Assembly: GCF_046119375.1 (NCBI RefSeq)
Contig: NW_027367086.1
Coordinates: forward strand, 1-62,168
Direction of reading: 5' to 3'
DNA length: 62,168 bases
Source of the DNA: Phyllobates terribilis
Lineage: Eukaryota
In this document: positions 1-62,168 of the stretch, in pieces
Position numbering within the stretch: the first letter of the stretch is position 1
Layout: every line of letters starts with the position of its first letter
The notes under the pieces: generated by a model
Seen by the model: the letters and a program-made list of their open reading frames with translations, nothing else
Database searches by the model: none
Told to the model about the DNA's origin: nothing
Made by a program: the position numbers and the translations under genes

Positions 1-1235
1 ACTCTATCTCCGTCTTTTACATAATCACAACAATCCTAATATTATTAATCAAATAACTAATCATTCTATAAAATGCTCTAACCCTCTCTCCTTACAAACT
101 AAGTTCTGAAAAACCAGAGCAAAGATCAACCACATCAACAACTTTGACTTATTCACTAGTTATCTTCGCTCTATAGCCAAGATGAAATCCTTTCGTAAAC
201 CAATTCTTACATTTTAATCCTCACTGTAGCATCCTTACAAGTCAAAACAATATTTCCAACAGAATAACCTATGAACTCTCGATTCGCTTTGAAAAACAAA
301 ATCTCAACCCTTTAACGAGAATAACTGTAATATTATTCCAAATTTAATCTCCTCGGAAGAAAATTTTATACTGACCAAACCCGCGTCGAATAATGAAATT
401 AAACAAGCTATCTTTGACCAACCACCAGACAAAACATTTGGTCATGACGGGGTCTCTATTGATTTTTACAAGTCCTTCTGGAATATTCAACCCTCCTTAA
501 GTAATGTCATTAAGGATTTTTTTTCACGATAAACATATGCATTCTCATTGGAATCATGCCTTTTTTAGCTCTCATACCTAAAACTGACATGCCTATTAAA
601 ATTAATCATTTTAGATATAAGTCTTTGTAACTCTTCCTATAAAATCATGTCTAAAATTTTACTTAATAGACTCAAACCACTTCTGCCTAAACTTATTTCT
701 AAATTTCAAAGTGTTTTTGTTAAAGGTAGGCTCCTCCATGATAACATATTAGCCGCGCATGAAATTTTTCATTCCTTTCATAATAATAGAAGTAAATCCA
801 CTAAATGGATGGCTGTTAAAATAGATATGGAAAAAGCATACGATAAATTAGACTGGAATTTTCTCTTCTCCATTAAAAAGGCCTTTGGTTTCTCTGATAA
901 CTGGATTTCCTTGGTTGAGCAATGTATTACCACTACGAAACTCTCAAGTCTCACAAATAATCAGACTGGCCCAGAATTCGCCCCTACGTGTGGCATTCGT
1001 CAAGGAGACCATATTGCTCCCTTTCTATTCATTATCACAATGAAATATTTTGCTCGATCCCTCATTTGTGAACATTCGAAACCAGACCGCCACGTCGGAA
1101 TACAACTTATCAGACACGGAAACATCATCTCGTTCGTTAGCTTTGTTGATGACATGATCATCTTCGTTGATGCATCCATCAATAATATTAACTTATCAAA
1201 GATTTTCTTGAAAACTTCTCATCTATTAGCGGCCT
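1..1235 (+). pseudogene. LINE (L1-like non-LTR retrotransposon) ORF2 reverse transcriptase fragment, degenerate, truncated by LTR insertion
   Basis: ORF 647-1240 has RT motifs FVKGRLLHDNIL, MAVKIDMEKAYDKLDWNFL, GIRQGD and FVDD. Upstream frameshifted sequence reads EIKQAIF..DKTFGHDGVSIDFYKSFW and LIPK..SLCNSSYKI. Homology stops at 1235, where an LTR end begins. Confidence 0.9.
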
Positions 1236-2426
1236 TGTAGGATCGAGTTTCATCGGCTCACTTAAAGTGTTTTAAGATGTAAACAATGAAAACACAAGTA
1301 ACTCAGTCTAATCTCAAAGATGAGCTCTAATAGCTACTAATCTAAAGAGTTAGTAGTGCGGAATAGAGATTAGCTACAATTTTAAGCTTAGTGAAATGAT
1401 TTAAGAAGCTCGTCTCATGCAAAGATTTTTCCAAGTTGAGAACCCTAAGCTTCTATCAAGCTCGGGATAATACTCACCACTAAACTTATATTAATCAAGA
1501 GCAATTACACACTTAAGCTACTCCTAGCTCAAAGTCACAATACAAGTTGTGTTCAGCTCATACAAGTAATATCTCTCTATCAAGCTCCTAAGTGATTTAG
1601 ACACTAGCTCTATTCACAACGACTTAAGCACAATATAGCTTTCTCTCTAGCCTTCTCTCTGACTTAATCTCTTTGCTCTCTAAGCTCGTGAAGCTCTCAA
1701 TAAATTCGTTGAACTCGTGCCTAACATCACTCCTATGCACACCTTATATAGTAATTCTAACTCACTATCTTGAAGCTAGAAATTCTATATCTTGCAGCAA
1801 TGTAGAATACCACCTCAGCCATCCGTGTGATCATTTTGCTCCTAGAAATGCATCAACGGCCTCCTTCGCTTGATCTTCTCAACTCATCCACGTTGGCAAT
1901 CTTCACCTTCAGCGCGTCTTCTGATTTGTCCAGCTTGGCGATCCTCTTTCATCCACTAACCAAAAGTAGAAATCCTAGCAAACTCCTTGTTGTTTCCATT
2001 TCCCTTAAGTTGTAGCTACGACAGTCTTCCCTTCACTTGACCAAATATTTTATACACTTGTGCAGGATACCACATGTAGACTCTCGTTGTACACTCTATT
2101 ATTTGTATCTTCTCTCTTTTCTCTGAAGCCCAATCCACTAGCTTTACAGCAACTCTCGCTCGCTTAAAGCTAGTCCTTCCGACTTCTTATTTCATCTTTG
2201 CAAGTCTTATTCTGTCTTGGCGAGATTCAACTTTCCCCGCTAGACCTTAAGCTAGTTTCCTCGTGGACTCAGCTGGCCCGCTTGTGTCAAAGCTACTCTC
2301 AAAACTCCTCGAGCTATACCTGATTAGCTTAGAACACACAATTGACATCAAATACTTAGGTTTTTTATCATAAAAACAAGCGGAACGTTTGAGCTAGCTA
2401 GTTACACACCCTAGCTCAAACCAACA
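1236..2426 (-). repeat. 3' LTR (1191 bp) of old Sirevirus-like element
   Basis: On the minus strand it starts TGTTGGTTTGAGC right after AAAAAGGAGAAAAT (PPT) and ends ...GATCCTACA. TATA-like TATATAAGG near 1742-1750. Confidence 0.8.
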
Positions 2427-2946
2427 ATTTTCTCCTTTTTTATGATGACAAACCCTTAAACAATTAAGCTCATAAACTTCAAAGCATACTCAGTTAAGCC
2501 ATAGATATGTAATGAAGCTTAATCAAGTACTTTAAGATATAACAAATAAGCTCAATATCTCGCTAAAAACACTTAGTGAGTGTACCTTTGTTCCCCTTAG
2601 ACCAAGCCGGTCTAAAATCTTCCCTCTTAGTTGAATAAGGTATGTAAATGTTTACTTTCCCCTTTTTCCATCATCGAAAAATGAAAGTATAACTCATGCA
2701 AAGGGAATTAAAGTGTAAAGTGCTATCATGCTAACTCAATAATCAAGCATAGAAAGTCAATAAGCACAAGACTAGCCAAAGTGTAACCAAGCATAAAGCA
2801 CATGATTATAGAAACCAAAAGCATACTTTATATAGCATAAAACCTTACACTTTTTAGTATCAGAAGTCCTAACGATTATTAGTTAAACTTGGCAACAACA
2901 AGGGAAACAAAAAGCACACAACCACACACGCTTAAAACCCTAGACA

Positions 2947-3965
2947 TCACGCTTGTCGAGTGAGAGAAACTAAACTGCGCATAATCACAATCACCTCATC
3001 TTGACGAGCTGTCATGAGCTCTAGCTGTGTAGTTATCTCTGAAAATTTCTTCTCTAAAGTGGAACACTGAGTCTGTAAAGCAAAAATGATTCGCTCTGAG
3101 TCAAGAGACTCACTAGCAGATGGTAAACGCACTTCCTTGGACTGTGAACGAGATGAGTTGGCAGCTGGTGTAGAGACCTTCGCATGAACTGGCTTAACAA
3201 CTAGCTCAGAAACTTTCCCGATAGTCAGCACATCATCAAATGAAGTTTCGTGAGTAGGCTTGTACAATCCCTCGGCTTTCAGCATACGAGCAATAATATG
3301 AGGGAAATGGAGAGGTGAGCCATGGTGAGCACAACTAACTGCCATGTGCGAAAACATGATCTGGGCGGTTTCTCTGTCTTCACTACCACCGTTATCGGTG
3401 CATCAGTCTCATCACCTTCTTCTTCTTCTGAAAGCAGGTCCTCCTCCTCTATCAACTTGTGTTTGCCCGCAGCTTTGGATGCGCTCTTAGCTTCCTTGAT
3501 AAGTTGATGCTGAACTAGGGCAAACACTTCATCCGCTTCGTCGGCGAATGAATCAGATAAAATGTTAGAGTGAGGGGGAGAAGTAAGCTGGATATGCTCA
3601 CCTGAAGAAGACTTTGTTGGTGTCATAAGTAGCTCTGTTTTGACAGTAGCGAGATTTGTAAGCACTTTAGAGACCGAAGTGGCGACTAGATCCTCAACAG
3701 AGACTGCCTCTTTACCTTCCTCGACAATTTGAACCATGACGAGGTCAGTAACACTGACTTTAGGATACGCCGGAGTGTCAGGTGTTCTTGACGACGTGGA
3801 AACCCGTCATCGGAGTCGGAGGTGTTGGCGGAGGAATGGCTTTCTGAGCTGCAAGCCTTTCGAGCCTCTATTGCGCAAGTTTTGAAGATCTGACTCACGA
3901 GATGCACAAAACTCTTCAAAGAGCTCTTCCTTGGTTGGAATGCGAATAGGGGTTTTGTTGGCCAT
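2947..3965 (-). pseudogene. Extra (env-like) ORF between pol and 3' LTR, frameshifted
   Basis: ATG at 3965 (MANKTPIRIPTKEELFEEF), continued across overlapping ORFs 3686-3919, 3279-3737 and 2947-3357, ending in a coiled-coil-like C-terminus (LQTQCSTLEKKFSEITTQLELM). Its position matches the Sirevirus env-like ORF. Confidence 0.6.
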
Positions 3966-5061
3966 TTTAGGTTTTGAGGTGCTATGTGATTTTAGGGTTT
4001 GGAAATTAAGGAATTATTTGAGAGCGAGTGTGGTGAAGGTAATAGCGGAGTTTCTGGAAAATATATAGAGGGAGATGTAAAGTAGACACGGTAAAGATCT
4101 GAAGCTAATGCATACCCATGTATTTATAGTGTAGCTTAATCTTTCTCTGTAAGTTTCCACAGCTAAACCAACGGCTATAATCTCTCAGCGGCTAGCTCTG
4201 CAAATCTCTGTAATGGCTATGACGTTAAAGCGCTGCAACGGCTAGATTTACAAACCCTTTTTCTGAAGATTTGCTTTAACAACTACAAGTGGTGCTGCAA
4301 ATATTGCACTGTAACGGCTAGTAGTGATGCGATGTAACGGCTAGGTGTGGCTTTGTTGGATCTAATTAGAGTTAGATCACTGAGCCACGTAGCTTTTCCG
4401 AATCTATTTAGCCTAGATCACAGAGCTACATGTTTAGACCTTCAATTTCTCGAGCCGCACAAATAATCTTTTGTCTTAAGCAAACTTCACCATTAAGCAA
4501 ACCTCTGAAGTAGCTTAACCCCAAAACAACACAGACTACCTTCTCAACTACTCTCACATAAGCGCTTGATCATGCTAGGAGTGTAAAGCATGTGATATAT
4601 GTCCCAATTATAACCAATTAAGTATGCAAGATTAACAGGAAATGCACATTTCACATGAAGGGTATAAAAGTATATAGTTTGTGCATATAGAGGGTTAGCT
4701 GGTTTTTGACACAAAAATGAATACTTCCTATTTGTAGAGTTTATCAGGGGACTTAGGAAGCGTTACAATTAATTCAGGCAAGGGACACCGTAGGAATGGA
4801 TCATTTCTTTAGGCTTGTAATATGATAAGAAGACGATCACCATTCTTTATTTGTGGCACAAGAAGAGCATGCAATGGGTCATGACTATAAGCAATAGCTT
4901 TAATGCAATATATTACCGTAGCTAGATTGGCTTTTGAAATAGATGATGCATGAATAGCAAGCAAGCAAGAAGCACACTCAAACTAAAGTTCTCAATGTAG
5001 ATTAAACTGCTAATTCATAGTCAAAGTATGGGAGAAACTTATAACGCATATCTTGCTTCAG

Positions 5062-7960
5062 CTAATGAAGAGATAGAAAACCAGGTTGAAGCCTAAGGCT
5101 TAGAAAGATATCCATGCAAAGTGCCTTAGAGAGATATGTTTGTAACACCCCCAAATTACCTTAGGAATATTACCGCCAGTAACCCCGAATCATCGACCCG
5201 AAGTTACCAAGGCTTAGAACATTAAATGTAAAAACAAATACTCAATATATTAATAATAAATAATTGTCTTACAATGCAAAACCAAATCCCAAAATAATAA
5301 TATAGCAAAAGACTTAATCATAAACAGATCGTAACCTTGTTGAAACTGTAAACAAAACAAAACAAAACAAATAATCTTCAACTGCCCTGCGCCCGAAGTC
5401 TTCAATCCTTGAAGCTACCACCTGATGCGCCGTAAAGAGACGGATGACACCAGCCAACCATAAGAGAAAAAAATAGTGGTTGGTTAGTCGAGAGACTATG
5501 CAGTGGGATTTATGTGATGCTCTATGCAGTTGTATCTAGTTAAACCTAATGGTTTCTCGAATAAAAAGCCGATAACCGAGGCAACTCCGACACTTCCACG
5601 GAATAAGGAAGAGATATAATAATATATATATGTGTGTATATATAACAAGAGAAGACTCCAAAAAGTTGAGTCTTATGGGAAGATATTAATATAATATTAA
5701 TATTATAACTGTGTGGGAACATTTTTTTTGTAATTCAAACAATAGGTTTTGAAATCACCCCCCATGAATAATTGGGCCAACGACCAACCTCACCGCATAC
5801 GTGTTGTGCGAATTCAGATCGGAAAATGACTTACTTAACCGGGAGGCCAGACAATTTTTCAAGTTGTACTAATTGTCCGGAACACGTTAATTATGCACAA
5901 AAGTGCTTATCTTTCGTACTTCCAAAATGATTTACGTTGAAGCTTTTAATGATGTCTCGCAATGAGAATAAGGGAATAATCCCGATAATCGGCACCAGCT
6001 GTGTGCACCACCCTCATATAAGGATAAGGGTATGATCATGACCAAAAAGGCTATTAGGGCAAAATCCTCCTAATACCAGTTATAAAGAAACCACTAGACC
6101 TCGCGAGGTACATAGTGTTCCTACGAATACTCGTTCTAACTATATAGTATATATATCCACAACAATCCACAACAAGTCCATCTATCACCCTAAGATAATA
6201 ATATAAATATCATCATATATATAGTATATCCACTATATGCATACAACCTAAATAACATTTATTTTAGGTTATTAAAGTTCCCAACACACAAGAGAATAAT
6301 ATTTTATCCCAACTTAATATAACAACCGATTCATTGTTAATTAAGACAAATATGGAATAAAAATAAATAGATAAGCAAGAGCGAACCGCCACTTTCCTTA
6401 ATTATGGGAATTGATCGAGATCTAAGATGGAGTTTGGAGCCTTGTCAACGAACTCGATCTTTAAGAATTTCGATCCAGCGCGATACCGAAGAAAAATCAA
6501 TAAATTACCATTAATAAATTATTACGATACGAATTTTCTAGTAAGTTTGTATCAGATTAACTAGATGGTAATCTCTAAGTATGTTATTAAACACTATATA
6601 ATATAGAATAAGGATCCGGTGAAAACATTCCTTATGGCGTGAAGTGCGAACTTTCTCGGGTACACTAATGTTCACATATAACATGCTAATGTTCACATCT
6701 AAAGGGATAAAAAAATCACCCAGAAAACGTAAAAAAAAAAAGTAACAGTTCACCATTAATTACAAAAAATGCCACCGCGTGGATTCATTAAAAAACCCAT
6801 CTTTTAATCTCAGTCCTCCATTTTCTAATCTAATGGCTCAACATGTTTCGCACTTCACACCATATTGGTTGTTTTCACCGGAACTCACCTCATATAATAT
6901 ATACTATACACTCTTTCGTAAATATATATATTATCTATTAATAGTGATTAATAAGATGATTAAGAACTATACAGGTATATAACTATGTATACGCCTTAAT
7001 GTGAACGAATCAATAAACATGATTAAGCAATACACATATGATTAAGCAATGTACATGTATATACTCTCTGTATGAACTATGCATATATAAGGAAACATGG
7101 GTCTCAACCAAAATGAACATGAAGGACGACGACCCAAACTGCACCCTTATCGGTGGAGGAAGAACGACGGCGGCGTGGCTTCACTGCAAGGCTGGTGGTG
7201 CGACGGCGGAAACGAACGGGCGGATCGACGTCGACGACGAGTACGACGGTAGGCGGAGCGGCACCGGGAAAACAGAGGGGGAAGGAGGGGCGGTGGTTGC
7301 TCCCCGGTCGACGTCGACGGAGAAGAACCAAGCTTCACCGGAGGAGGGAGGAAGGAGGTGGTGCGGTGGTTGGCAAGCGACGACCGAAACAGAGTAATGA
7401 AGGGAAGAAATACAGAGGAACGAAGGATACAAACAACTAAGCGGTCGTTTGAACAGAGTGAAAGTGATATAAAATATGTGGAACGGAGGTGGGTTTATAT
7501 AGGGGTAGGATAGATACCTCCAAACCCTAATTTTAATTAAGGAAATCACTTAATTAAAAGATTTAATCTAATTAAATTTATGGAAACCTTAAAAAGAATA
7601 ATATAAATAATAAATTATTTATATTGGCTTCTTCACAGTAGTCTAACTAATTCTGAAAATTATGAATCTCGTCCATAATCCTTTAGAAATACAAAAGGAA
7701 GAATTTAATTTTCCGGAAAGTTAAATAAATACTTCAAAGCGTATTTATTTATAGATAAAGAGTTCTAGGTACTCGTACTAACGATGAGAATATGACGAAT
7801 TAAATAATAATTTATTCGTCTACGCATAATCTGCTAAATTATTCAAAAGATAACATTCATAAAATCAAATGAATATCAAAGTGCCAAAATAACCTTCGGA
7901 AATAGAGGGTTATTACAATGTTGTTGTTTTGCTCTTTTGAGAGTACAAGAATATGTCTCA
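5062..7960 (-). pseudogene. Copia RNase H C-terminal remnant split by solo LTR (parts ~7923-7960 and 5062-5140)
   Basis: After removing the insertion, the minus strand reads VLSKEQ..(1-nt shift)..SKALCMDIFLSLRLQPGFLSLH*, resembling the Copia V.S..Q.ADIFTKAL...F..LR..LG terminus. Confidence 0.65.
5141..7917 (-). mobile_element. Solo LTR (2777 bp), Ty3/Gypsy-type (Tekay/Del-like termini)
   Basis: Ends TGTAACACCC...GGGTTATTACA. Perfect 5-bp TSD ATGTT at 5136-5140 and 7918-7922. No internal gag/pol. Minus-strand TATA (CCTATATAAACC, ~7491-7503) followed by a GC-rich transcribed-leader-like region. Confidence 0.85.
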
Positions 7961-9727
7961 GAGAGATAGATTAAGACTCGCTTGGAAGCTTTAGAGACTC
8001 GCTTGGACATATCTGAGTCTCCCTTGAAAGGATATATGTAGCTTTACCACAGATGAGAAGTCGCCCTCCAGATTTTCCTAGCTGTAAATCGCCCTAAACC
8101 CCCAAATTTCTCCTCCTTCCTGTGGAACCGATAACAAACTTGGTAATTCACGTAAATTTTTGAAAGTTTCGAGGGGTAAAATGGTAAAGCACACCATTTA
8201 ATGTCTAACCTGACGGATTGTGGACATGGGTGGTGATTTGTAATAAAAACGTAACGTTTGGATGGTTTTTTGAAAAGTCAACTATAAGGAGTGATTTACT
8301 GCAAAAACTGCTATATAACGGGTGGTTTACTGAAAAACCTCTTTATTTTATGAAATTAAAAAATTGGACATAAGTTGAAAAAACTGAGTTAACGTAATCA
8401 GTTAATTTCTTCATGTTAGTAAAGGATGTTACCGATTTTCCACTTTTATTGATATTGAAAAAATTAGGACAATACAAACAAGTGAGTGCATTATTTACAG
8501 AGTCATATAACCTGGTTGTTTTGACGTTATTCACCATAATAATAAGGAAAGTTTTAGAGCAGATCCATCCAAAGAAGTGGAGAGAAAATAAAGAGAAAAG
8601 GTCTTTTTCTCTTGCATAAGTCCTTTTTTCAATCGAAAAATTAGAGTAAAGAAACTGTATAGGGTTGGAGCAAAATAAAAGATAAAACTCTGATTAATGT
8701 CCATTTACAATACTAGAGGGCCATAGACTGTTGTTTACCCTCTATATGGATGTAAAATCCCTACGAAAAGTTGTTTAAAAGTCAGTTTAAGATTTGTTCG
8801 AATAAAATATGATTGCATTAAACTAAAAATTATGTATAAGTATAGCATTCCATCTAATCAGAAATATAAAGAGTTTTAGCCTTCAATTTAATTAATAATA
8901 AAAGGTGTTTTACACTTATTTTTCTTCTTTTTATAAAAAATTCATTGAAAATAATAATTAAAAAAAAGTAATTTAGTAATGAATAAAATAAATCAACCTA
9001 TCAATACAAACACATAAAATATAATAATGTATAATATTTATTTTTTAAAAAAATAAATAGACCTGCTCCTTATTTTTTGTGAAAATTTCTAAAGTTCCTT
9101 ATAATTTCGATCGGATAGAGTATTATGCTCCCATTTTTTTGTACGGCAATTCTTTTTGACGCATTTTTTGTTCTTTCTAACGCAGCGCAGGAACGGCCGG
9201 TTAGTACGAGGTAGGAACCGGCGGTTCCTCGTATTTATAAACCGCCGGTTTGTAGCGAGCACCAACCGCCAATACTTATCTGGAGCAAACCGCGGGTTAT
9301 TCGACGCCAGTAACCGCCGGTTAGTCACTGTTATAAACTCTTGGTTTAGTGTAAATGCCAATTGGCATACAATAAATCACTGTTGATTAGTTTTTTACAA
9401 AATATAACACATATGTAGTCCCTTTAATTATATTCTGACAAAAAATGATATGTTTTACAAGCTTGTATATTAAGATAAGTAATTATTTCATTTGGACAAA
9501 ATATAGTATGTTTTACAAGCCTATAAACATTTTTCAATTCATTAAGGTGGATGTTGTTGTATGAGGTTTGTGAAATGAATATATCATAGTTAAAATAAAG
9601 AAACAATACATATAACTAAAACGAGCAAATACAACACTTATTGTCAACAACAGCCAAAACCTACACCAAATCCAAAACATAAACCAAAATTCAAAACATA
9701 AACATATACAAAAGAACTTCATGCTCA

Positions 9728-12373
9728 TCAATGGTTTGACCGGTTATAGAAAGGGCGAAACTCATCAACTGACTTCCTTACTGCCTCATATACCTCATCT
9801 ACCCGCTCATATGGTGGTTGATCATCGTAAAATGGTAGAAGGTACTCGTGTACTCGGCTGGCACTCTGCTTGACAAGTATAAAATATAGGATGTAGTAGA
9901 GTAAATAAAAATTAAAAATCGTAATTTGAGAGTGAAAATTCATATTATTACCTGGTATGATCTCACATCGGGAGAAGTAATGTAAGGGTGCGTCTTTTTT
10001 GTAAGAACCAAGACATGTAAGGCTCCTCGGACTGCCATGGCACATTAGCGGCAGCACCTAATTCCTCGATGGATAAGGTATGCCATCCTTGAGAACTCCA
10101 TATCCAATACCCTTGGTCATAGTCCATCTTGTATGCCAATGTCTTGGGTAGTCTATGAGCTCTAATAGGATCAATCACCGGCTTTGGGATCCATTGCGTA
10201 CGCCCAAATTGACGCGCCACCCGGTCTGGCATATACGGCTCTGTGTGGTGCAACAATGTCAGGACCCCATGGAATAGAGAGGGACGTAATGCCGTGTTAT
10301 TGAAGTCAAGATGACCGTGTGACATCCAATCAACCTACGCATAACATACAAATTGAATTAATTTAGCATTAAGTGTGATTAATAAGGTAATAATTGTAGG
10401 GTAAGAATGTACTTACATCACGAGCGGTCATCCTGTCGAGGATTGCTCGATACCCCCCTACTACTGACGGTCTCTCAGGATAGTACCATTTAGATGCCCA
10501 TGGCTTTGGAGCATCCTGGCTCCATCCGGGTGATTGAAGAGGCATGAATTGTGGAAAGTACTGATATATCCAAGCCTGTTATTATGGTCAAAAATAATTG
10601 AAAATTCATACATGGTCATAAGCATTTGTGAAATGCACACAATGTTTTGAAATAGAGTTTACCTGTAGAAGAGTATAGCACATCGATACTTGTCGACACC
10701 CGGTCCGTGTACAATCGCCCAAGGACCGGTACAAGTGGCATAGGATGCTTGTCCCCCGAGCTAATTTGTCAACCTTTTCGAGAGAGTTGATGTACTCGAA
10801 ATACTTGAGATCGATCTTCTTTGATGACTTGTCAGGAAATATCGCCGTCGACATCAAGAAAATCAAATACGCCGTTGCCCTATCGGTTGAAGTCCACTTA
10901 TGCACCTTCGACACGTCCTTCATCATGTCGACAAAATTATCGGACCGAATCATCCCCGACGGTGCAAGCTCTGGATCTATATTAAAGTACTCTAAAGCCT
11001 GTAGTACCAGGTAATCGTGCCTAGCCTTGTAGGTCCCTGAAAGCTTGAGTTCTGAGTTGAATGCCATGCTATCACCAAATATGGGCACATCCAGATTGAG
11101 ATGAACGTCATGGAGAGTGACCGCCATCTCTCCAAATGGCAAGTGGAACGAGCTCGTCTCCGCCTCTAACGTTCGATGAACGCCTCTATCAACTTTATGT
11201 TGATATCTGTATACATCAAATCCGGTATGTGTCCAAAACAAGACCCGTAGACAAATAACCCCCCCCCCTCCCCCCACGATTTCTTCTTCGACAATTTCTA
11301 TTTCAGGAGCATGTGATTTCGACGTTCAAAAGTCATAGTCTGTCTCTCCTACAATTTAAAATTACACATAATTATAGAAAAATTAACTTATATAAATTCA
11401 ATGACAATAGAAGAATTTAGAAAATTACCTTGTTACGATATATGTCGTAAGCTACATGATTCTCAAACCCTATTAGCAATTCCGGGTTCATGGGTCCTCC
11501 GTCCACCCCTTGTAATAACTTAGGGATATATTTCATTTGATCTTCTTGGTCGCGTCCGAGACGAAGAAGCTTCCCTAGTATCCTCCTCTGCTCTCTCCTC
11601 AACCGGTGGTTCCTCCCTTTCATCCGGCCTCTCCGCCTCCCTTTCTTCTTCTTCACTTCCATGTACCCTCTCCTCCTCCCTCTCAGCATGATCTTCTGGA
11701 TCAACCTGTCCTCATTCAGAAATAGTAAAATGCACAAGTGAGTAATTTTGAATACATTTACGTCATGATATAAAAGTTATCATTTGTCTTACCTCTGTAA
11801 TACGAATACTGGAGATGTGCTTGTTACGTTGAGTAAGTCAAAAGGCACTGAATAATGATCGCTAGACTGTGAGACAAAATGTAGATTGGGAGATGAATAC
11901 ATGGGATTTGGAGGGTAAGGGATTTGATGCTGGAAAATGGGAGAAGGATTAAGATGATTGACTCGGATAGTACTGTGGAGGGGGCGGGTAGTACTGTGGA
12001 GGAGGCGGGTACTACTGTGGAAGGGGGGGGGGGGGTAAAAGTGGCCTGGAGGAGACTGGTAATGATGTCCAGGCGGTGGAGTCGGGTAATACTGACCCGG
12101 AGGAGACTGGTAATGTTGTGTAAGCGGTGGGGGAGTCGGGAAGTACTGGCCAGGAGGAGACTGGTAGTACTGTGGAGGTGTAGCACCTACAATATCCATA
12201 GCCTCCTCGTCCGATGAATCGGGCATAGAGGTGTTACCCTTCCTCTTTCTCGGATCGTGGATAGGTATTCCTGCGGCCTGTTTTTTCTTCTTGTGGTCTC
12301 GCAAGACAACACGCACCTCACGTGATTCTCGATCAACTATAGGGGTCTTGCCGATTGATGAAGGTTCCGTCAT
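9728..12373 (-). pseudogene. Plant Mobile Domain (MAIN/MAIL-like, aminotransferase-like PMD) gene of MULE-1, multi-exon, frameshifted
   Basis: PMD motifs VERWEAETSSFHLPFGEM.VTLHDV, FPDKS, LYRSLG..TRTG..QVS.C.TLLQ, E.YMPDRV.RQFG..Q.IP and GGP..PELL.GF..HVA across ORFs 11789-12373, 11417-11737, 10606-11277 and 9963-10325. Frame changes occur near G/C homopolymers. Confidence 0.85.
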
Positions 12374-12399
12374 CTAACACAACATATATACAAATTAGG

Positions 12400-12930
12400 G
12401 TCATTCTCAACATGTATATAAACAACATATCAACAACATATTACATACATTAATTTCAAAACAAAATTTCTATAAACAACATATCAACAACATATTAACA
12501 ACATATCTATACAAACATCATATCAACAACATATTAATAACATATCTATACAAATTTAATATATATCTAAAAATTATTTTATGAAAAAGCAAAAAATTAT
12601 ATAAAAATACAACAACATGTATATAAAGAACTACATATTAACAACATATTGCAAACATATTAACAACATGTATATAAACAACAACATATCAACAACATAT
12701 TAACAACATATCTATACAAACATCATATCAACAACATATCTATACAAATTTAATATATATCTAAAAATTAATTATGAAAAAGCAAAAAATTATATAAAAA
12801 TACAACAACATGTATATAAAGAACTACGTATTAACAACATATTGCAAACATATTAACAACATACAACAACATGTATATAAACAACAACATATTAACAACG
12901 TATCAACATATAAACAACATTTACAACAAA
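12400..12930. repeat. AACAACATAT-rich low-complexity tract with a ~200-bp tandem duplication
   Basis: The block ...ATATCTATACAAATTTAATATATATCTAAAAATTA..ATGAAAAAGCAAAAAATTATATAAAAATACAACAACATGTATATAAAGAACTAC occurs at ~12545-12640 and ~12738-12830. Confidence 0.8.
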
Positions 12931-13714
12931 ATAAGAACAGATCTACTCCGCCGGTTAATAACAGATCTGAACCGCCGGTTATTCGACGCTACAAACCGCC
13001 GAAAAACGCAAAACAGCAAAGGCCGGTCACCAGTACAAGCTACCGCCGGTACCGGACATCCAGTAACCGACGGTTACCAGTAACAACTAACCGGTGGTTT
13101 CCCTTTATGGCCTAGATTCAACATTTCATTGGCCTAGATTCAACAATTTGGTGATGAAAAACAGATTTACAAATTTGTGTTGAAAAATAGTAGATCTACA
13201 TATATATAGCACAATTACATGGAAAAAAACTCAAAAAGGGAGAAATAAACTAAAATCATACCTTAATGAAGTTGTTTTTGTCTAGAATTGAGAAAAATGA
13301 GAGGATTTAGCTTCTCCTTGGTATGGAAGGGGTAAACTGCCGGTTTGAGAGCTTGTGGGAAGTGAAAATGTGGCTAGGGTTGAGGAGGAAGAAAAGAAGT
13401 GTTACTTAAGCCCAGAAAATTGTTGGAACCGTCGGTTTGTAGGCGGTAGTAACCGCCGGTTTATATGGGGTAGGAACCGCCGGTTTATATGGGGTAGGAA
13501 CCGCCGGTTTCTTCCCTTAAGTAGGTAAGCCCAAACCGACTAATGAGAGCGCAAGGATTCCACCACCACAACTTAGGCCAATGCATGTGAAGAAGATTCA
13601 CCAACTATTCACCTACCACACTTACCACAAGTAGTATAAATAGACTTGTTGTTACATCATTTCAAATCACTTCCAACTTTCCTTCACATTCTACTCTTAC
13701 TTACATCTCAAAAA

Positions 13715-16700
13715 ATGGATAACAATAACAACAATCCTTTTTTGGTGGAGCAATGAGGTAATTAATCATGTAATATTTTATTTCATATTATAGTTGTTAC
13801 ATATTTCTTGTTTACATGTTTCTATAGTTAGTTACTAGAAAATATAGTTATTAGAAAATATAGTTATTAGAAAATATATTTTGTAAATATAGTTATTAGA
13901 AAATTCTATACAAATTACTTAGTCCACACATGTCATTTTATATTATAGTTGTTACATATTTCTTGTTTACATGTTTTCATAGTTAGTTAATATAGTTCTA
14001 ATAGATGATTCTTAAGAAAATTTTGTAAATATTGTTATTAGAAAATTCTATACAAATTAATAGATGACTTTTATATTATAGTTGTTACATATTCATGTTT
14101 ACATGTTTCCATAGTTAGTTAATATAGTACTAGAAGATGATTATTAAGAATATTTTATAAATAAAGTTATTAGTAAATTCTATACAAATTATCAGATGAC
14201 TTAGTCCATATTTCATTTTATATTGTAGTTACTGCATACTTCATGTTTACATGTTTCCATAGTTCTTGGAAAATTCTATACAAATTATTAGATGACTTAG
14301 TTTACATATGTTATTTTAACATATAGGTGATTCCTTGCTAAATTCTATACTAATATTAGTGAAGTCTTATAATTTCGCAGTTTAATAATTCTTCGTACCT
14401 TGGTGACTTTGGTTACTCATACAATATTGAAGAACCACCAAGACATTCATCCTATGTAGCGGAATACGGGTATAGTTACAACGATCAAGAACCTCAAAGA
14501 CATTCATCCTATGGAGGGGAATACGGGTATAGTTACAACGTTCAAGAACCTCAAAGACATTCATCATATGTAGGTAATCCTGGGCAACCCGATGAACCAT
14601 TTGTCGGGTCTTTTAGTGAGTACATGCAAAATACGATAGGAGATGATGTTGGTGGTTCCCAACCCAATGACGACATTCAATTTGGATTTCCTCCTCTAAG
14701 CACCCACCCAACCTTCCCTGGTACTGCTCCCGAGGTTCAGTCAAGAGACTACACGGAAGATTTTTGCAACGACTTAGTTTGGAAAACTAAGAAAGAGGCA
14801 ATTGAATGGGCGAAAGATATAGCAATCAAACTGAACTTTGTTCTCAAAGTTGGAGGTACACAATCGTCTTCATTTTTTAAAATGGGTTATGTTGCGCTTC
14901 GTTGCATTAGGGAAAGGAAGGACCCTCCAAAAAAGACCCCAAAAAAGACGTCGAAGACTGGCCGTTGTGATTGCCAATTTGGTCTTGATTTGCACGAGGC
15001 ACCAAGAGGAGAATGGAGGATGAAAGTAAAAGAAGGCAAACACAACCATTCTATTGGAGAGCATCTCATCGGGGTTCCTTTAGCAGGGAGACTAAAAGAA
15101 GAGCAATTGGTCAAGGTGAGAGACATGCTTGACAGTCATTGCAGGCCCCATAGTATTATGACTGAATTGAACAAGAATCCAAACAACTATACTACAAAGA
15201 AGCAGTTGTACAACACAATCTACAAAATCCGTAATCAGAAAAAAGAGAAAAGGACCGTTGTCCAAGAGTTTTTTTACAGATGCAAATAGAATCGGTATTT
15301 TTTAGAGTATAGGATAAATCCAAGCACCAACGAGCTTCAAGATGTGTTCTTTGCGCATCTAGAATGCATGGACCATCTAAGGGCATTCTCATACATCGTC
15401 GTGCTTGATTGTACATATAGTTTTATCCGGTAAGCGTAAGACTTATTTCATGTATTTACTTTTATTATACATCATGTACTTATATAATGCATTATATTTT
15501 AGGTCAAACAATCCGTTTTTGGAGATAATCGGCGTCACCAACTCTGGTAAAAACTTCAGCATTGCTGGTTGTTTCCTAAGCGGTGAGACAAACGACCCAT
15601 ATATATGGGCCATACAATAATTGAAGGAACTTTATCGTCTAGTAGATAGGGCGCCAGTTTGTTTGGTGACGGATAGAGAACAGGCGTTGATAAACGCAAT
15701 GGATAGCTTGTTCCCCGACACAAAGTTCATATTGTGCAGGCGTCACATAAAGAAGAATATAGAAGCACATGCACTCAAGACATTCAAAGACAAAGAAATA
15801 GCAAGTGCGTTTAGTTCTGCATATTATGGGCTATTCAAGAAAAAACTGAGGCTTCATATTATGCAGAACTAAACAAAATTGTTAATACTTGGTCGAGGTG
15901 TCCTCATTTGCACAAGTATATGGAAGATTACTGGCTTGCACCACACAAAGAAAGAATTGTCTATGCATGGACTGACACGGTCTTCAACCTTAAAACCCAT
16001 ACGACTAACAGGTGATTATATGCCACTATTTCAGTTATTTCATCTTGTTTAATACAGATTACATATTTCAGTTATTTATTACAAATTACAGAGTCGAAGG
16101 TGCTCATGTGGCGCTTAAGAACTACCTTACAAGTTCTAAAGGCAACATATCCACAGTGTGGAATGAAGTCCATGATATGTTGTGTAACCTTGTGAAAGAG
16201 ATAGAAGGTACATTCAACATCAGCATGCAAAGATGATTAGGGGGAAGGGTGATAAAGGAATATTCAGAAGCATCTGTTTTGTGGTCTCTGGGAGTGCATT
16301 TTGAGCCTATCAAATGAGTATGATAAGGGAGTAGACCCCAAATACGACAGGAAATGCAGATGTATGATTAGTAGCAGGGATGGCCTACCTTGTGTGCACG
16401 AGATGGCTCCATATGTAAGGAATGAAATACCATTACCTGTTTCAAGTGTGCACCCATTCTGGAGGACTCTTAGCCTGCAACAAGATCCTTTAGATATTGA
16501 TGTACTACAAGTCGGACGAGATGTGTACAAGAGCAAGATGGATGAGTTCGTGCACAATGATTTCAACAACCTATCCCTCGAAGAACAGGCCAAGTGTCTA
16601 TATGAGATGAATAGGATTGCACACCCTGAACAAACTGATGTGCATGACTTTGCAAATGTCAAACACAAAGGTAGACCTTCGGGTGCAAAAAATAAAGCAA

Positions 16701-17554
16701 AACCACCTCCACCACCGCTCGGCTTGACCAAGAGAGTGCCATCTCACTGGGAGCATGTTGAAGAAGAAGTTGAGGATATGGGCACACCTCCCAAGAAGCA
16801 AAGGAACACACGTAAGAAGACGGGGCCGGAGGAAGTTCCTTCACATTTCCCTAACCACCTAAGAGTTCCCAAATTATAAACTTCCAAGACGTATTTCAGG
16901 TACTTGCCGAAGTTTTTGATACAACATATAGTGGGGTGGTATGAAATTGTACCTGATAGAAATTGTGGCTATCGAGCTATAGCATTTGGTATGGGTGACT
17001 CAGAAGAGAGTTGGGTGAACATAAGAGAGCTCATGATGTTTACAACCAAGGCAGACTGGGATGTCTTAGGAAAGATGATGACATCACCTGTTACTATGTA
17101 TGATATACTATTGAAGCTTCATTTCTTAGATCGGGATTGCTTTGCCCCTAAACCCACTTGGTTCACAGTTCCAGATATGGGTATAATTACAGCAACTGCT
17201 CTTAACATGAGATTAGTAATCTTTAGTAAGGGTGGCAGGGCAGCTCTACATACCCACCAATTAGGTCAAGGCCAAATTATGTGCAAGGACAAATGCTCCA
17301 AATCGTATGCCTTGGGCACGTGAAGGAAGAAAATCATTGGATTGCGATAATATTAACATTCTAAATTGGTACATTTTTTCATTCACGATTAAATATCCTA
17401 ATTGACTATATTTCAGGTTCTTCTTGACGACGAGTGCCCATTGCCCCCAATTACTTGCATGTGGGGATATCATCGTGAAGAATCGGCTTTACAGTTGATC
17501 GCTCCATATATGTCTCGTCTTCAATCTTACATTGATAAACTTCATGCACATTAA
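13715..17554 (+). pseudogene. MULE transposase (FAR1 DNA-binding, DDE, SWIM) with C-terminal OTU-like cysteine protease domain; premature stops
   Basis: TATAAATA at ~13635. Micro-exon ATG at 13715 (1-nt shift in a T-run), intron to 14380. Motifs: W.TKKEAIEWA..CDCQFGL..KHNH, VLDCTY, VTDREQALINAM..FP..ILCRRHI, SWIM CRC..SRDGLPCVH, VPDRNCGYRAIA, ENHW, last exon VLLDDECPLPP. In-frame stops at ~15287, 15618, 15870 and 16234. Confidence 0.88.
13780..14340. repeat. Imperfect ~120-bp tandem repeats in transposase intron 1
   Basis: TATAGTTGTTACATATTTCTTGTTTACATGTTT..ATAGTTAGTTA..AGAAAATTCTATACAAATTA recurs at ~13788, 13943, 14075 and 14222. Confidence 0.75.
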
Positions 17555-19924
17555 ATTCAATGCAATTTTTTTGTAAACTTATTAGTAATAAATTACTTTG
17601 TTGCAAAAAAAAGTGTTATATAAAATCAAAATATACCGAAACACGGTGATTGACCTTAACATTCATCTCAATTTACTATATAGTTAATAAAAAATTACTA
17701 ATTAACTAATTGAAAAATGTTAGTGTTATAGGTAAATTACATTGCTCTCTATATGGTTAAAGGAGAGATGAAACCATATCGATATCATCTCGATAATGCT
17801 ATAGGCTAGTAAACATTTCATCTTTTGTTAAAATATAGTATAAAAGACTATATATGTCTTATATATTGTAATAAACTTATTGAAAATTGATTAAGTGAAG
17901 CCAATTGGAATATAATAGAAACCGGCGGTTGGTACAGCACCGAAACCGGCGGTATGTGTCGCCCAGGAACCGGCGGTTAGTGGAGGGTTGGAACCGGCGG
18001 TTTCTTACCTGCGTTAAAAAACAAAAAAATATTGCGTCATTTAGCAACACCCTTTTTGTATATTCCAAGACATATGTTACGAAACCAAAAATAAAAAGTT
18101 AATCATTATATCACTTATTTTTTTATTATTATTATGGGTCGTTTATTTCACTTTTAAATAAAAAATTAGAATATTATTTTCTAGATATTCTAGTTTATGT
18201 AATATATTTTATATTATTTTTGAGAAAATTATATCTTGATTCTAAATGTGAAACAAAATTTTTAAAAAAATGTATAATTAAAATTTAAAATTATTTTTTA
18301 AATTTAATCATAAGATATCCTATATAAAAACAGGAAATAATTAAAATAAATAATACAAAAAATTCCAGGAAAAAAGTTATCATTTAAACAATCACAATTT
18401 ATTTTTTATGAAAAAATATTTAATTATATTTTGACGATATTTTTATTACTATTAGTTATTTAAATATTTAATAACTATAATATATTTATAACTTATATTT
18501 TACTTATTTATTTAAATGTAAAAAATAGGTTAAACTAATCATGGGATTTAACTTGGATGCAAACGATCTATCTGGCCACTCTATACACACCAATATTACC
18601 AGCTTTTTCAATTTTGGCGTTATCTCCCCATTCCTCCTACACAAACACTATTCTTTCTTTTTTATTATTTTCCAACTTTCACCCATTATTCCTTTCCCCT
18701 TTTCTCCCTTTCTTTTGCCCTTCATTTTCTTTTTCTCCTTTGTCACCACACTATAAAGCCCACCCATTTCAATACAAGCATTCAATTCAACAACTCATAA
18801 CAGATTTTCTTCTTCTTCCTCCTCTTATTTTCTGTTGAATATTTGAGCTATCAGTCTTTCTGGGCTTCTGGGTATAAGTTTTTGGACTCTAGAAGTGGAT
18901 GATTGATGATGAATTTGGCATGAAGTTTTTGGATTCAGCTTTATCTTCTCCTTAATTGGTTTCTGCAGCAGCGATTATTACTTCTAAAGTGAAACAACCT
19001 CTCTGTTTTCTCCCTGTTGATTTCCTCCTGTTCCATGTTTGATCATTTCGACTGTCACTGCTGTTATTCAGGTAACTAAGGGAGATCTTACACAACACAA
19101 CAGATGCCGTGAATGAAAGGTAGATTGATTTCTGTCTGAATCTATTTGTTTGAAGTTGAAAATTCCTTAGTAGTCAAGTATTCATATCAAAAGGAGAATC
19201 CACTGTCTATCTTCTTTTGGGCGTTGCATATTAATGTCAAAACCACATTTTTGCACATATATGATTTCTTTGATGGTATTATTTGCCCTACTGTCACTGA
19301 TCTAGTGATGTGGAAGGAAATGATGGATCAATAAAATCCCATTTTCTTTAGCCTTTATCCAGTGAGTAGATGCTATTTCACAATTTGCCATTGTTACATA
19401 CTAAGGGAAAAAGGAAACAATATGCCTTTGTTGCTTCTTTACTATTTAATATTTATGTACTGAAATACCACAAGTCTTGGTTGTCCTTTAGTCTGTTAAT
19501 CTCGGCTAATTAACAGCTAACCCAACAGCTAATCTTATCCTATCTTCCTCTTTTAGTACTTCTGGCACTGTCAATTAGTATTTAAATAAGCTAATAGGAT
19601 TGTTTTTCTAGTCTAGCTTCTGCACATCTCAGAGCATCTTTTCTTTGTGTTTGACCTGTTAGGTTCAAAAGGCCAAGTACACTTAACCACCCTTAACTTA
19701 TTTTATTGACTTAAGCAGCCTTTACAAAGAAAATACCAATTATTTTAGTACTATAATAATTAAGCAAGAAGTTCTTCATTTGATTGCACAAAGATTTGTA
19801 AATTCAAGGAAACCAGCACGTTTGTTTTGACTGTTTGTTACTGCTGAATAGGTGCCTTAACATATCTCGAATTATAGAACTGCAAATTTTATGCTCTTAA
19901 GTACTAATAAAATTGCAATTCAGA

Positions 19925-22060
19925 ATGAGCTCAACAAGCATCCAAGTTGCACACTTAAGAAGCATTGGCATGTATGAACCATCCCAACAGTTTGGAAAAT
20001 GGAAAGATGTTCCTCAATCTTCAAGCAGCTTAGCTGTACCATCTTCGATTATAAAAGACGAAACAAGCCCAAACCATAAGGTGAAAATCAGCTACCTAAT
20101 ACAAGAAATTTGTTAATCTTTGAATCTCCCTTCATCTCTTTACTTTGTACTTGTGCTATACAGAGTGAATCTACATCTGAGCAACAAGCTGGGCAATCAG
20201 ATAATGACCATGAATCAAGCAGGGTTGCTCTAAAGGTATACTACATATATTGAATAAGTTTCTGCTCAAATTAGACCTTAAAATTCGCAGCCGAACCTCA
20301 GTATCCAACATAGAGTATTGAACTATAAACATAGAGCATGATTTGTGAAACTACCAAAAAAATGGAAAAAAATGAAACTGAGTTATTTACAAAATTACCA
20401 CCGTGTCAGTTTTGCATCACTTTCTGTTTTCTTAGTAGCATAATTTGGATAACGAGGTTCGGCTGCGAAGGCCTAATTTCAGCAGAAACTTCCTCGCTAT
20501 ATATATAGGAAATGTTATAATAAAGTAAACATTCCACAGACAAAAAGGAGATTAGCACAGAACCGTGAAGCCGCCAGGAAAAGCCGTCTTAGAAAAAAGG
20601 TAATCTGAAATTTAGGTGACATATTCAGAAACTTAAGTGCAGGTAGCATTGACAGAAATTAATCTCCTTTTATATTAACCCCAGGTGTATGTTCAACAAT
20701 TGGAAAGTAGTCGGCTAAAGCTTGCTCAATTGGAACAACAACTTGAGCAAGTTAAATTACAGGTAGCTAAACTTCTGATAAGAGTTTATTTCTACTTCAT
20801 AACCAAGATTCACTTCATCTGATAATGTTGATGTGTGACTACTGAAAGCAGAATCTTTGTGCTGGAAGCGCATTACGTACTTATATCCGGCCTGACATAA
20901 ATGCAGGTTTCTTTTCATATTAATATTATTGATATTTACATGATCATTCTAATGTAAACTAGATATTTTTTCTTATGTGTATTTGTTATCATAAACAGGA
21001 ATAGCTGCATTTGACAAGGAATACAGTGAGTGGCTAGAGGAGCAATACCGGAGAATTTGTATGCTCCGAAATGCTGTTAAGGCTGGTTTATGTGATGCTC
21101 AACTTCAGACACTTGTACAAGGAAGCTTGAATCATTACCATAATCTCTTCCAAATGAAAGCACAAGTGGCCAAACTTGATGTCTTTTATTTAATGTCTGG
21201 AGCATGGAGAGCTTCAGTTGAACGCTTCTTTCTTTGGATTGGAGGTTTTCGCCCCTCAGATCTTCTTAAAGTAAGCTTACCCTATACTTTCTTGTTTTCC
21301 TCTCATTTGACCTTGAAACCACCAAAACATGACTTAAGGTTCTAAATGCAAACATACTTTAAGTGTGAACATTACTTGAACGTAGAGCAATCACTATCTT
21401 ACAGTTTAGGTTCATGAATAAGTACTATAGGTTCATATATAAGATAGTAAAGTTCACACTTCAAGTCTGTTCGCATTTCATACTGTAAGATATGTTTTTA
21501 CCTCTATTTTCTCACTTTTTGGTAGCTTGCCATTGGTGTTGGTTTTGATAATAAAAAAATGCTCTCTCTATTTTTAACTTGCCACAAATAATTTACATAG
21601 GTTGTGATGCCATATCTTGAGCCATTAACAGAACAACAAGAAGAGGATATCAAGAAACTGAGCCATTCATCTCAGCAAGCAGAAGATGTTCTTTCGCAAG
21701 GGCTTGAGAGACTTCAACAAAGCTTGGGTCAGATCTTGTCAGCTGATGTCACTTATGATCCATTGATGACCACTGCAAGAGAGAAACTAGCTGCGATTGA
21801 TAACTTTGTGAATCAGGTAAAATGTAGTTTTGATCATGTACATTTCTGAGTTTCTAATTAACATGAGCTTGTGATCTCCATGAAACCAGGCAGATCACCT
21901 CCGCGAGAGTACCTTAAATCTAATGTCAAAGATTCTTACAACACATCAAGCAGCAAGAGGTTTAATTGCATTGGGAGATTATTTTCATCGCTTATCTACT
22001 ATAAGTTCTCTCTGGGCAGCTCGTCCTCGCGAATTAGGCCAAGACCCAAACTGGCCGTGA
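19925..22060 (+). CDS. TGA: TGA-type bZIP transcription factor (bZIP + DOG1 domain), multi-exon, intact by manual splicing
   Basis: GT-AG exons give KRRLAQNREAARKSRLRKK|VYVQQLESSRLKLAQLEQQL, GIAAFDKEY, VFYLMSGAWRASVERFFLWIGGFRPSDLLK, LEPLTEQQ, SSQQAEDVLSQG and ADHLR..LTTHQAARGLIALGDYFHRL..ISSLWAARPRE. Stop TGA at 22058-22060. Confidence 0.95.
20256..20491. mobile_element. MITE-like foldback element in TGA intron 2
   Basis: ~50-bp terminal inverted repeats: AAGTTTCTGCTCAAATTAGACCTT..TCGCAGCCGAACCTC.GTATCCAA vs TTGGATAACGAGGTTCGGCTGCGAAGGCCTAATTTCAGCAGAAACTT. Confidence 0.75.
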
Positions 22061-22280
22061 TTTTCGATTTGTTCTTCAACTGTTTGTATATATACTTCTA
22101 CTCTATGTATTATGTAGTTTGTGATTAGTCTGAGTTTAGTTTAAAGGATGAGGGAGGGCTAAAGAGCTGTTTAATTAGCATAATATGGTAGTTATTTCGT
22201 GTGTATGGCTATGTATACTTTATCATTATATGTAATGATCAGCATCTAAAGCATGTATATACATTATAGAGGGTTAATCG

Positions 22281-22673
22281 GGTGCGGACTAATTTTCTGT
22301 GCAGATTGTGCGGACTATAATAGTGCACCAATGAACTACTAGAAAGTGCATCAGTGTACTACCGTAGAGTGCACTTGGTAGTGCATTCGCGAGTGCACTG
22401 GTAATGCACTCTGAGGCGTGCACCACTAGTGAACTGAGGAGTGCACTAATTCACTACTGAGAAGTACAGCATAATACAATGACGAGTGCACCAGTGCACT
22501 ACTGGGTAATGCAACAGAGTGAACTGAAGAATGCACCAGTGCACTACAGAGGTATGCACCAGTAGTGCAATCACAAGTGCATTGGCAATACACTGAGTAG
22601 TGCACTTGGCAGTATACTGAACAGTGCACCAAAAATATGATGAAAAGTACACTAGTTGTGATGAGTCCGCACC
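22281..22673. mobile_element. Non-autonomous element / repeat built of many (A)GTGCAC(T) motifs
   Basis: Short inverted ends GGTGCGGACT (22281-22290) and AGTCCGCACC (22664-22673). The interior is densely filled with AGTGCAC/GTGCACT variants. Confidence 0.6.
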
Positions 22674-23229
22674 AGAAACATCTTATATATATATATTTGT
22701 ATAATAACTAACACATGAATTTGGTGTAAAATTTACCATTACATGATATGGGTGATCTTTTACTAACACATGAACGTTTGTTATTCAGACATCAGAAACA
22801 TGATCTTGATGTGGTTAAAATTTCATAGGTTTTGGTTAAGATTGTTGAGCTACCAAACCTACCAGTATAATTGATTATTATTATTTATAAAAAAAAGTGA
22901 AAAAAAAAGGTTCGATTGTCCGAATATTTGTGGACTTCACGCATTCTTGAGATTCAAGAATCCAGCACCGGCAGCAATCTAACGTCGACTGGTCCACAAA
23001 TTTTCTTGGCAATCAAAAATTTGGAATTTCAGAAATTCGAAATATGGAAAAATTGGAAAGAAAACGGAGAACGACAAGAACACATAGTCAGATGTAAATC
23101 GGCAACCACGTTTTCAGTTCAATTGCTTCACGTCATACACCGATGGAGGAGTAAAAGAAGAAATTTTTTGAAGCTTGACTGATTTCTACTTATAAAATTA
23201 GGAGAAACGAAGGACAAATAGTCGAAGAA

Positions 23230-24360
23230 ATGAGCAATTTGAGGACGATTTTCCGCCCAAACGCTGTACTTACCTCTTTCGCGTGCTCCAGAAACCAATT
23301 CCAGGTTGGTTCGATTTCTCCCGGGGCTCCGTTTTTGAACCCTAACCGGAGCTCCGGCCTTCCTTGTCCTTCGTTCTCGGATTCCTCTGATTATGTGAGG
23401 AGGTACAGCAAACCCTGTTTTAGGGCAAGCCAGAGGAGGTATTATGGCGTTAAAGGTTCCAACTGGACCGACGAGAAGTCTCCTTATGAGGTGCTCGGTT
23501 AGTAATCATTTCTCTTCAATCCTTTATTCGAATTGAAACAGTGATTTCTCGATCTACGATTCTGAGTAGTGATTGAGGGTTGATCCAACAAGCTATTATC
23601 ATCCGTTAATCTCCTAATTGCAAGTTCGTTGGTTGAAATAATTCATCTGTTGTATACAGAGCTTGAAAGGGATGCCGGTGAGGAACAGATAAAAGTTTCA
23701 TATAGACGACTGGCCAAGTTCTATCATCCTGATGGTTTGCTCTTTTATCTTCAACTGTCCATGTAAGTACAGAAGCTAGAAACTAGAATTGGCTGATTTG
23801 TGTTTCCATTTCTTCAAGTCTATAACGGCAGGGGCGACCTTCAGGATGGGGAAACAGCAGAAACCAGATTCATAAGAATACAAGCAGCTTATGAGCTGCT
23901 TATTGATGTCGAGAGAAGGACACAATATGATAAGGACAATCGAGTTAACCCCATGAAAGTGAGTTTCACTAAAACTCTCCAGAAACATTTCTGTACAATC
24001 TTATATATATATATATACATATTGTAGGCATCTCAAGCATGGATGGATTGGCTGATGAAGAAGAGAACAGCTTTTGACCAACGTGGTGACATGGCTATTT
24101 CTGCATGGGCTGAGCAGCAACAACGGGAGATATTCCTCCGTGCTCGCCAGCTGTCAAGGTCAAAGGTGGATCCAGAGGAAGAGAGGAGAATCTTAGCGAG
24201 GGAGAAGAAGAGTTCGATTGAGAACTTGAATACAACACTGAAAAGACACACTCTGGTGTTAAAGAAGAGGGATTTGATGAGGAAGAAATCAGATGAAGCA
24301 AGGAAGAGGGAGGTCAGTAGGCTTTTAGCAGCAGAGGGCTTTGAACTTGATGATGAATGA
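23230..24360 (+). CDS. J-domain (DnaJ type III) protein with plastid transit-peptide-like N-terminus, 4 exons (resembles the Arabidopsis DJC73-type family from memory)
   Basis: Exons ~23230-23497, 23660-23734, 23819-23958 and 24028-24360 join to [45 protein letters not shown] (HPD motif) and ASQAWMDWLMKKR.AFDQRGDMA. Confidence 0.92.
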
Positions 24361-24623
24361 ACCTTTAAACCAATTATATTTATTAGTGTCTTGTGTTGAC
24401 TGCTGAACACTCTAGTGAAAACTCATGTGGTGTGTATATATATATATATCAAGGAATGAAATAGAAATTTATGGTTTATACTATGATATTTATCAATCTT
24501 GAGATGCTAGCGAAATGAAAATTTGTTATTCAAAATGTTATAGAGAGGCTTACAAAGGAACAAACAAGGGAGTAAATAAGGTATAAAGACACAGAGAAAC
24601 CAGTAAAGTTTATATGTGTAAAT

Positions 24624-26243
24624 CTAAGTGCTAATTAGGCCACCCTCTTCATTGCTATCAAAGGAGTTCTTTATTTTATCCAGAACCTGCAAAATAAAGC
24701 TCCATTAATGCCCAGCAAGAAAAGAGTGAATTTAATAAATTTGATTCAGCAACAACATATACCTCAATTGCTATGGATGTAGGTGTGATGTCTCCAATAT
24801 CATCAAGACCCAGTTTCTCTGCAATATCTGAGACAAAAAAAGAACATTTTTATAGCAGAAATAGTAAAAAAAAAAAATCTGGAATTATACAGAGTAGATA
24901 TATATACGTTGCAGGGAGACTGTAGTGTCTGCATTGGCATACGATTTTGATCTTTTCTTTGATATTGTGAAAAGCGCCATAAAAATCTGCAAGTAAGTTA
25001 CAAAGCATTATATATAATTATATATATACAGCATATACATATTTACTCTGTATAATTCCAGATTATGAACCCTTGTGTATGGATCGCCTGAATCAAAATC
25101 CAAGAGAGGGCGAGCATCAGTTCCAACTGCAGCAATTCTCTTTGCTAAAGCATCCAAAGGTACGTCTAACCTCACAGTTATTCCCTGTTTCATATATTTC
25201 CTACATACATCAAACATCACTGTTGGTTCATCATATGTTATGAAAAACTAATTGAAGAACAACTATGTCATAAGTATATTATACCAGTTGATAGGCTGAA
25301 TAACTGCACCACCACCAGTAGCAACGACAAGCTTGGGTGTCAAGGCTAATTGTCGAAGTGCCTCGCTCTTCACAAATCAAAAATACAATATCAAATTTTG
25401 TTTATTTATTTAGTTTTGACATACAAGTTAATGCAGTTGAGTTGATTGAACCAACTGACCTCATAGTTTCTGAAATAAGACTCCCCCAACTGCTGAAAGA
25501 TTTGTCTAACTGAAGTTCCTCCATCCATTTCTTCTTCAATGAATTCGTCGCTGATTTTTTTCCCCATAAACATTGATATATAAATTCCAAGTATGCATGA
25601 TCATAGAATTTGTAGAGTTAACTAACCTGTCAACAAAAGCATAGCCCAATGCCTCAGCTAAAACTTTTCCTACTGTCGTTTTCCCACTCCCCATCATACC
25701 TAATAGTTCAGAGTATTTGATTACTCGATCAATATGAGATGAAATGACATGAATCTATATGTATGACCCTTTGCTTACCAACAAGGAATATACTTCGGCC
25801 GTTTAAATATGGGGCTACTTCTTCTGCTTTCTTCTGCAGTTGCATATTCAAATCAGAAATTACTTCTACTGAAAGTTGAATTCAATATAACACCATACTT
25901 CTTTACCTTCAGTAGCCAACTCGTATCTAAACAAGCACAAAGGTTTCTTGATTCGATCTTACAAGCTGCAGAAACAATCAAACCCGTAAATGAGCAATCT
26001 GTCTGACTGAACTTAATTTGAGAAGTGAAAGAGAAAAGGGTAACCTTTAGAGGACTGGGTATAGTTCTTGGCTGTTCTTCCTCTTATACTGATGCTACCA
26101 ATATGAAATGCCCCAAAACGGCCGCCATTGCAATGTCTTGTTGGTGATTGAGGCTGAGCAACTAAAAATCTGGTTTTAGGGAGCTGCAGAGTGATCTGAG
26201 ATGGGAGTTTTACGGTTGCGGAACCACGACAACCACCCTCCAT
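24624..26243 (-). CDS. SK: Shikimate kinase, plastid-targeted, ~10 exons, intact by manual splicing
   Basis: Spliced protein contains [22 protein letters not shown] (P-loop), [57 protein letters not shown] and [11 protein letters not shown]. Stop at 24624-24626. Confidence 0.93.
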
Positions 26244-26830
26244 TTTCTCAAAATGGAACCAATTTATCTCAAATCGCCTCTAAAGAAACCTTCTTGGCTT
26301 TTCACAACAAAAACAAGAACAACATACTGTAAGCATCATTGTTTGTATGACTGTATCCGAAGAAATCAGCGTAAAATGAATTCTCAGGCGCCGACACTGA
26401 GAGCAAAAGCGAAAGGAAGGAAATGAAATGGTTACCATTTTCGGATTTCCACGTGATTGGGGTGGGAGAGAGTTTTCTGCAATTAGAGTGGCATGGAGAA
26501 ATAGAGGTTAGGAGAGGAGGTTGGTAAGAAAATGGAGAGGCGCAGGATAAGCAGGGGCGCACGATAAGGGGATCTGAATGTTGGAAAGAAGGCCGTTAGA
26601 CGCACGTTCACGTTGAAGTTTCCACGTCATCATGTAAGTGATTGCATGATTTGCTGTCAGTTTCAGACTAGTATAAAACAAACAACTGTGTTCCAGACGA
26701 ATCTAACACAAGTTTAGTAAAAAGTTAAATTTCAGATAAAAAATGTACTTAGCGATTCTCTATAAACAGTTCTATCAACTAACATTGAGTCCATATTTTT
26801 ATTTAAAATGTGGTTCAGGTGAAATAATGT

Positions 26831-27296
26831 TTATGGTGTGAAATGAAGAAAAGAATTTAGATTGTCAGATCATTTTAAGAAAATTCAAGTCGGAGGCTAA
26901 AAATACGGTGTTAACACATTAGCATGAATTTTTTGTGCATAAGCATGCATTTTTCGCACATAAGCATGCACTTTTAAAATATAAACTTATATTTGATTTT
27001 AAATGCATTTTCAGTAAAACTTTGCATTTTCAACATATATGCCTACAGTTTTGCATGCTTATTTTTGAAATGAATTTAAGTCAACCCACAATGCATGCTA
27101 ATCAAAATGCAAGTTTATGTGTTGAGAGTGTATGCTTATGTGCTAAAAGTGCATGTTAATATGTTAAAAATGCATATAAAATATGCATAAAAGGGCCTCC
27201 GGTTTGCATTTTTATTGGCATGCATTTTGGAGTCTTCGGCTTGCATTTTCTTGAAATGATCTGACAATCTAGATTTGCACTCATTTTACACCATAA
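26831..27296. mobile_element. MITE with long (~70 bp) TIRs and TGCAT-rich interior, between SK and UTP21
   Basis: Left TTATGGTGTGAAATGA..TAGATTGTCAGATCATTTTAAGAAAATTCAAGTCGGAGGCT pairs with right AGTCTTCGGCTTGCATTTTCTTGAAATGATCTGACAATCTA..TCATTTTACACCATAA. Confidence 0.8.
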
Positions 27297-28244
27297 TATT
27301 TGTTTGCTCCCGCCACTTTTTCTTTTATTTATTAATATACTTATGAGAGAGTTTCACATCTCTTTAAAAAAGGAAAATTTGTATTACCAGGAGTCTTTGG
27401 GTCACACTCCATCTACAACACAAGCATTTTTTTTATTAGTTCTTGGAATATTGGATCCGTTCATTTTAACATTTTTGGTCTATTAATCCCCTTAATCTAG
27501 ACAAGCTTGTCATCCAGATATAATGAATAAAGCTCTTTGATCATGGATGATCAAACCCGAAAAACTTTCAAACCAGGAAAATCTCCTAACACAATCATTT
27601 TTTTGTTAGAACACAGTTGTGTGTAAAAAAGCTTCTTCAATCATGTAGTATAAGTTGGTTAGGTAGGCATTACTAAGTATAAGATTCTTAATGTTTTTTT
27701 TTAGTTTATCACGAACAAATGAAGAATAAGATGTAAGACAAGACATGCAAAGGATTTTAAAGATCTCAAGGGCCCCACTATCGAGAGATGATAGGTAATT
27801 AAATTAGGTGAGGCAGATGGAATTCCTTGGTTAGGGGAGTTGGTGAGGAACCATTTTCATATCCTCATCCCTCCAACCAAACCTTCTTCTCCATCTTTGT
27901 TCTACTATTTTTAATTTTACTTGATAGAAACTTTACATCATACTAACAAGTATTAATGTCGAAGCGAATGAAACTAATTCCAATTTTTACCACATTATTA
28001 GCATACGAATACCATATTATTAAGGTAGTTCAGACCAGACAAATCGTATTATTAACTCCGGTATTGATGCTGTTGGGGTAAGTCAATGCTTATTCTGATA
28101 GTAATACCAAATTCTGATTAACAGTAAGTAATCAAAATCTGGATATGATTAAGAAATAAATCGATAATCAGACCAAAAAAGCTATCCAGAATATTTCAAA
28201 ATCTTGATACTTTTACAACAGCCAAGAAAACAAGTTCATAAGAC

Positions 28245-31200
28245 TCAAAACTGGGAGTTGCTCAAAAAACCCACAACGCATCTAGCCATCTGGAATGACT
28301 TATCAACTCTTTGCCATACCCGTGACTGAGCTTCTAGAAGCTTCTTCGCTTTCTCCTGAAGTTGAGGCCTCCGCCTAACCGTTTCTCCATGGATCTACAA
28401 TCAAGCAAGCAAGCGTGATTGGAGATTATGTCAAGAAAAAAGAAGAAAAACTAGCAGAAGTTTGATGTTTTTACCCTGAGGAAGAGACGGATAACAGCCT
28501 GGACAAACTCAAAATTGTTCCTGCAAGAAACTTCATGAGTCATGTAGTCTAGAAGAAGCTCAATAACTGCAAGTTCATCTCCTTCCCCACTAGGTTCATC
28601 ATCATCTTCATCATCAATTTCAACGATTTGTAATAGCCTAAGCTCCATGTCAAGAGACGAGGGAGATAGCCCCTTGATGTAATCTGTGAATATTGAAACT
28701 GCAGCAACACACAAATTCAAATCCAGTTTAGACAAAAAGGAATAAACAAGATCATTCAGAGAACACACTTTAACTTACAGTTATTTAGTTCTGCAGAAGA
28801 CTTGAGTATGCGCTCAAACTCCGAGGCTAAGCTAGATTTATCCAGAATTTTAGTGGTATCCAATACACTTTCACCCGATTTATCCTCTGTTTCATCCTTC
28901 GACTTGAATACAATGTCTCCTGAGAGGGATGGTATAGAAGGCAAAAAGAAGGGTGCTTTTTCGGGCTTCTTTGGTGGTTCAACTGGCTTATTTCGTTCCT
29001 GGTATACAAAATTCACCACTTAGAATTTACCTAATGAGTAGTTAGTTATTGTTTCTATCTTAAAAGTTAAAAGTCAGTATCATGAGTGATATCTTTGATA
29101 TACCAATTTCCATGAAGATATCAAAACAAAACTCCAAAACACCAACAGTATCAATCTGATGTTGCTGATATCCATGTAGTTTCATACCATATACCCCATA
29201 TCAGTTTGATATCAATATCTGGATATAACAAACACAGAAATATGGGTATGAATGATATCTTACACTCATATCTGATATCTTGATATAGATACCAAACACC
29301 CCCTTAGTTTCCTGAATTTATGTGAAGTGAGTGAGTTTCTGCTATTGAAGTGGTGGTTTACCGGTAACAGGCTACTACTAGTCAGTATTTTAATTCAGTA
29401 CTTAAGGTTCTGTATTGAAACTCTGGCTGAATTGAATACAGAGAAATTGGAAATTCTCCTTCTGACAGTTAATGGTTTCCTTAGGGTACCCTGAGTGGTT
29501 CGTTAAGGTTAGAATCTGACCTTAAGTGGGTTGTAACAGTGTAGCTTAAGCCTACTATACTAGAAAGAGGTATGGGTAGCAGTAAGGTAAGGTAAGAAGA
29601 GAGAGGAAAAAGAAACCTTAATGATATCCAAATTGATCAAGCTTTGCCATTGCGTCTTTGGAAGGAGGGCAAGAGAAACGAGATCTGGCATCTCCCTCTC
29701 AAACTTCTGCTCAACGCTGTCTTGAATTTCAACAGACTTATCTGTGATTTGGCCTGCCTCATTCACTTCAGACCCTTCAATTGATGAAACACCGGGCATT
29801 TTTACATGTACGATTTTGTTTCCACTAGCATAAGAGTGCACAGTTGATGAAGCAGAAAACATGGTCTGATTAACCCTGATATGTATATATAATATTCATA
29901 TGTGAGAAGAGAAGATTCAAGTAACAGCCAGATAGAGTAGTAAAGGGAAACATGTTATACCACAAATAAACCCCGTTTTGGCCAACATGTGAGGTTGCTA
30001 AGACATCCATATTGGGAGACATAGACAAAGCAGCAATTGGCACATCAGCATAAGTTGCGTCAATTTGTCTAGCCAAAATGACATCCCAAACCCTCAAACT
30101 ACCATCCATGCTGCTCGATAGAAGCCATTTTCCATCCTCTGAGAAACACATATCAGTAATACGGTCTGTGTGCCCTTCAAACTTTCTCACCATTCTAAGT
30201 TGCATCACATCATATAATCTTATAACTAAGTCATCAGTTACAGTGGCCAGTAAACCTGCCAATATACATACAACAAACAGTAAATGATTTAGCACACTCA
30301 CAGTAACAATACAAACTAAAAAAATTACCATTGGGGCGATGATAAGCAAGTTTAGAGGCAGGAGAGCCTATTTCCAACTTTGATTTTAATTGGCGTCCTT
30401 TAAAATCCCACACCTAAATAGGAAGCATATTTTGTTAGCTATGCATGAAAAGTGGAATAATAAGAGTAATAATGGGTTTTTTTGTATTAGGATAGGGACC
30501 TTTATATCACCATGATAACCGACACTAATTAATAGTGAGTTAGTTGAATCACAAGCTACTCCAACTACTCCAGCATCGTGTGCACAATGTCTTCCATCTA
30601 AGTAACTGCCACGGCTCAACCCAGATTGAAGATTAAACCTTTCAATCCAACCAGAAGCTGTTCCCAATATAGCAAAATTTCCACAAGCACTGATAGCACA
30701 AGACTGTACAGACACAAAAAGTATCAGCTATGAAATACAAACAGTTATTTGTTCAAAGGAACGAAAAATTATGTGCAAAGATACAACGAGAATGTTCGCG
30801 AGGGAACATAGTCTTCTAGATAAATCGATCTATATAGGACTAAAGCAACATGAAAAACAGCCCATGTGTTGGTTTCTCATTGATTTGGACAATTATCATC
30901 TTCTCATTAATTCTGAACAGTTTTTTTCACGTGTCAAATTTTAAGAGCATTGTTATTTTTGGACTATAGCCACATGGCATCTAATTTAGCATACATGTGG
31001 CAGAGATTATTCTGAACTAAAAATAAATTCTTCTATGTTATACAAGGAAAAATCTAGCATAATTAAAAATACAATATTATGTTTTATATTTAATTATAAA
31101 GAATTTTAGGAAATGACTAAAATGAAGAACACACGGAATCGCAATTACAAGGGAGGTTAAACTAGTGAAATCTAACCTTGACAGGAGCTTGAATTTCTGC

Positions 31201-34200
31201 AGATGGAATCAGTATATGTTCACCAAGCACAAAGTTTTGAAGCCTCCAAACATATGCTTGTGGTGTATCCATATGGCAAGTAACCACATTGCACCAATCA
31301 CGTTCCCTAATCTCAGCTGAAAATAGTGTACGAGTATGAAATCAGTGAATCAATTAACAAATAGCACAAGGATAAACAAGAAACTCTAAGGAAGTCGATA
31401 AATACCGCAATCAAATGCTATAACAGGCTTCAACTTTATCTCTTCCTCCTAAAACATAGTCAGCGATAAACTCTTAGGAACTGAAAAGATGTTGCATAAT
31501 AATAAATAAGAAGAAGCAAATTTTTGATCACACAGCTACTATGATGAACAAGATCAAATTCGAAAGGAGAACAGAAGACAAATCTGAACTCTAATCATGG
31601 TAGTCCTAAACAAGGTCATGAGCAAATTTTGCTCAATACATGATCCATTAACCGTATTAGAGCATGACCAGTTAATAGCCATAACATTTTGATCAAAAAA
31701 GCATAAGAATCATAGTGCAATTTAAGATTCAGATTCGGTCTGCATGCAAGTTCACAAAGGCATACCTTCATCTTCAATTTCTTGGCCCGTCTAGATACAT
31801 GTCGTTGTGACAGCTCCCTGCTTTGTTGGTCCTGATAAGTTAGCAAGTAACATAAGCCAACATGAAGGCAATAGTGACAAATGTATTATTAATCTCAATA
31901 TAATTTCTCTCGTGATCATTAAAAGGTTAATAAGAAGATAACCAATCAAATCTTCATATTAAGATGAATTTCCTTCATTACACTATTGTACATTTTCTAA
32001 ATGCAAGGAATTAAGCTCTAATCTCATACCATATACTTGGCTTACATCCTAAAAGAAAGTATCAAACCTGCACAACAGAAAAGAGTCGAAAAGCACGATC
32101 CTGCCCAGCTGATAATATGTGCCTCCCATTAGCATAGAACCTGCAAAAATGAGCCACATTTATTTTAAATTTTATAACTATCACCAGAAACTAACAAATC
32201 TGCGTATGTTTAAATGACATGACATATATGGGCTAAAATCATTTGAACCTGATGCAGAGTGGAGGTGCACTATGACCACTGCGGAAACGCAAAAGACGAG
32301 GCTCACCATCACTCGTATCAAATATCCACATCTAACAAAAATCAGAAATTAAATAAAACTGTTAATGAATCATTGACGTTAACAAAACAATTCATGCAAA
32401 GAAGAAACCTAAAAAAACAGAAACAGTGAGAGACATAGCTTGCAGTAGTGCACAGAAGTATGATACAATCCCAGAATAGTTACTAATTTCTACTTCTGAG
32501 TAGTTTGTTTTATTTCACAACCACTAGTCAGTCAAAGCTAGTTGTTGTTATTTATGTTTACCTAAGTAGAGGGGCAGATTTAAGTCATCCTAAAGTCAGT
32601 TTATAAGCTTATGACTGATTTGAATACAGAAAAATGGAGATTCTCCTTAATTTCTTAATTATTAGATACTGACATGTGGTGGTTTCGTTAGGGTGAGATC
32701 ATTAACCTTAAGAGCACTCTTTAAAGGACTCCTACAGTTTTAACTCCGAAATATCTCCCTATATCATCCCTTAAAAATTAGGGTATACTAATATCTTGTT
32801 TGAAAAACTCAAAACTCTTAAACATCTCCTTATATCTTTTTTAAAATATATTTAAATATATAAAAATAATTTAGAAACCTAAAATATCTCATCTATTCCC
32901 ATTTCATATTTAAATATGGTGGGTCATCCATTTAGGAGCAATATAGGGAAGTACAAATTTAGGAATTAATTTAGAGAGTTCTCAAATATAGGGCTCAATT
33001 GTTGTGGGCACAATTTATTTAGGTAAATTTGAATTTAGGGATAATTACAGGAGCCCTACAAAGAGTGCTCTAAGTGGGTTCTATTAGTGAACAAGAGAGG
33101 AAGTTACAAAAGAACATATAACAGAGGACCAAATAAGGACTTGTCTCACTTTTATAGAATTGTCTGCTGCAGAACTCATAAGAACAGGCTCGTTCGCAAA
33201 AAAGTGAAGCGAAATTATAGAACTGTCATGGGCCTCTTGAACCACTGATTGAAGTTTTTGCTTCTCCAGATTCCATATGCTAATGATACCAGATGAACCT
33301 CCTGATGCTAAAAGTGGCTGTGTATCTGCAATAAGATTACAAGAATGTCCAGGGCATAGCCACTAATCTAATCAGCTACGAATTACTAAAATTACGAGAT
33401 AAAAATTGAAACCAAAATAAATGCACAGCAGAAAACAACATGCATTCACAAAACTAAATGAGTTAGATAACATAAAATGGGACTAGGAGCATCTTAATAA
33501 TGTTCCGGTAAATATCTGAGGTAAAAAAGATTATTTACCTGTGCTGAATGATAAAGCTGTTACTGCACCTCGAGCAGAATGTGAAAAAGAGACTATCTCT
33601 TTATCATATTTTATGTCATGTACATAGATTTTCCCATCAGCACATCCAACTGCAACAACATCTAATGCTGGTGAGGAGACACAACAACATATGGGTGATT
33701 TCCAGTGCTTGAAATCATACAATTTTTTCTTCGAGCTCACATTCCAGAGCTGCATAGAGCCTTCCTCACTCCCTATGACTACCTGGATTAAAAATAAACA
33801 AAGTAAGAAGGTGCTAATAGCACAAGTAGACCAGAACTTGCAAAAAAATTACATGGAAATCACCTTGTTCAGATATGTATCTGGATGCATGATGCACTTA
33901 GGTGTAAATCCTTCTCCAAGCAGAATATGGTCAATAGGCTCCAGATGGTGTTCAATTCCTTTGAAAGCCCAGATATACAAACTCCCATCAACATCAACAC
34001 TAAGGATGTGATCTCCAAATTGAAGTAGCATATTAACTTTTGCTTTATGTGCTGACCATGTTGCTACCTGAAACACATTTCCAGCATTAGGTTGAGCCAA
34101 AGATCACAGAGTTTGACACCTTTGTGAAAACAGGCAAGAAAGTAAGTGGATGTACACCTACTTACAGATTTAAAGCTTTAATAGAAGAAAGTCCTCCATT

Positions 34201-35032
34201 ACATACCTGATGTGCACGTTTGAAAACTCCTATCTCATTTCCATATGCAGCAAAGGTATAATCACGATAGGAAGCAAGTGCTCGAATCTTCTTCGGAAGC
34301 TGAGGACCTTGATCAATGCCAAAATAAACACAAAACAATCAGAAAAGAAATTAAAGCAGTTTATGGTAACACTTCCCTCATGTCGGTTCAAGGAATAATC
34401 AGGAACCAAAACGATCAAGGAGAACACTGTCAATTCAGTGACATGTAACAAGACAAAATTCATTGAGCTAATCCAAAAATGTAAAATTGAGATTGAAAGT
34501 ATACAGATACAGATACCATCATATGCAAAGCATATAATATGGGAACAATGACAAAAGCTATGACTGGTAATCCTCAAGCCAAAAACTAAAGTAAACTAAA
34601 CTCCTTGCACACTTCCGATCAAAAGCACCAATATTGATGTACCGAAATTGAAGATAATGCACCAGATAAAACACAATACCCAGACAATGGAAACGCCACA
34701 AAGCTTCATAAATCATAAAATCTAAGAAAATTGAGCTGTATCACGTCATATTCATATATATAATCAACGGAGAACTTACCGACAAGAACCAAATTGAGCT
34801 TAGCACACTGCCAGAGCAAAAAGAACAGAAAAGGTTTTGGTTAGAACAGCAATTTTTGCAAGGTACCGTAGCAAGCAGTGTAGAAAAAGGGATAAGAAGA
34901 ATTTACATTGTATATTTGCCAAGCTTTTCCGACGCTAACGGTGACGAATGTCTCGGTACCCAACCTCTGAACAGAGAAAGGAACTGAAGATGTTATATAA
35001 CCTATAGCTCTAAACGGCTCAAATATCCCCAT
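28245..35032 (-). CDS. UTP21: U3 snoRNA-associated protein 21 / WDR36 (WD40 repeats + Utp21 C-terminal domain), multi-exon
   Basis: MGIFEPFRAIGYIT..VPFSVQRLGTETFVTVSVGKAWQIYN, CAISACGNFAILGTASGWIERFNLQSG, VRKFEGHTDRITDMCFSEDGKWLLSSSMD, LSLALLPKTQWQSLINLDIIK, ERNKPVEPPKKPEKAPFFLPS, last exon ..VGFLSNSQF*. Confidence 0.93.
29075..29303. mobile_element. Partial Tourist/PIF-Harbinger-type MITE in UTP21 intron
   Basis: Right end ACCAAACACCCCC followed by TTA (reverse complement GGGGGTGTTTGGT, typical of Harbinger TIRs). GATATC-rich body. Left TIR not found. Confidence 0.45.
32712..33070. mobile_element. Tourist-like MITE (359 bp) in UTP21 intron
   Basis: TIRs GAGCACTCTTTAAAGGACTCCTAC / ACAGGAGCCCTACAAAGAGTGCTC. 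3-bp TSD TAA at 32709-32711 and 33071-33073. Confidence 0.85.
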
Positions 35033-35322
35033 TCTTCTCAATTAGATACAGGCAGCTTAGAGATTGGTTGGCTAGTCGGCGCACTTCAAACTGCAAGTCA
35101 AGAGCCAGTAAAGACCGGTTATCCTGTGACAAATTTGTGTATCAGAGAACCGGTGATATATAAGAATCCATAACCACTAACAAAAGAGAAATCACCTGAG
35201 AAGAAGTTGGCAACAGAAAGAGAGAGAGGCGGCGTGAGGGTGGAGAGCTCGATACGAGATGTATACAGGGTGAGGGACACCGTCTATAGAGGGAGAGAAG
35301 AGAGCGCGGCAACGGGATACAG

Positions 35323-35331
35323 TTAGGGTTT
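35323..35331 (-). promoter_or_regulatory. Telo-box (AAACCCTAA) upstream of UTP21
   Basis: TTAGGGTTT on + strand ~290 bp upstream of the ATG. Telo-boxes are common in promoters of plant ribosome-biogenesis genes. Confidence 0.55.
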
Positions 35332-35700
35332 ATTCCGGGTTTTCGTACATGTGAATTTTGAAATAAAAATAATAATTATCACTTAAATAGATTATTTTGG
35401 AAAAGAAGTTATAATTTAGTCCATTGTTAAGTGTCGCACATGTTTTTTACTAACGATCGCATACGCGTTCGTCACCATCGCAACGCTTTGAAGACGCTCC
35501 ACGAGCACGCTGACGTTGTTCGTCACGAGGAGCGTGTAAAGGCTTATAAAAGCCTAAATTTTGGCCCAAACCCTCATTATATCAACTCCTCCACCTCCCA
35601 CAAACTCTCTCTGCAGAAAAGCTTCGTTCGAACATCATTGTTGCTTGTTTGAGTTTCGTTTGGTTGTTCTTCCATTCTAAAGATCCAAATCGAAGTTGAT

Positions 35701-38700
35701 ATGGTTAGTTGTCCAATTTCTAGCTTGTTTAAGTTGATGTTTATGTAGATCTATAAGTTCGTTTGCCTAATTCTTGGATGATTTAATAATTATAGATGCT
35801 ATTTAGTTAAATTAATGTGATATATATGTATAATATTGTTGAAATCTTGAAGTATATGGAATATTTGAGTTGATTTGGAAGATATTTGGATCTATAGGTT
35901 TCTAGGTTGAATTATTGGAAGATTGAGTAGTTAATCAGGTTAATTAGTTCAAAAAATGTGAATTAATTTAAATTTATGGTTGATATATTGATATATATCG
36001 AGATTTTAATTGTAGTATTGATTTGGTGGATATTTGGTTGTATACGTAATTTTTTATAAATTGTTCTAATTTTTGGTGGATTTTTTAGGTATTTAGGTAA
36101 AATAATTAGATTTAATTACATTATATGGTTAAAATGTTGAAATTTATGTTGAATGTAGTTGTAGTATTGATTTTGTAGATATTTGATTATATAAGTATTT
36201 TCTATGAATTGTTCTGATTTATTGTAAAATTTGTAGGTAAAAAAAATTGACTTAAATACATTATATGTTAGGAATATTGATTTTTATGGTGATTTGGCTA
36301 TATAAGGGGTTTAATACCATTTAGGGTCAAAATTATCTTGGTAATGAGTTTGTTAGGTGGATTTGGTGTTTAGGTAGTTTTTAATGTTGAATTAGTAGGA
36401 AAACAATTTTGAATGTTGGTTGAGGTTGGATTTGCAGTTTGGGAAGGCAGTCTTGTATGTGTTTGCCATTGTTACAATGGCTCTCTGGGTCGTGACGAGC
36501 ATTACTGAGGTGCTCGTCACGAGCATGGCTTTCATAGCCGTCACGAGCATGGCTTTCATAGCCATCACGAGCACTTGCTTGATTGCAACTTTTAGGTTGA
36601 ATGTGATCAAATTCTGTAGTTAGTTGATTTAAATGTATGGTTAATTCATTTAAAAGTCATTTACATTGTAATGTTGTGTATGCAGGACCGACTGAAGAAG
36701 ATAGCAAAGAAGGTTGGTTGCATGGGATCCAGATCTGCACGGCACCACAAAAGGGATGCCGTGAGGGATGCCGAGCCTGGCTGCGGAGGAAGCAGACAGA
36801 GCTGAAGCAGAGCTGGGCACTAGAGTGGCCCGGAAGAAGAAGCAGGGGGCTGAAAGGATCTCCTTCTCGGCCACTTACACGCCTGCGAGATATTCAGTCT
36901 CGGGTGAGGGGAAACATGTGAATCCGAAGAGCCCTCGTACCCTTACCCCATGTACCCGGCGGCATCCGGGTCACGACATTCCATCTCGGGTGGGGGGGGG
37001 GGACGATTACATGGGAGATGCATCGTCTACCCATCAGATGTTGCTGGGGTACTAAGGTGACCAACAAATGGGTGGTGGGTCCGATTACCACCAAGGCGGC
37101 GGGTCCGGACACCACGAAGGCGGTGGATCGGAATTCCATTACGGCGGTGGTTCCGCAAACCAGTACGGTGGTGGGTCAGACTACCAATATGGCGGTGGAT
37201 CGCAACCGTACTACGGTGGTGACCATGATCGCCATCAAGGCGATTGGTCTGCCTTCGGTTATGATCGTAGTATGGACGAAGAGGCAGTTGAGGAAGATCC
37301 TCATGGTGAGGAATGGGCTCATGCTGAGGAAGAGTCTGAAGTGGAGGTATGTATAATAAAGTACAATATTGTTTATGATAAGTTAAGCTTAATAAATCAG
37401 ATCATGATTGTTTCAATATTAAATATGTCTTGTAGGGCGAGTGGGGGGGGGGGCGAAGACCGTGGAATGCCCCACGGGATGCAGAGAGTGACGAGGGGGC
37501 TGCAATTGAGGGGGTTGTAGATGAGGGGGTGGTCGTAGAGGAGGATGCCGATCCGCCACAAAGGAGAGCCAACAGGGCCATCACCGTTGATCCCTACCTG
37601 ACCGTAGGGATCAGTGGTGGTCCGGAAAACCCTAAGTTGCTTCGTGGGTTCTCTGCCCACGTTGCATACGCCATATGTCGGGGAAAGGTAAGTTACATGT
37701 TCAATGAAATGTCATTAAGTTCCGGTATGATGTTCTCACATAAATTCTAAATTAATTTTGTAGAGTCGAACATGCAGTTTCCAGTTCTGCCACAAGGTGG
37801 TGCGAGGTTGGATCCCAGCCCCGCGGACGCCAATGAAGTTAGTTGATATTGATGATGGGCTTGACCACATCCCGGACTTCATTTACAAGCACGTGGACAT
37901 GGACTTGTTCATGGCGTTCGTGGAGAGGTGGCAGTCTGAGACGAGCTCATTTCACCTACCTTTTGGTGAAATTACAATCACCCTGCATGATGTTTACCAG
38001 CAGATGAAGCTACCGATACATGGCAGGGGAATGGGTTCCTCCGAGCATAAACGCCTTAGAGGGAAGCATATCGAACTTACCCAGAAGCTGGCCGAGGCGA
38101 GGGCATTTTTGGGTTTGCGTGGGAAAGACTCTGATGTCTCCCATGCCACGCCAAGGGATAGATGCAGTAGCCATCAATACGTTACTGCCACTCCTCACGT
38201 AGCCGCCTCGGGGTATCTACTCCATCCTTTGGGTAGTGCCCTTTTCCCGGATAGGTCACAGGACAAGATTCCACTATCCAACATAGACTTTGTTCGGGAC
38301 CTGGATGAGGTCAGAGAGTGGGCATTGGGTGTCGGTCTACTTGCCTCTATGTACCAGGAACTGGGAAAGGGTTCTAGGGCTGAGTGTAAGCAGGTTCCAG
38401 TGTGATATACGCTCGTGATGGTAAATAATTGTATGTCAATTAAAGATTGTTTATATATCTTTAACGTTGCTATGGTGATGATTTAAACGTAAAATGCAGA
38501 GCTGGATATATGCCGACTTCCCGACATTTAGGCCGCATCACAGTCAGTGGGACGGTGACCGACCTCTAGCCATGATGTGGTCCCCGCATGCCCAGTCCGG
38601 CCATAGGAGAAACTACCGGGCCGAGCTAGATGCCATGTAAGCAGACGAGGTACGTATTGTGTACTACGAAAAGTTGGTTTATGCCAACGTCTATTTGTAG

Positions 38701-39325
38701 TGTAGGCTTATTCTAAAACTTAATTAATTTCTTATTCAGGTTGACTGCTGCCCTACGATGTTCTGGACTTCGACGAAGAGGACATCGCGCCATCTCTATT
38801 TCATGGTGTGCTGGGATTCGGTCACGATATCATTGAACCGTACATGCCCAATCGAGTCTTGAGGCAGGTCGGGGTAGTCCAGTGTATTCCGGCACCATTA
38901 ATCGCACCCACAAGAGCCATCCGGGCGCGATCGATAAATAGTTACAAGGTGGATTACACGACTACGCATTGGGTGTGGGATGCACAACATTTCCACAAGA
39001 TATCACTTGACGCGATCGGTGCACTGACTATGTATGGGTACGAGGTAACCGACGACTATATGGAGTGGTATTTGGCACGCACACACTCTAAAATAATTCC
39101 TCCTACGGCTGAGGAACTCAGAATGGTAAGTCAATTCTTTGTTTTCTTACAATTTCTAACGAGTAATATGCATCGATGACATGTAATGTGTTTCGGTATT
39201 CTTTTAGTGCATGAAACGTGTAAAGGACTACCTTATACAAGGAGGAAGAAGAGCACCAGCCATGGGACATGTGGGATGTCATCCAAAACAGTCTCCAAGA
39301 CCTGTCTATTTATGACTTACCGTGA
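35701..39325 (+). pseudogene. PMD (MAIN/MAIL-like) gene of MULE-2 with Gly/Tyr-rich N-terminal region; stops and frameshifts
   Basis: Possible ATG-only exon at 35701 spliced to 36686 (MDRLKKIAKKVG). Motifs GGPENPKLLRGFSAHVA, AFVERWQSETSSFHLPFGEITITLHDV, LFPDRS, LLASMYQELGKGSR and EPYMPNRVLRQVG. Premature stops at ~38403 and ~38638. Confidence 0.85.
36485..36575. repeat. Tandem 24-bp units with CGTCACGAGCA core in PMD intron
   Basis: CTCGTCACGAGCATGGCTTTCATAGCCGTCACGAGCATGGCTTTCATAGCCATCACGAGCA, preceded by an inverted copy GTCGTGACGAG. Confidence 0.8.
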
Positions 39326-39531
39326 TTGTTAGGTTGTTGTAGTAGTTGAATGTTGTAACTTCTAATCTTTTGTTATGGAATTGTCATGTTATTTATTTTT
39401 CAAACTAATTGAATCAATTCGTTATGAACTCATGCAACATAGCACAAACAGCAAACAACATTACCACTGACATAGAAAGGGTTCAACGTTACGTAGAACC
39501 AACACAAACAACATAACGTTAAAAACGGTAC

Positions 39532-39995
39532 NNNNNNNNNNNNNNNNNNNNNNNNNNNNNNNNNNNNNNNNNNNNNNNNNNNNNNNNNNNNNNNNNNNNN
39601 NNNNNNNNNNNNNNNNNNNNNNNNNNNNNNNNNNNNNNNNNNNNNNNNNNNNNNNNNNNNNNNNNNNNNNNNNNNNNNNNNNNNNNNNNNNNNNNNNNNN
39701 NNNNNNNNNNNNNNNNNNNNNNNNNNNNNNNNNNNNNNNNNNNNNNNNNNNNNNNNNNNNNNNNNNNNNNNNNNNNNNNNNNNNNCAGCACAACNNNNNN
39801 NNNNNNNNNNNNNNNNNNNNNNNNNNNNNNNNNNNNNNNNNNNNNNNNNNNNNNNNNNNNNNNNNNNNNNNNNNNNNNNNNNNNNNNNNNNNNNNNNNNN
39901 NNNNNNNNNNNNNNNNNNNNNNNNNNNNNNNNNNNNNNNNNNNNNNNNNNNNNNNNNNNNNNNNNNNNNNNNNNNNNNNNNNNNNNNNNNNNNNN
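39532..39995. other. Assembly gap (N run, with a 9-nt island at 39786-39794)
   Basis: N bases in the sequence. Confidence 1.
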
Positions 39996-40105
39996 CGTTA
40001 CATGAAAGAAACACGATACACAACATAAAACAACAACATAAGGTTACACACGTTACATGAAAGAAACACGATACACAACATAAAACAACAACATAAGGTT
40101 ACACA
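39996..40105. repeat. 55-bp tandem repeat (2 perfect copies visible, array probably extends into the gap)
   Basis: CGTTACATGAAAGAAACACGATACACAACATAAAACAACAACATAAGGTTACACA at 39996 and 40051. Confidence 0.9.
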
Positions 40106-40124
40106 CGGTGGAGAAATGTGACGA

Positions 40125-40684
40125 TCACCCGATGAAGTTCGCAGGGATGCGAGCTAGGAGCTCAACTGTGGTGGGATGCATTGGACGATCCCTGAATTTC
40201 TCAAATTCTGGGGGACAACTTGTTGTCCACCATTCGTCGTCAACAATAGGATCGTGTCTGTCGGGATAATCCCTTACGAACCTTGTCCAGTCAGCATACA
40301 TGTTCTTCAACATGTCAAACCTCAAGCTTAACACTCCTGGAGTTTCACCCATTCTAGTTGCCTCGTTAAATTGTTCCGTTCGAACGAATGTAGTACAGTG
40401 TGTAAACAAGAAGAGCATCATGATGATGATGATTGAAGCATATGTTGTTATTTGTTCCTGGAATACAATAATGTATGTTACCGAAGTAGTTTATAAAGAT
40501 GCTTATTAATGAGCACAAATTTGAAGTTTACCTTAGTTTGCGGAACCCCATAGACTTGCTCCGCTATGGTTGACATCATCCATGTTGGTATTGGACGCAT
40601 GTTGTTACCATTGTTGTCAGAGGTGAAGTAACGGTGGTAAACCATACCATCACGGTACCTGAAAGACACCCTATCAAAATTCAT
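40125..40684 (-). CDS. Two-exon orphan gene (161 aa) inside MULE-2, unknown function
   Basis: Exon 1 40684-40532 (MNFDRVSFRY..GVPQTK), GT-AG intron 40531-40458 (74 nt), exon 2 40457-40125 in frame (EQITTYASIIIIMMLFLF..IPANFIG*). TATAAATA at 40755-40748. Confidence 0.65.
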
Positions 40685-41149
40685 CACTAAACAGAATGGC
40701 AATGGAAAGTGTTGTTTTGGGATGAGATTTCTCTTGGCCGTCTGCAGTATTTATAGCTAAATTAGGATGGATAGATGGGTTACAGTGGGAGTACAGCTCA
40801 CATCCAGATTCTATATTATTTTTCAAGATTCAAGGAGACATATGTTTGGGTCTTAAGCTGCAAAGCATGATGGAACCCTGCAGTGCAAGGTCACATCAAT
40901 ATAGGTGAATTGCATTTCGGAATCCAATAGTAGATTGGTGACACTCTTCAAAGTAGGCTTACTTGGTAGCCCATTTGTCATATTGGGCTTCAATTTGTTG
41001 AGTTAAGATGGGTTTCCTTCTGTTAAATGTGAGTTCTGTTGGGCTTCATTTTGTGTAAGTGTGAGTTATAATGGGCCTTGTTTTTGTTAAGTGTGAGTTA
41101 TAATGTGATTCATTCATTAACAACACCGTGTAATTAAGACAATGTGGGA

Positions 41150-42572
41150 AATCATAACAACAAACATGAAAAAACATTAAGGAACTTAATATTACATGGA
41201 CAAACAACACCATCGTCACCGACATCTACTTGAGTACTACGTTGTTTCCAATCCCTTCCAGCCTGTGTATGTCTATCTGCCGCATCAACTTGATAAGATC
41301 CTAACCGTGGAAGCACGGGCACAAGCATTTCATTGACTGAAGGTTCATGATGATAGTTCCACATCACATTCAGTGGAGGGAGGGGCGAGTTCGGATGAAT
41401 GATAACTTGCGTGAAAGAAATAGATTTCGAGAAATATTTACAAGTAAAATATAACGAAGTTCTAAAAACTGCATTTACTAGGAATGTAATAAACTTACCG
41501 AGACCTAGTGGGACTCAAGTGGTATGTGGCCTAGACATATAATCGGGATATGTTGATCGGGAACATGGTCTGCCGCTACACGTATAGGCAAGTGAGTGCT
41601 GCTATTGTTTTCCCTGAGAATTACCAACACTACATTTAAGGTTATGCAACAATCGTCCCCATGTCAGGAATAGTAAACCACTTCCACGACGGAGCAGACG
41701 GCCAAGACCATTGCGAGTTCAGCTTGTCAATCATCTATTCCTTAGTGATTTATGAAAATATCAACTTGCTTTTGACCTCTCAATCGGTTTCAACCGTCCT
41801 CACTCCTCACCATGGCATCCCTTGTTTGGCCCCAATCATCTTGGTCCGTACCAAGACCAAGAGCTATGGATATGTATCCACAGTTTCCGTCGGAGATGAT
41901 CTTGTACCAACCTTGGATGTACAATCCCATAAATTGTGGCCACACCTTGTGATACTTTCTGTTGACAAGCAGTCTTGGCGCTTTTGAAGGTTGTTTGGGT
42001 TCCTTTTCAGACCTCCTCGTGGTGTTCTTCTGATTCTTCGGTGGTGTCTGGTCCTTGTCAACTTCTGAACTCTCCCACGCACATGGTAGCCTTTTGTTGA
42101 GTGCACCAACCGGTCTGGCCTTGTGCTTGAAGTTTGCGGGCTCGTCAAGCTTTGTCTCTTCAAGGCGTATTATCTTGTTCAACATCCTGACCGCCTTCAG
42201 CTGATCATCCATGATCAACTTGTCGAAATCCTCTCCTGTAAAGCCGTCCATCAATGATCTGTTCACCTTCCTCTTAATCCTCTTGTCGTCAACAACATCG
42301 GGTACATCCAATATGGAAAGGGTTCTCCAGAATATACGGATCGTGGTAATGGTCTACCTTGTGTGCACATAAGTTCCAATTACGTGGTAGCAGGGGAGAC
42401 CGTCCTTGGTCATCTTGGTGCATTTGCAGCACGGTTCCGGGTTCAAGAATTGACCGTTCTTGTACTCGACCATTAGACGGTTGAAAGTCGGTGCTGAAAC
42501 CCTGTAGTGTAGCAGGTTGAAAATGTGGGCTCCATCTATTAGCTTGAATTGTGTTTCTAAACTCATATTCAA
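41150..42572 (-). pseudogene. C-terminal remnant of MULE transposase (SWIM + OTU-like)
   Basis: CCKCTKMTKDGLPCYH (SWIM), FKHKARPVGA, WYKIISDGNCGYISIA (OTU-like), last exon VIIHPNSPLPPLNVMWNYHHE..LPRLGSY, matching MULE-1 VLLDDECPLPPITCMWGYHRE..MSRLQSY. Confidence 0.82.
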
Positions 42573-44043
42573 AAAAACAAGAACAAATTGTACGTACTGT
42601 TTTTAAGTTCATATGGACTATATTGTTATTCTTTGTTTGAAGAAGTTGGAGCTGATATTTTTATGGCGGATAGGCAAGTTAGGGATATATGAGATACGAA
42701 GCTAACTATATATACAGGAACAAGATTTTAAATTGTACGTATTGTTTTAAAAAATGAATAAACCGAGTACCAGACTTATATATGAGTATTAAAGCATTAG
42801 GATGAGCGATAATGTTTACTTTCTTCTTCTATAGTTCTGCACACAGCCAGTTGTCTTTCTCGTTCGTCTTTCCACGCCTCATTTCTCTTCCTCGATCGTC
42901 CTTCCACGCCGCATTTCTCTTCCCCGGTCATCTTATCTCCCTGAATTAATAAGCTTTCAAGTTTAATAATTCATTTTTAAGCTTTTCAAAATCATACATT
43001 TGATCTCCCTTAAACTTTAAATTTCTACTTTCTACTCACACAAGTCAACTATATGGCTTTTTCTACTGAAAAACTTTCTACGGAACTGCAGGAAAAACTT
43101 TCTACTGAAACTTTATAATATTATAAAAAATTGTTCTTTAGAATTCTCTCTGCTTTATAATATTGTAATATTAACTGCAACTTCCATCTATTTCAATTTG
43201 TAGCCCTCGACACGGATTCTACAACACAAGTCAGTCACTGATTCCATCGACCTGTCAGGTTCCGATTCAAACAACTTGGGTGATATTGAGGATCTCAGAC
43301 AAGAAACAACGGCTGCCGCCGTGCTGAATTTGTTGTTGTATTTTCTGAAAATTGGTTAACCAGAATGACTTTATGAACCAAAATAAGACAAATATGTAAA
43401 AAGATAGGAACCGATGAACCGACTTTAGATACCGTTCAGATTGCAGGTTAGGGTAATGTCGATTCCTTAGTAAAATTCATGGGAACCGAACCCAATTAAA
43501 AATTCCTTTTTACTCCACGAGTAGGCTAAAAAAATAATAGGAATCGTAAGTTCCCAACCCTACTTTTTGCAAGATATTGAGCTAATTTGTTCAATCTGAA
43601 AGTATTCTATTAAGCTTCATTTCATATCTTAAGCTTAATTGAGTATGTCTTGAAAAATTATGTGCTTACATTTTTAAGTGTTTGTCACCATCAAAAAGAG
43701 AGAAAGAGTTAGTTTAAGCTTGAGTAGCTTAAACGTTTCACTTGTTTTGATGATGATAAACATAGAATTTGATGTTCATTGTGTGTGATAAGCTTTCCAG
43801 GAATAGCTCGAGGAGTTAGGGGAGTAGATTTGACACAAGTGGAGACTAGCTTCTCGCCAAGGCAGTGTTGAAGAATAAAGAACAAAGGAAAATAAAAGCC
43901 CAAGTGGTGAGTTGTGAAGACCGGAGGACTAGCTGAGTGAAGAGAGTCGTTGCGAGCTAGTGGATCAAGCTTCAAACTCATAGTGAAATATACAAGTGGA
44001 TCAAGTGCCGAAGAGTGTCCTACGGTGGAATCCTACACCAGCG

Positions 44044-45261
44044 TGTTAGTTGAGCTTTGGTAGGAATATTAAAGCTCAATGTATTTCTCTGTGTTTTGAT
44101 GATAACAAACTAATATGTTTAATCTCTTAGTGTTTTTAAGCCTTCCAGGTCATTGCCATACTTGTAAGGATGCGCTTAAGTCACTTAGAGATGCGCTTGA
44201 CTGGTCACAGTCGCGCTTAACACCAAGCGGAGAAATCAAGTTTCGCAAAACGGTGTTTCAATAAATCCTGTCAACGTACAGATGTGAGTGTAGGCGTGCT
44301 TCTAAGCCATTGAAGATGCGCTTGAAGCAAAAGGAGAAAGTTGATCACGAGGTTCCACTGAAGCTTAGGGTGTGCCAGAGCGCAGGAGAACAAATCTAGA
44401 CCCTTCGAAGGCTGGTAAAGCGGGAGAGTGCAAGTTGCGTGCACAGGAAGGTGCGAGAAGAACTTTACACTCTTTGTGACGCTACTCCAGGGATCGCCAG
44501 CGTGGCAAGAGTTTGTTAGAGCTTAAAGCACACGGATTGCTTATGTGGCGTGGATCAACACATGGAGAACAAAACCAAATCACTCCAAGCCGTTGATTAA
44601 TTCTGGTGAAGTGATCAAGGCACACGGATTGATGAGGTGGCTATTGCTTAGTCTTCTAGTTTGTTACAAGGAATTAAGCAAGGGTAGCTTAAGGTTTTTG
44701 TATAAATAGAGGACTATAGCATTCACTCTAGAAAAAGGGGATCAGAGGGATTTCGAAGCTGTAATACAAAGTGAGTAGTTCATAGGGAAAGCTAGGGGTG
44801 CTTAGATTGATTACTCAGGTTTGTATTCAGAGAGAGTGTAGAGCCATTTGTTCTTGAGCTGATTGGTTGTATTGTGAGGAGAAAGCTTACAAGTGAGCTT
44901 CTCGTGTTGAAGCAAGAGATTGTAACCCTATTCAATCAATACAAAATTAGTGGTGAGTTTTATCCCGAGTCAATTAGTGGCTTAGGGTTCTCACCTTGGA
45001 AAAAACTCTTGTGTTGTGTGCAAATAGAAGTGCGCTTTAATAACTTAAAGCGCGCTTTATTGTCGTCTGACCACTTCCGCACTTAAAGGACATTAGTAAA
45101 TTCATTACTAAGTGTCCTACATTGGTCAAGCGCATCTCAAGTATCGAAAGCGCAATTCAATACTAGTGAAGCGCATCTAAGGCTTAATGAACCTTAGAGA
45201 CAAAAGACAATAGCTGATCAAAACACGTATTTTCTACTTTGGTAACGTGTTATTTTCAACA
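44044..45261 (+). repeat. 5' LTR (1218 bp)
   Basis: TGTTAGTTGAGC...GTTATTTTCAACA; near-identical to 48955-50173. Confidence 0.97.
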
Positions 45262-45263
45262 AT

Positions 45264-45275
45264 TGGTATCAGAGC
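45264..45275 (+). other. Primer-binding site for initiator tRNA-Met
   Basis: TGGTATCAGAGC, 2 nt after the 5' LTR. Confidence 0.95.
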
Positions 45276-45338
45276 ACCAGGTTTGCCTATTTGCTCTAAT
45301 CCTTTTACAGGTTCAAAAGGATTCTCAAGTCTAGAACA

Positions 45339-47183
45339 ATGGCCAGCTTCAACCTCGGTATTTCTCTCGCCAAGCCCCATGTCCTTATTGAAGGCGAACT
45401 TGAATGGTGGCTCACTATGACGAAGAACTACATCCAGCAAACCGACTATCAGTGCTGGAAGATTATTGAAAAGGGTGATGAGAAGATCTCCGAGACGGAT
45501 GACTCAAAATGGGAAGCAAAAGAGTACCAACTTATGGAGAAGAATGCTAAAGCGCGACAGCTCATTCTTAATGCTCTTTCACGGAAAGATATAGACAAGG
45601 TAATGTCCCTTCCCACTGCTCAAGCTATGTGGAAAGCTATTATAAACATGCACTCTGGCAGTGATGATATGAAGGACAACCGTATCTTTGAGCTTAATCG
45701 CGAGTTTTGCTCCATTCGAATGGGGGAAAATGAGCTCGTCTCTGATTATCATTCTCGGTGTCAAATCCTGTATGACAAGATGCTTTCTGCTGGAATGGAG
45801 AAGAAAGCTTGGGAGTATTCTATGGCGTTCATTCATGGAGTGAACTCAAAGTATACAACCCTCAAGCAAATTCTTCTTCAGTCCAAGGAAACCCGAGATT
45901 TGCCTATCTCTGTTCTTGCAGGTAAATTTAAAGTGCAGGAAATCAAGAACAACGAGGAAAAGCACTCAAACCAAGAAACAAGAGGGATAGCGCTCAAGCT
46001 TTCACGTGTACTCCAAAAGCTTGAAAATGATGAAGAAGGAGAAGAAGATGATGATAAGGACGTCGCTATGATGACTAAGGTTGTGAAGAAATTCTTCAAG
46101 AAGCAGGGTGGTTTGAATCAGCGCGATCCTACCTACAAGCAGCGCGACCCCAAGGAGTTCACCTGTTTCAACTGCAACGAAAAGGGACATCTCGCTAAAG
46201 CATGTCCTCATCTAAAGGTGAATCCAAGCGCAAGCCCCACCGAACAACAGCCCCCTCCTAAACAAGCCTTCGTCACACTTTGGGGAGAATCTGATGATGA
46301 TTTGGACGATGGAGCGCAACCTGATTTATGCTTAATGGCTGGCGCCGCATCTGACTCAGACTCTGGATCTGAGATTGAGGTAAATGACCTGAACCTTGAT
46401 ATTCTTCCCAAGCGCAATCTTGTACTCCTTCTAAAAGAGCTTATGGTTCAACATAAGTCTCTAGCAACTGATGCTAGAGCACGGCTTGTTGAACTAGATA
46501 ATGCTAAGGAAGAACTGGTTGAGCTTTCTAAACATTTACATGACAAAAACACACTCCCTTCTAAATCTTGTGAACTTTGTCATGGTAAAGGGTTAGAAGG
46601 TAACTCTGTCTCAACCAAAGATGTTAAGCTTGATCAGATCATATCAAAGCTTGATGTTCTTACAAAGTTAGTGGAAACAAAGCCTGTTTCTCAAACCGGC
46701 TTTGTTAAAGCTAGACCTGGATTGGGTTATGACCCCCAGGAATCTTCCTCTTCCTCCATTCCTCCTCAAGCAAGTGAAATATCTTCTAAGATCAAATCAC
46801 TTGAACAAGACCTTACTGCTTACAAGAGTGAAAACTCTCATTTAAAGAGCAGGATTAAGGTACTTGAGGAACAACCTTTAGAAACCAAAGAGTGGTTTCG
46901 TGGGGCAAAAGCGCATCATTTGTATAAGAAACAAGCGCATACCCCAACTAAGCCCTATAAGCCGATGGCTAAATCCAAGGGCAAGCGTCAACGTTATCAA
47001 CGTTCACATGTTGACAACGGTTGCGCTTCAAAGCACAGAGATGCGCTTCGTAAAGCGCGACCTCATATCGTGCTTGATCTTAATGATCCTAGCTATTATG
47101 AGCCTGTTCATAAAACAAGCGAGTCAATAGCTATGGACAATGTTCCCACGAAGCGTGCGCTTCGTAGGGAACATAGAAATTGA
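45339..47183 (+). CDS. gag: Copia/Sirevirus Gag (614 aa, uninterrupted) with CCHC zinc knuckle and coiled-coil tail
   Basis: W...M..YIQ..DYQCWKII, KARQLILNALS, AQAMW..I...HSG, CFNCNEKGHLAKAC, RPGLGY. No D(S/T)G protease motif seen. Confidence 0.9.
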   Translation: MASFNLGISLAKPHVLIEGELEWWLTMTKNYIQQTDYQCWKIIEKGDEKISETDDSKWEAKEYQLMEKNAKARQLILNALSRKDIDKVMSLPTAQAMWKAIINMHSGSDDMKDNRIFELNREFCSIRMGENELVSDYHSRCQILYDKMLSAGMEKKAWEYSMAFIHGVNSKYTTLKQILLQSKETRDLPISVLAGKFKVQEIKNNEEKHSNQETRGIALKLSRVLQKLENDEEGEEDDDKDVAMMTKVVKKFFKKQGGLNQRDPTYKQRDPKEFTCFNCNEKGHLAKACPHLKVNPSASPTEQQPPPKQAFVTLWGESDDDLDDGAQPDLCLMAGAASDSDSGSEIEVNDLNLDILPKRNLVLLLKELMVQHKSLATDARARLVELDNAKEELVELSKHLHDKNTLPSKSCELCHGKGLEGNSVSTKDVKLDQIISKLDVLTKLVETKPVSQTGFVKARPGLGYDPQESSSSSIPPQASEISSKIKSLEQDLTAYKSENSHLKSRIKVLEEQPLETKEWFRGAKAHHLYKKQAHTPTKPYKPMAKSKGKRQRYQRSHVDNGCASKHRDALRKARPHIVLDLNDPSYYEPVHKTSESIAMDNVPTKRALRREHRN

Positions 47184-47329
47184 TCTTTTTCTATGCAGAA
47201 TGAAATGAAGAGTAGAAGATTCATGTTTAGCGATTGTTTGTAATGAGCGATCCACTACGGCTACTCTCATTTCAACATAAGGAAGAAGCACAAGACTTCT
47301 TCAGGGCAAAAGGCAAGAAAAGATCACGA

Positions 47330-47510
47330 GACATACCAGTACACCATTCATGCTTATATCTCGGTGTACACTTTCTATGTGATCATTTGAAGCGCAAGAT
47401 CATCAAGCTTGACTATATATCTTCAGAAGGGCAAATAGCGAATATCCTACACAAGCGCTTGACCGATAGACTTTCTTAAACTTCCAGGTTCAATTCAATT
47501 TCGTGCAACT
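47330..47510 (+). pseudogene. RNase H C-terminal remnant
   Basis: VHFLCDHLKRKIIKLDYISSEGQIANILHKRL resembles Copia HFIRD.V....I.L.YV.TE.Q.ADI.TK.L. Confidence 0.75.
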
Positions 47511-48704
47511 CCATTAGCTTAAAGGCAATGGCACTGTAAGTATTCCTCTATTTGACTAGAACTAGCAAGCATGATATCAATGTTTGAACTTTAGTAGCAT
47601 GCGCTTAAATGATTAAATCATCTCATTCTGTGTAGTTGTTTATCAAACGGATTGCGCTTCTACGGTATCTTCCTAGTTTAGCTCGATTTGATATAATCTC
47701 AGTCATTGCATGCTCTTCATTGCCAAAAACGTGACAATGGTGATCGTCTTCTACCCATATTACATGCCTAAGAAATGATCCATTGCATAGGTGTCCCTAG
47801 CCTGACTAGATGTAACGCTTCTCTCGTCCTTTATTGAGCTCTACATTAGAGAAGTATTCATTTGGTGACAAAAAGCCTCAATTACCATGCTACATGTATA
47901 TGCACATACGATTACATATTACTTGAGTGATTGAATGCTGTAATGTCCCCAACTTGAAATGTGCATTTCCCGTTCATTTTACTATCTGCATAGTGGCTGG
48001 TAAGTTTGACACTGGACATCACATACATACACGAAGATAGTTACATTCGATATTGAGCTTCATCACTATCATATTCAAGCTTCTTGCCGTCGACCAAGAG
48101 CTTGTGGCTCAGAACCTTTCTCAGTTTGGTGATCATAAAGGTACTGTGGCTACGATTATCGCTGATTGTGCTTCATGCACAGGGCGAAGAGACTTCATCA
48201 AATCTCCCAAGAAGAAAGCACATCTAGAGACGTTGTTATGTACTTCTGGTAAGGGAAAAGGTTGCGCTTAAACATAAAAGTCGCCACCCCCTCCAGGTTT
48301 GTTGACCTTCATGTTTGTCTCAATGTGATACATTTGTCTCTCCCCTGCATCTCCCCACTCACAGAGCGGACCAACAAGAATCAGCGCATGTGATGAAGTT
48401 CTCTAGTTGATTAACGACTTTGTTGTTTGTGTGTGGTGGTTGCGCTTATAAAGCGTATTTGCTGGGCTTCTTACTCTCTACTATGTTTATTTGTATTCTG
48501 AACTAGTCTCCCTAGTATTCCGACCCTACTTTTGGCAGTTTGGAAATTACTAAGCATGCACTTGACTTTTATATCTCTGAGAGTCTTGCTAATGTGATAT
48601 TTTCTTTGCCTTCTCTGTTTGATTTTTTCACTATCTCAGTATTGTTTTGATCTTAACCTAGAGAAGCGCACCTGCTAACTTTCCGACTGTATGATTACGC
48701 TTGA

Positions 48705-48953
48705 ATTTTTTGATGATGTCAAAAGGGGGAAGAAAACAGGTACATCCTTCTTTGATTAAGGGGGAAGTTTGAGACCGTGCTTGAACTTAGGGGGAATTCG
48801 AAATCTGTCGATAAGGTACTTGGTAAGATACTTCGGCCTATTTCCGAATCTGTGTATATGATTAAATTGATGTTTGTTGTCTTCAATTTCATCACTAATG
48901 AAAGTATATGAGCTTACCTGTTATATAGTTTGTCATCATCAAAAAGGGGGAAA
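48705..48953 (+). other. Multiple polypurine tracts upstream of 3' LTR (Sirevirus signature)
   Basis: TGATGATGTCAAAAGGGGGAAG, TTAAGGGGGAAG, TTAGGGGGAA and proximal TGTCATCATCAAAAAGGGGGAAA. Confidence 0.85.
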
Positions 48954-48954
48954 T

Positions 48955-50173
48955 TGTTAGTTGAGCTTTGGTAGGAATATTAAAGCTCAATGTATTTCTC
49001 TGTGTTTTGATGATAACAAACTAATATGTTTAATCTCTTAGTGTTTTTAAGCCTTCCAGGTCATTGCCATACTTGTAAGGATGCGCTTAAGTCACTTAGA
49101 GATGCGCTTGACTGGTCACAGTCGCGCTTAACACCAAGCGGAGAAATCAAGTTTCGCAAAACGGTGTTTCAATAAATCCTGTCAACGTACAGATGTGAGT
49201 GTAGGCGTGCTTCTAAGCCATTGAAGATGCGCTTGAAGCAAAAAGGAGAAAGTTGATCACGAGGTTCCACTGAAGCTTAGGGTGTGCCAGAGCGCAGGAG
49301 AACAAATCTAGACGCTTCGAAGGCTGGTAAAGCGGGAGAGTGCAAGTTGCGTGCACAGGAAGGTGCGAGAAGAACTTTACACTCTTTGTGACGCTACTCC
49401 AGGGATCGCCAGCGTGGCAAGAGTTTGTTAGAGCTTAAAGCACACGGATTGCTTATGTGGCGTGGATCAACACATGGAGAACAAAACCAAATCACTCCAA
49501 GCCGTTGATTAATTCTGGTGAAGTGATCAAGGCACACGGATTGATGAGGTGGCTATTGCTTAGTCTTCTAGTTTGTTACAAGGAATTAAGCAAGGGTAGC
49601 TTAAGGTTTTTGTATAAATAGAGGACTATAGCATTCACTCTAGAAAAAGGGGATCAGAGGGATTTCGAAGCTGTAATACAAAGTGAGTAGTTCATAGGGA
49701 AAGCTAGGGGTGCTTAGATTGATTACTCAGGTTTGTATTCAGAGAGAGTGTAGAGCCATTTGTTCTTGAGCTGATTGGTTGTATTGTGAGGAGAAAGCTT
49801 ACAAGTGAGCTTCTCGTGTTGAAGCAAGAGATTGTAACCCTATTCAATCAATACAAAATTAGTGGTGAGTTTTATCCCGAGTCAATTAGTGGCTTAGGGT
49901 TCTCACCTTGGAAAAAACTCTTGTGTTGTGTGCAAATAGAAGTGCGCTTTAATAACTTAAAGCGCGCTTTATTGTCGTCTGACCACTTCCGCACTTAAAG
50001 GACATTAGTAAATTCATTACTAAGTGTCCTACATTGGTCAAGCGCATCTCAAGTATCGAAAGCGCAATTCAATACTAGTGAAGCGCATCTAAGGCTTAAT
50101 GAACCTTAGAGACAAAAGACAATAGCTGATCAAAACACGTATTTTCTACTTTGGTAACGTGTTATTTTCAACA
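48955..50173 (+). repeat. 3' LTR (1219 bp)
   Basis: Differs from the 5' LTR by one extra A in an A-run and C44402 vs G49314, among the differences seen by eye. Confidence 0.97.
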
Positions 50174-52424
50174 CAGCGCGTAGAAGATTCAGGCGCAGTG
50201 AAGGAAAGGACGAGAAGCTAACACTAGTACAAAATGGTCCATAGAAAACGCCTTATAGAAAACGGTTCAAAAAATAGTGTTATCTAAATGCATTTTTTAT
50301 GACCTTTACAACACGGATAACGGTTTTTTACATAACCGTTGTATATGTTATGGGTTTTAGAACAAAGGACAACGGTTATAGTCACAACCGTTGTCGTAGC
50401 TACAAATAACACGGATCACGGTTTATCATAACCGTTGTGGTTGATAAAAAAATTCCATAAAATCTAAAACAACACATGTAAAACCGTCATCATAATAATA
50501 GTGGTTAAAAGATATTTTTTATGTTGATTTAAAATAAATGTCATATGTTGAAGATACGCAGTTTGGATATCTATGAGATACGTATGAGCTTCCTCTCACA
50601 ATCCTGATTTTCTTCACCTCTCACCATCCTCAATCTTCGTCCGTTCAGTTCATCATCCTGATTCTGCTTCAGTTCATCATCATCTTCGTTCGTCTCTCAT
50701 CAGAATTCATTGCGGTTAGTATTCTTCTTCACTTTGTCATCAGACTCTTGTTCTTTCTCTCTGTTGCGTTTTTTCTTGCTTCAGTTCATATAATCTATGT
50801 TGTCTCGTCTATTCATCATAACACTTCTCACTTCTCAAAATTCACTGCGGTTAAAACTTAAGGCAATTGTTATACTTAACACTTCTCACAATTCACTGTG
50901 GTTGGTTCATCATCAGATTGTTGTTCTGTCTCGTTTGCTTCAGATTGTTGACTGATGTATTGATACTCTTATTATAGCAAGTTCCTTCATCAAGTTTATA
51001 AATTGTAGAGTAGATGGAATTTGAGAATCACAGTATACTGCTGAATTATATTATCCTCCTCTACTTATTCCATTAATCTCTCTATTGTTGGAGGATATAC
51101 TTGTTGCTATTACCCTGTTTTTGGATTGTCGATTGATATAAACAAGAAAGTCACTCTTTTTTAATGTCTTTGTACGATTAGAACATTGTATACTAAGAAA
51201 CAATAAGCCTAGCTCCATCATCAGAGAAGTGTTAAGTATAAAAAATTAAAGGTTGACTGATGTATTGTTAAAAAATTAAGCTTTAATTTTTTAGACACGA
51301 TGAAGCGTTAATTTTTTTTCTGTTGATTGATGTATTGCTACTCTTTTTGAATGTCTCTTATTGAAGTACTGTTAATCTTGAGTTGCCTTAACTACAACCT
51401 ATAACTTTTTAACAGTACTTCAATAAGGCAACTATATTATACTTAACACTTCTCTGATGATGAAAAATTAAAGGTTGTAGTTAAGGAAACTATAAGTAGC
51501 AATACATCCCACCAACTCGTTCATCAATCTGTGTTTGTTCAGCTGCTCCACAGCTTCTTCAATCTGAAGCATACGAGAAAGTCACTCTTTTTGAATGTCT
51601 CTTATTGAAGTAGTGTTAAAAAATTAATGGTTGTAGTGACTATATAGTTGCCTCAAAACAAACCTTTAATTTTTTCTGTTGACTGATGTATTGCTACTCT
51701 AAGTATAGACTGAATTTTATGTTGACTAATGTCTAGGCTTCTTCAATTTCTCAGATTGTTGTTCTGTCTTGTATGCTTCATATTGTTGTTCATCCACAAC
51801 TTCTTCAATTTGTCCTGATTTTCTCGTATGCTTCAGATTGTTTTTCTGTTGACTGATGTATTGCTACTCTAAGTATAGACTGAATTTTATGTTGACTGAT
51901 GTCTAGGCTTTTTCATTTTCTCAGATTGTTGTGTTGTCTCGTATGTTTCAGATTGTTGTTCATCATCAGAGAACTGTTATAAATACTCAATCCACAACTT
52001 CTTCAATTTGTCCTGATTTTATGTCTCTTATTGAAGTACTATTTGTTTGATCTCATATTTCCTACATCATTTTTCAGCTTCAGTTCATCATCCTTGTTGT
52101 TTCTGTCTCTCAGAACAATTCAGTACCTTGCCAACATTAGTGATCTGTTCTCAAATTTGTTCATCATCGGTAAACAAGGTACGACTTCGTCTCTCTGCAT
52201 TAGTGATCTTTATAAGTGAATTGTTCTGCATCAGTACCTTGCCAACATCAGTAAACAATCAGTTCATATCATTGGAGTCCTTTCATTTTCTTTACTTAAA
52301 TCAAGTGAGATCAGTAACTTGCCAACATCAGTAAATTGCCAACATCAGTAGTTAGGGGCTGAAATCTTCCCTCTTTGATCTTATTCAGGGTCTGTTCTTC
52401 TCTTACGTAAAATACTAGTATATA

Positions 52425-55400
52425 ATGGATCGAATTTGGATGCGTGCAATTCGTACTTCACAAGAGTATGAAGATGGAGTGGAAGAGTTTATCAAGTTTG
52501 TTGTCCAACATTCTAAAAATTCTAGAAAATTACCTTGCCCATGTTTACGATGTTGTCATGTGGAAAGAGTAAATCCCAATGATTTAAGAGATCACTTGAT
52601 TATGAATGGAATAGATAGGTCTTACACACGATGGATTTGGCATGGTGAGAAAGATGTCACTTCAAATCAATCTGATTGTGAAGATTATGCAGATGACAGT
52701 AATGAATGTGATAGATTAGATGACGTGACAAATGTTATCAAAGAACATTTTGTAGGTAAGACTGAAGTGTTTGATGAGCTACTGAGTGATGCAGAAACGC
52801 CTCTATATGAAAACTGTACTGACTTCACAAGACTATCAACTGTCTTTAAGTTGTACAATCTGAAAGCCGCTTATGGATGGAGTAACAAGAGTTTCACCGC
52901 ATTACTTGAGCTTTTAAAGGACATGCTTCCAAAAGACAATGTACTTCCTGATCGTACATATGAAGCGAGAAAGATGTTGCGCGCAGTGAGTATGGATTAT
53001 GAGAGAATACATGCATGTCGAAAATGATTGTGTTCTGTATCGGAATGAATATGAAAATCATCAGAAATGTCCAAATAGTTATTGTGGTGAACCGCGATTC
53101 AAGAGAGAAGGAGTTCCGTACAAGGTTGTATGGTATTTCCCGATAGTGCCCAGAATCAAGCAATTGTTTAGCAATGCAGAAGATGCAAAAAGATTGAGAT
53201 GACATTCAGATGAAAAAGTTTCTGATGGGAAATTGAGGCATCCAGCTGATTCTCCTCAGTGGAAGATGATTGACAATTTATATCCAGATTTTGGGTCTGA
53301 AGCTAGAAACTTGCGTCTTGCTCTTGCCATTGATGGAATGAACCCATATGGCAATCTTAGTAGCATTCATAGTACATGGCTTGTTATTCTAATGGTATAT
53401 AATCTCTCCCCGTCTTTTTGTATGAAGAGGAAATACATGATGTTGTGTATACTGATTTCAGGCCCAAGACAACCAGGAAACGATATAGATGTTTATTTGG
53501 CTCCTCTTATAGATGATCTAAAGTTGTTGTGGAATTGTGGAGTTGAGGTTTTTGATGCCAATCGTCAAGAGACTTTTACACTTCGAGCAATGATTTTTTG
53601 CACAATTAACGAATTTCCAGCCTACGGTAATTTGTCTGGTTGTAGTACTAAAGGAAAGAAAGCGTGTCCTATTTGCGGAGAAGATACAACCCATAGCTGG
53701 TTGAAATGCTATAAGAAGACAGTTTACCTCAGACATCATCGGTTTCTAAGCAGTTCTCACCGTTTTCGCAATATTAAGAAAGCCTTCAACGGAAAGACTG
53801 AAAAGAGCCCCCCTCCTATACCATTAAGTGGCAAAGAAGCATATGAAAAGGTGAAGGATTTGAGTACCAGATTTGGGAAAAAGAGCTCTCCTCCTAATTC
53901 GAAAGATGTTTGGAAGAAGAAGTCAATATTTTTTGATCTTCCATATTAGAAAGACTTGTATGTGAGAAATTGCCTTGATGTTATGCACATAGAAAAGAAT
54001 GTGTTTGATAGTGTTGTTGGTACACTACTGAATTTCAAAGGAAAAACAAAAGACGGTCTCAAGGCTAGAGAGGACTTGGTTGATATGAAGATCAGACCAG
54101 AATTAGCAACACAAAAGATTGGAGACACCACTTATTTGCCACCTGCTTGTTATACATTTTCTAGAAAGGAGAAAAAGGATTTCTGTCAGCTTTTTCGTGA
54201 TATAAAGGTCGAGTCCGGGTATTCTTTGAATATAAGTAATCTAGTGTCTGGTGATGGGTTGAAGTTAGTTGGCTTGAAAACGCACGATTGTCACGTAATA
54301 ATGCAGGATTTGTTGCCTATAGCTTTGCGTGCCGTTCTTCCAAAGCATGTTCGGTATGCCATCATTAGACTATGTTTATTTTTCAAGAAAATTTATGCCA
54401 AGGTCATTGATTCTGATGAGTTGAGTTCGCTGCAGATGGAGATTGTCATGGTGTTGTGTGAGTTAGAGATGTATTTTCCTCTCTCCTTTTTTGATATAAT
54501 GGTTCATTTGACTATTCATTTAGTTAGAGAGATTAGACTATGTGGTCCCCCACACTTCAGATGGATGTATGGTGTTGAAAGGAATATGAAAGTACTAAAA
54601 GGGTATGTCAACAATGGAAATCGACCTGAAGGTTGCATAGTTGAGAGATACATTGTTAAAGAAGCGGTTGAGTTTTGCTCAGAGTTCTTATCAGGGGCTG
54701 CTAGTATTGGCATTCCGAGATCCATACATGACGAAAAAGATGGGATTGACACAAACAAGGGACAAATTATAAGTATATTAGTTGATCAGAGACTTAAGGC
54801 TCATTTGCATGTACTTTATAACCATGATGAAGTACAACCGTACATAGAGGAGCACTTGGCACTCATGAGAAGCCAAAATCCATCTTGCAGAACCGATAAA
54901 TGGGTGAGGAATGAACATAATCGATCATTTTCCAGCTGGCTGCAGAAACACATTCTTAACCGAATGGATCAATTATCGGGTACTACATCTGAAACTTTGA
55001 AGTGGTTGTCTCAAGGGCCAAGTTCAGAAGTGAGAAGTTTCACAAGATGTGTAATAAATGGTTATACCTTCTACACAGAGGAACAAGATGATAAGAGTCC
55101 ATCGCAGAATAGTGGTGTGACTTTGGTGGCTGAAGCGATGCATATAGCCAGTGCAAAGGACAGAAAACCTGTGTATGCAAACATGGCGTATTTTGGTGTG
55201 ATCGAACATATATGGGAGTTAGATTATGTGTCGTTTAAAGCTTGTGTTTTTGGATGCAAATGGGTTGACAATAATGGTGGAGTAAAAGTTGATGGTTTAG
55301 GCTTTACTGTAGTTGATCTTAATAAGCAAAGCAAAGCAAGTTTTCTATGTCACTGATCCGTTGGATAAGAGGTGGTCAGTTGCCGTTTCAGGAAAAGAGA

Positions 55401-55594
55401 GAAATATGGAGGAGTATAATGAAAGAGATCAGATTTGGGAAAATATTGCCAATGCTAAAATTCCTGCAGCAAATGTATCAGTTGATGACAATGTAAATTG
55501 GGAGGAGATTTATGCACGTGAAGATCATAATGAAGGGATATGGATAGAGAAAAATAAACAAGCTTCTAAGAGAAAAAGGAAACGTAAATCTTAA
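52425..55594 (+). pseudogene. CACTA Tnp2/TnpD transposase, disrupted
   Basis: CPCLRC..LRDHLI..G, LYNLKA..GWSNKSFT.LL, MRHPADSPQWK, RNLRLALAIDG.NPYG, LISGPRQPGNDIDVYL.PL, LDVMHIEKNVFD, LKTHDCH, FFDIMVHL..HL, RWMY..ER. Frameshift at ~53020, stops at 53200 and 53947, frameshift/deletion at ~55330. Confidence 0.93.
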
Positions 55595-55709
55595 AGAGGA
55601 AACTTAGTTGTTTATTCTCATAAAGGTTAATTTCTGTATTCTATTAATTGTAATGTTTTTCCTTTGTTTTCAATGTATTAACTTCAGTTTTCTATTTTAT
55701 TATTTGTAG

Positions 55710-58700
55710 ATGGCTTCTTCGTCAGATAAATCTCATGGTAACAATAGTGACAGCGAAGAATTTAAATCAACGAAGAGAGGTGTTAAGAAGATGAAATCAG
55801 TTACAAGGATGAAGGACAATGGTAAAAAGTATGATATACAGTGGAGTCGAAAAGGCCAACCTAAAGGAAACAACCGTACAACACTAATGAGCTACATTGG
55901 TCATTGTACTCGACTTAGAGTTCCAATTTCTTATCAATCCTGGAAAAAGTGCCTCAAGAGATAAAGAACATGGTAGCTGAACAAGTCATGGTAATTACAA
56001 ATTCAGTTTTATGCTTCATAAATTGAGTCTTACTGTATTGCTTCACATATTAATAAATTGCACAACTCATATACATATTTTTCTTATAGGGAGCATTTGA
56101 AATACCTGTTTCGAGGACTTAAATGGATCCTAAGAATAGCTTCAGACAGATTTAGAGAATTCAAGTGTAGATTGGGAAAAAAATTCATGTACAACAATGA
56201 TGGTGAGTTGTGTACCGAACCACCTGGTGTCTATGAATCTATTGATCAAGATGTATGGACCGAGTTTATTAATCAACGACAGTCTAAAGATTTCCGGGTA
56301 TAAGATTTATTAACTCTACATTTCCAATCATATTATATGTAATAACTTTTAACAATCATGTTGAGCAGGAGCTTAGTGAAAAGAATAGTGGATTTGCAAG
56401 GAGAAACAAATATCCATTCAGGGGTTCTCGGAAGGGTTATGTTGGGATTGAGGAGGAAATGGTATGTTTTTAGTTCTATATACTGTTGACTATTTTACAT
56501 TAATTATTAGACGCTATTTTGATACTCATATTAATGAATATTACAGATTGAAGAGAGAAACTTGGACCCGTCTACAGAAATTCCTCGATGTGAATTATGG
56601 AAAAGAGCACGGGTAGATATTGATGGTCAAATTCACACACCGAGTATTAAGCACGTTGCTGATAAAATTGTAAGTCTGAACTTACTGTTATTGCATCAGT
56701 ACAGAACTGGTCTTAGATAATGCATGGTTATTAGCAAGTACAAAACTGATCTTAGATAATTACTGTTATTGCATCAGCCTGAACTTACTGTCTGGACTTG
56801 AGTTGTTCAACACTTACTGAACTGATCTTAGATACTTTAGTATATATTCTGTTGGATTTGCGTTGAACTGATCTGATCTAGATAATTCAGTATAAAGAAC
56901 ATGATTTGAACTTCAGTATTGAGAGCGGTACTGATATAAACTGATCTTGATCTGAACTATATTATATTCTGTTGGATTTGAGAAACTTCAGTATATATTA
57001 TATTCTCTTACTAAATTGGGCATGATCTGAACTTCAGTATTGAGAGCGGTACTGATATGAACTGATCTAGATATGAACTGATATATTCTGAACTATATCA
57101 TATTTGAGAAACTTCAATATATATTTTGAACTTATATATTCTGAACTGATATGTACTGATATGAACTTCAGTATATACTATATTCGTGCCCAATCATATT
57201 GCGTAGACAATAATTCAGGAAGGAACCAGAACCTGAATTGTAGCCACACCGGGTTTTTTTCGTGCCCAATCATTTTTTCGCTTCATATGTAGAACCAGAA
57301 TATGTTATATTTGAGAAACTTCAGTATAAGTTCTGAACTGAATATTCTGAACTGATATATACTGATATGAACTTCAGTATATATTATATTTGTGCCCAAT
57401 CATACTGCGTAGACAATAATTCAGGAAGGAACCAGAACCTGAATTGTAGCCACACCGGTTTTTTTCCGTGCCCAATCATTTTTTCGCTTCATATGTAGAA
57501 CCAGAATATATTATATTTGAGAAACTTCAGTATATATTCTGAACTGATATAAACTTCAGTATATATGATATTCGTGCCCAATCATACTGCGTAGACAATA
57601 ATTCAGGAAGGAACCAGAACCTGAATTGTAGCCACACCGGGTTTTTTTCGTGCCCAATCATTTTTTCGCTTCATATGTAGAACCAGAATATATTATATTT
57701 GAGAAACTTCAGTATATATTCTGAACTGATATACTGATATGAACTTCAGTATATATTATATTCGTGCCCAATCATACTGATATGAACTTCAATATATATT
57801 ATACTACGTAGACAATAATTGAGAAACTTCAGTATATATTCTGAACTATATTATATCAGTTCATAAACTTCAGTATATATTCTGAACTATATATTATATT
57901 CCGAACTATATTCTAAACTATATTAATCAGGTTCAGCCTCATGTGCACTTTGGTTTGTCTCTCTTTCTGGAAAATTTTGAATAACTTCTCTTCTACTTCA
58001 AATTCTCGCTTTGACTCTCTTGACTAGGATCTTCTCACTGTAGTACGCATCCATGGACCAAACTAGGGTTCGCTATGCACCTCTTCCTCTCCTGGTGCTC
58101 ACAACATTTTTTCGTGCCCAATCATACTGCGTAGACAATAATTCAAGTTGGAACCAGAACCTGAATTGTAGCCACACTGGGTTTTTTTCGTGCCCAATCA
58201 TTTTTTCGCTTCATATGTAGAACCAGAATATATTATATTTGAGAAACTTCAGTATATATTCTGAACTATATTATATCAGTTCATAAACTTCAGTATATAT
58301 TATATTTGAGAAACTTCAGTATATATTCTGAACTATATTCTGAACTATATATTATATTCTGAACTATATTCTGAACTATGTTATATTCTGAACTATATAT
58401 TCTGAACTATATTATATTACACTTGCATATGTACATAGCTCTTTATTCCTTGTACATAACTCTTTATTTACACAGGATGAGATAAATGAGAAAGTTTCCT
58501 CTGGCCAACTCAAATTTCATGGAAGACAAGATGCTTTATCAATGGCCTTAGATAGGGATGACCATCCAGGTCGTGTTTTAGGTGTCGGTCAAGGAGTGAC
58601 AATTAAACAACATTGGAAATCGCCACACAATCAATACATAGGAGAGTCTTCTCAAGCTATTGAAGTGAAGCAACTTACCGCTGAAGTGGTACTTTTGAGA

Positions 58701-60803
58701 AATATTGTCAAGTTACTCGCTGAAAAGCAGAATTTAGACCTTAAAGATTTTGAAGTTGAAGCAAATGCAAATCCAACTAAAGAGGTGTCAACACAAGAGA
58801 AATGTGTCGGAGAATCTCCAACTGAAGAAGTTTGCAGGAAGATACTCATAAAAAAGATAATCAATCTGCAAGAAGTTCTGAAGTAGATCACATGTTGCAA
58901 AGAAAGAATGCAATTTCAAATGAACATGCACCACCTAATTCGACTAATTTAGAGGTAATAAGTAGAACCTCTTTTATAAATTATTGTTGTGCATTTATTT
59001 CTTAATATTTATATATTTAATTGGCACAGGGAAAATGGGATAAGTGTCAATTATTTTTTCCAGACCTTAAATGTCGAGTGACCACTGGAAGCGTGTTTAT
59101 CCCTTCTTCAAACTCACAAATCTCTCTCCACTGTAAGCCTCTTTCATCTGATCATATGAAAGTTATTATAGATGTATATGGGAATCTCCATTCTTCATTA
59201 CCACTGCCATGCCCAATCGACGAAGTATCAATAGTGAAAGAGGCAGTAGGCATTCCTATTGCATGGCCAAAGAAACTAATTCTCCCTTATAAGGTATATA
59301 CATAGTTGTTGGATATTTGATATAGTCTGTTTATATCTATTGTTATTTTATAACGAGTGGCTCACTTGCTTATTGTATATATGCACAAAAATACTTCTTC
59401 TTAGGTATCAATACCACCAAATAAGGTGAGCGATCCAGTTATGAACATCTCCAAAAAACTGTACCTGAGCACCATGCTAAAGAGAAGCAACAAAACCAAC
59501 CATTACTCAAATCTATGAGAAAAATGACAAAGCTCATTGAGGTTTTGGATCCTCATAAGATTATAGCTTCTATTGTGACGCCTAAAGAAATTTTGGGTTA
59601 TGGTCATAACCTCTCAATCTGGAAAGAGAGCATTGAAACATGGTTAAATAAAGCTACGATAGAGGCTTTGCATATTTCAATATACATGAAGTAAGTTTAT
59701 GTGTTTCTTTCTAAATGTCCTTTATATAATGTGATATATTAACTTTATTATTTCACTAACATGTTCTTGTTTGAGAAAAGATGTCCAAAGAATTTAGATC
59801 TGTTTAGCTTTTTATGTCCACAATGGACAGCTGCGAGCTCTGAAACTGGCGTGACATTAAAAGAGAGAGCACAATATGTTCATACTTTTATGATTGGGCA
59901 AAAGGATCGTTGAAAGTTATATCTCTTACCTTACAATAACAAGTAAGTAGCACATTATATAAATACTATTTAATTTAATTTAATTTTATATCATCCCTAT
60001 AATTATTAATATGTATGTCATCATATAATATTGTAGTGACCATTGGACTTTAGTTGTTGTTTATCCTCGAGAAAGTATTGTCTACTTGTTGGATCCGTTA
60101 CATGGAAATGTAACCGAGGACTGTAAGCAACTTAGTGACATGGAAGTGCATATTTGAATTATTGTTATTATTACATGTATTGGCCTTTTTGTGATATTAT
60201 CATGTATTAGGAAAACTTCATTAACTAAATATTTTTTTAAATCTTAGGTCCTTCAGTATGTTTCATCAGCAGTTGAAGGAAAACAAATTGCAAAAGAAAA
60301 CGCAATGATTGCGTATAAAGGTCAGTTTCTAAATTAAAACGGTTTATAGTTATGTTTATATACTTGATTTATGTACATTAATTCTATATATGTTTTTTGT
60401 GCATCTTAATTAGTGTCCTCGACAACCCACTTCTACTGATTGTGGGTATTATGTATTGAGATATATGTGAGATATTGTTGAACAGAGAAGTATAAGCATC
60501 CCTCTTGAGGTACGTTGATGCTTTATATAGTATTTGAAAATCAATTAGTTACATTTTCAATTGCTAGCTAGCTGAAGTCAACACGTAATTTAAACTCTCC
60601 AGTATTTTGGTGGTTCTTCGCAAGCTTATACATCCAACCAACTTGATCTATTGAGAGAGGAATGGGTAGAGTTCGTTGAGAATTACCTTGATTGGTACGT
60701 GAGTGATCTTCGTTGAGCATTATCTTTTATATATTAATTTGCTATTGATATGTACATATAGATTTATCCATTTGCTTGCTTTATTTCTTTCTTTTGCAGG
60801 TAG
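55710..60803 (+). pseudogene. CACTA second gene (TnpA/Ptta-like) with C-terminal ULP1-like C48 peptidase domain
   Basis: Exons read ..RLRVPISYQSWK, FREFKCRL, H..SRKGY, R.ELWKRAR, DALSMAL..DDHPGRV.GVG.GV, then DHWTLVVV..VYLLDPL and CPRQPTSTDCGYYVLRYM (His/Asp/Gln/Cys pattern). Stops present. Confidence 0.75.
57050..58430. repeat. Tandem array of ~180-205-bp units plus TTCTGAACTATAT sub-repeats in a CACTA intron
   Basis: TTCGTGCCCAATCATACTGCGTAGACAATAATTCAGGAAGGAACCAGAACCTGAATTGTAGCCACACCGG.. starts at ~57183, 57389, 57571, 57761 (partial) and ~58110. Confidence 0.9.
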
Positions 60804-61419
60804 AACGATGTCAATTAGTAGAGTAGCGTATGACAAAAAGATAGCTAGCTAGTTTTAATATTGATGTAGCTTTTTTGTTCTAAACACACACAAAAAATTA
60901 GTTGCTTGTGTTAAGGATCAAACATTTCATATTATTCAAATTAATATATTTTAGTTATTGTTTCATATGTGGCTTAAATTTAATTTTTATTTCTATTAAT
61001 TAAATAATTCGTTGTTGGAATATGTATAATTATAAATTAATATTAAGTTGGAAATATGGATGATGTTAGACAATAGTTAAATTACTCGTTGTCAATCTAC
61101 CTAAATAATACTAAAGGAACAGACATAAATAGCCTAAAATTCGTCCTCGTCACGTGTCGCTCTCACAGTTAAAGTTGAGAAAATTGTCAGATGTCATTCA
61201 TACAGACAACCTACAAACAGGCGGGACCCATTTAATGTATAATATTTTATTACGAGATTATAGAGCCATTATTTCATTCTTAAACGAGAAAATGACCTAA
61301 ATGCATTCAGACCTAAATCAGAAAAATAAACCAATTATAAAGAGCTGCTACCTACACCTTTTAAAAACTGCCAAAATTTGTCCATAATCTGCCCCAAGAA
61401 ATAAGCGACTAAACCAAAT

Positions 61420-62168
61420 AAATCAAGCAAAATATATAAAATTGCCTTATTACAATTTCCTGAACTCAAATAAACTCCATAATCTACCAACGAAAATAAA
61501 GGAAAAACCAATAAATTAGACCAATATCTTTAATTGCCCATTTCATACATGTCTTCAATCATAGAATCTGCACAAATAAAATTAATACAATGTTAGAATA
61601 TGGCAGTTTCTTTATTTTGAATATACCTTCACCAATTTCGGTATGTGAATCAGCCCATATTACAATTCAATCATAATATTTCACTATCAAAAGGAAACCC
61701 TAAAATCAAGACTTAAACTATATAAATAACGTAAATCAAGCAAAATTTATAAAATTGTCTTATAACAATTTCCTGAACTCAAATAAACTCCACAATCTAC
61801 CAACAAAAATAAAAGAAAAACCAATAAATCAGGCCAATATCTTTAATTGCCCATTTCATACATGTCTTCAATCATAGAATCTGCACAAATAAAATTAATA
61901 CAATGTTAGAATATGGCAGTTTCTTTATTTTGAATATATCTTCACCAATTTCGGTATGTGAATCAGCGCATATTACAATTCAATCATAATATTTCACTAT
62001 CAAAAGAAAAACCTAAAATCAAGACTTAAACTATATAAATAACGTAAATCAAGCAAAATATATAAAATTGCCTTATTACAATTTCCTAAACTCAAATAAA
62101 CTCCATAGTCTACCAACGAAAATAAATGAAAACCAATAAATCAGGCCAATATCTTTAATTGCCCATTT
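61420..62168. repeat. 313-bp tandem repeat, ~2.4 copies to window end
   Basis: AAATCAAGCAAAAT.TATAAAATTG.CTTAT.ACAATTTCCT.AACTCAAATAAACTCC at 61420, 61733 and 62046. Confidence 0.92.

Follow-up and report, generated by a model that had tools for sequence, protein, structure and literature searches.

An 8.9-kb Mutator-like transposon, located at positions 9144–18051 of the 62,168-nucleotide stretch of DNA analysed here (the window), carries one short palindrome, AACCGSCGGTT, near both of its ends and again at its centre, and this raises the question of which protein reads these sites and to what effect. By its sequence the element is a PMD-carrying MULE, as the initial annotation had proposed, with a PMD gene on the minus strand (PF10536) and a FAR1/MULE transposase gene on the plus strand that point outward from the centre (Table 1). 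It is flanked by a 9-bp target-site duplication with eight of nine positions identical; this is the usual length for Mutator-like elements, in which the range is 9–11 bp. Each tip carries a terminal inverted repeat in the form of an imperfect, roughly 48-nt core. Over the whole window, TAACGCAG, a segment of this core, is matched exactly at 9178 (plus strand) and 18009 (minus strand) and nowhere else.

Pfam searches, run exon by exon and not on a joined gene model, placed PF10536 on three minus-strand exons (10606–11277, E = 1.6e-23; 9963–10325, E = 2.2e-8; 10372–10578, E = 0.017). For the accessory protein Pfam returned no DUF1985 (VANC) match, PMD being matched instead; a search of PDB sequences with the PMD gave no match, and the AlphaFold2 model of a PMD exon, computed from an input alignment of four sequences, had a pLDDT of 34, too low for use. 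In the transposase, the MULE domain (PF10551) was matched on neighbouring exons (E = 1.1e-8 and 1.3e-3), while the FAR1 match (PF03101, E = 1.2e-3) is below Pfam's cut-off and has a Cys/His pattern that is conserved in relatives. The C-terminus gave a weak OTU-like match to nairovirus vOTU chains in the PDB sequence search, and Pfam made no OTU or SWIM call in the transposase of this copy. The copy itself is dead: a TAG stop at 15287–15289 interrupts the transposase where relatives have E, and the decayed PMD gene is one letter longer or shorter than most copies at 11165, 11812 and 11949. Elsewhere in the window there are two stretches of N (39532–39785 and 39795–39995).

Table 1. Features of the PMD-carrying MULE and of the second element in the window.
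Feature	Position	Strand	Remarks
Left target-site duplication, TTTTTTGTA	9135–9143		Read directly; 8/9 identical to CTTTTTGTA at 18052–18060
Left terminal inverted-repeat core, ~48 nt	9144–9191	+	GACGCA...TAACGCAG; aligns with reverse complement of right tip
Left subterminal array, six phased positions	9192–9322		9192, 9216, 9240, (9264 degenerate), 9288, 9312
PMD gene, several exons, decayed here	9731–12373	-	PF10536 profile matches
Putative 5' intron of PMD gene	12374–13261	-	AT-rich TATGTTG repeats and internal array 1; splice-site-like sequences
Internal array 1, seven phased positions, two degenerate	12946–13099		12946, 12970, (12994, 13018), 13041, 13065, 13089
Internal array 2, between both gene starts	13335–13509		13335, then phased 13427, 13451, 13475, 13499
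TATAAATA box	13635–13642	+	Array 2 ends ~125 nt before it; the transposase may start at an ATG at 13715
Transposase gene	13715–17551	+	FAR1 and MULE profile matches; short exon 1, then repeat-rich intron
Transposase DNA-binding exon	14363–15286	+	FAR1 match
Transposase MULE domain	15405–15872	+	PF10551
Transposase C-terminal part	16256–17320	+	SWIM-like and OTU-like; OTU-like match weak
Right subterminal array, four phased sites	17920–18002		17920, 17944, 17968, 17992; all G-centred (inverted) form
Right terminal inverted-repeat core	18003–18051	-	Alignment of tips
Element 2 (second PMD-MULE, convergent), PMD-side end	35430–36575	+	Homologous terminal core; CGTSACG-type sites 35468, 35519
Element 2 array, four 24-nt phased sites	36489–36575	+	In probable first intron of element 2 PMD gene

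The palindrome has ten exact matches in the window and 18 when one mismatch is allowed, always between 9192 and 18002; dinucleotide shuffles contained on average 0.01 and 0.25 such matches, respectively, and none reached the observed counts. All but one of the 18 matches fall into the four clusters named in the initial annotation, the remaining match (11601) being isolated, and the count rises to about 22 sites when phase-consistent degenerate positions are included, in agreement with the roughly 20 copies that had been seen by eye. The spacing is exactly 24 nt and not, as first described, roughly 22–25 bp; similarly, the direct repeat reported near 13451–13510 is real, but its period is 24 nt rather than 23 bp, with 3.6 copies spanning 13425–13510. 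The repeated unit can be extended to a longer palindrome, TA-NN-AACCG-S-CGGTT-NN-TA. The element as a whole is AT-rich and has 2.75 CpG per 100 nt, whereas the arrays hold 5–11. The first left site begins 48 nt from the left tip, and 49 nt separate the end of the last right site from the right tip. The right array is inverted relative to the left; both internal arrays have left-end polarity. Whether the central base is C or G follows a regular pattern in this element but is mixed in element 2 and in the relative L004, and this polarity is not relied on here.

The internal arrays might be remnants of transposon ends, either because a PMD-only and a transposase-only element have come to abut or because an end fragment is nested inside the element. 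Short stretches of the internal arrays do resemble the terminal ones: for example, AACCGCSGGTTATTCGACGC is found at both 9288 and 12970, and the last unit is followed by TTCTT-CCT at both 13496 and 17989. However, since the exact TAACGCAG core is confined to the two tips, the internal arrays are not nested ends; furthermore, the interior has no target duplication, the left-end polarity noted above is common to both internal arrays, other copies have the same arrays beside the same unique spacer, and an array close to the promoter is present at the equivalent place in sister families. We regard an origin from end remnants as very improbable, and the nested-end and abutting-element forms of it were rejected on the location of the core, the array polarity and the other copies. 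The internal clusters are thus parts of the element itself, as first suggested, and are not accounted for by transposase end-binding alone. The initial annotation would have been refuted by a nested end fragment missing from other members of the family; this was checked and does not hold, and its idea stands.

Position, sequences that look like splice sites and the TATA box at 13635 suggest that the centre of the element acts as a bidirectional promoter. This box follows array 2, which sits between the two gene starts, at a distance of about 125 nt. Array 1 lies within a probable 5' intron of the PMD gene (12374–13261), delimited by an acceptor-like ttag/ATG at 12374/12373 and a donor-like AAG/GTATGA at 13262/13261; this intron also holds 16 copies of TATGTTG on the PMD-sense strand.

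The element belongs to a family that is very abundant in the sequencing runs examined, and copies spanning both internal arrays were found in public runs, which represent at least two coded organism labels. The majority letters of the family bring the motif back at 9294, shift the site at 9272 towards it and, through an A-to-C difference at 13070, give a perfect motif there (11 and 8 contigs). Spacers and unit number vary from copy to copy; in two copies (X1 and X3) the segment between 13392 and 13473 (13393–13472) is replaced by 39 nt, leaving fewer units in array 2. Arrays are thus gained and lost between copies by tandem repetition, as in VANC-type systems.

Searches for intact relatives were less productive. 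A full-length sister copy sought through proteins was not found: a word search with the DNA-binding exon was empty, an exhaustive protein search with the same exon gave mostly 1-kb contigs with a best identity of 44%, the PMD exon had a single match (31%), the L004 transposase C-terminus retrieved short contigs only and none of ten ORFs looked up exactly was present in the collection searched. Longer matches, P0006 among them, were dropped as family relatives, being distant FAR1/AFT proteins with unrelated fusions. A metagenome scan for two phased motifs gave 35 loci, none homologous to the element; most are in-frame 24-nt coding repeats from GC-rich organisms or 12-nt satellites. Two of them (L009 and L016) are gut-metagenome records in which motif sites only were counted.

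Two sister families retain the 24-nt phase as well as the terminal core, but have exchanged the palindrome for other CpG-bearing ones, TTCGTSACGAA in L004 and element 2 and ACACGTWACGTGT in L003. The terminal core of the AACCG element can be aligned to the tips of both element 2 and L004, whose arrays differ completely from its own. In the CGTSACG-type sister represented by element 2 and L004, the palindrome has the same 5-1-5 design with a central S, the PMD and transposase-OTU genes are both present, and an array again precedes the transposase TATA box; the half-site is TTCGT instead of AACCG, and the genes converge from the ends. In the AACCG element they diverge from the centre, which physically separates the arrays at the ends from those at the promoters. 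In both sister families the array is about 100–210 nt upstream of the TATA box, and in L004 it is followed by a TATA near 1003 and an ATG at 1074, a layout that parallels that of the element. A homologous promoter-proximal array with a different motif in two sister families favours the earlier view that the internal clusters are a feature of the element. A PMD gene is present in every sister family with visible downstream DNA, and the transposase DNA-binding exons of the sisters are 35–38% identical to that of the element.

The exchange of the palindrome with the spacing kept argues for a family-specific landing pad for one of the element's own proteins, placed at ends and promoters, and this is the most likely interpretation of the arrays. 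The four arrays would then be a candidate binding-site lattice, and our leading candidate for its binder, tentatively held at somewhat less than an even chance, is the transposase acting through its N-terminal FAR1/WRKY-GCM1-type zinc finger. One element-encoded sequence-specific protein would recognize both subterminal and central arrays, and by the model of MURA (MuDR) and AtMu1c it would be the transposase. At the subterminal sites, 48–49 nt inside the tips, it might help to assemble or license a transposition complex; at the central sites, with array 2 between the gene starts and array 1 in the probable first PMD intron, it might serve promoter auto-activation or protection from silencing. 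Since the copy described here is broken, intact copies would have to supply this circuit in trans. The arrays fit the self-targeted regulatory or anti-silencing circuit that the initial annotation envisaged, and anti-silencing by a PMD is a working hypothesis already in the literature.

A role for the transposase is consistent with the restriction of all motif matches to the element, far over chance and in strict 24-nt phase, and the tip distances and the inverted right array are as expected of a transposition complex. The internal arrays that lack the terminal core, are kept in other copies and have their motif repaired by majority letters point the same way, as do sister families that hold core, phase and promoter-proximal array but differ in palindrome and have diverged DNA-binding exons. 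There is also a precedent: acting on its own, the AtMu1c MULE transposase binds the terminal repeats of its element, lowers their methylation and activates cognate copies (bioRxiv 10.64898/2026.08.24.746577). Several observations count against the transposase. The single DNA-binding domain detected scored below Pfam's cut-off, and DNase-seq reads from organism B showed no clear sign of open chromatin over the arrays, their depth tracking copy depth with at most a twofold relative excess at the arrays, measured against a contig depth that is not comparable. The 48-nt core is constant while the arrays differ, which would fit a transposase on the core and a second protein on the arrays. TnpD and TnpA of En/Spm are a two-protein precedent for such a division between core and array. 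In addition, an intronic and upstream location of arrays is what has been reported for VANC, an accessory protein, and not for a transposase (PMC5735166).

The second protein could be the element-encoded PMD, as the initial annotation had suggested, recognizing the palindromes of the lattice as a dimer while the transposase reads the conserved terminal core only; we consider this possible but less probable than not. Equally doubtful is the corollary that the PMD marks its own copies at ends, promoters and introns in the manner of VANC or TnpA and opposes DNA-methylation or Polycomb silencing. Among host proteins, the PMD-C members MAIL1/MAIN and MAIL2 are associated with particular promoter motifs, and PMD proteins have recently been shown to act with short DNA motifs against Polycomb silencing; the retention of the terminal core across families while arrays are exchanged, and the presence of a PMD gene in the sisters, would also suit a PMD reader, as would the likeness of the arrays to VANC motifs, which are family-specific and tandem-duplicated in terminal, upstream and intronic non-coding DNA. 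Against this, direct DNA binding is unproven for any PMD in the literature, the one printed MAIN/MAIL1 motif instance, CATGCAGTTT ('DOWN'), is unlike AACCGSCGGTT, the precise mirror placement of the arrays at the two tips points to a function in a transposition complex, and the second, AT-rich TATGTTG lattice in first introns could be the PMD target instead.

Finally, the arrays may have no element-encoded reader, being bound by a host factor or serving as CpG-rich modules of promoter or enhancer type or as small-RNA silencing targets, and spreading by tandem duplication. We consider this improbable. The arrays do stand out as CpG islands in an AT-rich element and do originate by tandem duplication, and VANDAL non-coding tandem repeats are described as RdDM targets too (PMC10398659). 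This proposal, however, accounts neither for the exchange of a whole palindrome with phase and positions kept, among sister families in the same genome, nor for the mirrored placement at the two tips.

The closest known parallel is VANDAL21/VANC of Arabidopsis (Hosaka et al., 2017; PMC5735166), likewise a Mutator-superfamily element with an accessory gene and a dense, family-specific short motif in terminal, upstream and intronic non-coding DNA that is gained and lost in tandem. The AACCG element has a dense motif of this kind in its non-coding DNA, unique to the family: 18 of 18 matches lie inside the element and the sisters use other motifs. The two systems differ in that the accessory protein of VANDAL21 is a DUF1985 protein and its motif an AT-rich, oriented YAGTATTAY, whereas here there are a PMD, a CpG-bearing 11-nt palindrome in strict 24-nt phase and clear terminal inverted repeats; motif binding and hypomethylation of the kind known for VANC would be candidate properties of the present system. 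A fold similarity between PMD-C and DUF1985 has been claimed in the literature. That PMD-MULEs run a VANC-like self-recognition, each family's PMD being paired with its own CpG-bearing palindrome every 24 nt in ends, promoters and first introns, is a possibility to which we give about the same limited credence as to a PMD reader.

The CACTA element En/Spm also has two-tier ends, in which a short terminal repeat is combined with subterminal motif arrays, and both ends of the AACCG element similarly combine a conserved core with a repeated subterminal motif. In En/Spm the arrays overlap the promoter and the reader protein, TnpA, serves transposition as well as epigenetic regulation. The superfamily is a different one, however, the TnpA motifs are neither palindromic nor phased, and here the promoter arrays stand apart from the ends with the genes diverging from the centre. 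In AtMu1c and MuDR, the MULE transposase (MURA in MuDR) binds terminal-repeat sites and activates or demethylates cognate copies (bioRxiv 10.64898/2026.08.24.746577), and in MuDR the terminal repeats double as promoters. Their binding sites are in terminal repeats only, and AtMu1 has no accessory gene, whereas here the same sites recur in separate internal arrays at the central promoter region. The host PMD-C motif module (M1M/M2M) resembles the element in pairing a PMD with a short promoter-proximal motif, palindromic for M2M, and in opposing silencing, but it consists of single motifs at host gene promoters in place of phased arrays, and the printed instance is unrelated.

Transposon self-recognition lattices with an identified reader are represented by VANC, TnpA and AtMu1c, to which the PMD-MULE lattice would be a sister case, and whether transposon-encoded PMDs work like host PMDs is an actively pursued question. 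The family offers a clean natural test, with end and promoter arrays separate yet built from the same motif, and the sister families in the same genome supply ready wild-type and swapped site sets for deciding between transposase and PMD. The set of families also permits study of the co-evolution of protein and target specificity. In so abundant a family the arrays may form a sizeable reservoir of CpG-rich regulatory sites. Should the PMD prove to be the reader, the family would shield its own copies alone from DNA-methylation or Polycomb silencing, and the arrays would be the first set of natural DNA targets for a PMD encoded by a transposon; the MAIL/MAIN motif modules of the host would then be tied to a transposon origin, and the sister families would allow the specificity code to be mapped.

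Element 1 is a PMD-carrying Mutator-like transposon (PMD-MULE), as the initial annotation proposed. Its PMD gene lies on the minus strand and its transposase gene on the plus strand, so that the two diverge from the centre of the element; the domain assignments come from searches run exon by exon. Eight of the nine positions of the flanking target duplication are alike, and the terminal core is an imperfect sequence of ∼48 nt. The distance from the left tip to the start of the first motif is 48 nt, and that from the end of the last motif to the right tip is 49 nt.

A motif scan of the whole 62-kb window with AACCGSCGGTT gave ten exact matches and 18 with at most one mismatch, against 0.01 and 0.25, respectively, expected from shuffles, and all of these matches are confined to 9192-18002. 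With degenerate sites included (two-mismatch scan and phase check), the lattice comprises ∼22 sites in four arrays inside element 1, in agreement with the ∼20 copies in four clusters recognized initially. The regular spacing is also upheld, but the range of roughly 22-25 bp narrows to a phase of exactly 24 nt, and the direct repeat at ∼13451-13510, described as 23 bp, has a 24-nt unit in 3.6 copies that forms the last part of internal array 2. Including its flanks the palindrome spans ∼19 nt, with TA preferred two letters beyond each arm. The arrays are CpG islands, and the surrounding element is AT-rich. The lattice is a real and strong observation.

Coordinates of element 1, its genes and its palindrome arrays (window positions; degenerate sites in parentheses)
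Feature	Position	Strand	Description
Element 1	9144-18051		9-bp target duplication and terminal core at both tips
PMD gene	∼9730 to 12373	minus	PF10536; several exons
Transposase gene	∼13715 to 17550	plus	FAR1-like zinc finger and MULE domain
Left-end array	9192, 9216, 9240, (9264), 9288, 9312		
Internal array 1	12946, 12970, (12994, 13018), 13041, 13065, 13089		
Internal array 2	13335, then 13427, 13451, 13475, 13499		
Right-end array	17920, 17944, 17968, 17992		

Judging from splice-site-like sequences, array 1 probably sits in a PMD 5' intron, and array 2 probably separates the starts of the two genes. An origin of the internal arrays as nested transposon ends was considered. This reading is rejected as very improbable: exact copies of the core motif TAACGCAG occur at the two tips only, no target duplication was found inside element 1, both internal arrays share the polarity of the left end and the arrays are present in other copies. 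Public contigs (runs under three coded organism labels) and raw reads aligned to 9100-15099 show the family to be very abundant, and other copies cover every bin, among them those of the two internal arrays and of the unique spacer that separates these, with array bins 10-50 times shallower than coding bins and some aligned records fitting two arrays. The proposal of landing sites for an element-encoded protein therefore survives this check for an end fragment peculiar to one copy. In the best-supported rows, the family-majority letters make the motif perfect again at both 9294 and 13070 and bring the degenerate site of the window copy at 9272 one letter nearer to it; the same motif recurs in other copies with differing 13-nt spacers and unit number.

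The window copy itself is dead. Its transposase has a TAG at 15287, where relatives have Glu, and at 11165, 11812 and 11949 its PMD gene has gained or lost single letters relative to most family copies. Tandem units of 21/51/54 nt encode Pro/Tyr-rich peptide repeats at the PMD N-terminus (11964-12166), and a 57-nt unit (2.5 copies, 14430-14573) encodes YGYSYN-QEPQRHSSY in the N-terminal part of the transposase; both recall the variable regions of tandem repeats that have been described in VANC proteins. Tandem repeats of 132-155 nt, in which 16-nt TAGTTATTAGAAAATA units are embedded, lie in the first transposase intron (13775-14272); 340-400 nt of this stretch are skipped in other copies, indicating copy-number variation. 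The transposase C-terminus (16880-17320, plus strand) is OTU-protease-like (DRNCGYRA; DGNCGYRS in the sister-family scaffold L004, 3248-4444), with a weak match to nairovirus OTU structures (E = 0.013) and no Pfam call.

An exhaustive protein search found relatives of the DNA-binding exon at no more than 44% identity, with usable DNA for two. The first, L004, is a 6.2-kb scaffold whose PMD exon is almost identical to that of element 2, so that the two form one family. Its terminal core is homologous to that of element 1 and is accompanied by six TTCGTSACGAA sites in 24-nt phase, a spacer of ∼570 nt and three further phased sites that precede a TATA box and the transposase ATG by ∼150-210 nt; the first intron of this transposase is full of short repeats. 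Element 2 (about 35430-44000) is a second, convergent PMD-MULE in the window, with a homologous core and CGTSACG-type 24-nt arrays, its PMD and transposase being ∼40% identical to those of element 1. It shows the PMD-side end of the L004 family (core, two sites and TATA box), with four phased sites within the probable first intron of its PMD gene; the 5' half of its transposase and its far end are missing or interrupted by a retrotransposon (copia-type gag, 45339-47183), and masked N runs occupy 39532-39995. In the second relative, L003, five ACACGTWACGTGT sites precede the TATA box and ATG, spaced exactly 24 nt apart. The clade is therefore characterized by the 24-nt phase, by a palindrome that contains CpG and has a degenerate centre, and by an array immediately upstream of the transposase promoter. 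The palindrome is specific to each family, and the terminal core is conserved. Elsewhere, an AT-rich metagenome contig (GC 0.40; L021, 3269-3848, and L022, 557-882; JGI metagenome Ga0126337) carries 19 AACCGCCGGTT-like sites, one every 25 nt; no homology between it and element 1 was detected, and it may be another eukaryotic repeat with the same palindrome. The window also contains a CACTA-type transposase gene (52425-55356; Transposase-associated domain, Transposase_21, DUF4218/DUF4216) and a WD40 (WDR36/Utp21-like) host gene fragment (29870-30349).

The arrays have the pattern of a landing pad on which a DNA-binding protein encoded by the element would act, at the ends and at the 5' control regions of both genes. 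In the convergent sister family these two uses are confounded, since both genes begin at the ends of the element. In element 1, where the genes diverge, the end arrays lie towards the 3' ends of the genes, apart from the promoter arrays, so that one motif would serve both places. The proposed mechanism falls within a known class, that of the self-recognition lattices described for VANC, TnpA (En/Spm) and AtMu1c; searches of the open-access literature found no account of such phased palindromes in PMD-MULEs.

The transposase is the likeliest reader of the lattice, at a little short of an even chance: the arrays are placed in mirror image at the two tips, and MURA (MuDR) and AtMu1c offer precedents. 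On its own, AtMu1c binds its terminal repeats, renders them hypomethylated and switches on cognate copies (bioRxiv 10.64898/2026.08.24.746577). Reading by the PMD protein, the initial proposal and already a published hypothesis, is rather unlikely. Host PMD-C proteins are found on particular promoter motifs, of which one is a palindrome, VANC motifs are alike in distribution and tandem-repeat dynamics (PMC5735166) and the conserved core next to swapped arrays suggests two readers; however, DNA binding by PMD is unproven and the printed MAIN/MAIL1 motif is unrelated to AACCGSCGGTT. Binding by a host factor, or the absence of any reader, is improbable, and mixed or cooperative binding takes up the remaining probability.

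The PMD target could instead be a second, AT-rich lattice of TATGTTG (ATATGTTGTT units, ∼11-nt period) that occupies first introns in both families. TATGTTG occurs 44 times in the window, against about 12 expected: 16 copies, in PMD-sense orientation, lie in the probable 5' intron of the element 1 PMD gene (12380-12904, minus strand) and five in the element 2 spacer (about 40030-40090). L004 has four in transposase intron 1 (1295-1421). Unlike the palindromes, this lattice is common to both families, making it a possible second protein-landing array. The chief value of the element 1 family is that it offers a clean, naturally occurring system in which to establish whether DNA is read by a transposon PMD.
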